Shown here one piece after another: positions 1 to 64,000 of a stretch of 64,000 nt of DNA. The translations under genes were made by a program, and so were the position numbers. The stretch covers positions 213,580-277,579 of the forward strand of contig JAKNTW010000009.1 in the NCBI GenBank assembly GCA_022213955.1, written 5' to 3'. The number at the start of each line of letters is the position of its first letter. Position 1 is the stretch's first letter. The notes under the pieces were generated by a model. It saw only the letters and a program-made list of their open reading frames with translations. It made no database searches and was not told the DNA's origin. This stretch comes from Streptosporangium soli. GTDB taxonomy: Bacteria; Actinomycetota; Actinomycetes; Streptosporangiales; Streptosporangiaceae.

Positions 1-186
1 GGGCGGCGGCGCGGGGGGCGCGGACCGTCGGGATGGACGTGCTGGGCGACAATCGCCGGGTGCTGGCGATGATCCGCAGAAGATGGCCGCAGGCGACCAC
101 ACGTGTGGCCTCGGGAACCGTCGAAATTGAGACCAGTTTCTAGAACCATCTCTGGTATTTGCGGAACAAGGTTCTACACCCTCACC

Positions 187-801
187 ATGGCTTTCGTGAA
201 GAGTGTCAAGAGCGGACGCGACGGCCGAACCCGGATCATCGAGGGAGCGCTGCGCAGGTTCGCCCAGGACGGCGTGTCTGCCACCACCCTGGCCAGCCTC
301 CGCGAGGAGAGCGGCGTCAGCGTCGGCAGTTTCTACCATCACTTCGCCAGCAAGGAGCACGTGTACGGCGTCCTGTACGCCGAGACCCTGGCGATGTACC
401 ACGAGGCGTTCCTCGAAGAGATCCGCCGCCACGAGAACGCCCGCGACGGCATCGAGGCGATCGTCGCCCTGCACATGTCCTGGTGCGGCCGGCATCCCGA
501 GCGTGCCCGCCTGCTGATCAGCGAACGCCCGCCCCGGCGTGAGGAGCCCGGCGGCACCGAGGTCCACGACGCCCGCCGCGCGTTCTTCCGCCAGGTCTCC
601 GACTGGTGGCGCCCGCACATGAAGGACGGCGTCCTCCAGCCGGTCCACCCGACCATGTGCTACGTGCTGTGGCTCGGCCCCGCCCAGGAGATGTGCCGCC
701 TCTGGTTCGCCAGCGCCCACCAGCCGACCCCCGAGGAGATCGTCGGTCTCGGCGAGGCCGCCTGGCAGAGCCTCCGCCAGCCCGACGCGCAGGAGCGCTA
801 G
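187..801 (+). CDS. TetR/AcrR family transcriptional regulator
   Basis: ORF 103..801 trimmed to ATG 187 (MAFVKS...). N-terminal HTH segment RIIEGALRRFAQDGVSATTLASLREESGVSVGSFYHHFASKEHV is typical of TetR. High GC3. Confidence 0.8.
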   Translation: MAFVKSVKSGRDGRTRIIEGALRRFAQDGVSATTLASLREESGVSVGSFYHHFASKEHVYGVLYAETLAMYHEAFLEEIRRHENARDGIEAIVALHMSWCGRHPERARLLISERPPRREEPGGTEVHDARRAFFRQVSDWWRPHMKDGVLQPVHPTMCYVLWLGPAQEMCRLWFASAHQPTPEEIVGLGEAAWQSLRQPDAQER

Positions 802-1178
802 GAGTCACCCGCGTACCGGCCGCGGATCAGGGGTGCGGGAAGCCGAGTCTCCGCGCAGGTGAAGCGGTGGTCGGGGACGCCGGTCGGCGAAAGCCGGGTG
901 GGCACCCGCCACGTCTTCTCGTCGAGTGAGATGTCCAGCCGCAGGATCTGGCGCTTACGGCGGAGCCCTGGCACCCGGAACCGGTCGTGCACGTCGAAAC
1001 GCCGCCGGCCAGGACACCCGAAGCCCAGTTCCCCGGGAAGGACCCGCAGGTCGTCGCGGTTTCCGCAGCGGGGGCAGGTCCAGGCGACGAGGTCGCGCCC
1101 CCGGTTGTAGTCGTGGCAGGCACGGAAGTACTCATCGGGGATGAAGCGCGAATCGCAGGCCAGGCAGGGAATCAACAT
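798..1178 (-). CDS. hypothetical zinc-ribbon protein (CLAC...CPRC cysteine pairs)
   Basis: 126-aa ORF with high GC3 and two CxxC pairs. Convergent 4-nt overlap with the TetR stop. AT-rich promoter region 1180-1300 is shared divergently with the methyltransferase. Confidence 0.45.
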   Translation of the reverse strand: MLIPCLACDSRFIPDEYFRACHDYNRGRDLVAWTCPRCGNRDDLRVLPGELGFGCPGRRRFDVHDRFRVPGLRRKRQILRLDISLDEKTWRVPTRLSPTGVPDHRFTCAETRLPAPLIRGRYAGDS

Positions 1179-1299
1179 TTATCAATCCGAACGCTAAGTA
1201 GTAACGACTGCGATCATGGCAAATTATCCCTTCTCGCTTGATTGCTACTTGCAGGGCGCCACGGCCGTTATGTAATCGTCCTGTGACGCAACGCGTCCG

Positions 1300-2751
1300 G
1301 TGCAGAATGGACCGGTGAACGTGCCTGCCGACCTCCTCGACCGCCTGCGTGACCGGCTCGTCGAGAGCGACTACTCCATCGACGGCGTGCGCGAGCGACT
1401 CGGCGACGTCGCCGCGACCGCGCTCGCCCGCGAGGAACTGGTGCCCGCCCTGCGCGCCACCCGCGACCGTGACGCGCTCGGCGTCCTGATCCGGTTGTGG
1501 TGGCTGGGCGTCCCGGTGCCCGCCGCCGACGTGCCGCTCGACGTCGCGAGGCTGGTCGAGACGGGCCTGCTCGTCGCCGAGGCCGACGGGGTCCGCGCCA
1601 CCGTCCACCTCCAGCCGTGGGAGACCGGCGGCTACGTCGTCTCCGACCGGAAGGTACGGCCGGGCGACCCCGCGCTCAGGCACGACCACGTCGTCGGCGC
1701 GGGCGGGGCCTCCGCCAACCTGGCGCAGCTCGTCTCCCGGCGGCCCGTCGAACGCGCCCTCGACCTCGGCACCGGGTGCGGCGTCCAGGTCCTCCACCTC
1801 GCCGGCCGGGCGGAGCGGATCGTCGCGACCGACGTGAACCCGCGCGCCGTCGAACTGGCCGGGCTGAGCTGGCGGCTGTCCGGCGTCGGCGACGTCGACG
1901 CCCGTGCGGGATCGATGTTCGAGCCGGTCGAGGGGGAGCGGTTCGACCTGGTGGTGTCCAACCCGCCGTTCGTGATCTCCCCACGTGAGCGGCTGACCTA
2001 TCGGGAATCCGGATTCGAGGCCGACGGGTTCTGCCGCGACCTGCTGCGGCTCGCGCCCCGGTACCTCGCCCCCGGCGGCCGGTGCCAGGTGCTCGCGAGC
2101 TGGCTGCACGTCAAGGGGGAGGACTGGCGCGACCGCGTCGGCGGCTGGCTGGCCGGATCCGGCTGCGACGGCTGGGCCGTCCAGCGCGAGGCGCAGGACC
2201 CCGCCGAGTACGTCGAGCTGTGGCTGAGAGACGCCGCCGAGCAGGGCACCCCCGCCTACCGGGAGCGCTACGACGAGTGGCTCGGCTGGCTGGAGTCGAT
2301 GGACGTGACCGGGATCGGCTTCGGCTGGATCACCCTGCACGATTCGGGCGCGCTCGACCCCGTGATCCGCGTCGAGGAGCTCACCCAGAAGGTCGAACTC
2401 CCCGTCGGCGGATACGTCGACGACGTGCTCGCCGCGATCGCGGCGGCCCACCGGGTGAGCGACGAGGAGCTGATGGCCGCCTGCCTGAGCGTTCCCGACG
2501 GGGTGCTGGAGGAGCGGATCGGGCCGCCGGGAGCCGACGACCCGGGCCAGATCGTGCTCCGCCAGATCCGCGGGCTCCGCCGTACGACATCGGTCGGGAC
2601 CGTTGAGGCGGCGCTGGCGGGGGTCTGCGACGGCGGGCTGCCGCTGCGGCCGTTGCTCGCCGCGATCGCCGAACTGACCGGCGAGGAGCCGTACGGCACG
2701 CCTCCGGAGTCGATCCGGGCCCTGGTCGCGGAGGGGTTTCTAGCGCTTTGA
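1300..2751 (+). CDS. class I SAM-dependent methyltransferase (NPPF-type, with long N-terminal extension)
   Basis: SAM-binding motif LDLGTGCGVQ and catalytic VVSNPPF motif in the 483-aa ORF. Start not refined. Confidence 0.8.
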   Translation: MQNGPVNVPADLLDRLRDRLVESDYSIDGVRERLGDVAATALAREELVPALRATRDRDALGVLIRLWWLGVPVPAADVPLDVARLVETGLLVAEADGVRATVHLQPWETGGYVVSDRKVRPGDPALRHDHVVGAGGASANLAQLVSRRPVERALDLGTGCGVQVLHLAGRAERIVATDVNPRAVELAGLSWRLSGVGDVDARAGSMFEPVEGERFDLVVSNPPFVISPRERLTYRESGFEADGFCRDLLRLAPRYLAPGGRCQVLASWLHVKGEDWRDRVGGWLAGSGCDGWAVQREAQDPAEYVELWLRDAAEQGTPAYRERYDEWLGWLESMDVTGIGFGWITLHDSGALDPVIRVEELTQKVELPVGGYVDDVLAAIAAAHRVSDEELMAACLSVPDGVLEERIGPPGADDPGQIVLRQIRGLRRTTSVGTVEAALAGVCDGGLPLRPLLAAIAELTGEEPYGTPPESIRALVAEGFLAL

Positions 2752-2905
2752 TCCGGCGTTGATCGGACGTTGAACCGGGAGCGGAAGGCTCTGACCATGG
2801 GTGCGGCCCCGGGGGGTTCGCGGTCGTGCCCAGTCCGGCCGGCCGTCGATGTGAGGCGGCTAGCCGTCGCGAGCCGCACCCCTTAACCGGGCCCCCTAGC
2901 GGAAC

Positions 2906-3625
2906 GTGATGGTCAGGCGGCCGGCCGGGCTACCACTCGAACGCGTAGGACGGTCCAGGTTGATCAATCACGTGCGCATGACACGCCTCGATGACGACCT
3001 GTTCGCCGGGCTCGACGTGTCGGCTCCCCACCTGGCCGAGGCCCAGGAGGATGCGTCAGTTCCCGGGCCGGCTGAGGTCCGGCAGGACGCGTCGGCTCCC
3101 GGCCTGGCCGAGGTCCGGCAGCACGGGTCGGCGTCTGGCTCGGCCGAGGCGTGGGAGGACATGGGGGGTATCGGGCGGGTTGAGGTGCGAGCGTCGGATT
3201 CCGGGCCGGCCGAGGTCCGGCAGCACGGGTCGGCGTCTGGCTCGGCCGAGGCGTGGGAGGACGTGGGGGGTATCGAGCGAATTGAGGTGCGAGCGTCGGA
3301 TTCCGGGCCGGCCGGGGTGCGGGAGGGTGGGTTGGTGTCTGGCTCGGCCGGGATGCGGGGTTTCGAGCTGGTTGAGGTGCGAGCGTCGGATTCCGGTGCG
3401 GCCGAGGTGCTGGAGGGTGGGCCGGGGTCCGGCTTGGGCGAGGTCCGGGGGGTGGACGAAGGGCGGGTGTCAGCGTTGGACCTGGTCGAGGTTCAGCAGG
3501 GCGCGGAGGTCCTCGGCCTCGGGGGCGCCGAGCCGGGAGAAGAGGTCGTGGGCGCGCCGGAGACAGTCGTTGCTCCTGTCCGTGCTGCCGAGGCCGGCGA
3601 GCGCGTGGCCGAGGACCGAGAGTGA
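2906..3625 (+). CDS. hypothetical acidic repeat protein (34-aa units VEVRASDSGPAEVRQHGSASGSAEAWEDxGGI)
   Basis: The + frame through the repeat array has higher GC3 than the proline-rich - frame. The last 155 nt run antisense to the SARP 3' end, so the true stop and extent are uncertain. Confidence 0.3.
   Translation: MMVRRPAGLPLERVGRSRLINHVRMTRLDDDLFAGLDVSAPHLAEAQEDASVPGPAEVRQDASAPGLAEVRQHGSASGSAEAWEDMGGIGRVEVRASDSGPAEVRQHGSASGSAEAWEDVGGIERIEVRASDSGPAGVREGGLVSGSAGMRGFELVEVRASDSGAAEVLEGGPGSGLGEVRGVDEGRVSALDLVEVQQGAEVLGLGGAEPGEEVVGAPETVVAPVRAAEAGERVAEDRE
3040..3470. repeat. tandem direct repeat array (~102-bp unit x ~3.5 plus ~36-bp sub-repeats)
   Basis: Near-identical units readable at 3107-3208, 3209-3310 and 3311-3400 (gccgaggtccggcagcacgggtcggcgtctggctcggccgaggcgtgggaggac...gaggtgcgagcgtcggattccgggccg). 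Lies immediately 3' of the SARP gene. Confidence 0.85.
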
Positions 3626-6424
3626 CAGGGCCTCGCCATAGGGGTGGCCGATCTCGCGGCTCACGGTGAGCGCCTGTTCGGCGTGGCGGATCGCGTCCTC
3701 GAAGCGGCCCGCGGCGATGAACGTCTGCGCCAGGCGGCAGCACACCCGTTGCTCCCAGACCCGCTGGTTGCTGGCGCGGAAGAAGGCCAGGCACTCGGCG
3801 TGGTGGTGGACGGCCTCGCTCAGGCGGCCCACCCGGGAGAGCACGATGCCCAGGTGGTAGCGGGCCCGGGCGGTGCCCGCGCCGCTGCCGATCTCCGTGA
3901 AGATCGCCAGTCCCTGCTCGGCGGCGGCGATGGCGTCGTCGGCGTGCCCGAGGCCCAGGTGGTCGCGCACCGAGTAGCTGAGCACCAGCGCCTCACCCGC
4001 CCGGGCGCCCATCTCCCGGTAGACCTTCGACGCCGCGTCGAACCAGGCCAGCGCCTCGTGGTGGCGCCGCCGGCGGCCGGCGACGACGGCCAGCGCGTTC
4101 ATGGTCTCGCCGGACACGATGCGCTCGCCGGTGGCCCCCGCGAGATCGAGCGACGCGCGGAACTCCGTCTCCGCGGCGAGGAGGTCGTCGGCGCCGAACA
4201 GCACCCGGCCCAGGACGTATCTGCTGCGGATCTCGCTCGGGATGTCGCCGATCCGCTGCGCGGCGGCCAGCAGCTCGGCGGTGCGCCGGTCGAACTCGCG
4301 CATGTGCGTGCCCGACTCCAGCAGCGGCTCCATCGCCAGCAGCAGGTCGGCGGCGGGCAGCAGCGGGCCGGTCACCCGCTCCGCCGCCTGGCCGATCGCC
4401 GCGAACAGCGCGTCGGCCTCCACGTCCAGCCACGCGACGGCCTCGTCGGCGGTGGCGAAGACGCGTCCGGTGCCGTTCACGGCCAGGCGGTCGGCGATCA
4501 GGCTGCCCTCGTAGGCCAGCCGGTGCGCCTCCTTCGCCGAGGCGAGGTAGAAGTCGAGCAGCCTGGCCAGCGCCTGCGCCCTGACCTCGGGATGCTCGGC
4601 GTGCTCCGCCTCCCGCCTGGCGAACAGCCGGAGCAGGTCGTGGAAGCGGTAGCGCCCCGGCGTGGGCGCCTCCAGCAGGCTCGCGTCGACCAGCGACTCC
4701 AGGATGTCCTCCGACTCCATCGTGCTCCTGGCGAGCACGGCCGAGGCCGCGGACAACGAGATGCCGGGCCCGCTGGGCAGCGACAACAGCCGGAACGCCC
4801 GCGCCTGGGCGGGATCGAGCTGGTTGTAGCCGAGCGCGAAGGTGGCGTCCACCGCGAGCGTGCCCACCTTCAGCTCGTCCAGCCGCCGCCGCTCGTCGGC
4901 CAGCCGGGGCACCAGCGAGGCGACGGTCCACGCGGGCCGCGCGGCCAGCCGCGCCGCCACGATGCGTACGGCCAGCGGCAGGAATCCGCAGGCGGCGACC
5001 ACGTCCATCGCCGGGGCGCGCTCGGCCGACACCCGCTCGGGCCCGGCGACGGCGGCGAACAGCGACAACGCCTCGTCCGGTTCCATCACGTCCAGGTCGA
5101 TCAGCCGGCCGGAGGGGAGGTCGGCCAGCTTCGTGCGGCTGGTCACGATCGCCGCGCTGCCGGGCGCGCCCGGCAGCAACGGGATCACCTGCGCCGCGTC
5201 GAAGGCGTTGTCGAGCAGCACCAGCATGCGGCGCTCGGCGAGCATGGAACGGTACAACGCCGACCGTTCGGCCACGCCTTCGGGGATGACGTCGGGCGGG
5301 ATGCCGAGAGCGCGCAGGAAGGCGCCGAGGGTGGAGCCGGGATCGGTCCGCTCGTCGCCGTGGCCGCGCAGGTCGGCGTAGAGCTGCCCGTCGGGGTAGA
5401 GATCGCCGGCGGCGTGCGCCACGTGCACGGCGAGCGTGGTCTTGCCGACGCCGCCGATCCCGCAGATGGCCGCGACCGGCACTCCCTCGCCTCCCAGGAT
5501 CGTCCGCAGCCGGTCGACGACCTGGCGGCGGCCGGTGAAGTCGCCCACCGCCGCGGGGAGCTGGGCCGGCCGGGGAAGCTCCTCCTCCTGCTCGGGTTCG
5601 GGCTCCTGCCGTACCGGCTCGGCGGGGACCGGGGTCGCGGCGAGGGCGGGGTCGGCGGCCAGGATGCGCCGGTGCAGGGTGGTCAGCTCGGTCCCCGGGT
5701 CGATGCCCAGCTCCTCGACCAGCGCCTGACGGGTGTCGGCGAAGACGGCGAGGGCGTCGGCCTGCCGTCCGCACCGGTAGTAGGCGAGCATGAGCTGGGC
5801 GCGCAGGCGCTCGCGCAGGGGGTGGTCGGCGGTGAGCGCGATCAGCTCGGAGACGATCTCGTTGTGCCTGCCGAGCCGCAGGTCGAGGTCCATCAGCGAC
5901 TCGACGACGTTCATCCGGCGCTCGGCGAGCCGGTCACGCTGGTGCTCGGCGTACGGCCCGACGGCTCCGGCCAGCGGTTCGCCGCCGCACAGCGCCAGCG
6001 CGTCACGCAGCAGCCGGGCCGCGTCGTACAACCGTTCGGCGCGCCTGGCGGTCTCCGCCCGCGCGATGTCCCGCTCGAACAGCGTCAGGTCGACCGCGTC
6101 CTCGGGCAGCCGCAGCGCGTAGCCCTTGCCGACCGAGGTGAGCAGCTCCGGCCGGGACCGCGGCGAACGGCCCGGCTCCAGTACGGCCCGCAGCCGGGAG
6201 ACGTAGGTGCGCAGCGCACCCAGCGCCCGCGGCGGCGCCTCCTCGCCCCAGATCGCGTCGATCATCTCCGTCGGGGTGACCGCCCTGCCCTCGCGGAGCA
6301 GCAACATCGCCAGGATGGAACGTTGCAGAGGAGTGCCCAGATCGAGTTCCCTGCCGTCCCGCCACGCCTGAACAGGCCCCAGCACGGCGAAGCGCAGGCC
6401 GTCTTCGCTGTCCCGAACAGCCAT
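3470..6424 (-). CDS. AfsR-like SARP family regulator (OmpR-type winged helix + BTAD + NB-ARC ATPase + TPR)
   Basis: ORF 3470..6538 trimmed to ATG at 6424 (MAVRDSEDGLRFAVLGPVQAWRDG...). Walker A GIGGVGKTTLA present. C-terminal TPR-like repeats. Architecture matches AfsR-type large SARPs. Confidence 0.9.
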   Translation of the reverse strand: MAVRDSEDGLRFAVLGPVQAWRDGRELDLGTPLQRSILAMLLLREGRAVTPTEMIDAIWGEEAPPRALGALRTYVSRLRAVLEPGRSPRSRPELLTSVGKGYALRLPEDAVDLTLFERDIARAETARRAERLYDAARLLRDALALCGGEPLAGAVGPYAEHQRDRLAERRMNVVESLMDLDLRLGRHNEIVSELIALTADHPLRERLRAQLMLAYYRCGRQADALAVFADTRQALVEELGIDPGTELTTLHRRILAADPALAATPVPAEPVRQEPEPEQEEELPRPAQLPAAVGDFTGRRQVVDRLRTILGGEGVPVAAICGIGGVGKTTLAVHVAHAAGDLYPDGQLYADLRGHGDERTDPGSTLGAFLRALGIPPDVIPEGVAERSALYRSMLAERRMLVLLDNAFDAAQVIPLLPGAPGSAAIVTSRTKLADLPSGRLIDLDVMEPDEALSLFAAVAGPERVSAERAPAMDVVAACGFLPLAVRIVAARLAARPAWTVASLVPRLADERRRLDELKVGTLAVDATFALGYNQLDPAQARAFRLLSLPSGPGISLSAASAVLARSTMESEDILESLVDASLLEAPTPGRYRFHDLLRLFARREAEHAEHPEVRAQALARLLDFYLASAKEAHRLAYEGSLIADRLAVNGTGRVFATADEAVAWLDVEADALFAAIGQAAERVTGPLLPAADLLLAMEPLLESGTHMREFDRRTAELLAAAQRIGDIPSEIRSRYVLGRVLFGADDLLAAETEFRASLDLAGATGERIVSGETMNALAVVAGRRRRHHEALAWFDAASKVYREMGARAGEALVLSYSVRDHLGLGHADDAIAAAEQGLAIFTEIGSGAGTARARYHLGIVLSRVGRLSEAVHHHAECLAFFRASNQRVWEQRVCCRLAQTFIAAGRFEDAIRHAEQALTVSREIGHPYGEALSLSVLGHALAGLGSTDRSNDCLRRAHDLFSRLGAPEAEDLRALLNLDQVQR

Positions 6425-6775
6425 TCCGGGGTTCTCCGACTCCGAGGAAAGTTTTATGACCAGATGATAGGTCCTTGAACGCTTACGCCAAAGGTAGGAG
6501 GCCGAACGTTGATCGGCTGTTGATCCTCCGTTGAACATGGGGGGACATGCTGAGACACATGAAAGGCGTGGCCCCGAGCCAAACGGGGGCGGCCATGCCT
6601 CCCTGATATTCCGGGGGCTCGCATCAACCGATGCGGGCCCCTTGTCGCGTGCCGTACAGCACGTTTATAGCGGGCTGCAGGCTGCCGTCAACAGTGTGTA
6701 AGCGGTGTGCAGGCGGCAGGGCCTATCAATGAGCCATCGCCCCGGCACTGGGGGAGTTTCCGAAGGAGAACCACG

Positions 6776-7303
6776 ATGCGCCGCACCACTCGCACCCTGC
6801 TCGGCCTCGCGGCCGTCAGCGCCACCGCCCTTGCCCTCGCCCTGCCCGCCTCGGCCGCCAGCGCGTCGACCGTCAGCGCCGGCGGTCCGTCCGCCACGAT
6901 CGGCACGGGCGGCCCGTCCGCCACGACCGTCGGCACCGGCGTGCGGGCCGACTTCGAGGACTTCTGGGGCTCGTACTACTCCAAGCGTTACAACGACGCC
7001 CGCGCCCGGGCCAGGGGCGAGGTGTCGACCAGCGGCAGCCGGGTCCACGTTGAGGGCCGGGTGTACGACAAGAACTCGCCGTGGTGGCTCTGCGGCTACG
7101 TCCAGGTGAAGTTCGAGGACGAGGACGGCGAGGAGGAGACCCGCGCCGCCAAGAAGTGCGGCTCCGACGGTTACCGCTCCTTCCGCTTCTCCGAGCGTCA
7201 CGTGGAGAACGTCCAGGTCCGGGTCTGCTACTGGAACGAGCGGACCGACTCCAAGAAGTACTGCGGCCGGTGGGACTACATCTACGAGGCCGACGAGTCG
7301 TAG
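6776..7303 (+). CDS. small secreted hypothetical protein
   Basis: RBS ggagaa precedes ATG 6776. Signal peptide MRRTTRTLLGLAAVSATALALALPASAASA. Four Cys in the C-terminal half. High GC3. Confidence 0.6.
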   Translation: MRRTTRTLLGLAAVSATALALALPASAASASTVSAGGPSATIGTGGPSATTVGTGVRADFEDFWGSYYSKRYNDARARARGEVSTSGSRVHVEGRVYDKNSPWWLCGYVQVKFEDEDGEEETRAAKKCGSDGYRSFRFSERHVENVQVRVCYWNERTDSKKYCGRWDYIYEADES

Positions 7304-7387
7304 CAGCCGGGGGACCACGTCCACCAGGATCGTGGCCACACACGCCGACGGCCCGCCCGGGAGATCCCGGGCGGGCCGTTCGACGTG

Positions 7388-8653
7388 TCAGCTGGCGACG
7401 AGCGAGGTGGAACGCGTCGAGCTCATCGCGGCCAGTGCCTCGCTGAGATGGTCGAGCGACGCCGAGATCCACGGCAACGCCAGTGGATCGCCGGACCGCA
7501 GAGCCGCCAGGCGCTGCTCGGCGGTCTCACCGTAGAGCAGGCTGGTGGCCACCCTGATCCGCAGCTCGGCCGGGTCGTCACCGAACGCGTGCCCGGGCAG
7601 CACGCCGACCCCGTGCCGTTCGAGCATCATCGCGGCCAGTTCCGCCGAGGTCGTCACGCGCAGCCGTTCCCGCAGACGCCCGAGGTCGGGATAGATGTAG
7701 AAGCCCCCCTTGGGCTCCGCGACCTCGGCCCCCGCAGCCGTGAACCGGGCGTGCGCGGCGCGCACCACGGTGCCGTGCAGGCGCCGGCTCATCGCCACCC
7801 GCTCGATGAGCTCGATCGGCTCGGTGAAGGCGTAGGCCGCCGCCTCCTGGACCGGCGCCGCCGGGCTCGACCAGATCTCGCTGGCCACCGCGAGCATCCG
7901 CGCGCGCAGGCCGTACTCGCCGTCGGGCAGCCGGGCCACCCCGATCCGCCAGCCGCCGAGCGCCAGGCTCTTGCTCAGTCCCGTGGTGATCACAGTGCGT
8001 TCGGGCGCCAGGTCGGCCGGGCTGAGAAAAGGGGTCGTCTGGTCGTGCACCAGGTCGCGGTAGATCTCGTCGGAGATGATCGTGAGATCGAGTTCCCTGG
8101 CGATCTCCACCAGGCTGCGGATCGTCTCCGGCGAGGCCAGGGTGCCCGACGGGTTGTCCGGAAGGGTGACGAGCAGCGAGCCGACCGTGCGGCCCCGCGC
8201 CCGGGCGCGCAACACCGCCGACCTGACCTGGCCGGGATCCGGCGCCCCTCCCTCGCCGGGGGGCGCGGGGACCAGGATGGGTCGGGCGCCGACGAGGTCC
8301 GCCTGCGCGGCGTAGCTCACCCAGCTCGGCATCGGGAGCACGATGTCGCCGCCGATCGCCAGCAGCAGGCCGTACAGCAGCGGCTTGCTGCCCGGTCCGC
8401 AAACCACCAGGTCGGGGTCGGTGGGCAGGCCGCGACGGCTCCAGTAGCCGGCTGCCGCGGTTCGCAGGTCGGCCGAGCCCGCGACCGGTCCGTAGCCGTT
8501 GCGCTCCGACGCCGCGATCAGTTGCCTGCGCAGGGCCGGGTGGACGGGTAGCCCGGCCTCGCCGAAGGCCAGGTTGAGCACCCTCTCCCCGGCGCGGCGT
8601 CTTCGTTCGATCTCCTCGTTCGCCGCCAAAGTGGCGGACAGGGTTACGTTCAT
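7388..8653 (-). CDS. PLP-dependent aminotransferase, class I/II
   Basis: 421-aa ORF. SKSLALGGWRIG segment contains the PLP-lysine context of fold-type I aminotransferases. Confidence 0.85.
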   Translation of the reverse strand: MNVTLSATLAANEEIERRRRAGERVLNLAFGEAGLPVHPALRRQLIAASERNGYGPVAGSADLRTAAAGYWSRRGLPTDPDLVVCGPGSKPLLYGLLLAIGGDIVLPMPSWVSYAAQADLVGARPILVPAPPGEGGAPDPGQVRSAVLRARARGRTVGSLLVTLPDNPSGTLASPETIRSLVEIARELDLTIISDEIYRDLVHDQTTPFLSPADLAPERTVITTGLSKSLALGGWRIGVARLPDGEYGLRARMLAVASEIWSSPAAPVQEAAAYAFTEPIELIERVAMSRRLHGTVVRAAHARFTAAGAEVAEPKGGFYIYPDLGRLRERLRVTTSAELAAMMLERHGVGVLPGHAFGDDPAELRIRVATSLLYGETAEQRLAALRSGDPLALPWISASLDHLSEALAAMSSTRSTSLVAS

Positions 8654-8751
8654 GGTGGTGCCTCCTGCTTATGCTCGGAACGTTCCCAGCGTGAAGGGGA
8701 TCAGGCATCACGGCAAGCGAGGCTTTTCGTGGGTAGGCGTAAGGAAGTCTG

Positions 8752-9693
8752 ATGCTCGATTTGCGGCGTTTAACGTTGATCTGCGAGTTCGCTCGCCGTG
8801 GCAGTATCGCCGCGACCGCCACCGCTCTCGGCTACAGTCCGTCCGCCGTCTCCCAGCAGCTCGTGGCGCTGGAACGGGAGGCCGGCACGGCACTGCTCGA
8901 CCGTACGGCCCGCAGCGCGGAACTCACCGACGCCGGGCGGCGGCTCGTCGAACACGCCGAACGGATCCTGTCCATGGTGGAGGCCGCGGAGAGCGACCTG
9001 TCCGCGCACGCGGCGACCCCGTCGGGCCGGGTCGTGATCACCGCCTTCCCCACCGCCGCGGTGGCCTTCGCACCCGCCCTCGCCCGCTCACTCCGCCGCC
9101 ACACCTCCCTGACCCTCCGCATGCGCCAGGGGCGGTCCGGGCGGGGGATGCGCGAGGTCGAGTCGGGCGAGGTGGACATCGCCCTGGTCGACGACTGGTA
9201 CGGCCGGGTGCTCGAACGCGGCTCCGGCACCCTGCGCGTCTTCCCCCTGCTGTACGACCCGCTGGTCCTGGTGGTGCCGCGCAAGCACCCGATGGCCGAT
9301 CCCGCCGTCCCGGTCGATCTGCGCACCCTCCGCGACGAGCCGTGGATGGCCACACCCGACGGCGAACCCTCCCGGCTCGCCGTCGACCGCCTGCTCGCCG
9401 ACGTCGGCGGCGCGCTTCCCGTCCCGTGGGAGTTCGAAGGGCTCGGCACGATCCTCGGCCTGGTCGCCAAGGGGATCGGCATCGCCGCCGTGCCCGCCCT
9501 CGCGCTCGCCTCCGGGGTGCGCGGCATCGTCGTCCGCGAGTTCCCCGGCGAGCCCTTCGGCCGCGAGATCCACGCCGTCGCCCGGGTCTCCAGCATCGAC
9601 CGCCCCTCGGTGTCGGTCACCCTGCGCGCGATGCACGTGGCCGCCCGGGTCCTGGCCGCCGACCTGTCCCCGCTGACCCTCGCGGCCCGTTGA
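8752..9693 (+). CDS. LysR family transcriptional regulator
   Basis: N-terminal HTH LDLRRLTLICEFARRGSIAATATALGYSPSAVSQQLVALE. Divergent from the aminotransferase, the classic LysR-target arrangement. Confidence 0.85.
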   Translation: MLDLRRLTLICEFARRGSIAATATALGYSPSAVSQQLVALEREAGTALLDRTARSAELTDAGRRLVEHAERILSMVEAAESDLSAHAATPSGRVVITAFPTAAVAFAPALARSLRRHTSLTLRMRQGRSGRGMREVESGEVDIALVDDWYGRVLERGSGTLRVFPLLYDPLVLVVPRKHPMADPAVPVDLRTLRDEPWMATPDGEPSRLAVDRLLADVGGALPVPWEFEGLGTILGLVAKGIGIAAVPALALASGVRGIVVREFPGEPFGREIHAVARVSSIDRPSVSVTLRAMHVAARVLAADLSPLTLAAR

Positions 9694-9763
9694 CGATCGT
9701 GTCGCGTAGATGTGCGCTGTCCGCCGTCGATCTGGCTGCATTTCCGCGGTGGGTGCCGGACAG

Positions 9764-10486
9764 ATGCGCGATCTGCGCCGCCGGTCCTCGCCGACCGCTA
9801 ACGTTTCCGCCGTGAGTCCCACATATGCGATCGAGCGTCTGCTCACCTCCGGCGGCCGGGCCAAGCTGGTGGCGGGGGTCGACGAGGTGGGCCGGGGGGC
9901 GTGGGCGGGGCCGGTCTCGGTCTGCGCGGTGGTGACCGATCTCTCCGATCCGCCCGCCGGGCTCACCGACTCCAAGCTCCTCACCCCCGCCCGCCGTACG
10001 GCGCTGGCACCCCTGGTGGACGCCTGGGCGGCGGGGATCGGCCACGGCGAGGCGAGCGCGGCCGAGATCGACGAGCTGGGCATGACCGAGGCCCTGCGCA
10101 GGGCGGCCAGACGTGCCCTCGAGGCCCTCCCCGTCCGCCCGGACGCCGTCATCCTCGACGGCAAGCACGACTACCTCGGCGCACCCTGGCCGGTCCGCTG
10201 CGAGATCAAGGGCGACCTGTCGTGCGTGTCGGTCGCGGCCGCGTCGGTGCTGGCGAAGGTACGGCGTGACGCCCACATGGCGACACTGGGCTTCGACGAG
10301 TACGGCTTCGCGGACAACGCCGGTTATCCCTCGCCGATCCATCAGGCGGCGCTCGCGGAGCACGGGCCGACCGAGCACCACCGGCTCTCCTGGTCCTACC
10401 TCGACGACCTGCCTCGATGGCGGCATCTCAAGCGGCATCGCGATCCGATGGCGGGCGAGGGACAGCTCGATCTCCTCGACCTGTAA
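9764..10486 (+). CDS. rnhB: ribonuclease HII
   Basis: Conserved [14 protein letters not shown] and DSKLLT motifs. Start chosen at ATG 9764; a GTG at 9812 is also possible. Confidence 0.8.
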
Positions 10487-10738
10487 CCTCTGGAAGATTC
10501 GTACGGTGCGGCGGAGGAGCTTGGAGACGTCACCCGCTCCAGTCGTCGCCGCGGAACAGCCGCATGATCTCGTCGGTGGACATCATGCCTTGGCCGCTGG
10601 AGTATGCGATCTTCAGCAATGAAGGTCGCAACTTGCCGGAATCTCGCGTAGTGACCGATCTGCGAGCGCTCGTCCCTCGGCGTGCGTCCGCGCGGGCCGG
10701 GAGGAGCCGTGGTGGTGCACGAGCATGGGAATCCGGGG

Positions 10739-11761
10739 ATGCGGGTCGGGGTGTTTCTGCTGGCGGCTCGGTTTCCGGGGATGGCGGCGGGAGAGGTGAT
10801 CGCGAACACGGTGGACGCCGTGGTGGCGGCGGAGGCGGCCGGGTTCGACGACGCGTGGATCGCCGAGCATCACTTCATGTCGTACGGCGTGTGCCCGTCG
10901 GCGGTGGCGTTGGCCGGCGTGGCGCTGGGCCGTACCAGCCGGATCGAGGTGGGGACGGCGGTGAGCGTGCTGTCGACGCAGCATCCGGTGGCGCTGGCGG
11001 AGCAGGCGGCGGTGCTGCACCACGCGTCCGGCGGGCGGTTCAGGCTGGGGGTCGGCAGGGGCGGGCCGTGGCTGGACCTGGAGGTGTTCGGGACCGGGAT
11101 CGAGCGGTTCGAGTACGGCTGGCGGGAGTCGCTCGACCTGCTCTGCGCGGCGTTGTCCGAACGGGCGGTGTCCGCGGACGGGAGGTTCTTCCGGTTCCGC
11201 GAGGTGGCGATGGTGCCGGGGGCGGCGGGGACGGGACTGCGGCCGGTCGTGGCGTGCACGTCGGAGAGCAGTGTGGCGCTGGCGGCGGAGCGGGGGCTGC
11301 CGATGTTGCTGGGGATGCACGTCGGCGATGAGGAGAAGGCCGCCATGATCGCCGACTATGCCCGGCAGGCCCAGGGGACCGGTCTGCGGGAGACGCGGCA
11401 TGTCGCGGCGGGGGTCGGGTTCGTGGGGGATACGACGGCGGAGGCCGTGCGGGAGCTGGCGGGGGCGATGCCGGCGTGGCTTGAGCCGGGATTGGCGGGT
11501 TACGTGCCGGTAGACGGGAGAGCACGGCCGAAGCGCGATATTTCGGCCTATGTCGAGATGCTCTGTCGTATCCACCCCGTCGGCTCGCCCGAGCACTGCG
11601 TGCGGACGATCGCCAGGACCGCTCGGCGGACGGGGGTGCGGCACCTGATCCTCATGGTGGAGGGTGCGGGCGATCACGCCCGCACCCTGGAGAACATCAC
11701 CAGACTCGGTGCCGAAGTGCTGCCCGCGTTACGTCAGCAGTCGACGAGCTCGGGCTCCTGA
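10739..11761 (+). CDS. LLM-class flavin-dependent oxidoreductase (luciferase-like monooxygenase)
   Basis: ORF 10682..11761 trimmed to MRVGVFLL. TIM-barrel LLM signature region AEHHFMSYGVCPS...GRFRLGVGRG. Confidence 0.8.
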   Translation: MRVGVFLLAARFPGMAAGEVIANTVDAVVAAEAAGFDDAWIAEHHFMSYGVCPSAVALAGVALGRTSRIEVGTAVSVLSTQHPVALAEQAAVLHHASGGRFRLGVGRGGPWLDLEVFGTGIERFEYGWRESLDLLCAALSERAVSADGRFFRFREVAMVPGAAGTGLRPVVACTSESSVALAAERGLPMLLGMHVGDEEKAAMIADYARQAQGTGLRETRHVAAGVGFVGDTTAEAVRELAGAMPAWLEPGLAGYVPVDGRARPKRDISAYVEMLCRIHPVGSPEHCVRTIARTARRTGVRHLILMVEGAGDHARTLENITRLGAEVLPALRQQSTSSGS

Positions 11762-12120
11762 TTGAGGATCTGCGACCTCGGGGTGACGAAGTCGCGCAGG
11801 GCCTCGGTGGCGGTCGGGTCGAACACGGCTACGCGGTGGCAGTTCTGGAAAGCCAGCCGCATCCCGAAGTGACGCTCCAGCGCGTTGCGCATGGCGTCGC
11901 TCGCCAGGCAACGCAGGAGCTGGCCGCGCGCGGCCTCGTCGGGGGGCGGGGTCTGGTTGTCCGCGAAGGCGGAGCCGGTCCTGTCGCGCTGTTCGACCAG
12001 CTCGCTGATCACCGACCAGGCGTAGGGCAGGGAGTTCCGGATGCAGGCGATGAACGCCGCATCGTCGACCTCACCCGTTCTGGCCTGGTCAAGAAGATCA
12101 TTGGGAACGGTCAGCGACAT
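11734..12120 (-). CDS. SCO5389-family conserved actinobacterial protein
   Basis: ORF trimmed to MSLTVPNDLL. Strong RBS GAGAGGAGA upstream. Family assignment from recalled similarity only. Confidence 0.55.
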   Translation of the reverse strand: MSLTVPNDLLDQARTGEVDDAAFIACIRNSLPYAWSVISELVEQRDRTGSAFADNQTPPPDEAARGQLLRCLASDAMRNALERHFGMRLAFQNCHRVAVFDPTATEALRDFVTPRSQILNQEPELVDC

Positions 12121-12186
12121 GCTGCTGTCTCCTCTCAAAGGGGATCACATTGACGCTAGGTGGGGGTAGGGGAACACTCCATATGG

Positions 12187-13152
12187 CTACGAAGCGACAG
12201 TCGTGTGTGCGGGGCCGTAGACGAAGTCGGGATCGATCTGCGCGGCGAGATCCTGGCCGGTGGCCCGGTTGGCCCACGCGTCGGCGTTGCGCAGGTGGAA
12301 CTCCACGGCCTGGTCGCCGAAGCGCGCCCAGTTCTTGGGCCGGTTGTCGAGGATCTTGAGCAGCATGGCCAGGGAGTCGGCGTTGGCCGGCTCCAGGTCG
12401 TCGAGGGCGAACGGCCTGCCCTGCTCCAGCGCCCGCACCGCCGGGCTGTGCTCGAACCAGGTGACCAGGTCGTCGCCGACGTGCCGGCGGAGGAAGGCGA
12501 GATCGTCGGGACCGTGCACCTTGTTGCCGACGACCGCGACCGGCACGCCGTGCTCGGCGGCGTAGTCACGGTACTGCCGGTAGACGCCGACGCCCTGGCG
12601 GGTCGGCTCGGCGACCAGGTAGGTCAGGTCGAAGCGGGTGAACAGCCCGGAGGCGAAGGAGTCGGCCCCCGCGGTCATGTCGACCACGACGTATTCGTCG
12701 GGACCGTCGAGCAGGTGGTTGAGGTAGAGCTCGACCGCGCCGACCTTGGAGTGATAGCAGGCCACACCGAGGTCGTCCTCGTTGAACGGCCCGGTGACCA
12801 TCAGCCAGGCCCCCTCCGGCGTGGTGGTGGCGAACCGGTCGTGGATCGGGTCGTCGCGCTCGCCGAGGTCGAGCAGGTTGGAGCCGCGGCCGGGCGGGGT
12901 CGTCTTGACCATGGCCGCGGCGGAGGTGATGCGCGGATTGTCGCCTCGCAGATATTCCTTGATCTCCGTGAGGTGGGCGCCCATCGGCGGGGGCAGCTCC
13001 GTGTCCTCAACGCCGAGGATCATGCCGAGATGCTGGTTGATGTCGGCGTCGATCGCGACGACGGGCCCGCCCTGGCTGGCCACGTATCTCGCGAACAACG
13101 CGGACAGAGTCGTTTTGCCGCTGCCGCCCTTGCCGACGAACGCTACCCTCAC
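12187..13152 (-). CDS. ParA/MinD/ArsA-type P-loop ATPase
   Basis: Deviant Walker A VAFVGKGGSGKTT near the N-terminus. Probable GTG start at 13152; an upstream ATG at 13182 is also possible. Confidence 0.7.
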   Translation of the reverse strand: MRVAFVGKGGSGKTTLSALFARYVASQGGPVVAIDADINQHLGMILGVEDTELPPPMGAHLTEIKEYLRGDNPRITSAAAMVKTTPPGRGSNLLDLGERDDPIHDRFATTTPEGAWLMVTGPFNEDDLGVACYHSKVGAVELYLNHLLDGPDEYVVVDMTAGADSFASGLFTRFDLTYLVAEPTRQGVGVYRQYRDYAAEHGVPVAVVGNKVHGPDDLAFLRRHVGDDLVTWFEHSPAVRALEQGRPFALDDLEPANADSLAMLLKILDNRPKNWARFGDQAVEFHLRNADAWANRATGQDLAAQIDPDFVYGPAHTTVAS

Positions 13153-13256
13153 GCCTCGATCCAATCTGATTATGAAAACCATTGCAACCCTGGAGGGCTC
13201 ATCATGCCACGGTCGCGAGGCGTTCCGCCGGGGTATGAGCGATCGGGGGGAACAAG

Positions 13257-13571
13257 ATGGCCTGGTTGGTGCTCTTCGTGTCGGGAATCCTGGAGACCGT
13301 CTGGGCCGTGGCCCTGGACAAATCCGAGGCGTTCTCCAAACCGCTGGCCACGACGGTCTTCGTGGTGGCGCTGATCCTGAGCATGATCGGTCTCGGCTGG
13401 GCGCTTCGCGACATTCCGGTCGGTACGGCGTACGCGATCTGGGTGGGCATCGGCGCCATCGGCACGGCAGTCGTCGGCATGGCCTGGCTCGGCGAGTCGG
13501 CCTCCCTGCCGAGGATCGCCTGCCTGCTGCTCGTGGTGGCCGGTGTGGTGGGACTGAAGATCTACCACTGA
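13257..13571 (+). CDS. sugE: SMR family quaternary-ammonium-compound efflux transporter (SugE/EmrE-like)
   Basis: 104 aa, four TM helices, conserved membrane-embedded Glu (ILETVWAV) characteristic of SMR proteins. Confidence 0.85.
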   Translation: MAWLVLFVSGILETVWAVALDKSEAFSKPLATTVFVVALILSMIGLGWALRDIPVGTAYAIWVGIGAIGTAVVGMAWLGESASLPRIACLLLVVAGVVGLKIYH

Positions 13572-13600
13572 CGCGGAGCGCTCGTCCCAGCCGTCAGGGC

Positions 13601-14914
13601 TTAGCAGGTTTCGTCGAGGGAGACGGGGGTGCTCCTGGCCGGGCTAGGTGTGGCGGCCGGCCGGGGGGCGGTCCCGTGGAGCGACTCGGCCGTCTTGCGC
13701 CTGATCAACGCATAGTCGGGGGTGGCCGGGTCGATCAGCGGGGGGACGAACTGGAGGCTCTTGATCTCCGAGTCGCGGACCCGCTGCGACAACTCGATCA
13801 GGCCGGGCAGCAGGCTCTGTGGGATGTCGGTGGACACCGCCTGCCTGGCGGCGCGGGCCAGCCGGTCGAAGCCGCTGAGCAGGGTCGCCGGTCCGGCCTG
13901 CCTCGCGACCGCGTTGAGCAGGCACTTCTGACGGGCCATCCGGACGTAGTCGCTGCTGTCGGTGCGTGACCTGCCGTACCAGAGGGCAGCCTCGCCGGAC
14001 AGCCTCCGGGTGCCCGCCGGGATCAGCCCTTCGCGACGCGAGCCGTACACGATGGGTTCCCTGACCTTCACCGTCACGCCGCCCATGGCGTCGATGATGT
14101 CGGCGAATCCCTTCATGTCGACCATCGCGTAGTAGTGGACGGGCAGGCCGAGGATGCCCGAGACGGTGTCCTTGAGTAGTTTCGGGCCGCGTTTGCCGGT
14201 GGGGGTGTGCGGGACCATCTCGGGGTGGTCCTCGGCGTACTGGAAGATCTCGTTGAGGATGCCGGGGGTCAGGGGAGGGTCGCCCGCGAAGCCGTACGGG
14301 AAGCGTCTCCTGGCGGGGCCGTCGGGCATCGGGACCCGTTCCAGGTTGCGGGGGAGTCCGAGCAGTACGGCTCTGCCGGTGCGGACCTCGATGGAGGCGA
14401 GGGTCACGCTGTCGGTGCGGATCCCTTCGCGGCCGGTGGCGGCGTCGGCGCCCAGCAGCAGGATGTTCACCCTGTCCTTGCCGCTCCACGGGTCGTGCGC
14501 GCGGCCGAACATGCCGGTGATGAGGTCGCCCGAGAGGTAGGCCACCCTGGCCGCGTGGACCGCAGGGACGATGACGAGCAGGCAGAGCGCGGCCGTCAGC
14601 AGACGGGTGACGGCGGCGGGCCGTACCAGGCGGTAGGAACAGATGATCACGGCGGCCCAGGCCAGGCCCAGCACGACCAGGCCCACGGCGAGCCCCGCCA
14701 GCCATCCCGGGCGTACGGCGAGCCCGAGCAGACGGGCGCGGTGGCCGGAGAGCATGACGACGCCGGCGCCCACCAGCGTCGCCTCGACCGCGAGCAGCAG
14801 CAGACCGGTCAGCCGGCGTCCCGTGACGAGATGGGCGAGCCCCCAGATCACCGCCGATCCGAACGTGAGCGCCGCGCTCGCCCCCAAGCCGAACCGGCCA
14901 CCACTCTCCGTCAC
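13601..14914 (-). CDS. LCP family protein (LytR-CpsA-Psr cell-wall glycopolymer transferase)
   Basis: N-terminal TM segments followed by an LCP domain (ILLLGADAATGREGIRTDSVTLASIE...YYAMVDMKGFADIIDAMGGVTV). Confidence 0.8.
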   Translation of the reverse strand: MTESGGRFGLGASAALTFGSAVIWGLAHLVTGRRLTGLLLLAVEATLVGAGVVMLSGHRARLLGLAVRPGWLAGLAVGLVVLGLAWAAVIICSYRLVRPAAVTRLLTAALCLLVIVPAVHAARVAYLSGDLITGMFGRAHDPWSGKDRVNILLLGADAATGREGIRTDSVTLASIEVRTGRAVLLGLPRNLERVPMPDGPARRRFPYGFAGDPPLTPGILNEIFQYAEDHPEMVPHTPTGKRGPKLLKDTVSGILGLPVHYYAMVDMKGFADIIDAMGGVTVKVREPIVYGSRREGLIPAGTRRLSGEAALWYGRSRTDSSDYVRMARQKCLLNAVARQAGPATLLSGFDRLARAARQAVSTDIPQSLLPGLIELSQRVRDSEIKSLQFVPPLIDPATPDYALIRRKTAESLHGTAPRPAATPSPARSTPVSLDETC

Positions 14915-14979
14915 TCACCACAGGTTAGTTACGTTTGCATCCATCCGGTGGCGACGCGCGGCAACCCCCCTGAACTGGG

Positions 14980-15903
14980 TCACCAGGTGGCGGCCCCGGT
15001 GAAGGAGGTGCCAGTCGGGTGATAACGCAGCGTGCTCATCGCCGCGGAGATGTCCAGCGTGCGCTCGACCGCCAGGTGACCGGCCGCGTAGCGGGTCAGG
15101 CGCGGCGGGCGGCTCACGCCGAGCAGCCGGTGAACGGTCTCGGCCATGGCTGCGACGGGGTGGACCAGGCCGGCGGGCAGATAGTACGGCTCGGCGGGCA
15201 CGTTCCGTTCCGCCAGGATCGCGCGCAGGGCGTCGTCCAGCACGACCGGCTCGGCGTCGGCCACGTTGAACACCCCGCGATCGACCGGGCCCGAGGCGGC
15301 CAGCAGGCAGGCGCGCACCAGGTTGTCCACCGAGGTCAGGCTGATCCGCTGGCGGCCGTCGCCCACCGCGAGCAGCCTGCGCCCGCGCACCGCGCCCAGC
15401 ACCCGGGGAAGCAGCGTGGTGTCGCCCTTGCCGTAGACCGCGTGCGGCCGCAGCACCACCGCCCGCCCCGCCACGACCCGCTCCGCCGCCGCCTTCGACG
15501 CCCCGTAGGCGTTGACGTATCTCCTGACCGGCGCCTCCTCCTCCCGCGCCCGGACCGTGGGCCGGAACGGGTCATAGACGCTGGCCGTGCTCACCTGCAC
15601 GAACCGCGCCCCAGGGAACCCGGCGGCCACATTACGCGTACCGGTCACGTTCGCCGCCCAGATCCCGCGCGGCGGCCCCCAGTCGGTGACGCTGCCCGCA
15701 CAGTGGATCACCGCCGCCACCTCGGGCAGCCGGTACGGCGCCGCCCGCGTGATGTCCCATGCCCGATATGGCGCCCCCGCCACGTGCCCGGCCGCCACCT
15801 GCGCCCGCCTGCCGTACGCGCGCACGTCCCACCCCGCGGCCACCGCCGCCCGGCACACCGCCCCGCCCACGAACCCCGAGGCCCCCGTGACCGCCACGAT
15901 CAC
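14980..15903 (-). CDS. NAD-dependent epimerase/dehydratase
   Basis: Rossmann motif IVAVTGASGFVGGAV. GTG start that overlaps the upstream mini-ORF stop (GTGA). Confidence 0.8.
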   Translation of the reverse strand: MIVAVTGASGFVGGAVCRAAVAAGWDVRAYGRRAQVAAGHVAGAPYRAWDITRAAPYRLPEVAAVIHCAGSVTDWGPPRGIWAANVTGTRNVAAGFPGARFVQVSTASVYDPFRPTVRAREEEAPVRRYVNAYGASKAAAERVVAGRAVVLRPHAVYGKGDTTLLPRVLGAVRGRRLLAVGDGRQRISLTSVDNLVRACLLAASGPVDRGVFNVADAEPVVLDDALRAILAERNVPAEPYYLPAGLVHPVAAMAETVHRLLGVSRPPRLTRYAAGHLAVERTLDISAAMSTLRYHPTGTSFTGAATW

Positions 15904-16151
15904 GGCGACACCGCGCTTGGGAGGCGCGATACCGCGCTTGGGAGGGTGGAGCGTCCGGGGTCGGTGGTCGCCCTGCCCTGGAGGGTGGTGCGTCCGGGGT
16001 CGGTGACGGTGGTTGCCCTGGTGTGGAGGGTTGTGCGTCCGGGGGTGGTCGTCGTGTTTTGGAGGGTGGTGCGTTCAGGGTCGGTGACGGTGGTCGCCTC
16101 AGCCTGGAGGGTGAGTTCGGGGAGGGCGCGGTGGCGGTCGGTGGCGGTCAT
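15900..16151 (-). other. junction-repeat mini-ORF (83 aa, Thr-rich 13-aa repeats ATTVTDPGRTTLQ) coupled between acyl-CoA ligase and epimerase
   Basis: ATG overlaps the acyl-CoA ligase stop (ATGA) and its TGA overlaps the epimerase GTG (GTGA). The repeats echo the ligase C-terminus RATVTR. Underlying DNA tandem repeats span 15905-16145. Confidence 0.3.
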
Positions 16152-17644
16152 CGTGTCACCGTCGCGCGGAGGGCGGCGCGGTCGAGTTTGTCGGCGCGGC
16201 CGGCGCGTGGGAAGGCGTCGAGTACGGCGATGCGGTCGGGAAGGGCGCCGGTGTCGACGAGCTCGGGAAGGGCCTTGCGAACGAGAGACTCCTCGAATCC
16301 CGCCTCGGGGACCAGCGCCAGCACGACCTCCTCGTCGCCGGTCGCCTCGTCGGCGAGGCCGATGATCGCCGCCTCCGCGACCCCGGGGAGCGCGGCGATG
16401 GCGGGCTCGTACAGCCCGGGATAGATGTTGACCCCGTCCCGCAGGATCATGTCCTTCTTCCGGCCGAGCAGCACCAGCCGGCCCTTGTCGTCGATCCGCA
16501 CCAGATCCCCGGTCGCGACCTCGTCGTGCGGCGGTTCGCCCAGGTAGCCACGGGCGAGGTGCGGCCCGGAGACGAACAGCTCGCCGTCGCCGGCCAGCCG
16601 TACTCCCACGTCCGGCAGCGGTGTGCCCAGCAGGTCGCCCTCCGGGTTGGCCAGTTTGTCCTCCGCGTCCGCGATCGCGATCGGCAGCGCCTCCGTCATC
16701 GCGTAGACCGAGAGCACCCGCACGTGCGGGCCCGCCGTGATCGCCCTGCGCAGCACGGCGGGCGGTGCGGGAGCCGCGCCCAGCAGCAGGTAGCGCAACG
16801 TGCCGGGCAGTTCGGGGGTCTTCCTCAGCAGGGCGTCCAGCCGGACCGGCACGCAGAAGGTGTGCGTCGCCCGCCGCTCGCCCAGTTCGGCCGTGAACCG
16901 TTCGGCCGCCCCGGGCAACGACCACGTCGCGCCCGCCGTCAACGCCGGCAGACCCAGCATGAGCTGGTCGGTGTGCACCACATCCCCGGCTCCCAGCGGA
17001 AACGCCTCCCCGAACAGCTGCGCTCCCCGAGCCAGCGACCCCCGCGTGTGCACCACCCCTTTGGGCGCCCCCGTGGTCCCCGAGGTGAACACCACCACCG
17101 CCGGGTCATCGGCCGAGCCTCCGACAACCGCCCGATCCCCGACGCCGGAACGGGGAAGAGCGGTGAGCCGGGTGGCGTGTCGGGGCACACCGGGGAGCCA
17201 GGGGCCGGTGTAGAGATGACGGGCGGAGATGGCGGCGAGCCGGGGGAGGACCAGGCCCCTGCGGCGGGCGAGGCGGCGAAGGGGGCCGCTCAACAGGTAC
17301 GCCGGTGATTCGGTGATCACCCAGCGAGGCCGGGCCGCCGCGAGACGCCCGGCGAAGACCTCGGGGGCCAGCCCCGGATCGGCCAGCATGAGCATCCCGC
17401 CCGCAGCCACCGCCCCCAGCGCGAGCACCACCGCGTCCGGCCCCGGTCGCACCGCGAACAACACGGCGTCCCCGGCGGATATCCCGCCGAGCGCGTCCCG
17501 CACGGCCAGGACCCGCCGGCCCAACTCCCGGTAGGTCAGCTCCCGCCCGCGCCCGTCGATGACCGCGACCGCCTCCGGAGTACGGCGAGCAGCCGCGAGT
17601 ACCCCCTCGACGAGGTCAAATGTTTCACGTGAATCATCGTGCAT
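16148..17644 (-). CDS. AMP-dependent acyl-CoA synthetase/ligase
   Basis: 498-aa ORF with AMP-binding motifs (TSGTTGAPKGV, GELFVSGPHLARGY). Start overlaps the P450 3' end by 11 nt. Confidence 0.85.
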   Translation of the reverse strand: MHDDSRETFDLVEGVLAAARRTPEAVAVIDGRGRELTYRELGRRVLAVRDALGGISAGDAVLFAVRPGPDAVVLALGAVAAGGMLMLADPGLAPEVFAGRLAAARPRWVITESPAYLLSGPLRRLARRRGLVLPRLAAISARHLYTGPWLPGVPRHATRLTALPRSGVGDRAVVGGSADDPAVVVFTSGTTGAPKGVVHTRGSLARGAQLFGEAFPLGAGDVVHTDQLMLGLPALTAGATWSLPGAAERFTAELGERRATHTFCVPVRLDALLRKTPELPGTLRYLLLGAAPAPPAVLRRAITAGPHVRVLSVYAMTEALPIAIADAEDKLANPEGDLLGTPLPDVGVRLAGDGELFVSGPHLARGYLGEPPHDEVATGDLVRIDDKGRLVLLGRKKDMILRDGVNIYPGLYEPAIAALPGVAEAAIIGLADEATGDEEVVLALVPEAGFEESLVRKALPELVDTGALPDRIAVLDAFPRAGRADKLDRAALRATVTR

Positions 17645-18764
17645 GGGCTATCCACAGCTGTGCGTACGTGGGAATGAGGACCCGGCGAGCGGCCCGCCGG
17701 GCGACGATCCGGGGCCGGTGCCGCAGGACGACCTCCGCCACCGCCCGGATCTCGGCCTGAGCGAGCGGGTAGCCGATGCAGAAGTGCGGCCCGGCCCCGA
17801 ACCACAGGTGGCGCACCTCGGCAGGATGCTTCCGGGCAGGGTCGAAGGGACCGTAGGCGCGGGCGCAGTTGTGCGTGACGATCACCACCCGATCGCCCGG
17901 CCGGACCTGCACCCGCCCCACCCGGCCGGGTGCGGCGACCGAGCGCAGCATCACCGGCGTCGGCGTGGTGAACCGCATCGCCTCGTCGATGGCCGTGTCC
18001 AGGTCGAATTCGCTCGTCCCGTGGTCGTGCAGGAGCGCGACCAGGCGGGGGACGAAGGTGGCGACGGTCTCCGTGCCGGTGAGGAAGAAGGCTCCGGCGG
18101 CTCCCCGGGCCTCGGCTTCGGACAGGCCGAGGGAGCGCATCCGGCCCATCACGGTGGTCTCGCCGCCCCGGTGGTACGCGGCGGACGCGATGTCGCCGAT
18201 GCGGTCGAGGACCGCGCGGGCGACGGCGACCTGCCGGTCTGCGAGCCGCCGCGAACGCAGCGACACCATCGACACCACCCGCTCACCATCGGCGAACAGC
18301 TCCCTGGCCGCCTTCTCCCCGACCTCCTCCAGCCCGATCAGCCGGCCGATCACCGCCCCTGCCATCAGCCGCATCGAGTCCACCAGATCGACCGTCTCGC
18401 CATCGGCCAGCCGTCGTGAGAGGTCGGCGAGCGGCTCGTTCAGAACATCGCGGACCAGCGGATCAACGGAGGCGGGGGCGAAGAGCGGGGCGAGCTTGCG
18501 CCGCAGCGCGAGGTGGGCCTCGCCTTCCATGTTGAGCAACACGGAGGGGCCGAGGACGGGCGTCCAGAGGTCACCAGGCGAGCCGGGGCCGTCCTTGCGG
18601 AACCGGTCGTCCGTCAGCACCGCCCGCGCCACGGCGGCGTCGTTGACCACCACGCCGAGGCCCGGCACCCGCACCACCGGCCCCAGCCGGGCCAGCAGCC
18701 GCACCAGCGGGTACGCGACCGGGTGCGCGGCCAGGTACAGCCGTGTCTCGTGGTTGGAGATCAT
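17634..18764 (-). CDS. cytochrome P450
   Basis: Heme-ligand loop FGAGPHFCIG. Start assigned to MISNHE at 18764; an in-frame upstream ATG at 18920 lies inside the repeat array. Confidence 0.85.
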   Translation of the reverse strand: MISNHETRLYLAAHPVAYPLVRLLARLGPVVRVPGLGVVVNDAAVARAVLTDDRFRKDGPGSPGDLWTPVLGPSVLLNMEGEAHLALRRKLAPLFAPASVDPLVRDVLNEPLADLSRRLADGETVDLVDSMRLMAGAVIGRLIGLEEVGEKAARELFADGERVVSMVSLRSRRLADRQVAVARAVLDRIGDIASAAYHRGGETTVMGRMRSLGLSEAEARGAAGAFFLTGTETVATFVPRLVALLHDHGTSEFDLDTAIDEAMRFTTPTPVMLRSVAAPGRVGRVQVRPGDRVVIVTHNCARAYGPFDPARKHPAEVRHLWFGAGPHFCIGYPLAQAEIRAVAEVVLRHRPRIVARRAARRVLIPTYAQLWIAHAR

Positions 18765-18835
18765 CGCACCGCCGCCCCGGGCCAGGGCGGCAGCCGCTCG
18801 GCCGGGTACGGCTGTGCCTCGTGGTCCGCGATCAT
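18761..18835 (-). other. mini-ORF (24 aa) MIADHEAQPYPAERLPPWPGAAVR (repeat copy 3)
   Basis: ATGA overlap with the previous mini-ORF stop. Its own TGA overlaps the P450 ATG at 18764. Confidence 0.3.
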
Positions 18836-18999
18836 CGCACCGCCCTGGGCCGGGGCGGCAGCCGTACGGCCGGGTACGTGGCCGGGTGCGGCTGTGTCTC
18901 GTGGTCCGCGACCATTGCAACCGCCGCCCTGGGCCGGGCCGGTAGCCGTATGGCCGGGTACGTGATCGGGTGCGGCTGTGTCTCGTGGTTCGCGATCAT
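18832..18999 (-). other. mini-ORF (55 aa) MIANHETQPHPITYPAIRLPARPRAAVAMVADHETQPHPATYPAVRLPPRPRAVR (fused repeat copies 1+2)
   Basis: ATG overlaps the GT2 stop (ATGA). Its TGA overlaps the next mini-ORF ATG. Matches the tail of ORF 18832..19044. Confidence 0.3.
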
Positions 19000-19727
19000 C
19001 GCACGTCGATGACGTCGGGGCGGTAGTGGTGGTCGGCGTACCACGCGAGGGTGCCGACCAGGCCATAGGCGCGCAGCCGGCGCACGGAGCCGAAGACGAC
19101 GACGTCCCGCCGGGTGGCGTAGGCGGGGGTGAGCCGGCGGACGGCGTTGACCAGCGCGCGGTCCTCGTGCAGCTCCTCGATCGCGGTCCGGGGAAAGCCG
19201 CCCGCGCGCTCGTACAGGGAGGTGGTGATCGCCATGGTCGCACCGGGCATCATGACGTACGGCCCGCGATAGGCGGGATCGCGGTTGCCCGGCCGGAACC
19301 GGCCGAACAGCGCGGCCACCTCCACGACGAAGGGGATCAGCCGCCGCTCCCAGAACTTCAGCGGGAACTCGTCGGTCCGGGGCCGCAGTTGCCCGCCGAC
19401 CATCTCCAGCCCGTCGGCGAACCCCCGCCGGAGGTTGCGCACCCAGTCGTGGCGCGGCAGGCAGTCGGCGTCGGTCCTGGCCAGGTGGGTGGCCCCGGCC
19501 GCGATGGCGTGCCGCATGCCGGTGTCGGCAGCCGCGCCGGTGCCCTTGCGCGGCTCCCCGACCACCCGGACGCCGTGCCGCCGGGCGATGTCCGCCGTGC
19601 CGTCGGTGCTGTCGTTGTCCACCACCAGCAGCGTGAAGTCCTGGTCATCCTGTGCGGCGAGTGCGCGCAGCGTGCCCTCGATCCCGGCCGCCTCGTTGTA
19701 GGCGGGGACGATCACCCAGAGGTCCAT
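18996..19727 (-). CDS. family 2 glycosyltransferase
   Basis: ORF 18996..20120 trimmed to MDLWVIVPAYNEAAGIEGTLRAL...LLVVDNDSTDGT (GT-A fold, DxD). Its ATG overlaps the KAS III stop. Confidence 0.8.
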   Translation of the reverse strand: MDLWVIVPAYNEAAGIEGTLRALAAQDDQDFTLLVVDNDSTDGTADIARRHGVRVVGEPRKGTGAAADTGMRHAIAAGATHLARTDADCLPRHDWVRNLRRGFADGLEMVGGQLRPRTDEFPLKFWERRLIPFVVEVAALFGRFRPGNRDPAYRGPYVMMPGATMAITTSLYERAGGFPRTAIEELHEDRALVNAVRRLTPAYATRRDVVVFGSVRRLRAYGLVGTLAWYADHHYRPDVIDVR

Positions 19728-20686
19728 CACATCTCCGCCAGCATGACGCCCATGCTGATCCCGCCGCCGAGCCCGAGCATCGCGACCCGGTCGCCGGGCG
19801 ACCAGCCGCCGAGCGAGAGTTGCAGGGGCAGTGTGGCCGAGGCGCAGTTCCCGTGGTCGGGCAGGGTGACCACGAGCCGGTCGTCGGGGAGGTCGAGCAC
19901 TCCGGTCAGGAAGCGCAGGTACGGCATGGCCACCTGGTGGACGGCGACGACGGCGAAGTCGTCCCAGCCCAGGCCGGTGTGTTTGAGGGCGTTGAGGAAC
20001 AGGTCGGGGCCGACGAGTTCGAAGGCGGCCTTCATCCGGCGGCCGTCGCCCTTGAAGTAGGAGTACTCGGGGTCGCGGGGGTGGGCGGAGCCGCCGCCGG
20101 GGAGGGTGCCGACGCCCCACGCCGTACTATCTGCCGAAAAATCGCGGTAAAACACTCCGCGGCGGGCGTCCGCCGTCAGCAGCACCGCCGCCCCCGCGTC
20201 CGACAACGTGTAGCCCGCGAACGATTCGACGAACTGCGCCCGGTCGCTGACCTGCCAGCGGACCGCACGGGAGGGCATCTCGCCCGAGCACACCAGCACC
20301 CGGCGGTGCCCCCCGGTGCGGATCAGCGCCTCGGCCACCTGAATGCCGTTGAGCACGCTGTTGCACGCGTTCTTCACGTCGAACACCGGGCACGACAGCC
20401 CGAGCTTGGCCGACACGATGTGCGCGGTCGCGGGCTCGACCATGTCCTGCGAGGCCGAGGCGAAGATCAGCAGGTCGATCCCGTCGAGGTCCAGTTTCCT
20501 GGCCGCCGAGACGGCCAGGTCGGAGGCCTGCTGATCGTCGTCCGCCACGTGTCGCCACTGGATCCCGGTCATCCGCTCGACGATTCCCGCAGGCGGAACG
20601 TATCCCCGGATCCCCTTCTCCACCTGCGCACTGCTGAGCGTACGGCCAGGCAGAAACGTAGCGACGCCCGAAATGCGGGCCTTCAT
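19727..20686 (-). CDS. 3-oxoacyl-ACP synthase III (FabH-like) family protein
   Basis: Catalytic Cys in VKNACNSVLNG. His/Asn region HQVAMP...DHGNCASATLPL. 319 aa. Confidence 0.85.
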   Translation of the reverse strand: MKARISGVATFLPGRTLSSAQVEKGIRGYVPPAGIVERMTGIQWRHVADDDQQASDLAVSAARKLDLDGIDLLIFASASQDMVEPATAHIVSAKLGLSCPVFDVKNACNSVLNGIQVAEALIRTGGHRRVLVCSGEMPSRAVRWQVSDRAQFVESFAGYTLSDAGAAVLLTADARRGVFYRDFSADSTAWGVGTLPGGGSAHPRDPEYSYFKGDGRRMKAAFELVGPDLFLNALKHTGLGWDDFAVVAVHQVAMPYLRFLTGVLDLPDDRLVVTLPDHGNCASATLPLQLSLGGWSPGDRVAMLGLGGGISMGVMLAEM

Positions 20687-20772
20687 CCAACCCCCAGCTA
20701 GTAGGTCCTATTACCCGCGCAATGTAATGAACACGAGTTGCAACCTACTTGCCAAGGGACGGCACGGCCAGG

Positions 20773-22203
20773 TCAGGCCCGAGCCTCGGTGTTGCCGGCC
20801 TCCCAGTGGGTGTGGAAGGAGCCGTCCTCGTCGACCCGCCGGTAAGTGTGCGCGCCGAAGAAGTCGCGCTGGGCCTGGGTGAGCGCCGCCGGGAGCCGCT
20901 CGGCGCGCAGCGCGTCGTAGTAGGCGAGCGCCGAGCTGAACCCCGGCGCGGGGATGCCGAGCCGGGCGGAGGTCGCCACGACCTCGCGCCAGGCGTCCTG
21001 CCCGTCGGCGAGCGCCTCGGTGAAGTGGTCGTCGGTCAGCAGCGTCGGCGTCGAGGGATCGGCCTCGTACGCGCCCCGGATCCGGTCGAGGAACTTCGCC
21101 CTGATGATGCAGCCGCCCCGCCAGATCGTCGCCATCGCCCCGGCGTCGATGTCCCAGCCGTACTCCTTGCTGCCGGCCTGGATCTGGTTGAACCCCTGGG
21201 CGTACGCGATGATCTTCGAGGCGTAGAGCGCCTTCTCCACGTCGTCGGGTGAGACCGGGCTGCCCGCCGTACCCGTGCGGGCCGGGCCGGGCAGGCCGCG
21301 GCCGGCGCGGCGGAGGTCGGCGTGCCCCGACACCGAACGGGCGAAGACGGCCTCGGCGATCCCGCTGACCGGCACCCCGAGGTCGAGCGCGATCTGCACG
21401 GTCCAGCGGCCGGTGCCCTTCTGCTCCGCCTGGTCCAGGATGACGTCGACGAACGGCTTGCCCGTCTTGGCGTCGGTGTGTGCGAGCACCTCGGCGGTGA
21501 TCTCGATGAGATAGGAGCCGAGCCGGCCGGAGTTCCAGTCGGTGAAGACGTCGGCGATCTCGGCGGGAGTCAGCCCCGCGCCATGCCTGAGCAGGTCATA
21601 CGCCTCCGCGATGAGCTGCATGTCGGCGTACTCGATGCCGTTGTGCACCATCTTGACGAAGTGGCCGGCGCCGTCCGGGCCGACGTGGGTGCAGCACGGC
21701 GTGCCGTCCACCTTCGCCGAGATGCTCTCCAGCAGCGGCCCGAGCGCCTGGTAGGACTCCACCGAGCCGCCCGGCATGATGCTCGGGCCGTTCAGCGCGC
21801 CCTCCTCGCCGCCCGAGATCCCGGTGCCGACGAAGTGCAGGCCACGCTCGCGCAGCGCCGCCTCCCGCCTGCGGGTGTCGGCGAAGTGCGCGTTGCCGCC
21901 GTCGACGATCATGTCGCCGGGTTCGAGCAGCGGCGCGAACTCCTCGATCACCGCGTCGGTCGGCGCCCCCGCCTTGACCATGATGACCAGTCTGCGCGGC
22001 CGTTCCAGCGAGGCCACGAACTCCTCGGCGGTCTCGGCCGCCACGAACGTGCCCTCGTGTCCGAACTCCTCGACCAGGGCCTTGGTCTTGGCCGTGGTCC
22101 GGTTGTGCACCGCCACCGTGTGACCGTGCCTGGCGAAGTTCCTGGCCAGGTTGCGGCCCATGACCGCCAGGCCGGTGACCCCGATGACTGCCTTATCCGT
22201 CAT
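20773..22203 (-). CDS. gnd: NADP-dependent 6-phosphogluconate dehydrogenase (decarboxylating)
   Basis: Trimmed to MTDKAVIGVTGLAVMGRNLARN with RBS ggatggag. Strongly conserved 6PGDH sequence throughout. Confidence 0.9.
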   Translation of the reverse strand: MTDKAVIGVTGLAVMGRNLARNFARHGHTVAVHNRTTAKTKALVEEFGHEGTFVAAETAEEFVASLERPRRLVIMVKAGAPTDAVIEEFAPLLEPGDMIVDGGNAHFADTRRREAALRERGLHFVGTGISGGEEGALNGPSIMPGGSVESYQALGPLLESISAKVDGTPCCTHVGPDGAGHFVKMVHNGIEYADMQLIAEAYDLLRHGAGLTPAEIADVFTDWNSGRLGSYLIEITAEVLAHTDAKTGKPFVDVILDQAEQKGTGRWTVQIALDLGVPVSGIAEAVFARSVSGHADLRRAGRGLPGPARTGTAGSPVSPDDVEKALYASKIIAYAQGFNQIQAGSKEYGWDIDAGAMATIWRGGCIIRAKFLDRIRGAYEADPSTPTLLTDDHFTEALADGQDAWREVVATSARLGIPAPGFSSALAYYDALRAERLPAALTQAQRDFFGAHTYRRVDEDGSFHTHWEAGNTEARA

Positions 22204-22279
22204 GATCTGCTCCATCCGCACGCCGTCTGGACTTCAATCCTCTCGCTTATGGTGATACGGCGTGGCGGGCGGGCACGGC

Positions 22280-23380
22280 TCAGCCCGCTGCCAGGTCCAG
22301 GACCACCTTGACGTCGCCGGGATCGGGCTCGAACGCCTCGTGTGCCCGGGCCAGCGGGATCCGGCGTGTGATCAGGTGTTCCAGCCAGGATCGGTCGGCC
22401 GCCGCCAGCGCCTGCGCGGCCAGCTCGTAGTGCCGGAGGTTGGCGTTGACCGAACCGAAGACCACGTCGTTCTCCAGTACGATCTCGCGGTTGATCGCTC
22501 CCGCGTCCACCTGGAGGCGGCGTCCCGGCGCGGAGACCCCGGTCAGGCAGACGATGCCCGCCGAGGCGGTGTTCTCCACGGCGTCGAACACGATCGGGCC
22601 GACCCCGGTGGCCTCGATGATGATGTCCGGTTTGGTGTCTCCGACCGCCTCGGGGACCGACCCCTTGTGGTAGACGCCGCCCAGCTCGCGGACGAGATCC
22701 GGCTTGATGCCGCCGCTGACGCGGTCGAGGACGTGCACCTCAAGCCCGCGCTGCCTGCCCATCAGCGCGGCCAGCAGCCCGATCGGGCCGGCCCCGGTCA
22801 CCAGCACCCGTTCGGGCTGGAACCACGCCCGCGAGCCGATCCGCTCGATGTGGTCCCACGCCTTGGCGAGTACGGTCGCCGGCTCCATCAGCACCCCCAC
22901 CCGCTCCAGGCCCGGGTCGAGCTTCACCGCGTAGGCGGGCTCCACGGTCCACCGCTCGCTGCCGTAGCCCTGGATCGCCTTGATCCCGCGCTCGGTGTAG
23001 CGGCCGTTGCGGCACATGTCGAACTCGCCCCGCGCGCACGCCGGGCACGGGACCGGGTCCGGCCTGCGCACCACCCCGACGACGAGGTCACCCGGCGCGA
23101 ACGCCGACCCTTCGGGAGCCTGGGCCACCCGGCCGAGTGACTCGTGTCCGAGGATCAGCCGATCCTCGCCCGGGGGCGCCCAGCCGTACTCCGCCGCGGC
23201 GATCTCCCTGTCGGTCCCGCAGATGCCCAGGGCCAGGCCGTCGACGAGCAGCTCGCCCTCGCGCGGGACCGGATCGGGCACCTCCTCGACCCGCAACGAA
23301 CCCTGCTCACCGGGTCTCACCGTCAGTGCGCGCAACGTCCCCACCCCCTCGCAGGACGAATACCCCCTGAAGAAGGCCAT
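22280..23380 (-). CDS. zinc-dependent glucose 1-dehydrogenase-like MDR family dehydrogenase
   Basis: GHESLG zinc motif and a Cys cluster CPACARGEFDMC. Rossmann VLVTGAGPIGLL. The start may lie ~14 codons downstream at a TTG (MRALTVRPGE...). Confidence 0.75.
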   Translation of the reverse strand: MAFFRGYSSCEGVGTLRALTVRPGEQGSLRVEEVPDPVPREGELLVDGLALGICGTDREIAAAEYGWAPPGEDRLILGHESLGRVAQAPEGSAFAPGDLVVGVVRRPDPVPCPACARGEFDMCRNGRYTERGIKAIQGYGSERWTVEPAYAVKLDPGLERVGVLMEPATVLAKAWDHIERIGSRAWFQPERVLVTGAGPIGLLAALMGRQRGLEVHVLDRVSGGIKPDLVRELGGVYHKGSVPEAVGDTKPDIIIEATGVGPIVFDAVENTASAGIVCLTGVSAPGRRLQVDAGAINREIVLENDVVFGSVNANLRHYELAAQALAAADRSWLEHLITRRIPLARAHEAFEPDPGDVKVVLDLAAG

Positions 23381-23804
23381 TAGCCCAAGTTCGTGAACGC
23401 GTGACGGCTCCCCCCGGCATCGGTGCCACGCCCGAGCCGCCAAGCCCGGAAGATCCCGTGAACGCGCGCCGTCCCTGACGAAGATCGTCGAACGGCTCTG
23501 GTCAGGATCGGGTAGTACGGGCCGCTGGAACCGTCTCCTGCCGATGCCCGGCTTCGATGATCAGGCATCCGCCGGCAGGTCGCCGCACCACGTGATCACC
23601 GTCTGGGCGCCTCCACCGGTCAGCATGTCGGACGCCCCCTCGCCGCTGTGATTTGTGCCTATTTGGGTGGGTGGCACCTGCGTGGAAGCCCAACACCTGA
23701 GATACTGCAGGTAGTGGCCTCCGGGTCACTACGGCCATCCACGCAGCCGCGTCCCTCAGGAGGGCCATGTACAACGCCCGTCACCGAAGCAGCCTGCGCA
23801 GACC

Positions 23805-24425
23805 ATGAAGGATCACGCCGCCACCCGAGGCCGAGATGTAACGCTCGCCCTTACTTACGCCTGCAGTGTCCACGCCCACGAGATGGTGTTCGGACGCCGG
23901 CCCGAGGCCACTCTGCTGGAACGGGGCACATCCTGGGAGCCCCGGTTCGTCAGCCGTAAGCAGGAAGTCGTGGAGATGTACTCCCGGCTGCTCCTCGTCC
24001 GCCTGCGCGCCCGCGTCGACCGCCTCGCCGCGCTGGAGGTCGAGTGCCTCCGCCGGGCCTCCCTCGCGTCGCTGCCGCACGTCGTGTTCGCCGTCGCGCG
24101 CGGTACCGTGTCCGGCCGCAACTTCTCCGGGGTCCTGCGCGACGCGTCGTGGATCCTCTCTCCCATGCGGCGCCGCCAGTTCCGCCGCACCCACATCATC
24201 GCCGCCGACCTGGCCGCCGCCGCCCGCGCCACCGTCATGGCGGCCGGTGCGGCCAACGACCCGGTCACCCGTACCCGGCTCCTCGCGGCCACCCGCTACC
24301 AGGCCGCCCGCGACGCCCTCGACCTCTCCCTCGGCGACCCCTCCCTCGCCGGTCCCCCCGACCGCCTCCTCGCCGAGCTCAACTGGCTCGACACCCACCT
24401 CCCACCCCGCGAAGGCAGATCCTGA
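23805..24425 (+). CDS. hypothetical protein
   Basis: 206-aa ORF with very high GC3. Competing antisense ORFs are compositionally poorer. No recognisable domain. Confidence 0.5.
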   Translation: MKDHAATRGRDVTLALTYACSVHAHEMVFGRRPEATLLERGTSWEPRFVSRKQEVVEMYSRLLLVRLRARVDRLAALEVECLRRASLASLPHVVFAVARGTVSGRNFSGVLRDASWILSPMRRRQFRRTHIIAADLAAAARATVMAAGAANDPVTRTRLLAATRYQAARDALDLSLGDPSLAGPPDRLLAELNWLDTHLPPREGRS

Positions 24426-24567
24426 CCTCCTCCACCGGGTTCTGAGTCAGGGTCGGTTCTCCGCCGATCGTGGGGGTGGCAGGCTGTGCTGCCCGGGATG
24501 AAACTTTCAACTTTTCCTCGTCAGGTAGTCCAACTCATTTCCGTCAGGTAAACTTGCCAGCAAATCA

Positions 24568-24581
24568 TGGGAGCGCTCCCA
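24568..24581. promoter_or_regulatory. CebR operator (perfect 14-bp palindrome TGGGAGCGCTCCCA)
   Basis: Exact match to the Streptomyces CebR box, about 45 bp upstream of the LPMO start codon. Confidence 0.55.
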
Positions 24582-24622
24582 CTGTCCGGTAATCCCCCAC
24601 CCGGAAAGATGGAGACCGCACG

Positions 24623-25291
24623 ATGCACCATCATCACGTCAGAAACACCCCCCGTTGGGCGCTGCGTGCCCTGGCCCTGCTGTCGGCGGCCATGCTCGTC
24701 CTGATTCCCCTGGCCGACACCGCCACCGCGCACGGCTCGATCATCAACCCGGCGTCCCGCAACTACGGTTGCTGGAACCGCTGGGGCAGCGACTTCCAGA
24801 ACCCCACCATGGCGCAGCAGGACCCGATGTGCTGGCAGGCATGGCAGGACAACCCGAACGCCATGTGGAACTGGAACGGGCTCTACCGCAACAACGTCGG
24901 CGGCAACCATCAGGCGGCGATCCCGAACGGCCAGCTGTGCAGCGCCGGCCGGACCGAAGGCGGTCGCTACAACTCCCTGGACACCGTGGGCCTGTGGAAG
25001 ACGACGAACATCGGCACCAACTTCTCCGTGAACCTGTGGGACCAGGCCCTCCACGGCGCCGACTACTTCCGCGTCTACGTCACCCGGCAGGGCTTCAACC
25101 CCGCCACCCAGTCGCTGGGCTGGAACAACCTGGAGCTGGTCCGCGAGACCGGCAGATATGCCCCCACCCAGAACATCTCGATCGCCGCCAGTGCCCCGGG
25201 ACGCAGCGGACGCCACATCGTCTATACGATCTGGCAGGCCTCGCACATGGACCAGTCGTTCTACTTCTGCAGCGACGTGATCTTCAGCTGA
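24623..25291 (+). CDS. lytic polysaccharide monooxygenase, family AA10
   Basis: Signal peptide ends ...TATA|HGSIINP, giving an N-terminal His1 on the mature protein. AA10 signatures (NYGCWN, GxxQxC). No CBM. Confidence 0.9.
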   Translation: MHHHHVRNTPRWALRALALLSAAMLVLIPLADTATAHGSIINPASRNYGCWNRWGSDFQNPTMAQQDPMCWQAWQDNPNAMWNWNGLYRNNVGGNHQAAIPNGQLCSAGRTEGGRYNSLDTVGLWKTTNIGTNFSVNLWDQALHGADYFRVYVTRQGFNPATQSLGWNNLELVRETGRYAPTQNISIAASAPGRSGRHIVYTIWQASHMDQSFYFCSDVIFS

Positions 25292-25435
25292 GCCGCTGAG
25301 CCGTACGTCGCCGACCCCGCCGGATGCCGAGGGCGTCCGGCGGAGCCGTCCCGGGCCCGGCCGGGAGCCGGGTGGCGCGGGTCGTCATGCGGCCCCGGGA
25401 GATGCGGCCCGGGGCGATGGGATCGATGGCGGAGG

Positions 25436-25843
25436 CTACTGGAGGGGCGGGAAGACCGCGCCGGTGGCGGCCGTCATGAGGCACTGGTTGGAGAACTGCT
25501 GCCGGTAGAAGACCGGACGGCCGAACCAGTAGCCCTCCATGGTGGCCTCGACCGGGTCGTAGATCCGGGGGCACGGGTTCGGGTCGGGCTCGCGCTCTTC
25601 GAGATAGCCGTCGACGGCGTACAGATCGGCGCACGCCGCCCAGGGGTTCGGGTGGCTGCCGTCGTCCGGGCCGCAGGTCAGGGTCCAGTGGTTGTAATCC
25701 CCGGACAATCCCACCACCGTGAGCTCCAGCCGGCTCGCCGCCGTCTGGGCCTGCGCCGGGGCGGCTGAGGCTAACGCGGTGAGGGCCAGTGCGGCGGCGG
25801 TGACGGCGGCGGCGCGACGGGCGAACAGGCTGACTGCGAGCAT
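25436..25843 (-). CDS. subtilisin inhibitor-like (SSI) family protease inhibitor
   Basis: Trimmed to MLAVSLF with RBS gaaggagggg. Signal peptide. Two conserved disulfide Cys pairs (LTCGP...AACADL; NPCP...QC). Confidence 0.85.
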   Translation of the reverse strand: MLAVSLFARRAAAVTAAALALTALASAAPAQAQTAASRLELTVVGLSGDYNHWTLTCGPDDGSHPNPWAACADLYAVDGYLEEREPDPNPCPRIYDPVEATMEGYWFGRPVFYRQQFSNQCLMTAATGAVFPPLQ

Positions 25844-25865
25844 GGAGCCCCTCCTTCTGGCGGAC

Positions 25866-25895
25866 ACTTTAAGTAATCAAGCTACTACTTAAAGT
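25866..25895. promoter_or_regulatory. perfect 10-bp inverted repeat ACTTTAAGTA-N10-TACTTAAAGT in an AT-rich island upstream of the SSI gene (candidate operator)
   Basis: Located 20-50 bp upstream of the SSI start. The region 25868-26070 is unusually AT-rich for this genome. Confidence 0.4.
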
Positions 25896-25949
25896 TGTCC
25901 CGAGTGGAGAATTCTCTGTAAGAGCCATCGGCCTGAATTCAGTGGCCCG

Positions 25950-25990
25950 GCTTATATAAATAAATGCGGCCCGACACCCCGAACGGGGAG
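25950..25990 (-). terminator. candidate intrinsic terminator for the flotillin/ATPase operon
   Basis: Hairpin ccccgttcgggg followed on the - strand by auuuauuuauau. The stem is short, so confidence is low. Confidence 0.25.
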
Positions 25991-26073
25991 TATTCGACGA
26001 ATAGGCGCTCCACTGATTCGACAACGTCGAGTCGCTTTACCGGCCGATCAATACGAACGGACGCCGGAGGCGA

Positions 26074-29000
26074 TCACTCGCCGTGGGCGGGGTGGTTCGA
26101 GGCGGCTCGGGTGATGGCGGTCTCCACGGCGGCCACCCGGTCGGCCACCAGGCCGAGGGCGCCGACGGCCCGGGTCATCGGGTCGTCCTCGGCGCCGCCC
26201 AGGGCCTGGGCGCGGAGGTGGCCGGCCTTGACCTCGGCCCATCGGGCGGCCTGGGCGGGGGTGAGGGCGCCGCGGAGTTCGGCGAGTTTGAGGAGGTTGG
26301 CCTCGGCGCCCGTGGTCAGGGTCTGGGCCTCGCCCAGATAGTGATCGTCGATCAGGGCTTCGAGTTCGGCGTCGTTCATCACGGGGACGATCCGCTCGGC
26401 CAGCTTGTTCATGTTGCGGTAGGAGCCCTGGAGCTGGAAGCGGGGCTCCATCCTGGCGGAGTCGGCCTGGGCGGCCGAGGCGATGTAGGCGCGGTTGTTG
26501 GCGAGCACGACCCGCTGCACCCGGAGGACCTTGCGCAGGACGGACAGGACCTGCTCCAGCTCGACCGTGGAGTAGGGGTGGGCGAGCTGGTCGGGGCGCA
26601 CCGAGTCGTCGCCCGCGGCGAGCCGTACGAGGCGGTCGATGTCGCCTCGGTCCCGGGTCGAGAGGGGGGCCAGGACCGGGTTGGAGGTGAGGGCGTTCTC
26701 CACGTAGCTGAGGGCGAAGACGTCGTCCCGGCCGGAGAGCACGTCGCCGAGGTTCCAGACGTCGGCGCGGTTGGCGAGCATGTCGGGGATCTGGAAGCGC
26801 CGGCCGGCCTCGGTGTAGGGGTTGCCCGCCATGCAGACGGCGAAGCGCTTGCCGCGCAGGTCGTAGGTGCGGGTGCCGCCGTCCCACACGCCCTCCATCC
26901 GGCGCTGGGCGTCGCAGAGGGAGATGAACTTCTGCAGCAACTCGGGGGAGGTGTGCTGGATGTCGTCGAGGTAGAGCAGCACGTTGTTGCCCATCTCCAG
27001 GGCGAAGGAGATCTTCTCGATCTCCTGGCGTGCGGTCGCGTTGGGGGCGTCCGCGGGATCGACGGAGGTGACGTCGTGGCCGAGGGCGGGGCCGTTGATC
27101 TTGACGAACACCAGGCCGAGACGGTTGGCGACGTACTCCATGAGCGTGGTCTTGCCGTATCCCGGGGGTGAGATGAGCAGCAGCAGGCCCATCTGGTCCG
27201 TCCGCTTGGCGTCACCCGCCGCGCCGAGCTGTTTGGCCAGGTTGTCGCCGATCAGCGGGAGGTAGACCTCGTCGAGGAGGCGGTTGCGGACGAAGGCGCT
27301 CATCACCTTCGGCTGGTACTCGGGCAGCCGGAGCCGTTGTCGCTCCGCGTTCACCAGGGCGGTGCGCCGCCGCTGGTAGCCGCGGTAGGCGGGGATCCGT
27401 TCCGTCCGGAAGACGCGGGTTCTGGCGAGGGTCTCGTCCAGGCGGAGGTCCAGGGCGCGTTCGTTGATCCGGGGATGCGCGCCGAGGAGCCCTTCGACGG
27501 TCGTCTCCAGGGTCGCCGCGGAGTCGTGGCGGGGAAGGTCGCCGCACAGCTGCAGGGCGACCGCTTCGGGCAGTTCCGCGGATCCCGCGTCGAACGAGCC
27601 GAGCCACGCCTCCGCGAGCTGACGGCGCGCGCCGAGATCGTCGCCGAGCGCCCGCAGGTCGTCCTCGTACTCCTCGATCCGGCCGGCGCCGAGGGACTTC
27701 CGGAACCGCTCCAGCAGATCCCTGGCCGCCGCGCTGGTGACGAAGCCGCCCGGGGTGGCCAGCTCCTCCGCCAGATACTCGCCCGCCAGCGGGGTCTCCA
27801 CCCGGAGGAAGCCGGTGACGGCCGCGGCCAACTCGGCGTGCAGGGCGGCCAGGGCGGAGGTGGGGCCGAACGTGGCGCGGGCGCGGGCGAGCGAGGCGGC
27901 CCGGGTGGCCCATGCCGTACGGCGGGCCTCGTCTGTGCCGTGCGCCCAGAAGAGCTGGGCGGCGGCGCGGGCCGACGGCGGGTAACGCAGCAGGCCGGCG
28001 GTGGCGTGCAGGCGGAGCAGCGCGTCGAGGATCGCGGCGGCGTCGTGGTCGTGGACGCCACGTTCGTAGCCCTCGTCGTACCGGCTCCCGGCGGCGGCTC
28101 GCACGATCTCCAGCAGCCCGTTCTCGGTCACCGCCGCCTCGTGCAGCGCGTCGAGGCCGAGCCCGGCTCCTGTCCCCGCGCCTGTCCCTGCGCCGGACCC
28201 GGCTCCTGACCCCGCGCCGGATTCGGCCTCGGCGAGGATCGCGGCGGCGAGGTGTTCGGCGCGGTAGACGGCGGCGGTCTCCGAGACGAGGAGCTGATCC
28301 CAGAAGGGACGGGTCTCCTCGAAGGTCGCGTCGCGGACCGGGGCGCGGTAGTCGGTGCCGGTGATCGCGTAGACCATCGTGCCGTCGTGGGGGACCAGGG
28401 TCAGGTCGATCGACTGGGTGTTGACCGCGAAGTGGTGCCGGCCGAGCCGGATGGTCTCGCCGCCCGCGCCGTACAGGTCGAGGCGGTCCCGGAGGGTACG
28501 GCCCGCCTCCTGGCGGGCGGCCTTGACGCGGCCTTCGAGCTCCTCGGCGCGGACCTGGTCGCCCAGCTCGCGCAGTTCCGCGGCGACCGAGTGGAGCTTG
28601 GCCACCATCGGGTCGGCCGCGAAGTAGGTGTTGACGTCGTCGAGCGACCCCAGGGTGGCGATCCTGCGCCGCACGCTGCCCAGGATGCGGTCGGCGGAGT
28701 CGGCGAGGCGGTCCGCACGGCGGGCCCGATCGTCGAGCAACGCCTGCTTGCGGGAGGAGAACGCCTCGTAGACGTCCTCCCGCTTGGTGGTCAGCTCGGC
28801 GAGGAACTCGTCGAACTCGGTGAACCGGGACTCCAGGTTCTCCAGTTGCAGGAGCAGCCGGCCGAGCTGGTCGTCGCAGCGGTCGGGGGTGTCGGCGACG
28901 GCGAGGGCGCCGGTCACGGCCTGGCCGATCAGCGCGAACTCGGCGGCGAACCCGGCGCGGCCCTCGACGGCCAGCAGTTCTCTGCGGCGGGCGTCCACGG

Positions 29001-30999
29001 TGGCCCTGGCGCGGTTCACGCCGCCGAGGACCTCGCCGACGCGTTCGAGGATGGCTGTGCGCACGGTGGCGTCGGCGATGTCCAGGGTGCCGACGACCTC
29101 GGTGACGATCTCCAGGCCCTCGGCCTGCTCGGCGAGCCGCTCCCGCACGGGCCCGGCCCCGGCGACGTTGACGATGGCCTCAGCCTGGGCGAGCAGCCCG
29201 TCGACCTCGGTGTGGTAGCCGGTGAAGGCGTCCTCGCCCTGCAGGAACGCGACCGCCCGCTGCCCGGTGGACGTCACCTCGTCCGCCAGCGAGGAGGCGA
29301 GCGCGTCGATCGCGGCCAGGTCGACGTAGCGCAGCTCGCGGAGGGTCACCAGGCGGCCCTGGGCCCGGCGCAGTTCGGCGAGCCTGCGCACCCAGGCGTC
29401 CGCCGAGCGCGGTGTCTCGCCGCGCGCCTGCCGCACCAGGGAGGTGACCTGCGCGGCGGCCTCCTCCAGGGCGGCGGCGGCCTGGGCGGTGAGCGACTGG
29501 ACCTTCTCGAACTCGTCGAGGACCTGCTCGGCGGTCGCCCGCACCGCGGCGAGCGGATCGCGCAGCTCGTGCTCCGCCAGCCAGTGGTAGGAGTCGGACA
29601 CCCGGGCGCAGGCCGCGATCAGCGCCTCGAACACCGGCACGGACGGCGCCATCTCGCCGACCATCCTGGCCACCGACAGGCACTCGGAGATGCCGCGCAC
29701 CAACTCGGCGTTGCCGACGCGTTCCAGCGGGCCGGTGCCGACGGGCTGGGCGGCGGCGTAGACGTCGGAGAGGTACGGCGTCTGCCAGACCTGCATGGGA
29801 TGGACCCGGGTCGGCTCCTCGGAGACCGCCCGGAAGACGACCAGCGTGCCGTCGTCGAACAGCGAGTAGCCGTGGCACGGGATCGGCGTGGCGACCTCCT
29901 TGCGGATCACGTTGTACGGCAGCAGCAGCGTGCGCCCCTCGGCCCTGGCGTGGAAGACGTAGAGCACGTCCTCGCCGTTGGCGGACCGGATGACCCGCTC
30001 GAACTCCAGGCTGGCCACGTCGGTGTCGAAGGTCTTGGCGACGCCGGTGGACAGGTAGTAGCCGTCCGGGAAGATGATCCCCTGGTCCTCGGGGAGCCGC
30101 TGGCACGCCTGCCCGATGCCGTCCAGCCGTACGACGGCCTTGGTCCTGGTGTTGAAGACCAGGTGGCGCCATTCGGTCTCGTTGTAGGGGCGGATCCGCA
30201 GCAGGATCAGCGGGCCGACCCTCGCGTGGTGCACGTCGGCGTCGGCGAGGCTCTGCAGCGGTTCGGCGACCGGCTCGCGGTAGACGCCCTCGCCGGTCTC
30301 CGTGTTGTTCTCGATCTTGATGGTGAGGTCGCCGCCGACGGTCTCCACGAACAGCTCGCCGGCGATGGAGATGTGCGGGTGGCGGCCGAGCACGTGGTCG
30401 TCGCGGGTGGTCTCGGTCCACTCGAAGTCGTGTGTGGGCGGGAAGACGTGGTCGCGTTCGCCGCGGTTGTCGACGTAGGAGACCGAGCCGTCGGTGGCGA
30501 CCCGCCAGCGCAGCACCCGGATGTCCTTCGGGCCGGTCTGGAAGATCGCCAGCAGCAGGCCGTCGAGCCGGCGCAGCTGCAACAGCCGGGTCTCCCGGTA
30601 GTAGCGGTACAGCTCGGAGAAGTCGCGCTCGAACTGCGGGTCGTGCAGCAGTCCGGGCAGGTCGCCGTCGCCGTCGAAGCTGAAGGCGTCGCCGTCCCGG
30701 GTGAACCGGTGCAGCGAGAAGACGTCGTCGGTCGTCGTCTCCGGCTTCAGCCCGATGAACACGTTGTAGCCGAACAGCATGAGCCCGCCGACGGAGACGA
30801 TGTCGCGGGGCACGCAGTTGTGCTCGGTGCGGATCCGCTCGGTGCCGACCAGCCGCAGCTCGGCGCCGCCGAAGACGTCGAGCCTGCGGGCGTTGAGCGC
30901 CTCGGCCCGCTCGGACAGCTCCGTGGCCTGCTCGGCCAGCCGGGCCCGGAGCACCTCGTAGGTGCCGGCGTCGAGCCCGGCGTCGGGTGCGGCCGTCAC
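26074..30999 (-). CDS. giant (1641 aa) multidomain AAA+ ATPase of unknown function, flotillin-associated
   Basis: GTG start overlaps the flotillin stop (GTGA). Walker A ISPPGYGKTTLMEY near 27150-27165. Internal (GSGAGS/GTGAG) linker. Long coiled-coil/helical middle region and a beta-rich N-terminal ~450 aa. Confidence 0.85.
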   Translation of the reverse strand: MTAAPDAGLDAGTYEVLRARLAEQATELSERAEALNARRLDVFGGAELRLVGTERIRTEHNCVPRDIVSVGGLMLFGYNVFIGLKPETTTDDVFSLHRFTRDGDAFSFDGDGDLPGLLHDPQFERDFSELYRYYRETRLLQLRRLDGLLLAIFQTGPKDIRVLRWRVATDGSVSYVDNRGERDHVFPPTHDFEWTETTRDDHVLGRHPHISIAGELFVETVGGDLTIKIENNTETGEGVYREPVAEPLQSLADADVHHARVGPLILLRIRPYNETEWRHLVFNTRTKAVVRLDGIGQACQRLPEDQGIIFPDGYYLSTGVAKTFDTDVASLEFERVIRSANGEDVLYVFHARAEGRTLLLPYNVIRKEVATPIPCHGYSLFDDGTLVVFRAVSEEPTRVHPMQVWQTPYLSDVYAAAQPVGTGPLERVGNAELVRGISECLSVARMVGEMAPSVPVFEALIAACARVSDSYHWLAEHELRDPLAAVRATAEQVLDEFEKVQSLTAQAAAALEEAAAQVTSLVRQARGETPRSADAWVRRLAELRRAQGRLVTLRELRYVDLAAIDALASSLADEVTSTGQRAVAFLQGEDAFTGYHTEVDGLLAQAEAIVNVAGAGPVRERLAEQAEGLEIVTEVVGTLDIADATVRTAILERVGEVLGGVNRARATVDARRRELLAVEGRAGFAAEFALIGQAVTGALAVADTPDRCDDQLGRLLLQLENLESRFTEFDEFLAELTTKREDVYEAFSSRKQALLDDRARRADRLADSADRILGSVRRRIATLGSLDDVNTYFAADPMVAKLHSVAAELRELGDQVRAEELEGRVKAARQEAGRTLRDRLDLYGAGGETIRLGRHHFAVNTQSIDLTLVPHDGTMVYAITGTDYRAPVRDATFEETRPFWDQLLVSETAAVYRAEHLAAAILAEAESGAGSGAGSGAGTGAGTGAGLGLDALHEAAVTENGLLEIVRAAAGSRYDEGYERGVHDHDAAAILDALLRLHATAGLLRYPPSARAAAQLFWAHGTDEARRTAWATRAASLARARATFGPTSALAALHAELAAAVTGFLRVETPLAGEYLAEELATPGGFVTSAAARDLLERFRKSLGAGRIEEYEDDLRALGDDLGARRQLAEAWLGSFDAGSAELPEAVALQLCGDLPRHDSAATLETTVEGLLGAHPRINERALDLRLDETLARTRVFRTERIPAYRGYQRRRTALVNAERQRLRLPEYQPKVMSAFVRNRLLDEVYLPLIGDNLAKQLGAAGDAKRTDQMGLLLLISPPGYGKTTLMEYVANRLGLVFVKINGPALGHDVTSVDPADAPNATARQEIEKISFALEMGNNVLLYLDDIQHTSPELLQKFISLCDAQRRMEGVWDGGTRTYDLRGKRFAVCMAGNPYTEAGRRFQIPDMLANRADVWNLGDVLSGRDDVFALSYVENALTSNPVLAPLSTRDRGDIDRLVRLAAGDDSVRPDQLAHPYSTVELEQVLSVLRKVLRVQRVVLANNRAYIASAAQADSARMEPRFQLQGSYRNMNKLAERIVPVMNDAELEALIDDHYLGEAQTLTTGAEANLLKLAELRGALTPAQAARWAEVKAGHLRAQALGGAEDDPMTRAVGALGLVADRVAAVETAITRAASNHPAHGE

Positions 31000-33005
31000 T
31001 GCTTCGCGGCGGTCAGCGCGGCGACGGGCGACTCGGCGACGCCGAGATGCTGTGCGGTCTCCAGAAGCTGCCGCATCTTGTCCTCGTCGGGCCCGCCCGC
31101 CTTGATCAGCTTGACCAGCAGCGCGGACAGCGTCAGGTCGCGCACCCCGGCGGAGTCCACCGACCGCAGCAGCTGGGCCAGGTCCGCGCCCAGGTGCGCG
31201 TCCCCGTTGAGGTACGGCTTGGCCAGGGCGCCGGCGACGTCGGAGTGCTGGATGAAGCCGTCGACGCTCTTCCCGGCGGAGATGGAGTTCACCAGCCGGT
31301 CGAAGAAGATGCCGTCCCCGCCGACGATGTCGATCTTGGCCTTCTCCAGCCCGGTGGCCAGCACGGTGGCCTGCGCCTGGGCCACGTCCCGCCGTACGTT
31401 GACCTCGGCGAGCCTGATCTCCTTCTCCGCGTCCAGCCGGAGGCGGTACTCCTCGTGGGTGCGGGTGGCGTCGTCGAGCGCGGCCATCGCGGCGGCCTTC
31501 TCGGTGAGGCCCTCGGCCTCCGCCTTGAGCTTCTCGCCGATCGCGGCGGCGGCGACCAGTGCCTTCTCCCGCTCGACGACGGCCTCGGCCCTGCCGACCC
31601 GCTCGATGGCCACCGCGTCGCGCTCGCGGACCTGCACCTCGGCCAGGCCGGTCGCCGCGGCCTCCGCCTGGGCGCCCTCGGCGAGCCTGATCTTCGCGCG
31701 GGTGTCCAGCTCGGCGGCCTGCTGGCGGGCCTCGGCGAGGACCAGTGCCTCACGCGCCTTGTGCTTGGCCGACGTCTCCGCGGCCTCGGCCGCCTTGATG
31801 TCCTTGACCAGGCCCTCCTGCGCCTCGGCCTCGGCCTGGATCACGATGGCCTGGCGGGTGCGCTCGGCCTCCTCGACGACCCGCAGGCGCTTGATGTTCT
31901 CCTCCTGCTCGGCGACCGTCTTCTCCACGGCGATCCGCTCGCGGATCACCTCGGCGATCGACCGCTTCTCCCCTTCGAGCTCCTTGTCCTTGGAGATCCG
32001 GGACAGCTCGGTCTCGCGTTCCCTGGAGATGACCTCCAGCATCCGGTCCTTTTCGATCCGCTCGGTCTCGATCGCGATGACCCGCTCGCGGTTCTTCTCC
32101 GCGACGGCGATCTCCCTGGCCTGGTTCTCCTGCTGGATGCCGAGCTGCTCGTCGGTGCGGAGGTCGGCCGCGCGCGCCTTGAGCCGCTCCTCGGCCCTGA
32201 CCTTGGCGGTCTCGGCCTCCTCGCGGGCCCGCATGGTCTCGATCTCGCGCTTCTGCTTGGTCTCGGCGTCGGCCTGCCGCCGTTCCAGCTCCAGGATGGC
32301 CTCCCTCGCGTCGACGTTCTGGCGGGTGATCTCCTTCTCCTCGTGGCGGCGGAACTCGTTGGTGCGGACGTTCTCGCTCGCGGTGAGTTCGGTGATCTTG
32401 CGGATGCCCTGCGCGTCGAGGATGTTGGCGGGGTCGAGCTGTGACATCGGGGTCTGCTCGAGGAAGTCGATCGCCGCGTCCTCAAGGCTGTAGCCGTTGA
32501 GGTCGGTGCCGATGACCCGGATGATCTGGTCGCGGAACTCGTCGCGCTGGGTGTAGAGGTCGACGAAGTCGAGCTGCTTGCCGACGGTCTTCAGCGCCTC
32601 GGAGAACTTCGCGTTGAACAGCTCCTGCAGCGTCGACTCGTCGCTGGCCCTGGCGGTGCCGATGGCCTGGGCCACCTTGATCACGTCCTCCACGGTCTTG
32701 TTGACCCGGACGAAGAAGGTGATGCGGATGTCGGCCCTGATGTTGTCCTTGCAGATCAGTCCCTCGTGGCCGGACCGGTTGATCTCGATTGTCTTGACCG
32801 AGATGTCCATGATCTCGGCCCGGTGCACCACCGGCAACACGATCTTCCCGGTGAACGTCACGTCCACCTTGTTGACCTTCGAGACGATCAGCGCCTTACC
32901 TTGTTCGACTTTGCGGAACAGGCGGCTGATCACGAACAGCAGGCCGATGACGATGATGAGGACGACGGCGAGCAGAATGCCGAACCCGGTGGAGATGACG
33001 TCCAT
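30996..33005 (-). CDS. flotillin/SPFH (band 7) family protein, YqiK-like
   Basis: N-terminal TM segment plus SPFH domain, then a long E/A/R-rich coiled coil typical of bacterial flotillins. 669 aa. Confidence 0.9.
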   Translation of the reverse strand: MDVISTGFGILLAVVLIIVIGLLFVISRLFRKVEQGKALIVSKVNKVDVTFTGKIVLPVVHRAEIMDISVKTIEINRSGHEGLICKDNIRADIRITFFVRVNKTVEDVIKVAQAIGTARASDESTLQELFNAKFSEALKTVGKQLDFVDLYTQRDEFRDQIIRVIGTDLNGYSLEDAAIDFLEQTPMSQLDPANILDAQGIRKITELTASENVRTNEFRRHEEKEITRQNVDAREAILELERRQADAETKQKREIETMRAREEAETAKVRAEERLKARAADLRTDEQLGIQQENQAREIAVAEKNRERVIAIETERIEKDRMLEVISRERETELSRISKDKELEGEKRSIAEVIRERIAVEKTVAEQEENIKRLRVVEEAERTRQAIVIQAEAEAQEGLVKDIKAAEAAETSAKHKAREALVLAEARQQAAELDTRAKIRLAEGAQAEAAATGLAEVQVRERDAVAIERVGRAEAVVEREKALVAAAAIGEKLKAEAEGLTEKAAAMAALDDATRTHEEYRLRLDAEKEIRLAEVNVRRDVAQAQATVLATGLEKAKIDIVGGDGIFFDRLVNSISAGKSVDGFIQHSDVAGALAKPYLNGDAHLGADLAQLLRSVDSAGVRDLTLSALLVKLIKAGGPDEDKMRQLLETAQHLGVAESPVAALTAAKQ

Positions 33006-33014
33006 CAGAGGTCC

Positions 33015-33617
33015 TTAGGTGGAAGGTCGGTGAGGATCGAGCGCGGCGTCGTACGGCATGACCCAGAAGTACTCGCCGTCGGCGTGGTAATCGAAGATCA
33101 GGGCGCTGCTGCCGGCACTCAGCGGGTCCGTGCCGTTCTGGCGGACCTGGATCACGGCGGAGGAGCCGTCCGCGGCGGTGACCTCGGCCTGGCCGAAGTC
33201 GGCGCTGACGCTGCGCGTCCTGATGACGCACATCCGGCCGATGAAGTCGTTGCGGGAGGGCGGCTGTTCCTCGGGGAGCAGGCGGCGCACCGGGAGCACC
33301 AGGAGACGGGTGCCCAGCCAGGCGACCAGCAGGGCGACGGCGAGCACGGCGAGCCGCGCCGGGGTGCCGTCGGTGAACGCGCCGCCCGCGAGGCTGGTGA
33401 ACCAGGCCAGCGCGACCATCAGCGACAGCACGACGGTGACCGGCATCCCACCGATTCCGAGCCCGGTCAGGAGCCCCGAGGGCCCGTCGTCGGGATCGAG
33501 CGCGTCCAGTCCCAGTCCGCCTGCGAGCACCAGCACCCAGTAGCCGATGACGACCAGCAGGAGAAAGCTAAACAGAACGGTCGGGAACTCGAGCGTGGCG
33601 TCGAGAAACTCCCCCAT
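33015..33617 (-). CDS. NfeD-like/YqiJ-type membrane protein with C-terminal OB-fold
   Basis: Three or four TM helices followed by a beta domain (FIGRMCVIRTRSVSADFGQAEV). Positioned as the usual upstream partner of flotillin. Confidence 0.75.
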   Translation of the reverse strand: MGEFLDATLEFPTVLFSFLLLVVIGYWVLVLAGGLGLDALDPDDGPSGLLTGLGIGGMPVTVVLSLMVALAWFTSLAGGAFTDGTPARLAVLAVALLVAWLGTRLLVLPVRRLLPEEQPPSRNDFIGRMCVIRTRSVSADFGQAEVTAADGSSAVIQVRQNGTDPLSAGSSALIFDYHADGEYFWVMPYDAALDPHRPST

Positions 33618-33688
33618 CGAAATACGTCGTCCTCCCCGCTACCGCCCGGCCGTGGCCCCCCAAGGCCAGAGCTAGTAGTTGATCGCGA

Positions 33689-33717
33689 AATATAGCGGGA
33701 TAAAGCACGACATTCAA
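33689..33717 (-). promoter_or_regulatory. sigma70/HrdB-like promoter TTGAAT-17-TATATT for the nfeD-flotillin-ATPase operon
   Basis: Read on the - strand: TTGAATgtcgtgctttatcccgcTATATT, about 70 nt upstream of the nfeD start. Sits in an AT-rich intergenic region. Confidence 0.4.
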
Positions 33718-33825
33718 TGACTTGGTGAGCTATTACGCATACTCAAGCCGCCCGAAGATCGCAGTAAACCCGACCTGGTCAGGCACCCGCCGCCCCTTCG
33801 CCGCCGATATGACGGGCCGACGCCC

Positions 33826-35301
33826 CTACCCGCGTCTGATCGGACGGCCGGGCATCGCCGACAACACCAGCTCACCGTCGCGGACGACCGGCTCGCCCCC
33901 GACGAACACGTGGGCATACCCCGTGGAGGGCAGCGTGCTCGCCTCGTACGTCGCCCGGTCGCCGACCGCACCCGGGTCGAAGACGACCAGGTCGGCGTCG
34001 CATCCGGCCTGCAGTCTGCCCTTACGGCGCATCGCGGGCACCGACGGCTCCAGCACCCGGGCCGCCAGCAGCCCGCACCGGGCGACGGCGTCGAGCAGGG
34101 TCAACGCCTCGGTCTCCCTGACATAGCGGCGCAGGACCTTGGAGAACGTGCCCGCCGTACGGGGATGGGTGACGGCCGTGGCGGGCAGCGGCCAGGCCGT
34201 CTCGTCGGGCTCGCCGGCCGTCCAGGTCAGCGGCATGGCGTCGGAACCGATCACCGTGCTCTCCGCGAGCAGGGCGCGGTCGAGGAAGGCCAGGTCGGCG
34301 GGTGACTCCTCGTCGAGGGTGTGGATGAAGACGAGGCCGCCCGGGTCGGCCGCCCTGATCTCCTCCAGCCGTGCGGCGTCGGCCGGCCGCTCGCCGGTGC
34401 GCGCGTAGACGAGCGCGCTCGGCCCGATGCCCAGGGCGTGCAGCCGGTCGGCGGCCAGGAAATGGGCCCCGATGCCGGTCATGCCCGCGCCGTAGGGGTA
34501 CGCCTCCGTGGTGACCCGGCCGCCCTCGGCGCGGACCCGGTCGACGAGCGAGAGGACCCGGTCGACCTGACGGACCGAGGTGCTGTTGATGTGGCAATAG
34601 TGCATGTGGGCGCCGGTCTCCGCGGCGGCGCGCACCAACTCCTGCGCCCCGTCGATCGGCACCCCCGGCACCCCCTCGACCAGCGGGCGGGCATGGGTGT
34701 AGGTCGGCACCCCCGCCGCGGCGGCGAGCGCGGCCACCGCGAGGTACTCGGCCGGGTCGACCTCGGGGGCGTAGCCCATCAGGACGCCGATGCCCAGCGC
34801 GCCGTCGGCCAGTTCGGCGCGCAGCAGGGCGAGCAGGGCGTCCAGCTCGCGGGCGCTCGCCGGGGCCTGCCAGGCGCGGGCCGAGATGTGGCCGAGCGCC
34901 CCCGTGAAGCCGCCGCCGGGGGCGATGCCCGCCACGGCGGACATCCGCGCCTGGGTCCAGGAGGCGGAGAAGCCGTAGTTGAGCGGCCTGCCCTCGGCCG
35001 CGGCCCTGCCGTACGCCTTGGCCACCGGGATGACGCCGGCCTCCAGCTCCAGCACGGTGGTGACGCCGTCGAGCGCCTGGAGGCGGTGCCCGGCCACGGT
35101 GTCGGAGTGGCTGTGCAGGTCGATCCAGCCGGGAGCGACGGCGAGACCGGTGACGTCGAGGACGCGGCGTCCGGCCAGCGGCTCGGCGGAGACAGCGGTG
35201 ATGACTCCCGCGCTGATCCCGACGTCCGCGACGGCGTCGAGGCCGGTCTCGGGGTCGAGTGCCCGGCCACCGCGGAGGACCAGGTCGGGCATGTCGGCCA
35301 C
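33826..35301 (-). CDS. N-acyl-D-amino-acid deacylase (D-aminoacylase) family amidohydrolase
   Basis: Metal-binding HSHSD motif (GWIDLHSHSD). 491-aa amidohydrolase-fold protein. Confidence 0.85.
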   Translation of the reverse strand: MADMPDLVLRGGRALDPETGLDAVADVGISAGVITAVSAEPLAGRRVLDVTGLAVAPGWIDLHSHSDTVAGHRLQALDGVTTVLELEAGVIPVAKAYGRAAAEGRPLNYGFSASWTQARMSAVAGIAPGGGFTGALGHISARAWQAPASARELDALLALLRAELADGALGIGVLMGYAPEVDPAEYLAVAALAAAAGVPTYTHARPLVEGVPGVPIDGAQELVRAAAETGAHMHYCHINSTSVRQVDRVLSLVDRVRAEGGRVTTEAYPYGAGMTGIGAHFLAADRLHALGIGPSALVYARTGERPADAARLEEIRAADPGGLVFIHTLDEESPADLAFLDRALLAESTVIGSDAMPLTWTAGEPDETAWPLPATAVTHPRTAGTFSKVLRRYVRETEALTLLDAVARCGLLAARVLEPSVPAMRRKGRLQAGCDADLVVFDPGAVGDRATYEASTLPSTGYAHVFVGGEPVVRDGELVLSAMPGRPIRRG

Positions 35302-35389
35302 AGCCGCCTCCTCAGGTGCGCACGTGCACTCGCGATCATAGCCGTGCCGGGGTAGGAACGAGATGACTCGATGACGAGGAGGCCCGGCG

Positions 35390-37423
35390 ATGGCGCCGTT
35401 GCGAAGCTATGTCTCTGGCTCCTGGCACACTCCCGCGGACGGCGGCGAATCGCTGCTCGACGCGGTCACCGGCGAGGAGGTCGCGCGGATCTCCACCGGC
35501 GGCGTCGACTTCGCCGCCGCGCTCGACCACGGCCGCAGGACCGGCGGGCCCGCACTGCGCGAGCTCACCTTCCACCAGCGGGCCGCCCTGCTGAAGGCGC
35601 TGGCCTCGCACCTTCGCGAGCACCGCGAGGAGCTCTACCAACTCTCGCTGCGCACCGGGGCGACCCTCGGCGACGCCCGGTTCGACGTCGACGGCGGCCT
35701 CGGCGTGCTGTTCTCCTACGCGAGCAAAGGCCGCCGCGAACTGCCGAACGACACCGTCCTCCTCGACGGCGAGGTGGAGCGGCTCGGCAAGGGCGGTTCC
35801 TTCGTCGCCCAGCACCTGTGCACGCCGCTGCGGGGCGTCGCCGTGCAGATCAACGCCTTCAACTTCCCCGTCTGGGGGCCGCTGGAGAAGTTCGCGCCCG
35901 CGTTCCTCGCCGGGGTGCCCTCGCTGGTCAAACCGGCCCGCCAGACCGCCTATCTCACCGCCCGGCTGGTGGAGCTGATCGTGGACAGCGGGCTGCTCCC
36001 CGAAGGGGCCCTGCAACTCGTGTGCACCGGTCCGGGAGACCTCCTCGACCATCTGACCGAGCAGGACCTCGTCTCCTTCACCGGTTCCGCGGCGACCGCG
36101 GCCAGGCTGCGCGCCCACCCCGCCGTGGTGGCCCGCTCGGTCCGGTTCAACGCCGAGGCCGACTCGCTGAACTGCTCGATCCTCGGCCCGGACGCCCTGG
36201 CCGGCAGCCCCGAGTTCGAGCTCTACGTCAAGCAGCTCGTGACGGAGATGACCGTCAAGGCGGGCCAGAAGTGCACCGCGATCAGGCGCGCGCTGGTCCC
36301 CGCCGCCCTGCTCGACGACGTGGCCCTGGCCGTGGCCGACCGGCTCGCCAAGGTGACGATCGGCGACCCCGCCGACCCCGACGTCCGGATGGGCGCGCTC
36401 GCCAGCCTCGCCCAGCGCGAGGAGGTCCGCCGCTCCGTCGCCGCGCTGCGCCGCGCCGGCGGCGTCGTGTACGGCGACCCCGACCGGGTCGAGGTGACCG
36501 GAGCCGACCCCGTGCGCGGCGCGTTCATCTCTCCCGTGCTGCTCCGCGTCGATGACCCGGGCCGCGTCGAACCGCACGAGGTGGAGGCGTTCGGGCCGGT
36601 CAGCACACTGATCCCGTACGACACGGCGGAGCAGGCGATCGCGCTGGCGGCGCGCGGGCAGGGCAGTCTGGTGGGCTCGGTGGTGACCGGCGACCCGAAG
36701 TTCGCCCGCGAGGTGGTGCTGGGCGTCGCGCCGTGGCACGGGCGGCTGCTGGTGCTCGACGCCGAGGCGGCGGCCGAGTCGACCGGGCACGGTTCGCCGC
36801 TCCCCGCGCTGGTGCACGGTGGCCCCGGCCGGGCCGGCGGCGGCGAGGAACTCGGCGGGATCCGCGGGGTCCTGCACCACATGCGGCGCACCGCCGTACA
36901 GGGGAGTCCGGCGATGCTCGCGTCGGTGACCGGGCGGTGGGTGCCGGGTGCGCCCCGCGCGGTCACCGTGACGCACCCGTTCCGCATGCACCTGGAGGAA
37001 CTGCGGCCGGGCGACACGGTCATCGCCGGTCCCCGGCCGGTCACCCTGGCCGACATCGACCACTTCGCCGACTTCACCGGCGACACCTTCTACGCCCACA
37101 TGGACGAGGAGGCGGCCAGGGCCAACCCGTTCTTCGACGGGCGGGTGGCGCACGGCTACCTGGTGGTGTCACTGGCGGCGGGCATGTTCGTGGACCCCGA
37201 CCCCGGCCCCGTGCTGGCCAACTACGGCCTGGAGAACCTCCGCTTCCTCACCCCCGTCTACCCGGGCGACGAACTGACCGTCACGCTCACCGCCAAGCAC
37301 ATCGACCCGCGCGAGGGCGCGCCGTACGGAGAGGTCCGCTGGGACACCGACGTCACCAAGCAGGACGGCTCCTCGGTCGCGAAGTACGACGTCCTCACCC
37401 TCGTCGCGAAACTGACCCCCTGA
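35390..37423 (+). CDS. paaZ: bifunctional aldehyde dehydrogenase / MaoC-like enoyl-CoA hydratase (PaaZ-type)
   Basis: N-terminal ALDH domain (GQKCTAIRRALVP, catalytic Cys) fused to a C-terminal hot-dog hydratase domain. 677 aa. Confidence 0.85.
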   Translation: MAPLRSYVSGSWHTPADGGESLLDAVTGEEVARISTGGVDFAAALDHGRRTGGPALRELTFHQRAALLKALASHLREHREELYQLSLRTGATLGDARFDVDGGLGVLFSYASKGRRELPNDTVLLDGEVERLGKGGSFVAQHLCTPLRGVAVQINAFNFPVWGPLEKFAPAFLAGVPSLVKPARQTAYLTARLVELIVDSGLLPEGALQLVCTGPGDLLDHLTEQDLVSFTGSAATAARLRAHPAVVARSVRFNAEADSLNCSILGPDALAGSPEFELYVKQLVTEMTVKAGQKCTAIRRALVPAALLDDVALAVADRLAKVTIGDPADPDVRMGALASLAQREEVRRSVAALRRAGGVVYGDPDRVEVTGADPVRGAFISPVLLRVDDPGRVEPHEVEAFGPVSTLIPYDTAEQAIALAARGQGSLVGSVVTGDPKFAREVVLGVAPWHGRLLVLDAEAAAESTGHGSPLPALVHGGPGRAGGGEELGGIRGVLHHMRRTAVQGSPAMLASVTGRWVPGAPRAVTVTHPFRMHLEELRPGDTVIAGPRPVTLADIDHFADFTGDTFYAHMDEEAARANPFFDGRVAHGYLVVSLAAGMFVDPDPGPVLANYGLENLRFLTPVYPGDELTVTLTAKHIDPREGAPYGEVRWDTDVTKQDGSSVAKYDVLTLVAKLTP

Positions 37424-37765
37424 CCACGCCCGCGCTCGGGCGGCTTGCCATACCCGCCGCTTGTTGCGTGCCGTACCTGCCCGTACGGCAAGCCACCCCG
37501 GCGCCCCGCGCCGCCCGTGGTGCGGTCCGTCGGGTCACGCCGCTCCAGCAGCGGTGGCGAGCCGCCGTCACGGCGTGCCTTGACGTGGGTTCTTCGGTAC
37601 GTCCGAAGGGCTTGAACCTGCCGCCACGAGGGGTCGGGTGTCCGGGGCCGGGGTGTGGTGTGGGCCCCGGCCGGGCCGGTGGTGTCGGCCCGGCCGGGGT
37701 GTTCGGTGGCGGCCGGTGATGGTGTCGGGGAACGTCAGGGGGCGGTCACGGGGCTCAGGGGGCGG

Positions 37766-40492
37766 TTACGGGGCTCGGAGGTAGGCCACGCCGAAGGCGG
37801 AGTCGGCGGGGGTGCCCTCCGGGGAGTGGCAGTAGACGTCCACGGTCAGCTGCGGTGGGGCGCTGTAGGAGTTGAAAACGCCCAGGTGGCAGTACTGGCC
37901 GGGGGTGTTGGTGGTGACCTGGGCGCTGTCGATCGGCTTGCCGATGCCGGTGTGGACGACCCGGTACCACCCCTTCGCCAGCCGGGTGACTGTCGGGGAT
38001 CCGCCGTCGCTGCTGTAGGAGCGGCGTTGGTCGATCACCGGGCCGGCCGGGTCGCCGGTGGTCGTGACGTAGGCGGCGGGCGCCGACGGGTCGCGGTGAA
38101 GTCCCCGGCCCTGCACGTAGGAGAGCACCCAGGGGGAGTCGACGCGCCGCGCCGTGGATTCCCCGCTCACGGCGTAACAGCCGACGGCCACCTCCAGGGT
38201 GTCACCGGCGACGGTCGTGCCCTCCGGGTGACAGCGGGCCGGCCCGCCCGAGCCGTACGGCGTGACCTGCGGGTAGCCGCTGTCCTCGGTGAACGCGGCG
38301 CCTTTGAGGACGACCTTGTAACGGCCCGGACCCTCGTGGCGGACGTGGTTGACCTGGCCGGCGGAGTTGTAGGTGCCGTCGTTGCGCACGGGGGTGAGGC
38401 TGCCGGTTCCGCCGGGCGGGTTGTAGCGGACCGTGGCGTACGGCGTGTCGCCCGGGGCGGCCGGCGCGGCGAAGAACACGGTGAACCACCAGTCGATCGG
38501 TGCCCCGGTGTGGTCGAAGCACCGCACGCGGATCACCTCGTCCGGTACGGCGGGCTCCTGACCGGCCACCGCGCACGTCCGCCCCCGATAGGTCGTGCGA
38601 TACGCCGTCACGTGCGCCACTCCGGTCGCGGAGGCGATGTCGGGCAGCCGGACGGTGTACTCGCCGGTGCCCGTATGGGTCACCGTCGCCCGGTGTGCGG
38701 CGTTGGCGGGGTCACGCCGTCCGGTGGTCCACTGGAAGGTGGCGTCCAGCGCGGTCTCGGCGCCCAGCGGGGCGGTCGCCTTGTCCATGTAGGCGAAACC
38801 CCAGCGGGGAGTGGCCGACGCGGTGGGCGCGGCCGCCGCCACCATGGCGTCGATCAGCTCCGCGACGACGCGCTTGCCCTGCTCCTCGGTGAGTCCCGGC
38901 TCCGGGGCGCTCGGCGGCGGGCTGCCGGCGTCGGGGGAGACGCCGACCCGGAAGGTGATGTTCTCCCAGTCGTCCGAGCCGGTCAACGGCGTGCTGTCAG
39001 GCTCGGTGCCGCCCAGCAGGTTGACGGAGACCTCGCGGGTGGGATCGGGATCCGGGACGCCGGCGGAACTCCAGTTCCAGTCGAGGCCGCGCCTGGCGTC
39101 GCCGACGCGCAGGACGCGAGCCGGGTCCCGCCACGCCGCCGTCAGGCCGGTACTCGCCCCGATGCCCGCACTCTCCACGAGCCGCGTCATCTGGAGATCG
39201 TCCAGTTTCTCGCGCGAGTAGTCGATGGCGCTCACCGCCTCCGCCGTCTCCACCCAGGAGTCCTCGGCGGTGTCGCCGGGCATGTCGCGCAGGGCGGCCA
39301 GCCAGGCGCTGTAGTCGGGCAGGCCGGTGAGCTGGTACTGGTAGCTCAGGACGGACAAGTAGTTCGGCTTGTAGTTGGTGTTGTCGCCGCCGCCGTGCAG
39401 GAGACCGAGCGCGTGTCCCAGTTCGTGGACGAAGGTGCCGCTCTGCGTTCGGTCGGTGATCTCGTCCCAGGCTCCCAGGGACACGATGAAGTCGATCGCG
39501 TAGCCGTCCACGGGGGCGTAGCCGCTGCTGGTGGACTCGTCGTGCTTGTATCCCCAGAGGTTGTAGAAGAACAGGTTCTGCCGGTGCGGCGGGAAGTGGG
39601 CCGCCCGGTGCCGGTCGAAGCCGGTCCGCCCGTCCTCCCCCTGCTCGCGCAGTGGCCGCCGGCGCTCGGCGGGGGTGACCGGGATGGCGTCCGAGAGGTC
39701 GACCAGCAGTTGGATGCCGGGCTCGGGCCTGGGGCCGTACGGGCACTGTGCCGCCGCGTTGACCGGCGCGTTGTCGAACATGTGGCGCGCCTCGTCCATC
39801 GCGGTCGCCGACGGCCGGTCGGACGCGGTCCCGTCGTCGAGCCAGTCGATCTCGACGGCCGTCGTCTTCCGGCACGGGTCCGCGGCCCGGTCGGGGAGCC
39901 AGGTGTCGAGCGTGCCGTCCGCCCGCCGGATGCCGAAGAGTTCCACCCGGTCGGTCAGGCCGTCCCCGTCGGTGTCGGGATCCGGCCGGCCCTCGTTGGT
40001 GTTCCACGACTGGTCGGTGTTCTTGTAGAAGCGGTGCAGCGGTTCGGCGGGGTCCGGGGAGGCTCGGTCGTAGTACACGGCTCCGGTGTCACGGTCGGTG
40101 ACGCGCAGCGCCTGCAGGTTCCAGTTGTCCGCCGAGATATCGGGCTTGGTCGTCTCGTGGGTGAATGTGAAGCCGTCGAGCAGGTGCCTCGCCGGCACGC
40201 ACGGCGTCAGGTGGGTGTCCCAGGTGAAGGTGGCGTTCCGGGTGTCGCCCGTGCCTCCCCGGTGGAAGGGCTGGGGCGTGGCGTCGGGTGTGCCGTCGCC
40301 GTCCCCGTCCTCGAAGAGGAGGGTTCCGCCGCCGAAGGTGATCCTCTCGGTGGACGTGTCGTGCAGGCCGTCGTCGCCGGTGGTGACGGTGAACGTCACC
40401 CGGCACACCTCGCCGGCGGCGGCCCGCGCGGGACCGGCCGGAACGGCCGACACCCCCGCCACCGTGAGTGCCGCCAGGAGGACGAGGGCCAT
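37766..40492 (-). CDS. secreted zinc metalloprotease (HExxH), multidomain, ~900 aa
   Basis: Signal peptide. VHELGHALGLLHGG zinc site. Long C-terminal beta-rich region with repeated Cys-containing modules. An alternative upstream start exists at 40582. Confidence 0.8.
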   Translation of the reverse strand: MALVLLAALTVAGVSAVPAGPARAAAGEVCRVTFTVTTGDDGLHDTSTERITFGGGTLLFEDGDGDGTPDATPQPFHRGGTGDTRNATFTWDTHLTPCVPARHLLDGFTFTHETTKPDISADNWNLQALRVTDRDTGAVYYDRASPDPAEPLHRFYKNTDQSWNTNEGRPDPDTDGDGLTDRVELFGIRRADGTLDTWLPDRAADPCRKTTAVEIDWLDDGTASDRPSATAMDEARHMFDNAPVNAAAQCPYGPRPEPGIQLLVDLSDAIPVTPAERRRPLREQGEDGRTGFDRHRAAHFPPHRQNLFFYNLWGYKHDESTSSGYAPVDGYAIDFIVSLGAWDEITDRTQSGTFVHELGHALGLLHGGGDNTNYKPNYLSVLSYQYQLTGLPDYSAWLAALRDMPGDTAEDSWVETAEAVSAIDYSREKLDDLQMTRLVESAGIGASTGLTAAWRDPARVLRVGDARRGLDWNWSSAGVPDPDPTREVSVNLLGGTEPDSTPLTGSDDWENITFRVGVSPDAGSPPPSAPEPGLTEEQGKRVVAELIDAMVAAAAPTASATPRWGFAYMDKATAPLGAETALDATFQWTTGRRDPANAAHRATVTHTGTGEYTVRLPDIASATGVAHVTAYRTTYRGRTCAVAGQEPAVPDEVIRVRCFDHTGAPIDWWFTVFFAAPAAPGDTPYATVRYNPPGGTGSLTPVRNDGTYNSAGQVNHVRHEGPGRYKVVLKGAAFTEDSGYPQVTPYGSGGPARCHPEGTTVAGDTLEVAVGCYAVSGESTARRVDSPWVLSYVQGRGLHRDPSAPAAYVTTTGDPAGPVIDQRRSYSSDGGSPTVTRLAKGWYRVVHTGIGKPIDSAQVTTNTPGQYCHLGVFNSYSAPPQLTVDVYCHSPEGTPADSAFGVAYLRAP

Positions 40493-40884
40493 CAGCGCGG
40501 GCAGCCGCCGGCCGCGGGTACGGCTCCGCGGTCCGGGGCCGCGCGTGGGCCCGCTGTGATCTTCGTCGGTCGCTGATCGCAATTCGGCTCCCTCTTTCGA
40601 ATGAGTCGCAGGTCTGGCCGATGTCAGGTCGACGGTGGGGCAGCGCTGCGATGCCGGACAACGAATCGCGAATCATCCGTACAAGTCCGGACACGACATC
40701 CGGGCCTTTCCGGCCTTCCGGGCGCTCCTGGCCTGTAACTATTCGTGGTCTGTCGACGACGTACAGGTGTGCCGGCCTGTCGTCGCCCCCGCCTCGCCCT
40801 GAGCCGGTGCCCCACGACACCCGGGCGGGGCGCGTCCCCGCGTGACCTCCACCCGCCGGCCCGGACGCCCTGACAGGAACTCAT

Positions 40885-41712
40885 GTGACCTCTGCCGGAA
40901 CGACCCAATCCCCCTCGGCCGCACGCCAGACCGCCGCGCTAACGGCGCTGGGCGTGGTCGCGGACGTGGCGGCGCTCGCCCAGCTCCTGGTCAGCGGCCC
41001 GCAGATGGGCATCCTCGTCGCGGGGGTGCTGGCGGCGCTGTCGGGCATCGGCGGGCTGATCCGGCGGTTCGGCGAGCCGATCGGCCCCGGCGCCCTCGTC
41101 ATGGCGGCCCTCATCGCCATCGGGGCGGGCACGGCGGGAGTGTCCGCCGAGCGGCTCCTGAGCGATCAGGCCGCGCTCGGTCCGGCCTCGCAGAGCCGTA
41201 CCCTCGCCCCCGGGCCCTCGGGACCGGTCGCCTCCGAGCCCGTTGCCGGTGACACCGGGAGTACGGGCCCGTCGAGTGCCGCGCTCCCCAGCCCGTCGCC
41301 GTCCGCCTCGGTCGCTCCCGACGACGGGGCGAAGGGGACGCCTGCGCCCGCCCGCGGAGCGGTCGTCAACCAGGGCAGGGCCGTGCTCGTGGACCTCGAC
41401 TACCTGGATCTGGAAGGCGGCGTGATCAGCGAGGTGAACGACGCCGCCGACATCACCTACAACGCTCCTTACAAGGAGATATGGACCAAGGGCGGTGGGG
41501 CGCTGTGGATCACCCCGTTCTCCGGCGAGCCCAGCATGGCCCAATGCGAGGATCGGCTGCGCTCGCGGCACTACGGGAGCGTGTCCGTCGAACAGGGCGG
41601 CTGGTTCTGCGTGGAGACGGCCCAGAAGAACATCGGCGCGGGGCAGTTCGTCAAGGCCGCCGAGCGGGACGGAGAAGAGCTGACCCTCGCGTACATCGTC
41701 TGGCGACGATGA
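40885..41712 (+). CDS. hypothetical membrane-anchored protein (TM segment + Ala/Pro/Ser-rich linker + C-terminal domain)
   Basis: GTG start per the ORF track. High GC3. No recognisable domain. Confidence 0.5.
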   Translation: MTSAGTTQSPSAARQTAALTALGVVADVAALAQLLVSGPQMGILVAGVLAALSGIGGLIRRFGEPIGPGALVMAALIAIGAGTAGVSAERLLSDQAALGPASQSRTLAPGPSGPVASEPVAGDTGSTGPSSAALPSPSPSASVAPDDGAKGTPAPARGAVVNQGRAVLVDLDYLDLEGGVISEVNDAADITYNAPYKEIWTKGGGALWITPFSGEPSMAQCEDRLRSRHYGSVSVEQGGWFCVETAQKNIGAGQFVKAAERDGEELTLAYIVWRR

Positions 41713-41929
41713 CCCTCCCGCCCGGCGAGGGGCGGGCGGGAAGGCGAGCCGCCGGCGCGAACCTCATCCAGCGCCGCGCGCCAACGCCCGACCTCGGCGT
41801 CACGGAGGGCAGATCGTCCCGCCGGGCGGGACATGATCCTCGCCCGGCCAGTGCGGTGTCCACTTCGCCGGGGTCCAAGCGGCTCCGACCTCGGCTCCTG
41901 GAGCCGGTGAAACGTTGCTGGACACCGCG

Positions 41930-42583
41930 CTAGCGGCGTGCGCGCGCGGGTTTGGCCGGCTCGGCCTTCTTGGGGACCCAGCGTTCGCCGAGTTCCGCAG
42001 ATGTCGGTGGCGGGCCCGGTAACGAGTCCGTCGGGGTGACGCGCAGGGAGTCGAGGATCAGGGCGAGGTAGCGGTGGCGGAGCTGGACGATTCGCTCGGG
42101 GTCCTCGACCCGGATGGCGGTGAGCTGCTCGAAGAGCATGGACAGGTCGGCCACCTCCAGGTCGGGGCGGATGACGCCGGCGGCCATGGTGCGTTCGAAG
42201 AGCCGCACGGTCAGCTCCGCGGCCCTCTCGGACTCGCGGGTCAGCTCCTCGGTCGGGGTGAAGGTGCCCGCCAGCCGCTGGGTCAGCGAGTGGGTGTCGG
42301 CGTCGGTCACCCCTCGCATGAAGCCGGCGAAGGCGGACCACGGCTCACCCTCGTCGGCCAGCGCGGTCTCCAGTTCGGCGATGTAGTCGTGCAGGCCGTC
42401 CAGGCAGAGCTTCCTGAGCAGTTCCTCCTTGCTGGCGTAGCGCCGGTAGAGCGCGCTGATGCCGACTCCGGCGTGCTCGGCGACCGCCGCGATGGGAGCA
42501 CCGGGATCGGCGACGAACACCGCCCGGGCGGATGCGAGGATCACCTCGTCGTTGCGGGCCGCCTGAGCCTGCCGCCCGCTCAT
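41930..42583 (-). CDS. TetR/AcrR family transcriptional regulator
   Basis: HTH VILASARAVFVADPGAPIAAVAEHAGVGISALYRRYASKEELL. Trimmed to the Met at 42583. Confidence 0.75.
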   Translation of the reverse strand: MSGRQAQAARNDEVILASARAVFVADPGAPIAAVAEHAGVGISALYRRYASKEELLRKLCLDGLHDYIAELETALADEGEPWSAFAGFMRGVTDADTHSLTQRLAGTFTPTEELTRESERAAELTVRLFERTMAAGVIRPDLEVADLSMLFEQLTAIRVEDPERIVQLRHRYLALILDSLRVTPTDSLPGPPPTSAELGERWVPKKAEPAKPARARR

Positions 42584-42676
42584 TGATGCTGTCACGTGAT
42601 CCACGCTACATCAGAACAAATCATTCCGTTCTGCTGTACCCCTACTTTCTCGATCCCGCGAGTGCCGGCGGGCGAC

Positions 42677-45490
42677 TCAACTGGACAGGGCGGGCAGGGG
42701 CTGTTCGGTCCAGATGCATTTGCCGTCGGCAGTGAAGCGGGTGCCCCAGCGCTGTGAGAGGGCGGCGACGAGCTGGAGGCCGCGGCCGCCTTCGTCGGTT
42801 TCCGCGGCGCGGCGGATCCTGGGCGTGGTCTGGCTGCCGTCGGAGACCTCGCACACGAGGGTGCGGCTGCGCAGCAACCGGAGCCGGAGCGGGCCCTTGG
42901 CGTGGCGGACGACGTTGCCGACCAGCTCACTGGCCACCAGTTCGGTGGTCATCACCAGGTCTTCCAGGTGCCAGTGGGCGAGTTGCTCGCGTACATGCCC
43001 GCGGGCCTCACCGGCGGCGATGGGGTCGTCGGGCAGCGACCAGGAAGCGATGTTCTCGGCGGCCAGCCGGTGCGCACGGGTGATGAGCAGCGCGGCGTCG
43101 TCGGCTATCGGTTGGTGCGCGCCGGGCAGCATGGCGCCGGTCACGGCGTCACACAGGTGATCCAGCTCACTCCTGTGATGATCGGAGAGGAGCCGAGTCA
43201 GCTCGGCCATGCCGTCGTCCAAGTCACGGGTGGGCGACTCGACCAGGCCGTCGGTGTAGAGCACGAAGAGGGCTCGGTCCGGCAGGTGGAGCTCGGCCGT
43301 GGTGAAAGGCGGCTCGGCGGCGCCCAGCGGCGGGTCGGGAGTCGTTCGCGGGACTCGTACCGTGCCGTCGGGGTGGACGATGGCGGGTGGGGGGTGTCCG
43401 GCGCTGACGAAGGCGCACTCGCCGGTGGTGGGGTCGTACACGGCGTACAGGCAGGTGACGTAGGTGTCCTCGCCGAGGCCGTTGACCAGGTCGTTGAGGT
43501 GAGCGAGGAGTTCGTCGGGCGGCAGTTCGAGGTCCGCGAGGGCGCGCACGGCCGTGCGCAGGCGGCCCATGGTGGCGGCCTGGGACAGGCCGTGGCCCAT
43601 GACGTCGCCGATGACCAGGGCAACCCGCTCCGCGGAGAGCGGGATGATGTCGTACCAGTCTCCGCCAAGTTCGGTGCCGCGGGCCGGCAGGTAGCGGGCG
43701 GCTGCGGTGATGCTGGGCAGGGACGGCAGGTCGCGGGGCAGGAGCAGGCGTTGCAGCTCCTGGGCGCGCATGTGTTCCGCGTCGTACATGCGGGCCCGCG
43801 CCAGGGCCTGCGCGATCAGGCCGCTGAACGCCGTGAGCAGCGTGCGCTCTTCGCCGGTGAACCGGCGCGGAAGGTCGAAGGAGATCACGCAACAGCCCCT
43901 GGGGTGTCCGGGGACCACCAGCGGGAGCAGTACCCAGGCGTTCATGCCCGAGTCGGCCATGAGGGTGTCGGTGTCCGGGCATCGCGCATGGTCTTCGATG
44001 AAGGCGGGCAGGCCAGTCTGGAGCACGTCGGTGAGGATGGAATGGTCGGTGGCCCTGCATTGCTCGATGCGGCCGAGAACGTCGGGCGGGTAGCCTACGG
44101 CTCCCACGACGTGCAGGCGGTCGTGCTCAACAGTGACGATCACCAGGCCGGCGGCGGCGAAGAGCGGCAGAACCCGCTTGGTGATGACCCGCACCATGTC
44201 TTCGGCGGTCACCGCCTCGCTGAGGGTGGAGGTCAGCTCTTGAATCCAGGCGGCCCGTTCCGCGGCGGCGTGCTCAGCGGCGATGCGCTCCGCGTCGCGG
44301 ATTCGCTTCTCGGTGAAGTCCGCGAGGTAGAGGGTCAGGCCGTCCGGCACCGGCACCAGGCGCACGTGGTACCACCGCTGGTCGGTCGGCCACCGCACGT
44401 CGAAGCTGGCGGGCGCCCGCTCGGCGGCGGCTCGAAAGCACCGTGACCGCAGGTCGGGCACATCGCCCGCGGGCAGGTCCCACAGCACCCGGCCGTGCAG
44501 GTCGCTGGATCCCAGGAGGCGTTCGGCGCCGAGATTGACGAAGATGATCTGCCAGTCGCGGTCCACCGCGAGAAAGGCGTCGCTCATGTACTGCAGCGCC
44601 CGGCCGGCCGACTCCCTTGCAAGACGGCTCTCGGTGGTGTCCCAGACCGTGCCGACCATGCGTACCGGCTCACCGTCCGCGTCCAGGATGAGGCAGCCCC
44701 GCGCGTGCATCCAGCCCGTGGTGCCGTCGGGGCGGCGGGCGCGGTACTCGACCTCATAGAGGCTCTTGGCGCGAATGGCCTCCTCGGTCGCGGCCATCAC
44801 CCTGGGCAGGTCCTGCGGGTGGACGATGTTCACCCAAGTGTCGATGGTGTAGGGGGCGGTGCCGGGGTCGATACCCATCATGGTCAGAGCGGGTTCGTCC
44901 CATTGCAGGTCGCCGGTCCGGATGTTCCAGTCCCAGGATCCGACTTTGACCGCTTTCAACGCCTGCTGGAGATGGGAGTCGGCCTGCCAGAGGCGGGGCG
45001 TGCCGCCCGGCTCCGGGGTGGTGGTCTCGAGTCGTTCGGAAAGCCAGAAGGCCAATGACCGGAGGAAGGCCTGCCGGTCGCCCGATAGTTCGGCGGGCCC
45101 GTCGGTCAGGACGGACATGACGCCAAGGGACGCGTCGGAGCCGTCGAGCGGGACGGCCGTCAGCATCACCGTGCGGGACGGGCCGGCGGCGAGCGGGACG
45201 GGGCGGCAGGTAAGTGCCCTGGCGTCCAGCGCGTGGGAGATCACCTCGCGGACGTCGCCGCCGGTATGCAGCTCCGCCGGGGGCAGTCCGGAGGCGACCA
45301 CCAGGCGCAGCTCACAGCTGCCGGTGGGACCGCGCCAATGCACCATCCCGCTCAGCGCGTGCACATCGGCGAGCGCCTGGTCCAGCGCGTACTGCAGGAC
45401 CTCAATGTCGCTGAGCCCGGCGCACGCGACCGCGAGTATGCGAAGCCGTTCCTCTTCCGAGGCGGCAGCGGAGGTTTCTTTCGTCCCCAT
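42677..45490 (-). CDS. multi-sensor PAS/GAF SpoIIE-type PP2C phosphatase with C-terminal HATPase_c (RsbW-like) domain
   Basis: PP2C segment GGDWYDIIPLSAERVALVIGDVMGHGLSQAATMGRL. Two GAF-like domains and a PAS domain upstream. C-terminal anti-sigma-kinase-like ATPase ELVGNVVRHAKGPL. Confidence 0.85.
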   Translation of the reverse strand: MGTKETSAAASEEERLRILAVACAGLSDIEVLQYALDQALADVHALSGMVHWRGPTGSCELRLVVASGLPPAELHTGGDVREVISHALDARALTCRPVPLAAGPSRTVMLTAVPLDGSDASLGVMSVLTDGPAELSGDRQAFLRSLAFWLSERLETTTPEPGGTPRLWQADSHLQQALKAVKVGSWDWNIRTGDLQWDEPALTMMGIDPGTAPYTIDTWVNIVHPQDLPRVMAATEEAIRAKSLYEVEYRARRPDGTTGWMHARGCLILDADGEPVRMVGTVWDTTESRLARESAGRALQYMSDAFLAVDRDWQIIFVNLGAERLLGSSDLHGRVLWDLPAGDVPDLRSRCFRAAAERAPASFDVRWPTDQRWYHVRLVPVPDGLTLYLADFTEKRIRDAERIAAEHAAAERAAWIQELTSTLSEAVTAEDMVRVITKRVLPLFAAAGLVIVTVEHDRLHVVGAVGYPPDVLGRIEQCRATDHSILTDVLQTGLPAFIEDHARCPDTDTLMADSGMNAWVLLPLVVPGHPRGCCVISFDLPRRFTGEERTLLTAFSGLIAQALARARMYDAEHMRAQELQRLLLPRDLPSLPSITAAARYLPARGTELGGDWYDIIPLSAERVALVIGDVMGHGLSQAATMGRLRTAVRALADLELPPDELLAHLNDLVNGLGEDTYVTCLYAVYDPTTGECAFVSAGHPPPAIVHPDGTVRVPRTTPDPPLGAAEPPFTTAELHLPDRALFVLYTDGLVESPTRDLDDGMAELTRLLSDHHRSELDHLCDAVTGAMLPGAHQPIADDAALLITRAHRLAAENIASWSLPDDPIAAGEARGHVREQLAHWHLEDLVMTTELVASELVGNVVRHAKGPLRLRLLRSRTLVCEVSDGSQTTPRIRRAAETDEGGRGLQLVAALSQRWGTRFTADGKCIWTEQPLPALSS

Positions 45491-45600
45491 CACATCGCCC
45501 CCTCCTCACGTTACCCCGGTGCCTGACCGGCTCCTACGGGCGATCGGCGGACCAGGCACAGCGCCGTCGGCGGCAAGGTCGAGGCCGACGGCGCCGCAGA

Positions 45601-46947
45601 CTACGCGTCCACCGGAACCGGTGAGGCCGCCTGGCCGGTGCGGGCGGAGGTGACGAAGCGCGGCGCGATCAGCACCCCCAGCAAGCCCATGACCAGGGCG
45701 AACAGGAAGGCCGCCCAGTAACCTGAGCCGATCGCGGTGAACAGTGCGCCGGTGACGGCCACCGCCACCACGGAGAACACCGACTCGCCGACCTGCAACG
45801 CCGAGCTGTTGACCCCCTGTTCGCCGGGACCCGACAGCTCAAGGGTGAGCACCGACAGGGTCGGATAGATCAGGCCCATGCCGAAGCCGCTCACGATCCA
45901 CGCCGGATAGGCCAGCGCCATCGGCACCGCGTCGAACGTCACGGCGCCCATCAGCACGAACCCCAGGGCGAGCAGCGCCATGCCGCCGCGGACGTTCACC
46001 ATCCGGCTGAACACCTCGCGCCCCTGCAGCCAGGAGGCCAGTGACCAGGTCAGCGCCCCGCCGGTGAGCGCCAGCCCGGCCGTGATCGACGACATGCCGC
46101 GCTCGTTGATGAGCATGAGCGGGACCAGGATCTCGCTCGCGAAGAACGCGCCCGTCGCCAGGCCGCGCAGGGCCACCACGGCCGGCAGTCCGCGGGCCGC
46201 GCGGAGGGTGCCGGCCGGCAGCAGGCGGGGCAGCGCCACGACGAGGATCACGAAGCCGATGAGCAGCAGGGGAAGCCGGCCGTCGCTGCCGTACTGCATC
46301 AGACCGGCGCCGACGGCGGTCACCGCCGCCCACACGACCTTGACGCCCAGCCCCGGCGCGGGCGCCGCCTGTCCGCCCCGGATCGGCTTGCCCGCCAGGC
46401 CGCGCCACATCACCAGCGCGGCGGGCACGGTCAGCAGCGGGACGCCGAGGAAGACCCAGCGCCAGCCGATCGTGTCGACAACGGCTCCGACCAGCGCCGG
46501 ACCGGCCATCGAGGGCACCACCCAGGCGGTGGCGAACAACGAGAAGATCTTCGGATGCAGCTCCTCGGCGTACACCCGGGCCACCACCACGTACAGCGCC
46601 ACCTGCACCAGCGCACCGCCGAACCCCTGCACCAGGCGGCCGGCGATGAGCATCTCCATGCTGGTCGCACTTCCCGCCAGCAACAGCCCGACGACGAAGC
46701 TCGCCACACCGACCCACAGCGGCGCGGACGGCCCGCGCAGGTCGGACCACCGCCCGCCCAGCACCGTGCCGATGACCGCCGCGGCCATCGCCCCGCTGAA
46801 CGCGAGGCCGTACAGTTCGAGGCCCCCCAACTCCTTGGCCACGACCGGCATCGCGATCGCCACGGCCATGTACTCCAGGGCGACCAGCGAGATCATCGCG
46901 ATCAGCCCCGCAGTCAGCCCCTTGTTCGTCAGACTCTTCTCCGTCAT
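45601..46947 (-). CDS. MFS transporter (drug:H+ antiporter-like)
   Basis: About 14 predicted TM helices with MFS motifs (GRWSDLRG). Trimmed to MTEKSL. Confidence 0.85.
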   Translation of the reverse strand: MTEKSLTNKGLTAGLIAMISLVALEYMAVAIAMPVVAKELGGLELYGLAFSGAMAAAVIGTVLGGRWSDLRGPSAPLWVGVASFVVGLLLAGSATSMEMLIAGRLVQGFGGALVQVALYVVVARVYAEELHPKIFSLFATAWVVPSMAGPALVGAVVDTIGWRWVFLGVPLLTVPAALVMWRGLAGKPIRGGQAAPAPGLGVKVVWAAVTAVGAGLMQYGSDGRLPLLLIGFVILVVALPRLLPAGTLRAARGLPAVVALRGLATGAFFASEILVPLMLINERGMSSITAGLALTGGALTWSLASWLQGREVFSRMVNVRGGMALLALGFVLMGAVTFDAVPMALAYPAWIVSGFGMGLIYPTLSVLTLELSGPGEQGVNSSALQVGESVFSVVAVAVTGALFTAIGSGYWAAFLFALVMGLLGVLIAPRFVTSARTGQAASPVPVDA

Positions 46948-47111
46948 GCTCACGACGCTATTGACGGCCACCGCCGAGCACATCGGGGGATGGTCTCATC
47001 CCTCTAGGACCTAGGTCCTCAGCCTCCCGACGTACGGCGGCGCGCTCCCGCACTCGACGACGGCTCACCGAACCGTCCGGCCGACGGCTTCGCGTGCGGG
47101 TGATCCACCCA

Positions 47112-47492
47112 TCAGGCGTCGAAGCGGCGGCGGGAGGCTTCGATGTCGACGAGGTACCGGCTGGTCCAGTCGCACATTCCATTGACCGTCGCTCGCAGGG
47201 CCTGGCCCGGCTCGGTGAGGGTGTAGTCGACCCGCGGCGGCACGGTGGGGTGCACGGTCCGCTCGACCAGGCCGTTGCGCTCCAGCATGCGCAGATTCTG
47301 GGTGAGCATCTTGTGGCTGATGCCCTCGACCTCATTCCGCAACTCGGTGAAGCGCAGGGTGCGTTCACCGAGGAACTCGATGATCAGAAACGCCCACTTG
47401 TTGGCGACGTCCGAGAAGATCTCCCGCGCCAGAGAGTCCGCGCGCGTGAGGTCCGCGTCCTCGGGCGAGCCCTTGAACTGCTTGGTCACCAT
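47112..47492 (-). CDS. HxlR family winged-helix transcriptional regulator
   Basis: FSDVANKWAFLIIEFL...TLRFTELRNEVEGISHKMLTQNLRMLERNGLV is the HxlR signature. Confidence 0.8.
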   Translation of the reverse strand: MVTKQFKGSPEDADLTRADSLAREIFSDVANKWAFLIIEFLGERTLRFTELRNEVEGISHKMLTQNLRMLERNGLVERTVHPTVPPRVDYTLTEPGQALRATVNGMCDWTSRYLVDIEASRRRFDA

Positions 47493-47613
47493 AAGGTTCT
47501 CCAGTCACTGGAAAGTGCGTTCTTCCACGTCAGCGGCCACTCTCCTATGGTTCCTGAGTAACCACAAGAGAGCATAAGTAGCCCACGGGCTCATGACGAA
47601 GGAGGCGGGCAGC

Positions 47614-48021
47614 ATGGCCATCACTCTGGTGAACCCCAGTGGACTGCCGGAAATCGATGCGTACCGGCAGGTGTCCATCGCGACCGGGTCGAAGCTGGTC
47701 TTCATCGCCGGGCAGGTCGCCTGGGATGCCAAGGGGGTCACGGTCGGCGAAGGTGACCTCGCCGCTCAGGTCGAGCAGTGCTACCTCAACATCGGCACTG
47801 CCCTGGCCGGGGTCGGCGGCTCCTTCGACGACGTGGCGAAACTAACCGTCTACGTCGTCGACTGGACCCCCGACAAGATGCCCCTGTTCCTGGAGGGGGT
47901 CACTCGGGCGGCCGCGAAGCTAGGCGTCACCCCGGTCCCGCCGGGCACGCTGCTGGGTGTTGCGGCACTGGACGTACCCGGCCATCTGGTTGAGGTCGAG
48001 GCCACCGCGATCATCGACTGA
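47614..48021 (+). CDS. RidA/YjgF family protein
   Basis: RBS gaaggagg. Conserved YjgF C-terminal region and size (~135 aa). Confidence 0.85.
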   Translation: MAITLVNPSGLPEIDAYRQVSIATGSKLVFIAGQVAWDAKGVTVGEGDLAAQVEQCYLNIGTALAGVGGSFDDVAKLTVYVVDWTPDKMPLFLEGVTRAAAKLGVTPVPPGTLLGVAALDVPGHLVEVEATAIID

Positions 48022-48028
48022 ACGGGTG

Positions 48029-49243
48029 TCAGGTGGGGTTCAGTTCGTCGGCGCGGAGGGCCAGGAGGACGTCGGCGCGGACCAGGTCGGCGGGGGTTTC
48101 TGCGTTGAGGAGGCGGGTGATGCGGCGGACCCGGTAGGTGACCGTGTTCTCGTGGACGGCCAGCAGGCGGGCGGTGGTGCGGGTGGAGAGGCCGCTGGTC
48201 AGGAACACCCGTAGCGTTTCCACCAGGGCGGGGCTGCCGCGCAGCGGGGTGAGGATGGAGTCGGTGAGCCGACGCGCGTCGAGCGGGTTGCCGATGAGGA
48301 GCACCTCGGGGATGACGTTCTCGAACGGCACCACCACCCGGTCGGCCCTCATCCGCAGGCCGGCTTCGAGGGCGGAGAGCGCCTCCTTGCATGAGGCGCC
48401 CGCCTCGCCGAGCCGGGGCCGGGGCTCGCCGAGGCCGACGATGAGCCGGGCGGGCATGCCGGGCCTGCGGGCGGCACGGGTGAACGCTTCGCCGATGCCG
48501 GGCGCGTCGGCGAACACGAGCAGCAGGGTCGAGCCCTTGCCGCCGACCAGCAGCCGGGAGGGAAGACGCGGCCTGACGGCTTCGAGGAGCATCCCCTGGG
48601 TGCGGGTGAGGGCCAGCGGGCTGGTCTCCTCGGGCATCCCGATGGCGGCGGCGCGGTGCGGGACCTGGGCGCGGACGCCGACCAGCCGGGCGCGTTCCTC
48701 GACGTCTCCCGGGTCGAGGGGTTCGCCGCCGGCCAGCCGGGAGACGAGGTCGGTGGCGATCTGGTCGAGGTGCCCGGCCGCCTCGGAGCGGGTCTGCCGG
48801 TAGGCGTCGGTGGACGCCTCGATCAGCACGTCCGTGCTCGTGGCCAGGCGGTGCGACAGCTCGATGAGGGTCTTGGTCGGAAGGGGCGGGCCGACGGTGG
48901 CGAGCCGCTCCAGGAGCAGTCGTTCGGCCGCGTGCCAGGAGGCGACCACCGCCTCGACGGGCACCCCCTGGATGGCCCGCCGCTGGCCCAGCGCCGCCGC
49001 CGGGTCGAGCTCCGACCCGCGCGGACCGCGGCGTTCGGCGACGGAGGCGAGCAGGACGCGCAGGTTGGGCGCGACCACGCCGGCGAGGTCCATCACGTCC
49101 ATCCGGGCGTGGTCGTAGCCGGGCAGGTTCTGCCAGACGGCGGCGACCAGGCTGGTGGCGAGGTCGTCGACCTGGGGGAGCAGGAGACCTACCCTTTGTG
49201 GCAGATCCACAAAGAACCTCCCCTCATATTCCAGTCGGTCCAC
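48029..49243 (-). CDS. PucR/CdaR family transcriptional regulator
   Basis: C-terminal PucR-type HTH (TTARLLAVHENTVTYRVRRITRLL). GTG start per the ORF track. Confidence 0.75.
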   Translation of the reverse strand: MDRLEYEGRFFVDLPQRVGLLLPQVDDLATSLVAAVWQNLPGYDHARMDVMDLAGVVAPNLRVLLASVAERRGPRGSELDPAAALGQRRAIQGVPVEAVVASWHAAERLLLERLATVGPPLPTKTLIELSHRLATSTDVLIEASTDAYRQTRSEAAGHLDQIATDLVSRLAGGEPLDPGDVEERARLVGVRAQVPHRAAAIGMPEETSPLALTRTQGMLLEAVRPRLPSRLLVGGKGSTLLLVFADAPGIGEAFTRAARRPGMPARLIVGLGEPRPRLGEAGASCKEALSALEAGLRMRADRVVVPFENVIPEVLLIGNPLDARRLTDSILTPLRGSPALVETLRVFLTSGLSTRTTARLLAVHENTVTYRVRRITRLLNAETPADLVRADVLLALRADELNPT

Positions 49244-49308
49244 GTAGAGGGATCGAGAAGTGCTGACTGACTATGGAATATCACAGGTCAGATGAGGAGA
49301 GGACCCTC

Positions 49309-50646
49309 ATGAGTTCACAGGTCGCGCCCCCGGCGGAACGGGACACGCTCGCCACCGACCTTGACGATCACGCCCTCGAACCGGTCCCGACGAACCGCCG
49401 CAAGTCGCTGCTCCAGATGATCATTGTGCAGATCGGCTGGAACATCAGCGTCAGCAGCTTCCTGGTCGGCGGCGTGGTGGGCGGCGGCAGTTCCTTCGGG
49501 GCGGGCATCGCCGCCATCCTCGTCGGCAACCTGGTGCTGGTCGTGGTCTCGACCTTGGTCGGGCTGGTGGGCTACCGGACCGGGCTGTCGAGTTATCTGG
49601 CCGCCCGGGCGGTCTTCGGGCGGCACGGCGCGGTCGTCGTCTCGCTGCTGCTCGGCCTGCTCGCCATGGGGTTCATCGGGGTACTGATGGACACCTGGGG
49701 CGGTGCGGTGAACAAGCTGCTCCCGGCGATCCCCTCGTGGGTGTTCGTGCTGGCCTTCGCCCTGGCCATCACCTCCACGGCGATCTTCGGAATCAAGGGG
49801 CTCGCCAGGTTCTCCGCGATCGCCGTGCCCATCGAGATCGGCATCGCGCTGGTCGCCCTCTTCAAGATCGGCGGTATGGAGGGCGGCTTCGCCGAAGTCA
49901 TCGCACACACCCCCGCCGTGCCGATCGGGTTCGGCGCCGCCGTCGGAGCGGTGATCGCGACCTGGGTCACCGGAGCGGCGCTGGTCGGCGACGTGACCAG
50001 ATACGCCAGCCGCCCGCGCGATGTGATCATCTCCAGCTTCTGCGGCTTCGTCGCCGGCGCGGGCGTCTTCGAGACCATCTCCATGGTCTCCGCGATGAAG
50101 GTCGCCAACAGCAACTTCGTGCTGGTCATGCAGGGACTCGGGCTGCTCGCCCCGGCCGCGGTGATGCTGGTCCTCGCACTGTGGAACACCGCGGACAACA
50201 ACCTCTACTCCGCGTCGCTGGCCTTCACCAACGCCTCCAACACACTGGGCGCGCGGATCGGCAAGCCGGTGTGGACGATCGTCTCCATCGTGATCGCCGT
50301 GCTCGTGGCCTTCGCCGGGCTGGCAGACTCCTTCCTCGTCTTCCTGAACATCGTCGCGCTCGTCGCACCGCCGTTCGCCGGCGTCCTCATCGCGCACTTC
50401 TGGGTGCTGGCCCGCCACAGCTCGGGCACGGAACTCCTCCGCTCCGCGCCTGCCGTACGGGTCGAGGCCCTGGTCGCGTGGGCGCTGGCGGCGGTGCTCT
50501 CGAAGGTGACCGACGTGCTGCTGACCGACGCGATCGAGGGACTGGTGTACGGCTTCGTGTGCTACGCGCTGCTCGGCTGGGTGCTGAAGAGGATCAAACC
50601 GATGGGCGCGCCGGAGCCGGCCGTACCGGAAAGGGATGAGTCATGA
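49309..50646 (+). CDS. NCS1 family nucleobase/hydantoin-type cation symporter
   Basis: Strong RBS gaggagagg before ATG 49309. Twelve TM helices. NCS1 N-terminal signature (NRRKSLLQMIIVQIGWNIS). Confidence 0.8.
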   Translation: MSSQVAPPAERDTLATDLDDHALEPVPTNRRKSLLQMIIVQIGWNISVSSFLVGGVVGGGSSFGAGIAAILVGNLVLVVVSTLVGLVGYRTGLSSYLAARAVFGRHGAVVVSLLLGLLAMGFIGVLMDTWGGAVNKLLPAIPSWVFVLAFALAITSTAIFGIKGLARFSAIAVPIEIGIALVALFKIGGMEGGFAEVIAHTPAVPIGFGAAVGAVIATWVTGAALVGDVTRYASRPRDVIISSFCGFVAGAGVFETISMVSAMKVANSNFVLVMQGLGLLAPAAVMLVLALWNTADNNLYSASLAFTNASNTLGARIGKPVWTIVSIVIAVLVAFAGLADSFLVFLNIVALVAPPFAGVLIAHFWVLARHSSGTELLRSAPAVRVEALVAWALAAVLSKVTDVLLTDAIEGLVYGFVCYALLGWVLKRIKPMGAPEPAVPERDES

Positions 50647-51656
50647 GATTCGGCCTTGGAGTGCCGACGGGGACCGAAGGATTGATGTACCCGGTCCCCT
50701 ACGCCGACATCGGCCAGGCCGTACGGCTGGCGGTCGAGGCGGAGCGGCTGGGCTTCGACTCGGTGTGGGCCAACGATCACGTGTCGACCCAGGCGTACGT
50801 GCGGGAGGAGTTCGAGACTCCGCCGCGCTTCTACGACCCGTTCGGTTATCTCAGCTATGTCGCGGCGATCACCAGCAGGATCCGGCTGGCCACGGCGATC
50901 ATGGTGCTGCCGTTCCGCAACCCGGTGGTGGCCGCCAAGCAGGCCGCCACGCTCGACCAGCTCTCCGGCGGCCGGGCCGTGCTCGGGGTGGGCATCGGCG
51001 CCTACCGCGAGGAGTACGAGGCGATGAACCCCGGGCGTCCGCTGCACCGGGGCGAGCACGCGGCGGAGGCCATCCAGGCGTTGCAGGCGCTCTTCACCCG
51101 GCGGCGCGCGAGTTTCCACGGACGCTGGGTCGACTTCCACGACGTGGAGTCGTACCCCAAGCCGATGCAGCCGACGTTGCCGATCCTGTCGGGCGGCAAC
51201 GCGCCGGGGTCGCGCACCCGGGCCGCGCTGTACGCGGACGGCTGGCTGCCCGCCTGCCTCACCCCCGGGGAGGTGGCCGACGGCATCGCCGCGATCGGCG
51301 ACCGGGCCACCGCCGCGCGCGGCGGCCTGCCCCCGGGATTCGAGGTTGCTTTGCAGGTGGCCGTGTGCGTCGCGCCCACCATGGAAGAGGCGTGGCGCAG
51401 GTTCCGGGCCTCGCAGATCCACAACCACCTCGTCTCGCTGTCCGGCTCGACGCTGAAGGACCAGGGTGTGGAGGATCTGGCCCGCCGCAACCTCATCGGC
51501 ACCCCGGAGAGCGTGGCCGAACAGGTGGCGGCCTACCGGGCGGCCGGCGTCGACACCATGGCCGGGCTGCTGTTCGCGGCCAACACGGTGGAGGAGACGG
51601 TCGACGCGATGGCCGAGTTCAGCGAGACGATCATTGGCAGGGAGACGATCGGATGA
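50643..51656 (+). CDS. LLM-class F420/flavin-dependent oxidoreductase
   Basis: ATGA overlap with the permease stop. LLM TIM-barrel signature (WANDHVS, GGRAVLGVGIG). Confidence 0.85.
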   Translation: MRFGLGVPTGTEGLMYPVPYADIGQAVRLAVEAERLGFDSVWANDHVSTQAYVREEFETPPRFYDPFGYLSYVAAITSRIRLATAIMVLPFRNPVVAAKQAATLDQLSGGRAVLGVGIGAYREEYEAMNPGRPLHRGEHAAEAIQALQALFTRRRASFHGRWVDFHDVESYPKPMQPTLPILSGGNAPGSRTRAALYADGWLPACLTPGEVADGIAAIGDRATAARGGLPPGFEVALQVAVCVAPTMEEAWRRFRASQIHNHLVSLSGSTLKDQGVEDLARRNLIGTPESVAEQVAAYRAAGVDTMAGLLFAANTVEETVDAMAEFSETIIGRETIG

Positions 51657-51730
51657 CAGCGGGTCTGCGGGGTCCGGCCGGGTGGCGGCTGGGCGGCGAG
51701 ACGATCAGCGACGGGGAGACGATCGGATGA
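51653..51730 (+). other. junction-duplication mini-ORF (25 aa) MTAGLRGPAGWRLGGETISDGETIG
   Basis: ATG overlaps the LLM stop and its TGA overlaps the M24 ATG. Its C-terminus ETIG copies the LLM C-terminus (gagacgatcggatgac duplicated). Confidence 0.25.
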
Positions 51731-52935
51731 CCGTGGATCTGCGGGAACTCGCCGGGCAACGGCTGGGACGGCTGCGCGAGGCGTTGGCCGGGGCGCCCTT
51801 CGACGCCGTGATCCTCACCACGCCGGAGAGCATCCTCTACGCCACGGGGTACCGTTCCGTGGCCGGGCCGTTGTTCCGCGCGCACCGGATGGCCGCGCTG
51901 GTGACCGGGGACGACTGCTGGCTCGTCTGCCCCGCCGCCGACACGGCCCCGGCCGCCGACGCCGGGATGCCGGAGGACCGGCTGGTGCCCTTCGGCCGGT
52001 TCTACTTCGAGTCGGCCCTGGGCTCCCCGCTCACCGACATGTCCGACCGGCACCCGGACCTCCCGGCCGCGCTGGCGACCGCCGTCGGATTCGCCGGGCG
52101 AGGGCTGCGCTACGGCATCGAAGGACTCGCGGCCGATCCGCTTCTCGGCACGGCTGCGGGCTCGTCCGCGGGCTCGCCGGGCCGTACGTCCGCCGAGGGC
52201 TCGGCCGGTGCGGCCGTGGACGCGACGCAGTGGATGACCGCGTTGCGCGGTCCGAAGCTGCCCGGTGAGGTGGCGCTGCTCAGGCACGCGGCCCGGCTCG
52301 CCGAGGCGGGCGTGAACGCCGCGCTCGACGCCGCCGGACCGGGGATCACCGAGCAGGAACTGGCCGGCGTCGTCGCCGCGACCATGGTCGCCGAAGGTGG
52401 GGAGCCGCGGTTCGTGGTGGCCACGACCGGCCCGCGGTCGGCGCTCGCCGACGCCCACCCGACAGGCAGGACGTGGCAGCCCGGCGAACTGGCCAGGTTC
52501 GACGTGGGATGCCTCTACGGCGGCTACTACTCCGACATCGGCCGCACCGCCGTACTGGGCGGGCCCGACCACCGGCAGACCAGCCGGTACGCCGCGATCC
52601 TCGACGGTCTGGACGAGCAGATCGCGCTGGCCAAGCCGGGGGTCACCGCCGAGGAGCTGTTCGAGATCGCGATGGAGACCGTGCGGCGGGGCGGGATCGC
52701 CCCCTACCGGCGGCAGCACTGCGGGCACGGCATCGGGCTGTCCATCTACGAGCAGCCGATCATCGCGCCGGGGACCGCGACGGCGCTCGAAGAGGGCATG
52801 ACATTCTGCTTCGAGACGCCGTACTACGAGATCGGATGGGGCGGGATGATGGTCGAGGACACCCTGGTGGTGACCGCCGACGGCGTCGATTTGTTCACCC
52901 ACTCCCCGCGCGCCCTGCCGGTGGTGCCCGCATGA
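51727..52935 (+). CDS. M24 family metallohydrolase (creatinase/Xaa-Pro aminopeptidase/ectoine-hydrolase-like)
   Basis: Pita-bread fold metal ligands (DVGCLYGGYYSDIGRT, HGIGLSIYEQP, FCFE). ORF 51466..52935 trimmed to MTVDLREL. Confidence 0.85.
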   Translation: MTVDLRELAGQRLGRLREALAGAPFDAVILTTPESILYATGYRSVAGPLFRAHRMAALVTGDDCWLVCPAADTAPAADAGMPEDRLVPFGRFYFESALGSPLTDMSDRHPDLPAALATAVGFAGRGLRYGIEGLAADPLLGTAAGSSAGSPGRTSAEGSAGAAVDATQWMTALRGPKLPGEVALLRHAARLAEAGVNAALDAAGPGITEQELAGVVAATMVAEGGEPRFVVATTGPRSALADAHPTGRTWQPGELARFDVGCLYGGYYSDIGRTAVLGGPDHRQTSRYAAILDGLDEQIALAKPGVTAEELFEIAMETVRRGGIAPYRRQHCGHGIGLSIYEQPIIAPGTATALEEGMTFCFETPYYEIGWGGMMVEDTLVVTADGVDLFTHSPRALPVVPA

Positions 52936-54179
52936 GTCACTACCTCGGCCGCCTGGCCTGCCTGCGCTGCGCCGCCGCGTACGCGGACCCGAGCGTGGAG
53001 CTGCTCGGCCGCGGCTGCCCGGCGTGCGAACGCGACGGCGTGCCCGCCAACGTCCTGCCCGAGTACGCCATTCCCGCCACCGGCGTGCTGCCCGTGTCGC
53101 AGGGCGAGCCGGGGCTCTTCCGCCACCGGTCGCTGCTGCCGCTGGACCCCGCCACCCCCGCGGTCAGCCTCGGCGAAGGCGACACGCCGCTGGTGTCCCT
53201 CCCGCGTACGGCGGAGCGCCTGGGGCTGGCGGCCGTCCACGTCAAGGACGAGACCCGCAACCCGACCTGGTCGTACAAGGACCGGCTGGCTTCGGTGGCC
53301 CTGACGAAGGCCGTCGAGCTGGGCGCTCCCGCCGTGGTCGTGGCGAGCACCGGCAACCACGGTGCGGCGGTCGCCGCGTACGCGGCCCGTGCGGGGGTGC
53401 GCTGCGTGGTGCTCACGGTCGCCTCCGTGCCCGACACGATGAAGACGTTGATGCAGGTCTACGGCGCCGACGTGGTGGCGCTCAAGCAGCCCCCCGACCG
53501 CTGGCGGCTGATGCGGCAGCTCGTGGAGGAGCGCGGCTGGCTGCCGATGTCGGGGCACGCCGCCCCGCCGGTGGGTTCCATCGGCTACGGCGTCGACGGC
53601 TACAAGACGATCTCCTACGAGATCGTCGCGGAACTCGGCCGGGTGCCCGACTTCGTGGTGGTCCCCGTCGCCTACGCCGACGGCCTCGCCGGGATCTGGC
53701 GCGGCTTCGCCGACCTGGTCGCGCTCGGCGTCGCCGACCGGATGCCCAAGCTGGTGGCCGCCGAGCCGTTCGGGCCGCTCGCGGGCGCGCTCGCCGCGGG
53801 CGCGGAGGTGGCGGGGCCGGTGCCGATCACCCCGTCGGTCGCCTTCTCCATCGCCTCGCCGTTCGGCACCTACCAGGGGCTGGCCGCGCTGCGCGCCACC
53901 GGCGGACGCGCCGTGGGCGTGCCCGACGACGACCGCATCCTCGACGCCCAGCGCCGCCTCGGCCGGGAGGCGGGACTCTATCTGGAGGCCTCGTCGGTGA
54001 CCACACTGCTCGCGCTCGAAGAACTCGTCGCCGAGGGCGCCGTGCCGCCCGGCGCGACCACGGTCCTGATCGGCTCCTCCACCGGTCTGAAGGACGTCGG
54101 CGCCACCGCGGGCACGCTCCGGCCGGTCCCGGTCGTGGAGCCGACGCCCGCCGCGCTGGATCGGGCGTTGCAGGCGTGA
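52932..54179 (+). CDS. threonine-synthase-like PLP-dependent enzyme (fold-type II) with N-terminal Cys4 zinc-ribbon
   Basis: PLP-Lys in NPTWSYKDRLA. Gly-rich loop ASTGNHGAA. N-terminal CLRC...CPAC motif. ATGA coupling to the M24 gene. Confidence 0.8.
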   Translation: MSHYLGRLACLRCAAAYADPSVELLGRGCPACERDGVPANVLPEYAIPATGVLPVSQGEPGLFRHRSLLPLDPATPAVSLGEGDTPLVSLPRTAERLGLAAVHVKDETRNPTWSYKDRLASVALTKAVELGAPAVVVASTGNHGAAVAAYAARAGVRCVVLTVASVPDTMKTLMQVYGADVVALKQPPDRWRLMRQLVEERGWLPMSGHAAPPVGSIGYGVDGYKTISYEIVAELGRVPDFVVVPVAYADGLAGIWRGFADLVALGVADRMPKLVAAEPFGPLAGALAAGAEVAGPVPITPSVAFSIASPFGTYQGLAALRATGGRAVGVPDDDRILDAQRRLGREAGLYLEASSVTTLLALEELVAEGAVPPGATTVLIGSSTGLKDVGATAGTLRPVPVVEPTPAALDRALQA

Positions 54180-55129
54180 AGCTCGCGTTCTCGATCTCCG
54201 GCCAACGGCACGCGGGCTCCGCCGTACGGGTGGCGAGGCAGGCGGAGGAGGCGGGGTACGACACCGTCTGGGTGACGGAGGACTACTGCGAGCGGGGGGC
54301 GTTCGCGCTCGCCGGGGCGATCGCGGCGGCCACCGAACGGGTGCGCGTCGGGATCGGCGTGGTCAACCCGTGGACGAGGCATCCGGCGCTGATCGCGATG
54401 GAACTGGCCGCCCTGGAGGAGATCAGCGAGGGACGGGCCGTCCTCGGGCTGGGCGCGAGCAACCCCCGGTGGATGACCGACCGGCTCGGCATCCCCTTCG
54501 AGAAGCCGATCGGGCGGCTGACCGAGGCGGTCGACGTGGTCCGCGCGTTCCTGACCGGCGAGGAGGTGCGCTTCGACGGCGAGCACTTCCAGATCGCCGC
54601 CGGGCTAGCGTTCACCCCGCCGCGCACCAGGCCGCCGATCGTGCTCGGCGTCAAGGGCCCGCGTGCGGTGGCCATGGCCGCCGGTCGCGCCGACGGCCTG
54701 CTGCTGTCGATCCTGTCGTCGCCGCCGTACGTCGCCTCGGTGCGTGAGCGGGTCGGTCCGGCGATGGAGCTCGCGGCGTACGTCGCGCTGTCGGTCGACC
54801 CGGACGTGTCCCTCGCGCGAGACCGGGTGCGGCCCATGGTGGCGACCTATCTCGGCGTGCACGGCGAACACGAGATCACCCGTACGGCCGGGCTGGCCGC
54901 GGAGTTGTGCGCCGCCTTCCGGGAGGGCTGGCTGGCGGGCAGCCCGCGGGTGGACCTCGTCGACGACGACCTGGTGGACCTGTTCACCGTCGCCGGCACG
55001 TCCGGCGACGCCGCCCGTTCGTTGTCCCGGCTCGCCGAGGCGGGCCTGGACGTGGCCGTCGTACGCGACGATCCGGGCGGTGACGTCGAGGAGTTGTTGC
55101 GGCTTACTCGTCGCCTAGTGCCCGCATGA
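54176..55129 (+). CDS. LLM-class F420-dependent oxidoreductase
   Basis: GTGA coupling to the upstream gene. LLM signature (WVTEDY, GRAVLGLGAS). Confidence 0.8.
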   Translation: MKLAFSISGQRHAGSAVRVARQAEEAGYDTVWVTEDYCERGAFALAGAIAAATERVRVGIGVVNPWTRHPALIAMELAALEEISEGRAVLGLGASNPRWMTDRLGIPFEKPIGRLTEAVDVVRAFLTGEEVRFDGEHFQIAAGLAFTPPRTRPPIVLGVKGPRAVAMAAGRADGLLLSILSSPPYVASVRERVGPAMELAAYVALSVDPDVSLARDRVRPMVATYLGVHGEHEITRTAGLAAELCAAFREGWLAGSPRVDLVDDDLVDLFTVAGTSGDAARSLSRLAEAGLDVAVVRDDPGGDVEELLRLTRRLVPA

Positions 55130-56003
55130 TCTGCGGCTGGGTGTTGACCCGCCGGGTCGGCCCGCGCCACATGTCGATCGCGTCGGGCTCCGCCGGGTCC
55201 CAGTAGCGCGGTTGCCACGCCGCCTCGTCGGTGATCAGCCGCACGCCGTAGGAGTATTCGTAGGTGAGGCCCTCCGGTCCCTTGAAATAGAGGAAGATCG
55301 CGGTCGACTGGGGGTGCCTGCCGGGGCCCATCTCGATCTCGACGCCCTGCTCCTGCAGGAAATGCCAGTTGCGCATGACGTCGTCGATCGAGTCGACCTG
55401 GAAGTTGATGTGGCACAGGCCCGGTGAGCTGCCCTTGAAGAAGGCCAGCTTGTGGTGGACGGGGTCGATGCGCATCAGGCACGCCCAGTCGCCGATCCAG
55501 TCGGAGGCCCTGGCGTTGAACATGGTGGACCAGAACCGGTGGGCCTCGCGCACGTCGGCGGCGTCGAGGCAGAGATGGCCGAACTCGGTGATGCCCGACG
55601 GCCGGCCGTGCCGCATCGGACGTCGCACCTTGACCTGGTCGATCACCAGGTCGATGCGGTTGCCGAAGGGATCGTCGAAGGCGATGAAGTCGCGGACCCT
55701 GCGCGACCTGGCCTGCTCCGGGGTGCCCCGGGCGACCTTGACGCCGGAGAGCTCCAGCTCGTTCTCGGCGCGTTCGAGTGCGTGTTCGTCAGCGAGGACG
55801 AAGGCGGAGGACAGCACGCCCGAGCAGCCTTCGACGAAGGCCAGGCAGTGGTGGCGGTCGTCGGCGCGCAGATAGGCGACGCCCTCCTCCTCCCCGGCCG
55901 GTTCCATGCCGACGATGTCGACAGCGAACCGCACAGCGGCGGGTAAGTCACCGGCCCCCGAACGGACATATGCGATATCGAGGAGATCGATCACATCACG
56001 CAT
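55104..56003 (-). CDS. extradiol ring-cleavage dioxygenase (two-domain VOC/glyoxalase superfamily, catechol 2,3-dioxygenase-like)
   Basis: Tandem VOC modules with metal-ligand His/Glu (HLCL, HHKLAF, LTYEYSYG). Convergent 26-nt overlap with the preceding LLM gene. Confidence 0.8.
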   Translation of the reverse strand: MRDVIDLLDIAYVRSGAGDLPAAVRFAVDIVGMEPAGEEEGVAYLRADDRHHCLAFVEGCSGVLSSAFVLADEHALERAENELELSGVKVARGTPEQARSRRVRDFIAFDDPFGNRIDLVIDQVKVRRPMRHGRPSGITEFGHLCLDAADVREAHRFWSTMFNARASDWIGDWACLMRIDPVHHKLAFFKGSSPGLCHINFQVDSIDDVMRNWHFLQEQGVEIEMGPGRHPQSTAIFLYFKGPEGLTYEYSYGVRLITDEAAWQPRYWDPAEPDAIDMWRGPTRRVNTQPQIMRALGDE

Positions 56004-56127
56004 TCAACATCCGATTCAGGAGTCCCGCCAGTCCCAAGTTTCGGCGAGCCTGGCGGAGGCGGCGCCGGGACCGTGCTTAGGATCTTGTGGTTCGGGTCGT
56101 GCGCTGGGGGAGCGTGGTGATCTCAGG

Positions 56128-58956
56128 GTGCTTGTTGCCGTGCTCGCGCACTTCGTGGCGGCCGTGGTCGCGCCGGTCGCGGTGCGGCGGCTGGGAGCAC
56201 GGGCGTTCTGGCTGATCGCGGCGGTCCCCGCGGCCGTGACCGGGTGGGCGGTGGTGACCCGCGGGTCGCGGACCGAGGTGTTCTCCTGGGTTCCCGGCTA
56301 CCAGCTCGACCTGGCCTTCCGGATGGACGCGCTCGCGCTGCTGATGGTGGTCGTGGTCGCGGGCGTGGGCGCGCTGGTCCTCGTCTACTGCGGCGGCTAC
56401 TTCAACTCCGGCGACGTCGGACTACCGGGTTTCGCCGGGATGTTCGTCGCGTTCGCGGGGGCGATGCTCGGCCTGGTCCTGGCCGACGACCTCGTCCTGC
56501 TCTACGTCTTCTGGGAACTGACCACCGTCTTCTCCTACCTGCTGATCGGCTTTCACGCGGAGGAGCGCAACAGCAGGCGCGCGGCGATGACCGCGATCGT
56601 GGTCACCACCTTCGGCGGGCTGGCCATGCTGGTCGGACTGATCATGATCGGGCTGGCCGCCGGCACCTTCCGGATCTCCGAGATCATCGCGAGGCCGCCC
56701 TCGGGCGCCACGGTGACCGCCGGGCTGGTGCTCGTGCTGGTGGGCGCGTTGTCGAAGTCGGCGCTGATCCCCTTCCACTTCTGGCTGCCGGGTGCGATGG
56801 CGGCTCCCACCCCGGTCAGCGCCTATCTGCACGCGGCGGCGATGGTGAAGGCCGGCGTCTACCTGGTGGCCAGGCTCTCGCCGGCTTTCGCCGACGTCTC
56901 CCCCTGGCGGACGATCACCGTGGTGTTCGGGCTGGCCACCATGATCATCGGGGGCTGGCGGGCCATGCGGCAGTACGACCTGAAGCTGCTGCTCGCCTTC
57001 GGCACCGTCAGCCAGCTCGGTTTCCTCGTCGTCATGGTCGGCGTGGGCACCTGGGCCGCCGCGCTGGCCGGCGTCTACACGCTGCTCACGCACGCCGCCT
57101 TCAAGGCCGCGTCGTTCATGGTCGTGGGCATCATCGACCACGGCACCGGCACCCGCGACCTGCGCAAACTGAGCGGGCTGCGGTCGGCCGCGCCGGTCAC
57201 CTGTGTGTGCGGGGTGATCGCCGCCGCGTCGATGGCGGGGCTGCCGCCACTCGGCGGATTCGTCAGCAAGGAGGCCGACTTCGCGGCCTTCACCGACGAT
57301 CCGGTCGTGCTCGCCGTACTGGTGCTGGGGTCGATCCTCACCGTCGCCTACAGCGCCCGCTTCGTGTGGGGGGCGTTCGCCGTCAAACCGGGCAGGGAGC
57401 CGACGGTGATGCACGGGCCGGGGGTGTCCCTGTCGGCGCCGGTGGTCGTGCTGACGGTGGCGACGGTGCTGCTCGGCCTGGCGGCGCCGGTGTTCGACCC
57501 GATCGTGGCCAGATACGCGAACGCCTATCCGCCGGGCCCCGACGACGAGCACCTCGCCCTGTGGCACGGCTTCACCCTGCCGCTGGGACTGTCGGCGCTG
57601 GTCCTCCTGGCGGGCGCGGCGCTCTTCGTCGCCCGGGGCGCGGTCTCGCGGGTCCAGGCGGTCCTGCACCCGCACCTCGACGCCGAACGGACCTACCGGC
57701 TGATCATGCACGGCCTGGATCGCGCCGCCGACCAGGCCACCCGCTTCACCCAGCGCGGCTCGCTGCCCGTCTACCTGCGCTTCATCCTGTTCGCGCTGCT
57801 CATGATGCCCGGCAGCGCGCTGCTGGCCGGGCTGCCCTGGGGCGGTGCCGTACGGCTGTGGGACGTGCCGGCCGAGGCCGTGGTCGCGGGCCTGATCTGC
57901 GTCGCCGCCCTCGCCACCGTGAACCAGACGTGGCGGCTCGCCGCGGTCATGTGCGCGGGCGTGACCGGGGTGGGCACGGCCACCATGTTCGTCCTGCACG
58001 GGGCCCCCGACCTGGGGCTGACCCAGTTCCTCACCGAGACGGTGACCCTGGTGGCCTTCGTCCTGGTGCTGCGCAGGCTGCCGCCGAAGTTCGTCGAACG
58101 GCAGGTCGAGGGCATCCGCCGGCTCAACGCGGTGTTCGCCGCCGCCGTGGGCCTGCTGGTGGCGGGCATGGCCTACGTCGCCGTCAACGCCCGTACGGCA
58201 CCGCCCGCCTCCGCAGGCTACCCGGAGGCCGCCATCGAGGCCGGCGGCCACAACATCGTCAACATCGGCCTGGTGGACCTGCGCGCCTGGGACACCATGG
58301 GAGAGAGCTCGGTGCTGCTCATCGCGGCGGCCGGGGTGATCGGCCTGATCTACCTGCGGCGCACGCCGACCATGCCGCGCGCGGGGGAGAGCTCGGGCGA
58401 GGTGTGGGCGCGGCCGGGCGTCCCCTCCTTCGAGGAGCCGGAGGCCGCCCGCCCGGCCGCGACCTGGCTGCGGGGCAGCGAGACGCTGTCCGCCGAACGG
58501 CGGTCGATCGTCTTCGAGGTGACCGCCTGGACGGTCTTCCATCCGATGCTGGTCCTCTCGCTGTTCCTGCTGTTCAGCGGGCACGGCACGCCGGGCGGCG
58601 GATTCGCGGCGGGACTGGTCGCGGGGCTCGCGCTGACCATGCGCTACCTGGCCGGGGGCCGCTACGAACTGGCGGACGCGCTGCCGCTCGGGCCGGGAGT
58701 GTGCCAGGGCGCCGGGCTGACGGTCATCACGGTCACCGGGCTGACCGGGCTGCTGATCTCCGGCGAGGTGTTCAGGGAGACGGTGCTCGACTGGCGCCTG
58801 CCGGTGCTCGGCGAGATCCACTTCCCCACCTCGACGATCTTCGACATCGGCGTCTACCTGGTGGTCATCGGCGTCGTCCTCGACTTCCTGCGCGCGATGG
58901 GCGGCGAGCTGGACCGGCAGGTCGAGGAGGAGGGCGAGGAGGTGATCACCGCGTGA
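56128..58956 (+). CDS. mrpA: Na+(K+)/H+ antiporter subunit A (MrpA/MnhA with fused MrpB-like C-terminal domain)
   Basis: GTG start chosen at 56128 (VLVAVLAHF...). Complex-I NuoL-like helices (WLPGAMAAPTPVSAYLHAAAMVKAG). C-terminal MrpB-like module. Confidence 0.85.
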   Translation: MLVAVLAHFVAAVVAPVAVRRLGARAFWLIAAVPAAVTGWAVVTRGSRTEVFSWVPGYQLDLAFRMDALALLMVVVVAGVGALVLVYCGGYFNSGDVGLPGFAGMFVAFAGAMLGLVLADDLVLLYVFWELTTVFSYLLIGFHAEERNSRRAAMTAIVVTTFGGLAMLVGLIMIGLAAGTFRISEIIARPPSGATVTAGLVLVLVGALSKSALIPFHFWLPGAMAAPTPVSAYLHAAAMVKAGVYLVARLSPAFADVSPWRTITVVFGLATMIIGGWRAMRQYDLKLLLAFGTVSQLGFLVVMVGVGTWAAALAGVYTLLTHAAFKAASFMVVGIIDHGTGTRDLRKLSGLRSAAPVTCVCGVIAAASMAGLPPLGGFVSKEADFAAFTDDPVVLAVLVLGSILTVAYSARFVWGAFAVKPGREPTVMHGPGVSLSAPVVVLTVATVLLGLAAPVFDPIVARYANAYPPGPDDEHLALWHGFTLPLGLSALVLLAGAALFVARGAVSRVQAVLHPHLDAERTYRLIMHGLDRAADQATRFTQRGSLPVYLRFILFALLMMPGSALLAGLPWGGAVRLWDVPAEAVVAGLICVAALATVNQTWRLAAVMCAGVTGVGTATMFVLHGAPDLGLTQFLTETVTLVAFVLVLRRLPPKFVERQVEGIRRLNAVFAAAVGLLVAGMAYVAVNARTAPPASAGYPEAAIEAGGHNIVNIGLVDLRAWDTMGESSVLLIAAAGVIGLIYLRRTPTMPRAGESSGEVWARPGVPSFEEPEAARPAATWLRGSETLSAERRSIVFEVTAWTVFHPMLVLSLFLLFSGHGTPGGGFAAGLVAGLALTMRYLAGGRYELADALPLGPGVCQGAGLTVITVTGLTGLLISGEVFRETVLDWRLPVLGEIHFPTSTIFDIGVYLVVIGVVLDFLRAMGGELDRQVEEEGEEVITA

Positions 58957-59540
58957 CCGGGCCCAACGTGATCCTGTTGGCCACGGTGACCGTGCTGGTG
59001 GCGACCGGGGTGTTCCTGATGCTGGAACGCAGCCTCACCAGGATCATCGTGGGCGTGATCCTGCTCGGCAACGGGGTGAACCTGTTCATCCTGGCCGCCG
59101 GGGGCCCGACGGGGAGGCCGCCCCTCCTCGGGTTCTCGTCCGTGTCCGCGATCAGTGACCCGCTGCCCCAGATCATGATCCTCACCGCGATCGTGATCAC
59201 CCTGGCGCTCGTCGCGTTCCTGCTGGCCCTGGCCCATCGCAGCCGGCAGCTCACCGGCGACGACGAGGTACGCGACGACGAGGAGGACCGCAGGGTCATC
59301 GCCAGGGTCGAGCGCGAACTGGCCAGGGATCGCCTGCGCGAGCAGGCCGAGCGGGTCCGCAGGATCCAGGCCGAGGAGGGCCGCCGCGCGGGCTGGCGGG
59401 CGTGGCGCGGGCTGCGCAGCACGGCACGCGGCGAGCGCAGGGACTTCCGCCGCCGGATGCGCGAGGAATGGGAACGCCAGATGGCCGCCGACGACCCGGA
59501 ACGGGCGATGGACACCACGATGGGCGAGGACGTGCAGTGA
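58953..59540 (+). CDS. mrpC: Na+/H+ antiporter subunit C (MrpC/NuoK-like) with ~80-aa charged C-terminal extension
   Basis: GTGA overlap with mrpA. NuoK-like three-TM core VILLATVTVLVATGVFLML...LGNGVNLFIL. Its stop is duplicated downstream. Confidence 0.8.
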   Translation: MTGPNVILLATVTVLVATGVFLMLERSLTRIIVGVILLGNGVNLFILAAGGPTGRPPLLGFSSVSAISDPLPQIMILTAIVITLALVAFLLALAHRSRQLTGDDEVRDDEEDRRVIARVERELARDRLREQAERVRRIQAEEGRRAGWRAWRGLRSTARGERRDFRRRMREEWERQMAADDPERAMDTTMGEDVQ

Positions 59541-59673
59541 ACGACGTCCGGGGGGTCGACGCCGTTCGTGGGCGGCGCGGTGTGGTGCGCGGCGGCCGAG
59601 AGGTCTGCATGAGGACGGGCGAGGGTGTGGGCGGCGGCCGGGCGATCGACACGGCGATGGGCGGGGGCGTGCG
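59541..59673. repeat. duplicated mrpC/mrpD junction (spacer)
   Basis: cgatgggcgaggacgtgcagtgaacgacgtc (true mrpC end) recurs as cgatgggcgggggcgtgcggtgaacaacgtc immediately before mrpD. An in-frame mini-ORF ...TAMGGGVR* is coupled to mrpD by GTGA. Read positions in this stretch may be off by 1 relative to the ORF track. Confidence 0.7.
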
Positions 59674-61218
59674 GTGAACAACGTCCTCGTGCCGTTGCCC
59701 GTCGTGCTGCCGTTGCTCGCGGCCGGGGTACGGCTCGCCCTCGGGCCCCGGATCACCCGGGTCCAGCGTGGCATCTCCGTCGCTGTCCTGCTGTCGATCG
59801 TGGTCATCGCCGCCGTGCTCGTCTACCAGACCGACAGGTACGGCCCGCAGACCATGGACCCGGGCGGCTGGCCCGCCCCGATCGGCGTCATGCTGGTCGT
59901 CGACCGTCTGTCGGCGCTGATCCTGCTGGTGTCGAGCGTGATCGTCCTCGCTGTGATCGTCTACGCCATCGGGCAGGGAGCCGCCGACAACGACGAGGTC
60001 ACCCCGCTGGCGATCTTCCACCCGGCCTATCTCATCCTGGTCGCCGGAGTCGCCGACACCTTCATGGCGGGCGACCTGTTCAACCTCTATGTCGGCTTCG
60101 AGATCCTGCTGACCGCGAGCTACGTCCTGATCACCATCGGGGGCACGGGCGCGCGGGTGCGCGCGGGGATGACCTACATCGTGGTCAGCCTGCTCTCCTC
60201 GGTGGTCTTCCTGCTGGCCATCGGGCTCTGCTACGCCGCGACCGGCACCCTCACCATGGCCCAGCTCGCCGTACGGCTCGACGCGTTGCCCGACGATGTT
60301 CGCCTGGTGCTCCAGCTGGCGCTGCTCGTCGGGTTCGGCATCAAGGCGGCCGTCTTCCCGTTGTCGGCGTGGCTGCCCGACAGTTATCCGACCACGCCCG
60401 CGCCGATCACCGCGCTCTTCGCGGGGCTGCTGACCAAGGTCGGCGTCTACGCGATGATCCGTACCCAGACGCTGCTCTTCCCCGGCTCGAACCTGACCAC
60501 GTTGCTGCTGGTCGCGGCGGCCCTCACCATGCTCGTCGGGATACTCGGCGCGGTCGCGCAGACCGACATCAAGCGGCTGCTGTCGTTCACGCTGGTCAGT
60601 CACATCGGCTTCATGGTCTTCGGCATCGGCCTCGCCTCGCGGGCCGGGCTGGCCGGGGCGATCTTCTACGTCGCCCACCACATCACCGTGCAGACCACGC
60701 TCTTCCTGGTCACCGGCCTGGTGGAACGGCGTGGCGGCAGCACCTCGATCGAACGGCTGGGCGGGCTGGCCCGGTTGTCGCCGCTGCTGGCGGTGCTGTT
60801 CTTCATCCCGGCGATGAACCTGGCGGGGATACCGCCGCTGTCCGGGTTCCTGGGCAAGCTCGGCCTGCTGCGCGCCGGGGTCGAGGCGGGCACCCCGCTG
60901 GCGTACACGCTGGTCGGGGTGTCGGTGCTGACCAGCCTGCTGACCCTGTACGCCGTCTGCTGGGTGTGGAACCGCGCCTTCTGGGGCGACCGGAGCAAGG
61001 TGCCCGAACCCGGTCAGATCATCCGGACGCGCGAAGGGCTCGGCGGGACGGCCATCGTGGCCGCCGCCTACCCGGGATCGATGGCGGGCACCACCCTGGC
61101 GCTGGTCGGGTTCGCCACCGCCTTCACCGTGGTCGCCGGACCACTGGTGACCTACACCGACCGGGCCGCCGCCGAACTCCTCGAACGCACCCCCTACGTG
61201 ACGGCGGTGCTGCCGTGA
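59674..61218 (+). CDS. mrpD: Na+/H+ antiporter subunit D (MrpD/NuoN-like)
   Basis: 514 aa, 14 TM helices. Conserved GFGIKAAVFPLSAWLPD and HIGF motifs. Confidence 0.9.
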   Translation: MNNVLVPLPVVLPLLAAGVRLALGPRITRVQRGISVAVLLSIVVIAAVLVYQTDRYGPQTMDPGGWPAPIGVMLVVDRLSALILLVSSVIVLAVIVYAIGQGAADNDEVTPLAIFHPAYLILVAGVADTFMAGDLFNLYVGFEILLTASYVLITIGGTGARVRAGMTYIVVSLLSSVVFLLAIGLCYAATGTLTMAQLAVRLDALPDDVRLVLQLALLVGFGIKAAVFPLSAWLPDSYPTTPAPITALFAGLLTKVGVYAMIRTQTLLFPGSNLTTLLLVAAALTMLVGILGAVAQTDIKRLLSFTLVSHIGFMVFGIGLASRAGLAGAIFYVAHHITVQTTLFLVTGLVERRGGSTSIERLGGLARLSPLLAVLFFIPAMNLAGIPPLSGFLGKLGLLRAGVEAGTPLAYTLVGVSVLTSLLTLYAVCWVWNRAFWGDRSKVPEPGQIIRTREGLGGTAIVAAAYPGSMAGTTLALVGFATAFTVVAGPLVTYTDRAAAELLERTPYVTAVLP

Positions 61219-61354
61219 GAGCGCCGGCAGTTCATCGGCCGGACGGGTCAGCGGGCCGCCGGGCGGGCGGTGGTGTCGCCATGATGGCCGGGCAGTCCAC
61301 CGGCCTGGCGTCAGGGGTCGCCGGTGCGCCGTGCGGAGTGACGGCGGTGCTGCC
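61219..61354. repeat. duplicated mrpD/mrpE junction with 25-aa mini-ORF MMAGQSTGLASGVAGAPCGVTAVLP (61281..61358)
   Basis: gtgacggcggtgctgccgtga (the mrpD end VTAVLP*) is repeated at 61333-61358. The mini-ORF ends VTAVLP* with its TGA overlapping the mrpE GTG. Confidence 0.7.
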
Positions 61355-61858
61355 GTGAGGCCCGCGCCGATCATCGGTCTGGCGGCGATCTGGGTGCTGA
61401 TGTGGGGCAACCTGTCCGTCGCCAACGTGCTGTCCGGGGTGCTGGTCGCCGTGCTCATCACCTGGCTGACCCGGCTGCCGAGGGTCGGCGGCGACGCGCG
61501 GATCGCGCCGTGGGGGTGCGTGCGGCTGCTGGGATGGTTCCTGGCCGACATGGTGATCTCCAGTTCGCGCGTCGCCTGGCAGGCCGTACGGCCCGGCCCG
61601 CCGCCCGTCTGCGCGGTGATCGCGGTGACCCTGCGGAGCCGTAGCGACCTCACCATGACGGTCACGGCGCTGACCCTCTCCGCGGTGCCCGGCAGCCTCG
61701 TGGTGGAGGTCAGGAGGTCGGCGGGCATCCTCTACCTGCACGTACTCGGGGTGGACCGCGAGCACGACCTGGAGCACACCCGCCTGGGCGTGCTGGCTCT
61801 GGAGGCCCGCGTGATCCGTGCGATCGGGAGCGGTGAGGAGAGAGGGAGGCTCACGTGA
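61355..61858 (+). CDS. mrpE: Na+/H+ antiporter subunit E (MrpE)
   Basis: GTG start (VRPAPIIGLAAIWVLMWGNLSVANVLSG...). About 167 aa with two or three TM helices, consistent with the MrpE family. Confidence 0.75.
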   Translation: MRPAPIIGLAAIWVLMWGNLSVANVLSGVLVAVLITWLTRLPRVGGDARIAPWGCVRLLGWFLADMVISSSRVAWQAVRPGPPPVCAVIAVTLRSRSDLTMTVTALTLSAVPGSLVVEVRRSAGILYLHVLGVDREHDLEHTRLGVLALEARVIRAIGSGEERGRLT

Positions 61859-61893
61859 TCGGGCGCGGCGAGGAGAGAGGGAGGCTCACGTGA
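61855..61893 (+). other. junction-duplication mini-ORF (12 aa) VIGRGEERGRLT
   Basis: gaggagagagggaggctcacgtga occurs twice (61838-61861 and 61870-61893). The mini-ORF has GTGA overlaps at both ends. Confidence 0.25.
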
Positions 61894-62153
61894 CCGTCGT
61901 CGTGCTCATCGCCGGCGCAATGCTCGGCGTGGCGGCGACCCTGACGCTGATCCGGCTGATCGCCGGGCCGTCCCGCCTGGACAGGGCCGTGGCGTTCGAC
62001 GTGCTCATCGCCATCACCGTGGTGGGGATCGGGATGGAGGCGGCCTACAACCGGCACACCGCCACGCTGCCGATCCTGATGGTCGTATCGATCATCGGGT
62101 TCGTCGGCTCGGTGGCCGTGGCGCGGTTCGCGGCGCGGAGGAACAGTGAGTGA
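61890..62153 (+). CDS. mrpF: Na+/H+ antiporter subunit F (MrpF)
   Basis: GTG start with RBS gaggagagagggagg. 87 aa, three TM helices (VTVVVLIAGAMLGVAATLTLIRLIAGPSRLDRAVAFDVL). Confidence 0.75.
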   Translation: MTVVVLIAGAMLGVAATLTLIRLIAGPSRLDRAVAFDVLIAITVVGIGMEAAYNRHTATLPILMVVSIIGFVGSVAVARFAARRNSE

Positions 62154-62475
62154 CGTCGTCGTCGGGACGCTGCTGATGGTCGGAGGCGTGTTCTCGCTCA
62201 CCGCCGGGATCGGCCTGCTGCGCTTCCCCGACCTGCTCTCGCGCCTGCACACCGGGGCCAAACCGCAGCTCATCGGGCTGGTGGCGACGCTGGTGGCGAT
62301 CGGGGTGAGCACGGGCGCGGCTCTCGACTACGGCATCCTCGCCCTGATCGCCATATTTCAGATCATGACGGCCCCGGTCGCCGCCCACATGGTCGGCCGC
62401 GCCGCCTACCGCGCCGGCAAGGTCCGCGAGGACCTCCTCATCACCGACGAACTCAGCCGCGACCTGGCCGACTGA
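62146..62475 (+). CDS. mrpG: Na+/H+ antiporter subunit G (MrpG)
   Basis: 8-nt overlap with mrpF. MnhG signature LHTGAKPQLIGL. 109 aa. Confidence 0.8.
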   Translation: MSDVVVGTLLMVGGVFSLTAGIGLLRFPDLLSRLHTGAKPQLIGLVATLVAIGVSTGAALDYGILALIAIFQIMTAPVAAHMVGRAAYRAGKVREDLLITDELSRDLAD

Positions 62476-62551
62476 CCGACTGACCGGAGCCCGTACGGCA
62501 CGCCACGGCGCCTCCCGCCGTTGCCGCCCCCGTCGGAGTCCCAGCGTGACT

Positions 62552-62586
62552 GCGGCACCGGCCGGGTCCATTGCGGCCGGTGCCGC
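62552..62586. terminator. bidirectional hairpin terminator candidate (12-bp GC stem GCGGCACCGGCC / GGCCGGTGCCGC, 11-nt loop)
   Basis: Sits between the convergent mrpG and lectin genes. No U-tract, as is usual for high-GC actinomycetes. Confidence 0.45.
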
Positions 62587-62600
62587 TCGCGCACCGCGGG

Positions 62601-63200
62601 TTACACGGCCAGGAAGTACCACAACTGCTGGCCGGCGTACTCGTTGCAGGTCCACTGCTGGATGTTGGCGCCGTTGTGGGTCCAGCCATGGTCGACGTCC
62701 AGGCACTTGCCGCTGTTCCTGTTCTCCAGGAAGTAGAAGGTGTTCCACCACGCGTCGGTGTAGGCGTACTTCCAGCGCCACATCTGCTGTGGAACGTTGA
62801 CGCAGGTCCACTGCTGGACGTTGGCGCCGTCGTGGGTCAGCGCACGATCGACGTCCAGGCACTTGCCGCTGTGCTGGGCGCGGATGAAGAACCACTCGCT
62901 GCCGGGCGTCACCCGTAGGTACTGCCAACGCTGCTGGGGCACGTTGACGCAGGCCCACTGCTTCACGTTCGCGCCGTCGTGGGTGTAGGCGTTGTCGACA
63001 TCCACGCACGTTTCCGGCGCCGGGAAACGCCGGTGGATCTCGAACAGGTACGACCAGGTATCCGCCGTCTGCCCACTCCTCGCCACGGCGCCGGCGGCCG
63101 GCGGAGCCGGCGACCACACGGGCACGGCGAGAGACAGGAGCATGACCACGGTCAGCAGCCCACGGCGACCACTCCATCGATGATTCAAGTCATTGCGCAC
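62601..63200 (-). CDS. secreted ricin-B (beta-trefoil) lectin domain protein
   Basis: Signal peptide. Three QxW repeats (GANVKQWACVNVPQQRWQY, GANVQQWTCVNVPQQMWRW, GANIQQWTCNEYAGQQLWYF). Confidence 0.8.
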   Translation of the reverse strand: MRNDLNHRWSGRRGLLTVVMLLSLAVPVWSPAPPAAGAVARSGQTADTWSYLFEIHRRFPAPETCVDVDNAYTHDGANVKQWACVNVPQQRWQYLRVTPGSEWFFIRAQHSGKCLDVDRALTHDGANVQQWTCVNVPQQMWRWKYAYTDAWWNTFYFLENRNSGKCLDVDHGWTHNGANIQQWTCNEYAGQQLWYFLAV

Positions 63201-63348
63201 GACACGCTCCCTACGACGTCCTTGCCGACCCTTGAAGGCTGCCCCTCGGGAACATTCCGGGCATGAGTAACCCCCTACTCGGATGGGCGTAGGGGGTTGA
63301 CGAGCATGCGGCGCGACCTGATCACTAAGACGCAGGAGTCGCCCACCC

Positions 63349-63672
63349 CTAAGTCGACACCCCTTGCGCCTGGGGCGTGGCCAGGGCGTCGAGCAGGCCG
63401 GGGAACGCCTGGTCCATCTCGGCGCGGCGCAGGGCGTTCATCCGCGAGGTTCCGACGTAGTACTGCCGGATCAGGCCCGCCTCGCGCAGCACCTTGAAGT
63501 GGTGGGTGGCGGTGGACTTGCTGACAGAGATGTCGAAAGCGCCGCAGGTGATGTCCTCGCAGGCGGTGTCGAGCTGGATGACGATGCTCCGGCGTACCGG
63601 ATCGACGAGAGCCTCCAGCACCTGCTGGAGGTTGAACTTCGACACCTCAGGGTGCGACGGCGTACGGTCCAT
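63349..63672 (-). CDS. ArsR/SmtB family metalloregulator-like transcriptional regulator
   Basis: HTH VSKSTATHHFKVLREAGLI. Metal-site-like Cys pair CEDITCGAFD. 107 aa. Confidence 0.8.
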   Translation of the reverse strand: MDRTPSHPEVSKFNLQQVLEALVDPVRRSIVIQLDTACEDITCGAFDISVSKSTATHHFKVLREAGLIRQYYVGTSRMNALRRAEMDQAFPGLLDALATPQAQGVST

Positions 63673-63762
63673 GGCCTCATAGTACGACAGCCATCAAAGT
63701 TTGACGGCGGTCGTACTTCTGTGTCACCGTAGGCCCAGTTCCCAGCGAGTGAAGGACGGTGG

Positions 63763-64000
63763 CATGGCAAGGACTGTGCGGTTCCACGAGATCGGCGGAC
63801 CCGAGGTGATGCGGCTGGAGGACCTGGAGCCAGGTGAGCCGGGACCGGGCGAAGTGCGGATCCGGGTAGACGCGATCGGTGTCAACAGGGCCGAGGCACT
63901 GTTCCGGAGCGGCCAGTACATCGAGTCGGTCAAGCAACTGCCCGCCAGGCTCGGCTCCGAGGCCGCCGGCGTGATCGAGGCGGTCGGCCCCGAGGTGACC
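63763..64000 (+). CDS. NADPH:quinone oxidoreductase / zinc-type MDR dehydrogenase (5' partial, runs off window)
   Basis: RBS aaggacgg before the ATG. N-terminal GroES-like region MARTVRFHEIGGPEVMRLEDLEPGEPGPGEVRIRV. Divergent from ArsR. Confidence 0.7.

Follow-up and report, generated by a model that had tools for sequence, protein, structure and literature searches.

The lipstatin (lstABCD) and nocardiolactone (nltABCD) clusters yield di-alkyl β-lactones, and such β-lactone lipids are serine-hydrolase inhibitors of pharmaceutical interest. The role of the catalytic glutamate in the condensing enzymes of these and related systems has been documented for OleA, LstB and NltB (bioRxiv 10.1101/856955). 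The β-lactone-synthetase clade, which includes LstC and NltC, has been reported to be monophyletic; β-lactone formation by NltC has been assayed by AMP release and NMR, and the validated reductase NltD is 36% identical to OleD of Xanthomonas campestris (Xc). A variant of these gene sets has been noticed in Actinoplanes atraurantiacus, where an OleA-GT-OleC-P450-OleD region without oleB was predicted to produce a hydroxylated, glycosylated β-lactone (Smith et al., mBio 2020; PMC7064751), the "OleC" of this region having been assigned from domain content alone. The OleA homologue of A. atraurantiacus cleaved p-nitrophenyl hexanoate, which Escherichia coli FabH did not, and the purified protein did not condense C10-C16 acyl-CoAs (PMC7064751).

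In Streptosporangium sp. KLBMP 9127, the minus strand of the window (the whole 64-kb stretch of DNA that was analyzed) carries five genes in the order KAS III–GT2–P450–ligase–SDR. This operon, which is conserved throughout an order of soil-dwelling actinomycetes, is a member of the already noticed ole/β-lactone variant, for which there is so far no known product, and not a new kind of system. Most likely it couples two fatty acids head to head, the product then being oxidized and glycosylated. The features of the locus are as follows.

13601-14914, minus strand: LCP (LytR-CpsA-Psr) gene, Pfam LytR_cpsA_psr, 65 nt downstream of the SDR gene
14980-15903, minus strand: OleD-like NAD(P)H-dependent SDR, 307 aa, Pfam Epimerase and 3Beta_HSD
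15904-16147 (ORF 15900-16151), minus strand: ligase-to-SDR spacer, a 244-nt tandem repeat
16148-17644, minus strand: ANL-superfamily adenylate-forming ligase, 498 aa, Pfam AMP-binding and AMP-binding_C, in the OleC position
17634-18764, minus strand: short cytochrome P450, 376 aa, Pfam p450, start taken from orthologue alignment
18765-18995, minus strand: GT2-to-P450 spacer, 231 nt, in which the GT2-stop/P450-start junction is repeated in tandem as three diverged copies
18996-19727, minus strand: GT2, a small GT-A fold family-2 glycosyltransferase, 243 aa, Pfam Glycos_transf_2 (E=1.5e-22)
19727-20686, minus strand: KAS III-type thiolase, OleA-like, 319 aa, Pfam ACP_syn_III and ACP_syn_III_C
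20721-20743, minus strand: promoter-like motif TTGCAA-N11-TACATT, located in the 86 nt that separate the KAS start from the gnd stop

An earlier, sequence-only reading of this DNA described five enzymes on the minus strand, and all of them are present with the domains it named, as judged by Pfam and coordinates. Its placement of the operon directly downstream of gnd (20773-22203, 86 nt upstream of the KAS gene) and of an LCP gene 66 bp further on was also borne out, as was the absence of PKS and NRPS genes, none of which was detected in the ten flanking ORFs scanned. The same reading had the five genes chained throughout by overlaps of 1-11 nt. Such overlaps are found at two of the four junctions, namely KAS/GT2, with a single nucleotide shared by the KAS stop and the GT2 ATG, and P450/ligase, with 11 nt shared by the end of the P450 gene and the start of the ligase gene; the other two are occupied by the 231-nt and 244-nt spacers, which consist of lineage-specific imperfect tandem repeats.

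The GT2-to-P450 spacer (TRF periods 68 and 84, scores 200 and 304) contains pseudo-starts at 18999, 18915 and 18835 and mini-ORFs of 55 and 24 codons that are linked via ATGA overlaps; its repeat units are 73-86% identical among themselves and resemble the initial 84 nt of the P450 gene (65-70% identity), and no such spacer is present in any of the 81 related loci. The ligase-to-SDR spacer (TRF periods 21, 45 and 81, scores 133-223) can be read as an ORF of 83 codons, rich in Thr and Pro, that overlaps the ligase stop through ATGA and the SDR start through GTGA. The GC3 of this ORF is 0.83 but its GC2 (0.69) is atypical; it matches nothing in Pfam or NCBIfam and has no syntenic homologue, at the protein or the DNA level, in the 81 loci, different repeats being found at this junction in other species. 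It is probably not a conserved protein. Because the spacer mini-ORFs overlap the start and stop codons of the flanking genes, a chain of 4-nt overlaps results when these non-conserved mini-ORFs are included, and not otherwise. In the relatives, all four junctions measure -4 to +2 nt, so the earlier description pictured the ancestral architecture, in which the five genes would have been translationally coupled, and not the present sequence.

Upstream of the KAS gene, the TTGCAA (-35-like) and TACATT (-10-like) elements form a motif that is unique in the window and scores under the threshold of a consensus scanner. In many Streptosporangiaceae loci, the sequences TTGCAAC and TACATTGCG can be discerned ahead of the KAS gene regardless of the identity of the upstream gene, and in Sinosporangium a -10-like box is located about 9 nt ahead of the KAS ATG. 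The motif probably marks the start of the operon, which would then be transcribed from its own promoter 5' of the KAS gene.

The comparison covered 81 related loci (65 from Streptosporangiaceae and 16 of the Thermomonosporaceae type); in a scan of genome contigs, no Micromonosporaceae were found among the best 80 of 337 matches. Gene order was counted on 78 untruncated loci from different species, and the order KAS III–GT2–P450–ligase–SDR is held in 65 of these, in both Streptosporangiaceae and Thermomonosporaceae. The cluster stays intact over the two families although its flanks differ, which supports the view that the five genes constitute one conserved functional unit. Accidental adjacency of unrelated housekeeping genes downstream of gnd, for which only the housekeeping type of the flanking genes speaks, is refuted by the same order and overlapping stop and start codons in these 65 loci with different flanks, and we regard it as extremely improbable. 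The operon is present in nearly every sampled species of Streptosporangium, Nonomuraea, Planomonospora, Sphaerisporangium, Actinomadura and Spirillospora. In the loci that also carry gnd, the conservation of KAS, GT2 and P450 is similar to that of gnd, and ligase and SDR are less conserved (in one such locus, L002, the identities are 87% for gnd, 82% for KAS, 84% for GT2, 82% for P450, 72% for ligase and 74% for SDR).

The KAS residues E84, C108, H250 and N280 align with Glu117, Cys143, His285 and Asn315 of Xc OleA and are invariant in all 122 KAS sequences. The glutamate is embedded in MVEPAT, compared to YLEPST in OleA and MQFPST/FVFPST in FabH, with Phe in the position of E84 in the two aligned FabH structures, and the best PDB matches of the 71-aa segment from the glutamate to the cysteine are OleA structures. 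Identity to full-length Xc OleA is 28.6% (103 bits), and one of the KAS orthologues is labelled acyl-CoA:acyl-CoA alkyltransferase by JGI. Each locus contains a single KAS gene with both the triad and the glutamate; on this ground, a heterodimer of the lipstatin/nocardiolactone type was rejected.

The KAS protein scores 134 bits on the OleA-type model NF006720/PRK09258, under the cutoff of 285 (Xc OleA scores 478 bits), and 139 bits on the FabH model, also under the cutoff, and a fold search places FabH, PqsD, BioZ and OleA equally close. The near-equal scores and the undecided fold make KAS equidistant from OleA and FabH, which counts against an OleA-like function. It is conceivable, and in our estimate improbable, that KAS is instead a decarboxylative condensing enzyme or acyltransferase similar to FabH, PqsD or BioZ. 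Besides the fold search, this alternative is favored by the best full-length PDB and NCBIfam matches, which are FabH, by the middle third of the protein (residues 140-235), which phmmer aligns to FabH and not to OleA, by a length 19 aa shorter than that of Xc OleA, and by the failure of the Actinoplanes homologue to condense C10-C16 acyl-CoAs; the latter are weak activity data that count against an OleA-like KAS, the kinship of the two enzymes being one of domain type. It is opposed by the invariant glutamate, by an operon that contains neither an ACP nor a malonyl-transferase gene, by the specifically OleD-like partner SDR and by the alkyltransferase annotation of the orthologue. With a FabH-like KAS, the ligase might activate an unusual starter acid that KAS extends or transfers, and the small molecule tailored by SDR, P450 and GT2 might be a different one, such as a β-hydroxyacyl glycoside.

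The SDR, which had been taken for an epimerase/dehydratase of the sugar-nucleotide type, is OleD-like by its best NCBIfam models, NF042423 and NF042422 (120 and 116 bits, under the cutoff of 580); the next family, HpnA, follows at 49 bits, a margin of about 70 bits. Identity to intact Xanthomonadales OleD is about 31% over 319 aa. The protein contains the Rossmann motif GASGFVGG and a catalytic YGASK, with YxxxK conserved in 77 of the 81 loci, and is proposed to be a 2-alkyl-3-oxoalkanoate reductase. A hopanoid HpnA/HpnB pair was also considered and rejected, the scores being 49 bits for HpnA (cutoff 368) and 48 bits for HpnB (cutoff 379).

A search with Xc OleB (tblastn) gave no match in the 64-kb window, and within 10 kb on either side of the 81 loci only three weak α/β-hydrolase matches were found (in 3 of the 81 loci), all lying upstream of the operon by over 5 kb. 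A KAS with the OleA glutamate and triad, an SDR nearest to OleD and no OleB nearby together indicate an ole-type operon, that is, head-to-head Claisen condensation followed by reduction. [quoted passage not shown] We consider these two steps probable. The sequence-only reading did not recognize the gene set as a described pathway; against this stand the OleA-specific glutamate of KAS, the OleD-like SDR and the occurrence of the five-domain set, without oleB, in Actinoplanes atraurantiacus (PMC7064751). Two of the five proteins show clear homology to a characterized fatty-acid tailoring locus, an outcome that the reading itself had named as refuting it. Of its suggestion of lipid or glycoconjugate synthesis, what stands is a unit, kept over two families, for an oxidized, glycosylated lipid-type small molecule made without PKS or NRPS.

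The ligase has a P-loop (TSGTTG), an A8 motif (GRKKD) and the A10 lysine (Lys486) that are conserved in the alignment and in all ligase-bearing loci. Its best NCBIfam match is PRK06187 (160 bits); it scores 126 bits on the OleC-family model PRK09274 (cutoff 478), and the Xanthomonas OleC model NF045786 is outside its 25 best families. The ligase is closer to FadD13 (103 bits) than to Xc OleC (54 bits), shows 25-28% identity to 52 Xanthomonadales OleC sequences, and is matched by 940 cluster representatives at E≤1e-30, far better than by Xc OleC. An OleC-like role is favored by PRK09274, which, over the ligase and the 48 cluster representatives nearest to it, is among the two most frequently matched NCBIfam models and which is the best model for the N-terminal 186 residues of the ligase. 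By comparison with Xanthomonadales OleC and NCBIfam models, the ligase does not demonstrably belong to the OleC/β-lactone-synthetase clade, so that ring closure is suggested only by its position in the operon. We propose that it activates the carboxylate of the 2-alkyl-3-hydroxy acid: the ANL enzyme would adenylate the free carboxylate, and attack by the 3-hydroxyl would close a β-lactone, as in the ole, lipstatin and nocardiolactone pathways. Since the "OleC" of this cluster type falls outside the validated β-lactone-synthetase clade in these tests, the published prediction of a β-lactone product should not be taken for granted.

The remaining two enzymes are placed in the pathway by their domains. 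The P450 contains the heme-thiolate motif FGAGPHFCIG, which is present in 79 of the 81 loci (the two exceptions are sampling artefacts), and its best PDB matches are generic actinomycete P450s (about 50 bits). GT2, in which no hydrophobic stretch is apparent from reading the sequence, has TIGR04283 (MftF-like) as its best NCBIfam match (71 bits, under the cutoff) and a best PDB match of only 31 bits, and is 68-88% identical to its counterparts in relatives. The P450 is proposed to be an alkyl-chain hydroxylase acting on one of the chains, and the small GT2 might glycosylate a hydroxyl. Without OleB, the β-lactone would not be decarboxylated to an olefin, and the pathway would end with a di-alkyl β-lactone lipid that is hydroxylated and glycosylated, in line with the chemistry proposed for the A. 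atraurantiacus region (PMC7064751). The pathway as a whole, including β-lactone closure, is tentative, and we put its chances slightly below even. Two observations on its distribution count against it: in 11 Nonomuraea species the locus is reduced to KAS-P450-SDR, indicating that GT2 and the ligase are dispensable from the locus, and near-universal vertical conservation is atypical of a reactive β-lactone antibiotic.

A possible but less likely alternative keeps the OleA-like condensation and the OleD-like reduction and regards the ANL enzyme as an ordinary acyl-CoA/acyl-AMP ligase, with an open-chain, mycolic-acid-like 2-alkyl-3-hydroxy fatty acid glycoside as the product. It is consistent with the canonical A8 and A10 motifs of a ligase nearer to fatty-acyl-CoA synthetases of the FadD13/FadD5 type than to Xc OleC, with the presence of the operon in nearly all sampled species of two families and the gnd-like conservation of KAS, GT2 and P450, with the LCP gene as a far more frequent neighbor than gnd in Streptosporangiaceae, and with the 11 reduced Nonomuraea loci, in whose genomes a 64%-identical ligase is encoded elsewhere. 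Against it, every characterized OleA, OleD and ANL trio (ole, lst and nlt) yields a β-lactone, an OleC-family model is among the two best for the ligase family, the LCP gene is missing near the operon in Thermomonosporaceae and set apart by opposite-strand genes in two inspected loci, and we know of no mycolate-like lipid from Streptosporangiaceae or Thermomonosporaceae. The Streptosporangiales are actinomycetes regarded as mycolate-free. In an open-chain pathway, the ligase might supply (hydroxy)acyl-CoA substrates or activate the branched acid for transfer, and the product might serve in the envelope of Streptosporangiales as a conserved lipid, one that the neighboring LCP protein may handle further in Streptosporangiaceae.

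An LCP gene is located within 10 kb of the operon in 57 of the 65 Streptosporangiaceae loci and in none of the 16 Thermomonosporaceae-type loci; it is by far the most conserved neighbor in Streptosporangiaceae, where gnd is found near the operon in 13 of the 65 loci. In one Streptosporangium and one Nonomuraea locus (L005 and L060), a gene on the opposite strand lies between SDR and LCP. The link to LCP claimed in the sequence-only reading therefore does not extend to the operon as such: LCP is a conserved family-level syntenic neighbor in Streptosporangiaceae and at most a candidate, unproven member of the system. An LCP-dependent cell-wall glycopolymer system was rejected because LCP does not co-occur with the operon everywhere. 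It seems rather unlikely that the operon is a vertically inherited lipid pathway of Streptosporangiales, as opposed to an antibiotic cluster, in which the OleA/OleD pair makes α-alkyl-β-hydroxy (mycolic-acid-like) acids that P450, GT2 and the non-OleC ligase turn into an envelope glycolipid, perhaps handled by LCP in Streptosporangiaceae.

If the ole-type pathway proposed here is correct, nearly every sampled species would possess a compact pathway, free of PKS, to a glycosylated di-alkyl β-lactone or a branched hydroxy-acid lipid, and a five-gene, 5.8-kb operon would be easy to express heterologously. Its broad vertical conservation raises a structural envelope lipid as an alternative.

Among known systems, FadD32-Pks13-CmrA of Corynebacteriales unites enzymes for adenylation, Claisen condensation and ketoreduction and makes a 2-alkyl-3-hydroxy fatty acid that is then linked to a sugar. 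This is a functional analogy between unrelated protein families (a type I PKS versus a KAS III-type thiolase), and no homology is claimed. The oleABCD operon of X. campestris (locus L087) shares with the present operon a thiolase-fold condensing enzyme with Cys-His-Asn and a partner-chain Glu, as well as an OleD-type reductase and an ANL enzyme in the same operon; the operon described here differs in the absence of OleB and the addition of P450 and GT2, the identities are only 25-31%, and its ligase is outside the OleC equivalog families. The lst and nlt clusters are likewise actinobacterial oleACD-type clusters without oleB. Unlike the present operon, they lack P450 and GT2 and encode a heterodimer of two KAS III homologues, one of which lacks the triad and donates the Glu, whereas here one gene has both, as in homodimeric OleA; LstC and NltC belong to the β-lactone-synthetase clade, of which the ligase studied here is not demonstrably a member. 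A. atraurantiacus belongs to a different family, Micromonosporaceae, and its "OleC" was named from domains, whereas sequence comparison does not place the ligase of the present operon in the OleC clade. The OleA homologues of the two loci are about equally distant from Xc OleA (about 29% identity in A. atraurantiacus and 28.6% here), and the A. atraurantiacus region, a likeness known from domain content, clusters the same five domain types with no oleB nearby.

The five-gene operon at 14980-20686 is real, and its minus-strand genes lie exactly where the sequence-only reading had placed them, in a window of about 71% G+C. The accompanying claim that overlaps chain all five genes is half right: the KAS and GT2 genes share 1 nt and the P450 and ligase genes share 11 nt, and the other two internal junctions, GT2-P450 and ligase-SDR, are spacers of 231 and 244 nt built from imperfect tandem repeats. 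The features of the region, in the order of transcription of the operon, are as follows.

20773-22203, gnd, 86 nt upstream of the KAS gene
20721-20743, promoter-like motif TTGCAAC…TACATTGCG
19727-20686, minus strand, KAS III enzyme, 319 aa
18996-19727, minus strand, GT2 glycosyltransferase, 243 aa
18765-18995, GT2-P450 spacer, three diverged tandem copies of the GT2 stop plus the opening ~26 P450 codons
17634-18764, minus strand, P450, 376 aa
16148-17644, minus strand, AMP-binding ligase, 498 aa
15900-16151, ligase-SDR spacer, Thr/Pro-rich ORF of 83 codons joined to its neighbors by overlaps of ATGA (ligase) and GTGA (SDR)
14980-15903, minus strand, SDR of the NAD-epimerase/3β-HSD type, 307 aa
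13601-14914, LCP gene, 65 nt downstream of the SDR gene

The window is from Streptosporangium sp. KLBMP 9127, and the ligase and the KAS are 100% identical to proteins of this strain (P0121 and the annotated KAS form P0001, respectively); an exact-sequence look-up returned no record for the KAS or for P0001. The ten flanking ORFs scanned include no PKS or NRPS, as had been claimed; among them are a luciferase-like monooxygenase, an SMR protein, a glucose dehydrogenase, an LPMO10 protein, a subtilisin inhibitor, a DUF3686 ATPase and a nucS shadow ORF. The latter (11734-12138, minus strand) matches the Pfam family KH_NucS_shadow and is therefore a shadow frame of the plus-strand nucS and not a real gene. 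The DUF3686 gene (26074-30999, minus strand) encodes a 1641-aa protein that combines DUF3686 (whose annotation is a DNA-repair ATPase) with DUF7902 and an AAA domain, and its start overlaps by 4 nt a 669-aa ORF (30996-33005, minus strand) that has no Pfam match and an unusually low GC2 (0.38); the two may constitute a repair or defence module. No Rfam matches were found in 11000-24000 and no terminator-like sites in 13400-22400.

A scan with one genome per species identified 337 genomes with a relative of the KAS, the best 80 of which, all from Streptosporangiaceae or Thermomonosporaceae-type organisms, were kept; with the addition of the Actinomadura madurae locus, 81 loci (78 untruncated) were compared with the window proteins using tblastn. 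The order KAS-GT2-P450-ligase-SDR, on the same strand, is present in 65 of the 78 untruncated loci, so the genes are clustered and not scattered, in line with the functional clustering proposed from the sequence, and these comparative data exclude chance adjacency of the five genes, an extremely improbable explanation. The exceptions are 11 Nonomuraea loci with KAS, P450 and SDR only, lacking both GT2 and ligase (L039, L050-L052, L054, L056-L058, L060-L062), one locus with an inverted ligase and one without the SDR. The ligase gene runs opposite to the other four in Rhizohabitans arisaemae (L067, 12937-14439), and no SDR was found 3' of the ligase in Spirillospora sp. CA-294931 (L068). A relocated Nonomuraea ligase (P0213; L085, 8001-9488; 64% identical) stands at much the same distance (58-66%) from each in-cluster ligase. 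The genes that precede it are rplM-rpsI-glmM, one of the ATP-grasp_3 family and one of the Acetyltransf_6 family; neither the cluster loci nor the window contain the glmM/ATP-grasp_3/Acetyltransf_6 set, and this context thus gave no functional lead. In loci that also carry gnd, the KAS, GT2 and P450 are conserved approximately as strongly as gnd, and conservation of the ligase and SDR is lower (identities in L002: gnd 87%, KAS 82%, GT2 84%, P450 82%, ligase 72% and SDR 74%).

The flanks of the operon vary between relatives. The most stable neighbor in Streptosporangiaceae is the LCP gene, found nearby in 57 of 65 loci (gnd in 13 of 65), and neither gene is near the operon in any of the 16 Thermomonosporaceae-type loci. 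The LCP gene does adjoin the operon in the window, as had been noted; the link drawn between the two is not borne out and should be considered possible but unsupported, because the LCP gene is missing in Thermomonosporaceae, opposite-strand genes intervene between SDR and LCP in L005 and L060, and no terminator or promoter evidence in the window joins or separates operon and LCP. At the other end, the TTGCAAC…TACATTGCG motif can be recognized 5' of the KAS gene in many loci of Streptosporangiaceae irrespective of the upstream gene, which argues for a predicted promoter belonging to the operon itself. The window KAS would have a leader of ~30 nt carrying a GGGGG Shine-Dalgarno-like run. In L045 and L065, the motif is located ~9 nt upstream of the KAS ATG, and the KAS mRNA of Sinosporangium would be leaderless given a -10-like box so near the ATG.

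The SDR, which had been taken for a sugar-nucleotide-type epimerase, is not a sugar-nucleotide enzyme. Its top two curated families are models of OleD, the 2-alkyl-3-oxoalkanoate reductase (120 and 116 bits, versus 49 bits for the next family), and its full-length identity to intact Xanthomonadales OleD is ~31%. For this and the OleC comparison, clean metagenome loci (L087-L166) were used in place of L082 and L083, contigs so riddled with frameshifts that comparisons with them are unreliable; L084 contains oleA and lacks oleBCD. The KAS is 28.6% identical to full-length OleA of Xanthomonas campestris (Xc), and its Glu84 aligns with OleA Glu117, the base given by the partner subunit, a position occupied by Phe in two aligned FabH structures. 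Glu84, Cys108, His250 and Asn280 are invariant in all 122 KAS sequences, and the 71-residue segment from Glu to Cys has OleA structures as its best PDB match. The whole protein scores 134 bits on the OleA-type model PRK09258 (478 for Xc OleA) and 139 bits on the FabH model, both below cutoff. The AlphaFold model (pLDDT 88.5) matches FabH, PqsD, BioZ and OleA structures with Foldseek TM values of 0.84-0.87, and this predicted fold does not tell FabH from OleA. Taken together, the OleA-type residues, the equal scores and the undiscriminating fold place the KAS in a predicted KAS III family of its own that carries the catalytic residues of OleA. Residues 193-206, the model's sole low-confidence part (pLDDT <50), fall within a conserved Gly/Pro-rich stretch, GTLPGGGSAHPRDPEYSYF. 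FabH-like or acyltransferase chemistry of the KAS appears improbable in view of the invariant Glu, the OleD-like partner and the lack of an ACP gene in the operon. OleA-like condensation followed by OleD-like reduction is the probable course of the first two steps.

The role of the ligase is less certain. All ANL core motifs are present. The Xc OleC model is absent from its 25 best families; its score on PRK09274 is 126 bits, versus 761 for Xc OleC on the same model (cutoff 478); its identity to 52 Xanthomonadales OleC sequences is 25-28%, and it prefers M. tuberculosis FadD13 (103 bits) to Xc OleC (54 bits). Generic ANL structures give Xc OleC 55-79 bits, and the ligase has 940 matches among cluster representatives at E≤1e-30. 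In favor of OleC, the 48 nearest representatives regularly match only PRK09274 and PRK06187, and PRK09274 is the best match of the N-terminal 186 residues. The β-lactone-synthetase clade has been reported to be monophyletic (10.1101/856955). Judging by the model scores, identities and FadD13 preference, with Xanthomonadales sequences representing OleC, membership of the ligase in this clade is not supported; distant kinship is possible. An ordinary acyl-activating ligase acting after the same first two steps would yield an open-chain, mycolic-acid-like glycolipid, an outcome that is favored by the ligase comparisons, the near-universal vertical conservation and the LCP synteny and that we consider rather unlikely. 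Our tentative reading is an ole-type pathway that might lead to a hydroxylated, glycosylated di-alkyl β-lactone. No OleB homolog was detected in the 64-kb window, and the related loci yielded only three weak α/β-hydrolase matches, all >5 kb upstream of the operon. The P450 heme cysteine is kept throughout the loci, which rules out an EryCII-like heme-free helper. The GT2 is a small GT-A enzyme with no hydrophobic stretch apparent by eye, and among curated families it comes closest to the MftF-like TIGR04283, with a score under the cutoff. A hopanoid HpnA/HpnB link was rejected, the scores being far under cutoff.

The two spacers have no counterpart, at the protein or DNA level, in the 81 related loci. 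The copies in the GT2-P450 spacer, with pseudo-starts at 18999, 18915 and 18835, share 65-70% identity with the true P450 start and 73-86% with one another, and each retains the GTGCGATGATC junction, giving successive mini-ORFs, of 55 and 24 codons, with ATGA overlaps. The 83-codon ORF of the ligase-SDR spacer has a coding-like GC3 (0.83) and an atypical GC2 (0.69). All four junctions measure -4 to +2 nt in most non-Streptosporangium relatives; the ligase-SDR junction of many Streptosporangium species holds other repeats, 25-247 nt long, that derive from the ligase 3' end and are particular to each species. In L010, L011, L021, L035 and L036, these repeats include the ligase stop codon; proteins P0143, P0153, P0160, P0161 and P0205 were noted with these ligase and junction variants. 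Low-complexity insertions also occur at two hypervariable sites of the Streptosporangium ligase ORF, following residues ~53 and ~170, hence proteins of 476-646 aa. We rejected the three small ORFs as real peptides, such as a RiPP precursor or substrate peptide, because they show no family match and no synteny across the 81 loci, and unrelated repeats occupy the same junction in other species. A duplication of the same type (51622-51772, period 74, with a GGATGAC stop/start overlap in the unit) lies between two unrelated plus-strand genes, so junction duplication is genome-wide and not operon-specific. Other tandem-repeat arrays, with periods of 20-102 nt, are located at 3014-3480 (the largest, ~470 nt), 6867-6941, 37646-37776 and 61822-61893. 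We read the spacers as neutral junction-spanning tandem duplications outside the pathway; a duplication of this kind restores an intact end for both flanking genes, an arrangement that resembles mycobacterial MIRU.

The gene set had not been recognized as a described pathway. The general notion of a PKS- and NRPS-free cluster for lipid and glycosylation chemistry stands, and the set is recognizable as ole-type. Our search of the later literature found no study characterizing the cluster or its product. A region of Actinoplanes atraurantiacus, whose genome lacks oleB, encodes OleA, a glycosyltransferase, OleC, a P450 and OleD (Smith et al., mBio 2020, PMC7064751). Its OleA homolog hydrolyzed p-nitrophenyl hexanoate in vivo, and no condensation of C10-C16 acyl-CoAs was obtained with the purified protein (PMC7064751). 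The pathway that the authors put forward comprises condensation, reduction, hydroxylation, glycosylation and β-lactone closure (PMC7064751). The window operon is ole-type, of the same variant as that Actinoplanes region.

Follow-up and report, generated by a model that had tools for sequence, protein, structure and literature searches.

Short open reading frames (ORFs) rich in His, Tyr and Trp lie directly upstream of a cytochrome P450 gene in Streptosporangium. The question is whether they encode functional peptides, tune the expression of the P450, or are debris of its own 5' end. The window, which is the whole 64-kb stretch of DNA that was analysed, holds the P450 gene, the GT2 glycosyltransferase gene before it and several unrelated operons. 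It is quite likely that the interval between GT2 and P450 consists of lineage-specific, microhomology-mediated, decaying tandem duplications of the gene junction, that the mini-ORF peptides have no function and that translational coupling has probably been kept.

Architecture of the GT2-P450 interval

Two mini-ORFs run from the GT2 gene to the P450 gene in the same direction as both genes. The features of the chain are:

18996..19730, minus strand, GT2 glycosyltransferase gene (Pfam PF00535, E=4e-22)
18998-18996, minus strand, GT2 stop codon TGA, which overlaps the ATG of ORF1; the gene ends ...DVIDVR* with GTGCGATGATC
18832..18999, minus strand, ORF1, 55 aa, ATG at 18999 and TGA at 18834-18832 (MIANHETQPHPITYPAIRLPARPRAAVAMVADHETQPHPATYPAVRLPPRPRAVR), with an ATGA shared with the GT2 stop at its 5' end and an ATGA shared with the ORF2 start at its 3' end
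18761..18835, minus strand, ORF2, 24 aa, corresponding to repeat unit U3, ATG at 18835 and TGA at 18763-18761 (MIADHEAQPYPAERLPPWPGAAVR)
17634..18764, minus strand, cytochrome P450 gene, 376 aa, ATG at 18764 (MISNHETRLYLAAHPVAYP...)

The start of the GT2 gene coincides with the stop of the KASIII gene (GAGATGTGATGG). The P450 is placed in a conserved FabH-like/GT2/P450/AMP-ligase/OleD-like operon of the lipid type, and Streptosporangium sp. KLBMP 9127 has a protein with 100% identity to the P450. ATGA overlaps occur at 18999-18996, 18835-18832 and 18764-18761, the last of which is shared by the ORF2 stop and the P450 start; these are three of the four junctions in the chain. The junction between repeat units U1 and U2 is degenerate and reads TTGCAATGG. 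Since this junction lost its TGA and gained one nucleotide, ORF1 spans two units; it is U1 and U2 fused and read in the P450 frame. The original prediction that every copy retains the 4-nt overlap is therefore incorrect.

Repeat units and their template

The part of the interval occupied by repeats is 235 nt long. The units, the template and the microhomologies are:

18921..19004, minus strand, unit U1, 84 nt, comprising the ATGA junction of GT2 and ORF1 followed by a degraded copy of the P450 5' end
18841..18920, minus strand, unit U2, 80 nt (3n-1), with a degenerate 5' junction and an intact 3' ATGA
18770..18840, minus strand, unit U3, 71 nt (3n-1), with another 12-nt deletion compared to U1 and U2
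18675..18769, minus strand, template U4, 95 nt (3n-1), the 5 nt preceding the ATGA plus the first ~32 P450 codons, bounded by GTGCG
19000..19004, minus strand, first GTGCG of the microhomology pair, at the 3' end of GT2, as read from the sequence
18670..18674, minus strand, second GTGCG, inside P450 codons ~31-32 (V-R), read directly from the sequence

At the 3' end of U1, a 1-nt insertion and a TGA-to-TGG change result in the in-frame fusion to U2. Tandem Repeats Finder (TRF) gives a period of 84 with 2.5 copies, 87% matches and a score of 304, and a second call with a period of 68 and 2.2 copies. The unit core has three matches in the window compared to 0 expected from 100 shuffles. Across the 3' part of U1, 38 of 52 positions agree with P450 codons 14-31; of the 127,478 gapless placements elsewhere in the window, the best reaches 35. 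When the four units are aligned, U1-U3 are 74-76% identical to the P450 template with a 12-nt gap, which is a deletion carried by the copies. The copies differ by 9-26% plus indels, and the copy-to-template divergence is ~25%. As judged from these alignments, U1-U3 derive from the 5' end of the P450 gene and have since diverged, with the P450 N-terminus as the template.

Tandem diverged copies of the P450 N-terminus between the two genes had been proposed from the first inspection of the sequence, and this is borne out; all features lie on the minus strand at the coordinates listed above. The triplication of the junction and P450 5' end and the role of the P450 as template also hold, but the dimensions need correction. 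The units measure 84, 80 and 71 nt instead of 78-84 bp, and the template covers ~32 codons (95 nt), with a 12-nt deletion in the copies, instead of ~26 codons.

The differences among U1-U3 are non-synonymous in 18 codons and synonymous in 4, and codon position 1 bears most of them. The first nine codons of the units are closer to the template (4-6 of 27 sites differ) than the remainder (12-18 of 45-57 sites).

Orthologous loci and other junctions

The P450 N-terminus M(N)HETRLYLAAHPxAYPLxRLLARLGPVVRVPG is kept in all 120 of the orthologs listed, and the GT2 tail HYRPDVIDVR* is kept across orthologs. By this comparison the P450 N-terminus is the ancestral state. A single 4-nt GT2/P450 overlap (...CGGTGAACCACGAG) is present in 26 of 71 orthologous loci, and units of the U1-U3 type are present in none of the 71. 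A scan of the genome collection for closer relatives, for comparison of copy number, gave only orthologs that are at most 82% identical. The 55-aa peptide of ORF1 has no match at E<=10 among 5.8 billion proteins and no Pfam family, and a scan of metagenomes with the unit pattern gave 0 matches. The units at the Streptosporangium locus are, from the orthologous loci, derived and lineage-specific.

Small duplications are recurrent at the GT2/P450 and AMP-ligase/reductase junctions across many orthologous loci and many genera. In Thermopolyspora (L001) the GT2/P450 junction and the P450 5' end are duplicated over 125 nt (3n-1), which yields a 122-aa relay ORF. This duplication arose independently.

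Doubly overlapped mini-ORFs are also verified at four further junctions in the window, in unrelated operons:

AMP-ligase to reductase junction, mini-ORF of 83 aa
luciferase-like monooxygenase to M24 peptidase junction, mini-ORF of 25 aa, unit of 74 nt
MnhD to MnhE junction, mini-ORF of 47 aa, 140 nt
MnhE to MnhF junction, mini-ORF of 11 aa, 35 nt

The recurrence of this signature in the window had been predicted for six or more other junctions; the recurrence stands, but the number is four. The repeat units of the five junctions have no similarity between junctions, and the GT2/P450 unit has no copy elsewhere in the 64-kb window. Junction duplication is, on this comparison, a general process with no P450-specific feature. 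Two additional repeat arrays in the window are located in convergent intergenic regions.

Proposed origin of the mini-ORFs

The ancestral GT2/P450 junction would have had one NTGA overlap. In the first event, a 95-nt (3n-1) segment would have been duplicated between two phase-matched GTGCG microhomologies. Both pentamers are in the same codon phase (GTG CGx), and the GTGCG at 18674-18670, which is 95 nt from the P450-proximal copy, is the putative distal breakpoint. The extra copy would then have shed 12 nt to give an 83-nt unit, which would have been re-duplicated to a total of three copies. Later divergence would have consisted of substitutions, many of them Leu-to-Pro (T-to-C), and small indels (+1, -3, -12). 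After a 3n-1 duplication across an ATGA, the upstream copy would be read from its own ATG in the P450 frame until it meets the copy of the GT2-frame stop, and that stop in turn overlaps an ATG. A 3n-1 duplication over an NTGA overlap therefore gives a start, an open frame and an overlap at both ends by construction. Such duplications would persist because GT2 and P450 both stay intact and the coupling is probably retained, and they are a common kind of mutation in these bacteria, probably near-neutral.

The preservation of the chain fits neutrality. One junction has decayed, and in a neutral simulation the relay chain is unbroken in 16-48% of runs at 5-12% divergence. Perfect preservation, which had been considered noteworthy in the original prediction, is thus neither complete nor surprising, since one overlap is lost and the rest follow from the 3n-1 duplication itself. 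The same prediction preferred neutral junction duplications templated by the P450, and this is the reading that is supported by the conserved N-terminus, the single-junction orthologs, the lack of homologs, the unconstrained substitutions and the recurrence at other junctions.

Some observations count against pure neutrality. Of the four inferred indels, three have lengths divisible by 3 and the +1 goes together with the stop loss, a pattern that could hint at selection for an unbroken chain. The copies are also old, and bacterial deletion bias might have purged useless DNA already. In addition, the 281-nt region has a better fold than its shuffled versions (z=-3.28). This regional score probably reflects pairing between the repeated GC-rich arms. 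A structured RNA or riboswitch was rejected, since an Rfam search of 17500-20000 gave no match at E<=1 and the hairpins of each unit just upstream of each ATGA are no better than shuffles (z -0.4 to -1.6).

Probable translational coupling

No Shine-Dalgarno sequence is evident upstream of any start in the chain. In the orthologs with a non-overlapping GT2/P450 junction, AAGGGAGG precedes the ATG; this motif is missing in the overlapping orthologs and in all units here. Since no Shine-Dalgarno sequence precedes the starts, translation of the P450 probably depends on termination-reinitiation. Coupling of this type is reported to work only where genes overlap or lie very close together (Huber et al. 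2023, cited in PMC12548453). The mini-ORFs would hand ribosomes from GT2 to P450 in three hops, and such a relay would render the duplication tolerable, perhaps with a lower P450 yield.

Termination-reinitiation at NTGA overlaps, as PMC12548453 cites it from Huber et al. (2019, 2023), resembles the present chain in that three of the four junctions are ATGA with no evident Shine-Dalgarno sequence, as at the ancestral GT2/P450 junction. The known cases join two real genes, whereas the intermediates here are decayed gene fragments that would add two extra hops. Short 'delivery' ORFs and synthetic bicistronic designs (PMC12548453) also have a short upstream ORF whose only role is passing the ribosome to the downstream start. 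However, those examples consist of one ORF, either designed or conserved, which usually has a ribosome-binding site of its own, whereas the ORFs here would be a by-product of duplication.

Length classes and possible selection

Insert lengths suggest that pure neutrality may be too strong a reading. Among 12 automatically detected NTGA duplications, nine are 3n-1 (binomial estimate p ~0.004). Of the 24 distinct insert lengths at the GT2/P450 junction, 22 belong to classes that preserve coupling (p=0.005, a value that ignores phylogeny). The excess is not significant at the AMP-ligase/reductase junction (26 of 35), and the 3n-1 excess is not reproduced in a TRF-based count by period mod 3. The latter count does not separate true junction duplications from in-frame terminal coding repeats, missed the GT2/P450 locus and was not relied on. 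Taken mod 3, the net spacer length is an ambiguous measure when a relay has several hops; the locus in the window nets to class 1.

A broader reading, which is rather unlikely, is that junction-spanning duplications are a regular evolutionary route by which overlapping, translationally coupled genes of Streptosporangiaceae gain spacers between cistrons, extended N-termini and small ORFs that arise de novo, that selection filters them for relayed coupling (3n-1 and 3n classes), that the locally formed units are a source of MIRU-like elements and that the Pro-rich ORFs throttle the P450 at this locus.

Selection may also have acted on this chain in particular. The origin by duplication would be the same, but the chain would be kept as a translational relay that preserves yet attenuates coupling and tunes the ratio of P450 to GT2, with stalling at Pro-Pro motifs (LPPRP, LPPWP) close to the 3' ends of the mini-ORFs as a possible mechanism. 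The over-representation of 3n-1 periods, the coupling-preserving insert lengths at GT2/P450, the frame-preserving indels with the +1 offset by the stop loss, and the closer match of the first nine codons to the template all point in this direction, as does the retention of the copies long enough to reach ~25% divergence. Nevertheless, this kind of selection is unlikely. Intact relays are already frequent under the neutral simulation, the counts are phylogenetically non-independent, and neither the AMP-ligase/reductase junction nor the TRF-based scan shows the excess. A single junction suffices in most orthologs, and phase-matched microhomology could be a mutational source of the 3n-1 bias.

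Mobile repeats, RiPP precursors and assembly

The mycobacterial MIRU is the closest known analogue of these units. MIRU/VNTR form a dispersed family at about 40-50 loci and are regarded as mobile (Supply et al. 1997, as described in PMC12548453 and PMC3184786). MIRUs are units of 40-100 bp in tandem between co-transcribed genes of actinobacterial operons, and the units here are 84, 80 and 71 nt. Their small ORFs overlap with the stop codon of the gene before and the start codon of the gene after at -4 spacing, as is the case here except at the degenerate U1/U2 junction, and tetranucleotide direct repeats flank the MIRUs (PMC12548453; PMC3184786). The overlap design is thought to allow persistence with minimal effect on downstream expression. 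The host is Mycobacterium in the case of MIRU and Streptosporangium here, and the units in the 64-kb window are local copies of flanking gene ends that are unrelated between junctions. It is very unlikely that a MIRU-like mobile repeat inserted at the start codon of the P450 in place of a local duplication, since the units are homologous over their whole length to the adjacent P450 5' end. A dispersed or mobile element was rejected because there is no other copy of the unit in the window and no similarity among the units of the five junctions.

The mini-ORFs could also be read as precursors of a P450-crosslinked RiPP, in which the P450 forms crosslinks between His, Tyr and Trp, as the original prediction raised as its second reading. 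The biarylitide, cittilin and tryptorubin types also have a very short ORF on the same strand directly upstream of a P450; ORF1 and ORF2 contain His, Tyr and Trp, and the top NCBIfam match of the P450 is the RiPP P450 ApyO. However, this match (59.7 bits against a cutoff of 525) is generic P450 similarity, and the best PDB relatives are macrolide and small-molecule hydroxylases (E ~1e-12). The cores of biarylitide, cittilin and tryptorubin have aromatic/His residues at i and i+2, whereas neither the ORF1 nor the ORF2 peptide contains a [WYH]-x-[WYH] motif and any two of their His, Tyr or Trp residues are at least 4 positions apart. The peptides copy the N-terminus of the P450 itself; none of the 80 orthologous loci has them, and the protein database contains no match. 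The conserved lipid-type operon of the P450 occurs in ~70 genomes without any precursor gene, and the identical architecture is found at antiporter and peptidase junctions. The RiPP reading is extremely unlikely and was rejected, as there is no orthologous precursor, no homolog and no membership in a RiPP-P450 family, and the divergence is mostly non-synonymous.

Mis-assembly of tandem repeats can occur, but a spurious expansion of a short repeat is extremely improbable here, since the divergence and indels between copies mean that they are not identical repeats that could be collapsed or expanded, the P450 protein matches the public record at 100% and analogous structures occur in independent assemblies of other genera.

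Implications

The decaying junction duplications at this locus indicate that short His/Tyr/Trp-rich ORFs upstream of a P450 can be debris of its own 5' end. This is a caution for genome mining, and conservation should be checked before such ORFs are called RiPP precursors. The window and the orthologs together show that a duplication over a 4-nt stop/start overlap supplies ready-made ORFs that are overlapped at both ends, and that many genera have such duplications repeatedly at the same operon junctions. Should the length-class bias hold genome-wide and in a phylogeny-aware analysis, it would be evidence for translational coupling as a constraint on the junction mutations that persist, and it would suggest a local origin for MIRU-like repeats.

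Structure of the GT2/P450 junction

The GT2 and P450 genes are separated by three tandem units (U1-U3) that resemble the P450 5' end (U4, the template) and encode two mini-ORFs. ORF1 consists of U1 and U2, and ORF2 of U3. Unit boundaries were anchored on the stop/start junction.

GT2 gene, minus strand: family 2 glycosyltransferase (Pfam PF00535, E=4e-22), C-terminus ...HYRPDVIDVR*, junction GTGCGATGATC
ATG 18999 to TGA 18834-18832, minus strand: ORF1, 55 aa, start embedded in the GT2 end, stop within GCGATGATC
ATG 18835 to stop 18763-18761, minus strand: ORF2, 24 aa, terminal ATGA starts the P450
18764-17634, minus strand: cytochrome P450, 376 aa (PF00067)
19004-18921, minus strand: U1, 84 nt
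18920-18841, minus strand: U2, 80 nt
18840-18770, minus strand: U3, 71 nt
From 18769, minus strand: U4 (template, P450 5' end), 95 nt

The relay of tandem P450 N-terminus copies in the original prediction is confirmed, except that the overlap is not kept in every copy. The U1/U2 junction (TTGCAATGG) is degenerate, with loss of the TGA and a 1-nt insertion, and ORF1 therefore covers two units. Tandem Repeats Finder gives two periods for 18728-19003: 84 nt, with 2.5 copies at 87% matches and a score of 304, and 68 nt, with 2.2 copies. The 28-nt unit core occurs 3 times in the window vs 0 expected (100 shuffles). A protein of Streptosporangium sp. KLBMP 9127 is 100% identical to the window P450.

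The net insert of 235 nt also puts GT2 and the P450 in one reading frame (minus strand), in which the GT2 TGA (18996-18998, minus strand) is the sole stop between them. Read-through of this codon would yield a GT2-P450 fusion; the shared frame is probably a coincidence of GC-rich DNA.

Origin of the units

The P450 N-terminus reads M(N)HETRLYLAAHPxAYPLxRLLARLGPVVRVPGLGVVVND in 120/120 homologs among the matches listed (Streptosporangium, Nonomuraea, Sphaerisporangium, Planobispora, Planomonospora, Actinomadura and other genera), and is therefore ancestral and constrained. In a codon-aware alignment the P450 row is MISNHET-RLYLAAHPVAYPLVRLLARLGPVVR and the U1 row is MIANHET-QP----HPITYPAIRLPARPRAAVA; U2 and U3 resemble U1, and U3 is without four more codons. 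The units are 74-76% identical to the template and 83-91% identical to each other. U1 matches P450 codons 14-31 at 38/52 positions; of the 127,478 other gapless placements across the window, none scores above 35 (mean 16). The weaker 3' half of the units is still clearly homologous to the P450.

The pentamer GTGCG lies, in identical codon phase, both at the GT2 end, 5' of its ATGA (19004-19000, minus strand), and within the P450 (18674-18670). The distance from the junction copy nearest the P450 down to this second pentamer is 95 nt (3x32-1). A 95-nt duplication between these microhomologies may have been followed by loss of 12 nt to give an 83-nt unit, re-duplication of that unit to three copies, and small indels of +1, -3 and -12.

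Such a history would produce overlapped mini-ORFs in the absence of selection. Once a segment of length P spanning an ATGA has been duplicated in tandem, the ATG of the upstream copy would read the duplicated N-terminus of the downstream gene in its own frame, and then the tail of the upstream gene. If P = 3n-1, that tail would be read in the upstream gene's frame, open by definition, as far as its TGA, which overlaps another ATG; the start, the open frame and the overlaps at both ends would therefore all exist by construction. A length of 3n would give an in-frame N-terminal extension, and 3n+1 would be the sole length class to break the chain. The proposed proto-units (95 and 83 nt), U2 (80 nt) and U3 (71 nt) are all 3n-1, and U1 turned 3n via its +1 insertion. 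When three 83-nt units were simulated under neutral substitution, the GT2-to-P450 chain stayed unbroken in 48% of runs at 5% divergence, 31% at 8% and 16% at 12%. Of the critical sites outside GT2/P450 protection, 1 of ~10 has changed, which we estimate to be near expectation.

Orthologous loci

In 71/80 fetched orthologous loci the gene directly upstream of the P450 is GT2. Single junctions, which the original prediction had named as one sign of neutral duplication, are borne out: 26 of the 71 loci, mostly Streptosporangium species, have a single overlap (...GACGTCCGGTGAACCACGAGACC), and the unit signature occurs in 0/80. The 243-nt gap from the GT2 stop to the HET codons is unique to the window among the fetched loci. 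Small duplications nevertheless recur at this junction.

L018: GT2/P450 junction duplication, CCGGTGAGCGCCCGGTGAACC
L061, L062, L067, L077: GT2/P450 junction duplications
L068-L070: GT2 tail VVDIRxxDxR*
L049: three CACGAGACCCGG-like copies, self-similarity z=4.9

In L001 (Thermopolyspora sp. NPDC052614), 125 nt (3n-1) covering the junction and P450 5' end are duplicated within a 437-nt spacer (5561-6004). A 122-aa ORF, overlapped at both ends, spans the GT2 GTGA to the P450 ATGA. This event is taken to be independent of the window's because its unit contains an L001-specific N-terminal extension. In the decayed copy (VTTGIGQPRRPAPPAPQRAQVAAHPLLRLPSRYVA) the RLLAR motif has become RLPSR, with Leu changed to Pro as in the window units.

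Many Sphaerisporangium, Planobispora and Planomonospora orthologs (L019-L052) retain the ATGA and carry a variable, low-complexity, in-frame P450 N-terminal extension of 10-35 aa. These extensions show no recognisable relation to the P450 5' end and may be older in-frame junction insertions.

Other junctions in the window

The same signature had been predicted at six or more other junctions; the architecture does recur, at four.

16151-15904, minus strand: AMP-ligase to OleD-like reductase, 83-aa mini-ORF, internally repetitive
51653-51730, plus strand: luciferase-like monooxygenase to M24 peptidase, 25-aa mini-ORF, 74-nt (3n-1) unit, duplication within 51622-51772
61215-61358, plus strand: MnhD-like to MnhE, 47-aa mini-ORF, 140-nt spacing
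61856-61894, plus strand: MnhE to MnhF, 11-aa mini-ORF, 35-nt unit

The 83-aa ORF (MTATDRHRALPELTLQAEATTVTDPERTTLQ...LPSAVSRLPSAVSP*) occupies the 244-nt ligase/reductase gap, starts in the ligase ATGA, ends in the reductase GTGA and has internal repeats of periods 81, 45 and 21. In orthologs this junction is a 4-nt overlap in 26 loci and expanded in 41, often with visible junction repeats. The 25-aa ORF (MTAGLRGPAGWRLGGETISDGETIG*) joins the N-terminal part of the downstream gene to the upstream tail, and has an ATGA at each end. The mrp antiporter operon holds two junction duplications (61214-61360 and 61822-61893, plus strand), one with GTGACGGCGGTGCTGCCGTGAG copies spaced 140 nt (MnhD-like/MnhE) and one whose 35-nt unit contains a GGAGAGAGGGAGG ribosome-binding site (MnhE/MnhF). 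No similarity was found among units of different window junctions. Junction duplication here is a general process and does not define a family of sequences; it is unconnected with P450 chemistry.

Tandem repeats also occur between convergent genes. Large arrays with periods of 36, 102 and 90 and matches of up to 90% occupy 3014-3480, just past the stop codon of a 1022-aa gene on the minus strand (3470-6538), and 20-23-nt repeats (GGCCGGGGTGT..., TCAGGGGGCGGTCACGGGGC; 37646-37776) sit between genes 35390-37423 (+) and 37766-40582 (-).

Translational coupling and selection

At the non-overlapping GT2/P450 junctions (L056, L078 and L080), AAGGGAGG precedes the ATG; a motif of this type was not found at overlapping ortholog junctions or in any window unit. 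Termination-reinitiation coupling is reported, in the account in PMC12548453, to require that genes overlap or lie very close together (Huber et al. 2023). Because of these two points, P450 translation would depend on ribosomes terminating upstream. The mini-ORFs would hand ribosomes from GT2 to the P450 in three hops, and the insert would be tolerated thanks to this relay.

Selection may actively maintain the relay. The 3n-1 class accounts for 9/12 automatically detected NTGA duplications, and 22/24 distinct GT2/P450 insert lengths preserve coupling (p=0.005), although neither set of counts is phylogenetically independent. However, phase-matched microhomology would produce 3n-1 periods mutationally, the ligase/reductase junction has no such excess (26/35), and a TRF-based scan gave no 3n-1 excess.

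Pro-Pro motifs can stall ribosomes without EF-P. Leu-to-Pro changes have created LPPRPR in ORF1 and LPPWPG in ORF2 (18770-18860, minus strand), a few codons 5' of the stop/start overlaps. The RNA of 18740-19020 (minus strand) folds at -140.9 kcal/mol (z=-3.28 vs shuffles) with GCCGCCC/GGGCGGC-type arms of different units paired; single-unit hairpins of the region are not significant vs shuffles. In this stem, U1 differs from U2/U3 by a G-C to C-G exchange that looks compensatory.

Functionality of the mini-ORF peptides

Differences among U1-U3 fall mostly at codon position 1, with 18 non-synonymous vs 4 synonymous. Real genes at the locus diverge chiefly at position 3, as in the P450 vs its orthologs (fraction differing 0.13-0.16, 0.10-0.12 and 0.32-0.42 at positions 1, 2 and 3). 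CTG-to-CCG (Leu to Pro) is frequent among the unit changes, as would be expected once second-position constraint lifts in a 71% GC genome. ORF1 has no match at E<=10, itself included, among 5.8 billion protein clusters and no Pfam family, and the unit signature was not found in the metagenome collection. There is no sign in these comparisons that the peptides matter, and the neutral junction duplication on the P450 N-terminus template favoured in the original prediction is supported.

The alternative, P450-crosslinked RiPP precursors, is rejected: neither mini-ORF has an aromatic-x-aromatic motif, the P450 is in a lipid-like operon, and its top NCBIfam match, the RiPP P450 ApyO, scores 59.7 bits vs a cutoff of 525, indicating generic P450 similarity.

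The operon (12187-20686, minus strand) encodes a FabH-like KASIII, GT2, the P450, an AMP-dependent ligase, a NAD-dependent reductase and an LCP transferase. Overlaps chain the genes, with GTGATG between KASIII and GT2 and 17644-17634 shared by the P450 and ligase, and synteny is kept across Streptosporangiaceae and Thermomonosporaceae. In NCBIfam the reductase best matches 2-alkyl-3-oxoalkanoate reductases of the OleD type; the scores, about 116-120 bits, are far below the cutoff of 580. The operon looks like a lipid (Ole/beta-lactone-like) pathway, not a RiPP cluster; no characterised product was identified for an operon of this type.

Comparison with MIRUs

The closest known analogue of the GT2/P450 units is the MIRUs, mycobacterial repeats whose ORFs couple to the next gene at a spacing of -4 and whose insertion is tolerated 'with minimal impact on expression' (PMC12548453; PMC3184786). 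The argument that a relay makes the insert tolerable has been made for MIRUs also; however, within the window the GT2/P450 units do not form a 'dispersed family'. The locus is a clear multi-copy example of junction duplication.

Follow-up and report, generated by a model that had tools for sequence, protein, structure and literature searches.

A flotillin operon with a giant AAA+ ATPase in Streptosporangium soli and its possible role in remodelling flotillin scaffolds

The three consecutive genes described here form a real operon, orthologous to one that is widespread and vertically conserved. The genes encode a small membrane protein probably of the YqiJ/YuaF type, a flotillin and an ATPase of ~180 kDa, and they lie in the window, which is the whole 64,000-nt stretch of Streptosporangium soli DNA that was analysed (Table 1). 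The ATPase is tentatively read as an ATP-driven remodeller of flotillin scaffolds at the cytoplasmic face of the membrane, tied to envelope stress. To our knowledge, no energy source has been identified for the building, resizing and dismantling of bacterial flotillin assemblies. The operon, whose ATPase of ~1600 residues is linked to flotillin in at least five phyla, is a candidate energy source for these dynamics. An earlier note on this DNA had taken the module to be undescribed, but a YqiJ/YuaF – band-7/flotillin – beta-propeller/coiled-coil/AAA+ operon had already been reported from comparative genomics (Ravi et al., mSystems 2024; PMC11237479).

All three genes were found consecutively on the minus strand, as that note had read them. 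Their GC3 is 0.91-0.97, with typical GC1 and GC2, and each protein has thousands of homologues, indicating three real genes and not chance open reading frames. Genes 1 and 2 are separated by 9 nt, with AAGGA preceding the ATG, and the start of the ATPase gene overlaps the flotillin stop codon in a 4-nt GTGA overlap (caGTGAcgg), so the coupling claimed for these two genes is seen directly. The promoter candidate is the sole sigma-70-like match in 8.6 kb (25400-34000), where shuffled sequences lead one to expect 0.3 matches. Its description as near-consensus was generous, given that 9 of 12 consensus positions are matched, and the AT-rich island in which it was said to lie amounts to a modest fall in GC (0.65 around the candidate vs about 0.72 nearby). 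A hairpin beyond the ATPase gene is held in low confidence as a terminator because hairpins are no more numerous than in shuffled sequence. Neither the operon nor its leader matched any Rfam family.

Table 1. Features of the operon, in window coordinates
Feature	Coordinates	Strand	Length or residues	Basis or remark
Promoter candidate, sigma-70-like, TTGAAT-17-TATATT	33717..33689	-		~70 nt upstream of gene 1
Gene 1, YqiJ/YuaF-type (NfeD2-like) membrane protein	33617..33015	-	200 aa	translation and hydropathy
Gene 2, YqiK-family flotillin (SPFH2)	33005..30996	-	669 aa	profile A5 vs YqiK
Flotillin N-terminal transmembrane helix, then R28/R31/K32	32925..32984	-	~8-27	hydropathy
Flotillin SPFH/band-7 domain	32421..32918	-	~30-195	aligned to YqiK SPFH region
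Flotillin long charged helical region	31371..32408	-	~200-545	composition and alignment
Flotillin conserved C-terminal region	30999..31370	-	~546-669	alignment
Gene 3, soluble beta-propeller/helical-rod/AAA+ ATPase	30999..26074	-	1641 aa	Pfam, homologues, AF2
ATPase N-terminal long helix	30871..30963	-	13-43	AF2 model
ATPase beta-propeller (Pfam DUF3686)	29584..30921	-	27-472	PF12458
ATPase helical-bundle rod	28474..29766	-	412-842	
DUF7902, within rod	28978..29232	-	590-674	PF25472
ATPase small beta domain	28339..28455	-	849-887	AF2 model and homologue alignment
ATPase Gly/Ser/Ala/Thr flexible linker	28159..28224	-	~926-947	
ATPase helical pre-AAA domain	27310..28155	-	949-1230	AF2 model and homologues
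AAA+ module (alpha/beta core and lid), MoxR/RuvB-like	26200..27282	-	1240-1600	Foldseek
Walker A, SPPGYGKTT	27145..27171	-	1277-1285	homologue alignment
Walker B, LLYLDD	26962..26979	-	1341-1346	homologue alignment
Weak terminator-like hairpin	25969..25984	-		~90 nt past ATPase stop codon; low confidence

A survey of relatives of the ATPase returned at least 600 matches. Among the matches listed, the flotillin gene was directly upstream of the ATPase gene on the same strand at 81 of 81 scorable loci, and the small-protein gene was detected in the same position at 68 of these 81 (tblastn, E<=1e-5). The loci span Actinomycetota, Myxococcota, Gammaproteobacteria, Bacteroidota and Verrucomicrobiota, and the linkage is thus kept well outside this strain. 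The same layout is found by annotation on a Deinococcus plasmid and on pQBR103. Sequence identity of the ATPase co-varies across loci with that of the flotillin (r = 0.89), the corresponding value for the YqiJ-like protein being 0.84. No other neighbour was conserved across the sampled taxa; recurrent flanking genes occur in part of the Streptomyces loci. More than 100 annotated proteins of actinobacteria share 72-78 % identity with the ATPase. Across the sampled orders of this group its identity is 60-78 %, which argues for strong selection on function, and it drops as the apparent distance between taxa grows, a pattern that vertical inheritance would give. Two apparent gene fusions were set aside: a flotillin C-terminus joined to the ATPase (P0335), which is a single case as a Rosetta-stone fusion, and an NfeD1b_N domain joined to DUF3686 (P0322) through an Arg-rich, out-of-frame-looking linker, which probably arose from faulty gene calling.

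Defence systems often contain large NTPases with membrane partners. The earlier note had offered a defence-type NTPase as an alternative, in which the operon would be an anti-phage or conflict system with the giant NTPase as sensor or effector at the membrane. Such a role would suit the general build of the operon and the copies found on megaplasmids (pQBR103, Hymenobacter, Deinococcus, Streptomyces). However, a search of PADLOC-DB 2.0 gave nothing significant for the three proteins, the best matches being IetA (E 0.003, over 29 residues at the P-loop) and LmuB (E 0.009, residues 703-869). Furthermore, only 13 of 72,556 plasmid records contain the module, mostly chromids or mis-labelled chromosomes, and Pfam revealed neither a nuclease or toxin domain nor any other effector domain. 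Core-gene-like conservation with a pattern of vertical inheritance, recurrent flanking genes in some Streptomyces and, in the window, flanks of housekeeping or secreted-enzyme genes (an amidohydrolase and a subtilisin inhibitor) also speak against a defence role, which is disfavoured and considered very unlikely.

In the operon of Ravi et al. (e.g., Dokdonia donghaensis IS97_2772), the module is sometimes joined to CesT/Tir–PspA, and an abbreviated form is widely distributed (PMC11237479). [quoted passage not shown] However, the core examples carry the CesT/Tir–PspA dyad and a phospholipase D gene, and the window has neither; lacking the dyad, it represents the abbreviated form. The published account is comparative genomics, without experimental data or structural analysis of the ATPase, and our literature search found no experimental work on the module. 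The flotillin and its small partner also have a known counterpart in the SPFH2/NfeD2 pair, namely yqiJ–yqiK in E. coli and yuaF–floT(yuaG) in B. subtilis (Hinderhofer et al., 2009; PMC2636767), in which, as in the window, a small multi-transmembrane YqiJ/YuaF-type gene precedes the flotillin gene. In contrast, yqiK of E. coli is followed by small-RNA and toxin genes and not by an ATPase gene. The flotillin of the window is distinct from StlP (SCO2834; PMC11920096), a stomatin-like SPFH protein of Streptomyces.

Direct sequence searches of Pfam, NCBIfam and the PDB with the flotillin and the small protein gave nothing significant, the flotillin of the window having no Pfam match of its own, so that the two could be identified only by comparing profiles with E. 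coli YqiK and YqiJ. The flotillin orthologue profile (A5) matched YqiK with 99.9 % probability (hhalign, E 1.3e-31, 419 aligned columns), which confirms the identity proposed for the 669-aa protein. Homology covers ~420 residues, and the last ~200 residues of the window protein fall outside the alignment; YqiK is the shorter protein (553 aa). Band_7 was matched by 4 of 16 orthologues (best E 1.5e-10), and the PGAP name is 'flotillin family protein' (P0121 is 100 % identical). The single N-terminal transmembrane helix and the basic residues that follow it would, by the positive-inside rule, put the remainder of the protein on the cytoplasmic side. The SPFH/band-7 domain is the best-conserved block in the alignment, and it is followed by a helical region of ~350 residues that is Pro-free, Gly-poor and of different length between phyla. 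The C-terminal region carries the motif IDIVGGD..FFDR...GKSVDGF, in which G562, G563, G578 and D582 are invariant in the A5 alignment, and one orthologue matched Pfam Flot (PF15975); this region is proposed as a docking surface.

Hydropathy of the 200-aa protein predicts three transmembrane segments and a soluble C-terminal domain. An orthologue profile (A6) matched E. coli YqiJ with 75 % probability (hhalign, E 2.6e-5), the BLASTP alignment with YqiJ is collinear at 23 % identity, and one orthologue had a faint match to PF21001 (YqiJ_N). With moderate confidence, these similarities suggest a three-transmembrane protein of YqiJ/YuaF type. Of the earlier label 'YqiJ/NfeD-like', the first half therefore stands. 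The 200-aa protein gave no match in Pfam or NCBIfam even at E<=10, neither to the C-terminal OB-fold domain of NfeD nor to any other family, and a PDB profile search was empty; the NfeD part of the label thus depends on the relationship to YqiJ/YuaF.

The AF2 models of the ATPase (mean pLDDT 85) agree with the architecture put forward in the earlier note, with a beta-rich N-terminus, a long helical middle and a C-terminal P-loop module, and hydropathy gives no transmembrane segment. The protein opens with a long helix bearing the motif G.YE..R.RL, kept across the family, and continues into a domain matched by PF12458 (E 3e-222, 738 bits vs a cutoff of 25), with propeller strands at residues 49-406 of the model. 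Foldseek matches of this domain are beta-propellers, among them WD40 proteins, the clathrin terminal domain, the prolyl-oligopeptidase propeller, PON1, IFT-A and Nup proteins. A protocoatomer-like reading, suggested by the top matches to IFT-A, Nup and clathrin, was rejected because TM-scores are 0.1-0.36 and the very long helices form bundles and not an alpha-solenoid. PF25472 is matched within the rod (E 5e-30, 104 bits vs a cutoff of 26), and G853, H855, F857 and N860 are conserved in the small beta domain. The linker and P-loop motifs that had been named are present (GSGAG beginning at residue 928, ISPPGYGKTT at 1276, LYLDDIQ at 1342), and pLDDT falls below 50 at residues 930-940 of the linker. 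The pre-AAA domain has the invariant motif G981-x-H983-D-x-D986 and matched no known family, and the propeller and rod matched no family with a known ligand. The protein is a full-length member of the DUF3686/DUF7902 family (PF12458/PF25472), without structural difference from it. It had been placed outside any characterised system, and its Pfam matches bear this out: they are limited to DUF3686, DUF7902 and a generic AAA+ core, and the family is annotated but has never been functionally characterised. The megadalton scale ascribed to the protein in the earlier note presupposes a hexamer.

Among solved structures, the MoxR-class NorQ and CbbQ, and RuvB, come closest to the C-terminal module; MCM and ClpB are also among its Foldseek neighbours, from E 3e-5, with TM-scores reaching about 0.5, or 0.6 where a short fragment of RuvB is aligned. 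Pfam matches are weak (AAA, 29 bits; AAA_5, 25.7 bits; RuvB_N). Of the features of the MoxR class, a Walker A (PPGYGKT; class pattern GxxGxGK[ST]) is present and a beta-hairpin is predicted before sensor 1, between alpha3 and beta4 (residues 1367-1380 in the AF2 model); the beta2-alpha2 segment is predicted as coil with no clear helix-2 insert. Sequence similarity to the class is marginal, its Walker B is hhhhDE as against LYLDD here, and the N-terminal extension of 1230 residues has no counterpart in NorQ, CbbQ or RuvB. No gene for a VWA-domain partner, as in the MoxR class, was found in the window flanks or among conserved neighbours. In 45 diverse homologues, down to 31 % identity, residues 1277-1284 of the Walker A are invariant and T1285 nearly so, as are, without exception, D1345 and D1346 of the Walker B, N1393, R1411 and R1528. 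R1411 stands just before beta5 and R1528 in a G-S-x-R motif of the lid (GSYRNM); by analogy with MoxR motifs, they presumably act as arginine finger and sensor 2. These motifs make an active NTPase plausible, but the Walker B is Asp-Asp and not the canonical Asp-Glu, and without the catalytic Glu hydrolysis may be slow or switch-like.

PGAP and UniRef name the protein 'DNA repair ATPase', Pfam titles DUF3686 'ATPase involved in DNA repair', and RuvB is among the closest AAA+ structures. If the ATPase did act in DNA repair, its adjacency to flotillin would be incidental or would reflect membrane-tethered DNA processing. However, its obligate neighbours encode proteins of the membrane, Pfam detected neither a DNA-binding nor a nuclease domain, and the likeness to RuvB is generic to AAA+ proteins, being common to NorQ, CbbQ and MCM (NCBIfam RuvB scores 23 bits vs a cutoff of 282 bits). 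The literature search returned no mention of DUF3686 and no link between 'DNA repair ATPase' and flotillin. This disfavoured reading is hardly credible, and the name is probably misleading. It most likely derives from coiled-coil similarity to SbcC/SMC-type COGs, and the weak LmuB match at residues 703-869 points to such an origin.

The remodelling of flotillin scaffolds, which is the favoured role, would proceed as follows. Flotillin, anchored by its one helix with its bulk in the cytoplasm, would build, with the YqiJ-like protein, an SPFH scaffold or cage at the cytoplasmic membrane face, and the anchorless ATPase would be recruited to this scaffold through its propeller and rod. The AAA+ oligomer would then spend ATP to assemble, disassemble or reshape flotillin, or to release contents held by the scaffold, as part of a response to envelope or membrane stress. 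The substrate may be flotillin itself, flotillin clients or PspA. In a bolder and rather unlikely form of this proposal, the DUF3686 protein would be the first dedicated non-proteolytic, ATP-driven assembly/disassembly factor for bacterial flotillin cages; propeller and rod would read the state of the lattice and the MoxR-like ring would reshape it under membrane stress, so that the protein would serve SPFH scaffolds much as Vps4 serves ESCRT-III.

The pairing of an SPFH scaffold with an AAA+ machine, together with a link to membrane stress, has a reported precedent in HflK/C–FtsH, an SPFH cage that encloses an AAA+ protease (PMC13220708). By analogy, the ATPase could be a client-directed quality-control unfoldase or extractor for membrane proteins in flotillin microdomains, possibly feeding a protease encoded elsewhere. 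ClpB is a structural neighbour, and flotillin microdomains of S. aureus are reported to stabilise unfolded proteins (PMC11222466). However, unlike FtsH, the ATPase has neither a transmembrane anchor (hydropathy) nor the M41 or any other protease domain (Pfam), the nearest Foldseek neighbours of its module lie outside the classical FtsH/Cdc48 clade, and the predicted topology is cytoplasmic whereas that of HflK/C–FtsH is periplasmic. No conserved protease gene was found nearby. Direct reading of the sequence after beta2 (KINGPALGH) shows no aromatic-hydrophobic-Gly pore loop, which makes a classical threading mechanism doubtful, and the missing Walker B Glu also argues against an unfoldase, a role that appears improbable.

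The link of the favoured remodelling role to envelope stress comes from longer operons in other phyla, with CesT/Tir-like and PspA/IM30 genes, of which the window operon is an abbreviated form. On a Hymenobacter plasmid, the triad comes right after CesT_Tir and PspA_IM30 genes, and on pQBR103 (Pseudomonas) it extends a YjfI–PspA–rhomboid–DUF2491–DUF350–DUF1190–GspS operon. Ravi et al. independently report this association (PMC11237479). A tblastn search, insensitive because PspA is divergent, found no PspA in the window and found it beside 1 of 85 non-E. coli loci (L083), pQBR103 being a second case. The envelope-stress link therefore depends on a minority of operons.

These operons also raise the prospect that the ATPase remodels PspA/IM30 (ESCRT-III-type) polymers in the manner of Vps4, with flotillin and YqiJ only a membrane platform and PspA mostly encoded elsewhere. 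In two phyla that are not related, PspA/IM30 genes do directly precede the triad, and a B. subtilis SPFH protein is reported to recruit PspA to the membrane (PMC8581546, PMC9239133). Nevertheless, the invariant partner is flotillin (all 81 scorable loci, among the matches listed) and not PspA, and the AAA+ module is MoxR/RuvB-like and not of the classical Vps4 clade, with no MIT domain found by Pfam or Foldseek. Action on PspA polymers is accordingly judged improbable as well. The module is present in tractable organisms (Streptomyces, Myxococcus, Pseudomonas fluorescens pQBR103 and Vibrio), so the proposed remodelling of flotillin scaffolds is directly testable.

Two further open reading frames of equal length (938 aa), upstream in the window, were compared and are unrelated. 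On the opposite strand, an open reading frame of 1413 aa (28252..32493, plus strand) overlaps two of the homologue-supported genes and is therefore read as a high-GC shadow frame.

The ATPase belongs to a widespread family (6775 clusters at 90 % identity passing E 1e-5; at least 589 GTDB species), and its N-terminal domain is present in 784 clusters at 50 % identity. Co-occurrence with flotillin is strict: a flotillin gene lies directly upstream of the ATPase gene, on the same strand, in 77/77 loci, these being the loci with upstream DNA among 80 genomic loci and including Myxococcus, Corallococcus, and a deltaproteobacterial, a Clostridia-labelled and a proteobacterial MAG. The full triad, completed by a YqiJ-like protein, was also found in Pseudoalteromonas, Chondrinema, a Hymenobacter plasmid and a Verrucomicrobiales MAG and, from annotation, in Pseudomonas pQBR103 and a Deinococcus plasmid. 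By tblastn score, flotillin is adjacent in 81/81 loci overall, across several taxa; the three-gene linkage noticed in this strain is conserved outside it. Across loci, identity to the window proteins co-varies between ATPase and flotillin (r = 0.89), as it does for the YqiJ-like protein (r = 0.84). Streptomyces plasmids of 550-560 kb carry a second, divergent flotillin and ATPase copy, with ~50 % identity over the N-terminal domain. On the Streptomyces globosus plasmid (NZ_CP030864.1 130717-148129), no YqiJ-like gene is annotated upstream, and the gap from the flotillin to a methyltransferase gene is only 234 nt. Two metagenomic calls carry joined proteins: P0335 (1449 aa) fuses a flotillin C-terminus in frame to the ATPase N-terminus, and P0322 (1345 aa) links an NfeD1b_N ClpP-like domain to it through an Arg-rich, out-of-frame-looking linker. 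Both joins are probably frameshifts or gene-calling artefacts; P0322 also hints that a variant of the locus may have an NfeD1b-type gene upstream.

Window GC is 70-75 %, so chance long ORFs are expected. The three minus-strand ORFs of the earlier note were all recovered and are real genes, given a GC3 of 0.91-0.97 with normal GC1/GC2 and homologues in the thousands for each protein. A 1413-aa ORF at 28252..32493 (+), antisense to the ATPase and flotillin genes, is absent from the list of gene-like ORFs (GC3 > 0.82 and GC2 < 0.62 required) and, as it overlaps two genes supported by homologues, is read as a high-GC shadow ORF. The proposed operon coupling was borne out: the GTG start of the ATPase gene overlaps the flotillin stop codon as GTGA, and a 9-nt gap separates the YqiJ-like and flotillin genes, AAGGA preceding the ATG. 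The suggested promoter, TTGAAT-17-TATATT at 33717..33689 (-), matches 9/12 positions, and no other sigma-70-like site lies within 25400-34000 (0.3 sites expected in shuffled sequence). An Rfam scan of the leader and operon matched no family.

Coordinates of the triad genes, their downstream neighbours and regions of the ATPase
Feature	Window position	Strand	ATPase residues	Remark
YqiJ-like gene	33617..33015	-		200 aa
Flotillin gene	33005..30996	-		669 aa
ATPase gene	30999..26074	-		1641 aa
Secreted LPMO10 gene	24623-25291	+		just downstream of operon
Subtilisin-inhibitor (SSI) gene	25436-25867	-		just downstream of operon
AT-rich 200-nt spacer	25868-26073			between operon and LPMO10/SSI genes
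Long N-terminal helix			13-43	AlphaFold2
All-beta domain			49-406	AlphaFold2
Helical bundles			412-842	AlphaFold2; longest helices 58 residues
Small beta domain			849-887	AlphaFold2
Disordered Gly/Ser/Ala linker			~926-947	AlphaFold2
Helical domain	27310-28155		949-1230	AlphaFold2
AAA+ core + lid			~1240-1600	AlphaFold2
Walker B	26962-26979		1341-1346	

The 669-aa protein, which is 100 % identical to one from Streptosporangium sp. KLBMP 9127, matched nothing in Pfam with its own sequence. On sequence grounds it is a flotillin: a profile of 16 orthologues aligned with E. coli YqiK (99.9 % probability, E 1.3e-31, 419 columns), Band_7 was matched in 4/16 of them, and its PGAP name is 'flotillin family protein'. 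Its parts are a single N-terminal TM helix with Arg/Lys after it, a ~350-residue charged helical stretch without Pro, and a conserved C-terminal region. The 200-aa protein, earlier called YqiJ/NfeD-like, combines three hydrophobic segments with a soluble C-terminus; a profile of its orthologues matches E. coli YqiJ (75 % probability), and no NfeD Pfam domain was detected. The soluble parts of the triad are all predicted to be cytoplasmic.

Pfam assigns DUF3686 (residues 27-472, E 3e-222) and DUF7902 (590-674, E 5e-30) to the ATPase, with weak AAA, AAA_5 and RuvB_N matches at about 1263-1396; NCBIfam and PDB searches gave matches at P-loop level only. Two AlphaFold2 models (alignments of 42 sequences; mean pLDDT 85 each) display the layout first read from the sequence, a beta-rich N-terminus, helical middle, linker and C-terminal P-loop module. 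In the sequence, the linker and P-loop motifs are where they had been placed. Foldseek matches of the N-terminal domain are beta-propellers, and among solved structures the AAA+ module is closest to NorQ and CbbQ (MoxR class), RuvB, MCM and ClpB (E from 3e-5, TM <= ~0.5). Among 45 homologues with identity down to 31 %, Walker A (SPPGYGKT), Walker B D1345-D1346 (Asp-Asp in place of Asp-Glu), N1393, R1411 and R1528 are invariant. N1393 is sensor 1 as judged from its model position; by analogy, R1411, just before beta5, occupies the arginine-finger location and R1528, in a GSYR motif, resembles MoxR sensor 2. A family-invariant G981-x-H983-D-x-D986 motif in the preceding helical domain might bind metal or have a catalytic role. 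An FtsH-like role in unfolding clients is weakened, since the ATPase has no aromatic pore loop after beta2, no protease domain and no transmembrane segment that could anchor it. Its PGAP name, 'DNA repair ATPase', is the sole support for a DNA-repair function and probably derives from coiled-coil similarity to SbcC/SMC-type families (compare a weak LmuB match).

A literature search found no paper mentioning DUF3686 or pairing 'DNA repair ATPase' with flotillin. Operons with CesT/Tir–PspA plus three further genes have been described by comparative genomics, as have widely distributed abbreviated operons without the PspA dyad, with a Dokdonia example in the supplement (Ravi et al., 2024; PMC11237479). 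The Hymenobacter (CesT_Tir–PspA–triad) and pQBR103 loci reproduce and extend this PspA link. On the latter, a Pseudomonas fluorescens megaplasmid (NC_009444.1 84452-101873), the triad ends a ten-gene same-strand array (YjfI, PspA/IM30, rhomboid protease, DUF2491, DUF350, DUF1190, glutathionylspermidine-synthase-like GspS, triad) that merges the survey's two PspA operon classes. Because the published module and both these loci match it, the window locus is an ordinary orthologue of a module described in silico, and will not surprise readers of the 2024 survey. Of the earlier interpretation, a real, conserved module without experimental characterisation stands, and 'undescribed' does not. A defence-type NTPase, also offered there, is unlikely: a PADLOC search of the triad was negative, conservation is core-like, and the gene is on only 13/72,556 plasmid records. 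A Vps4-like role directed at PspA is weaker, because the invariant partner is flotillin rather than PspA. The ATPase would instead dock onto the flotillin scaffold and drive ATP-dependent remodelling of the scaffold or its contents, which may serve an envelope-stress response. The locus makes the question of what powers flotillin-scaffold dynamics directly testable.

No neighbours other than the triad are conserved across the taxa compared. Upstream in 3/3 examined Streptomyces loci (L044, L056 and L033, ~5300-7000) is a PucR-type regulator (GGDEF_2 + HTH_30) transcribed divergently; the matching ORF cluster recurs in 31/80 loci, all three examined members being Streptomyces. TrkA_N proteins lie downstream in 2/2 examined Streptomyces loci. 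The window flanks (subtilisin inhibitor, LPMO10, amidohydrolase) are unrelated, and the LPMO10 and SSI genes are not conserved beside the triad in other loci. A PilZ domain is present at the C-terminus of one homologue (P0504, residues 1757-1828), and the Deinococcus triad is closely preceded by a GGDEF-domain gene (L087 3580-5061); with the PucR-type cases, a c-di-GMP or regulatory link to the triad is possible. Elsewhere in the window, ORFs 37766-40582 (-) and 42677-45493 (-) are both exactly 938 aa and mutually unrelated; one yields only weak traces of TSP3 and Peptidase_M66 in Pfam, none of them significant, and the other is a PAS-GAF-SpoIIE(PP2C)-HATPase_c_2 signalling protein.
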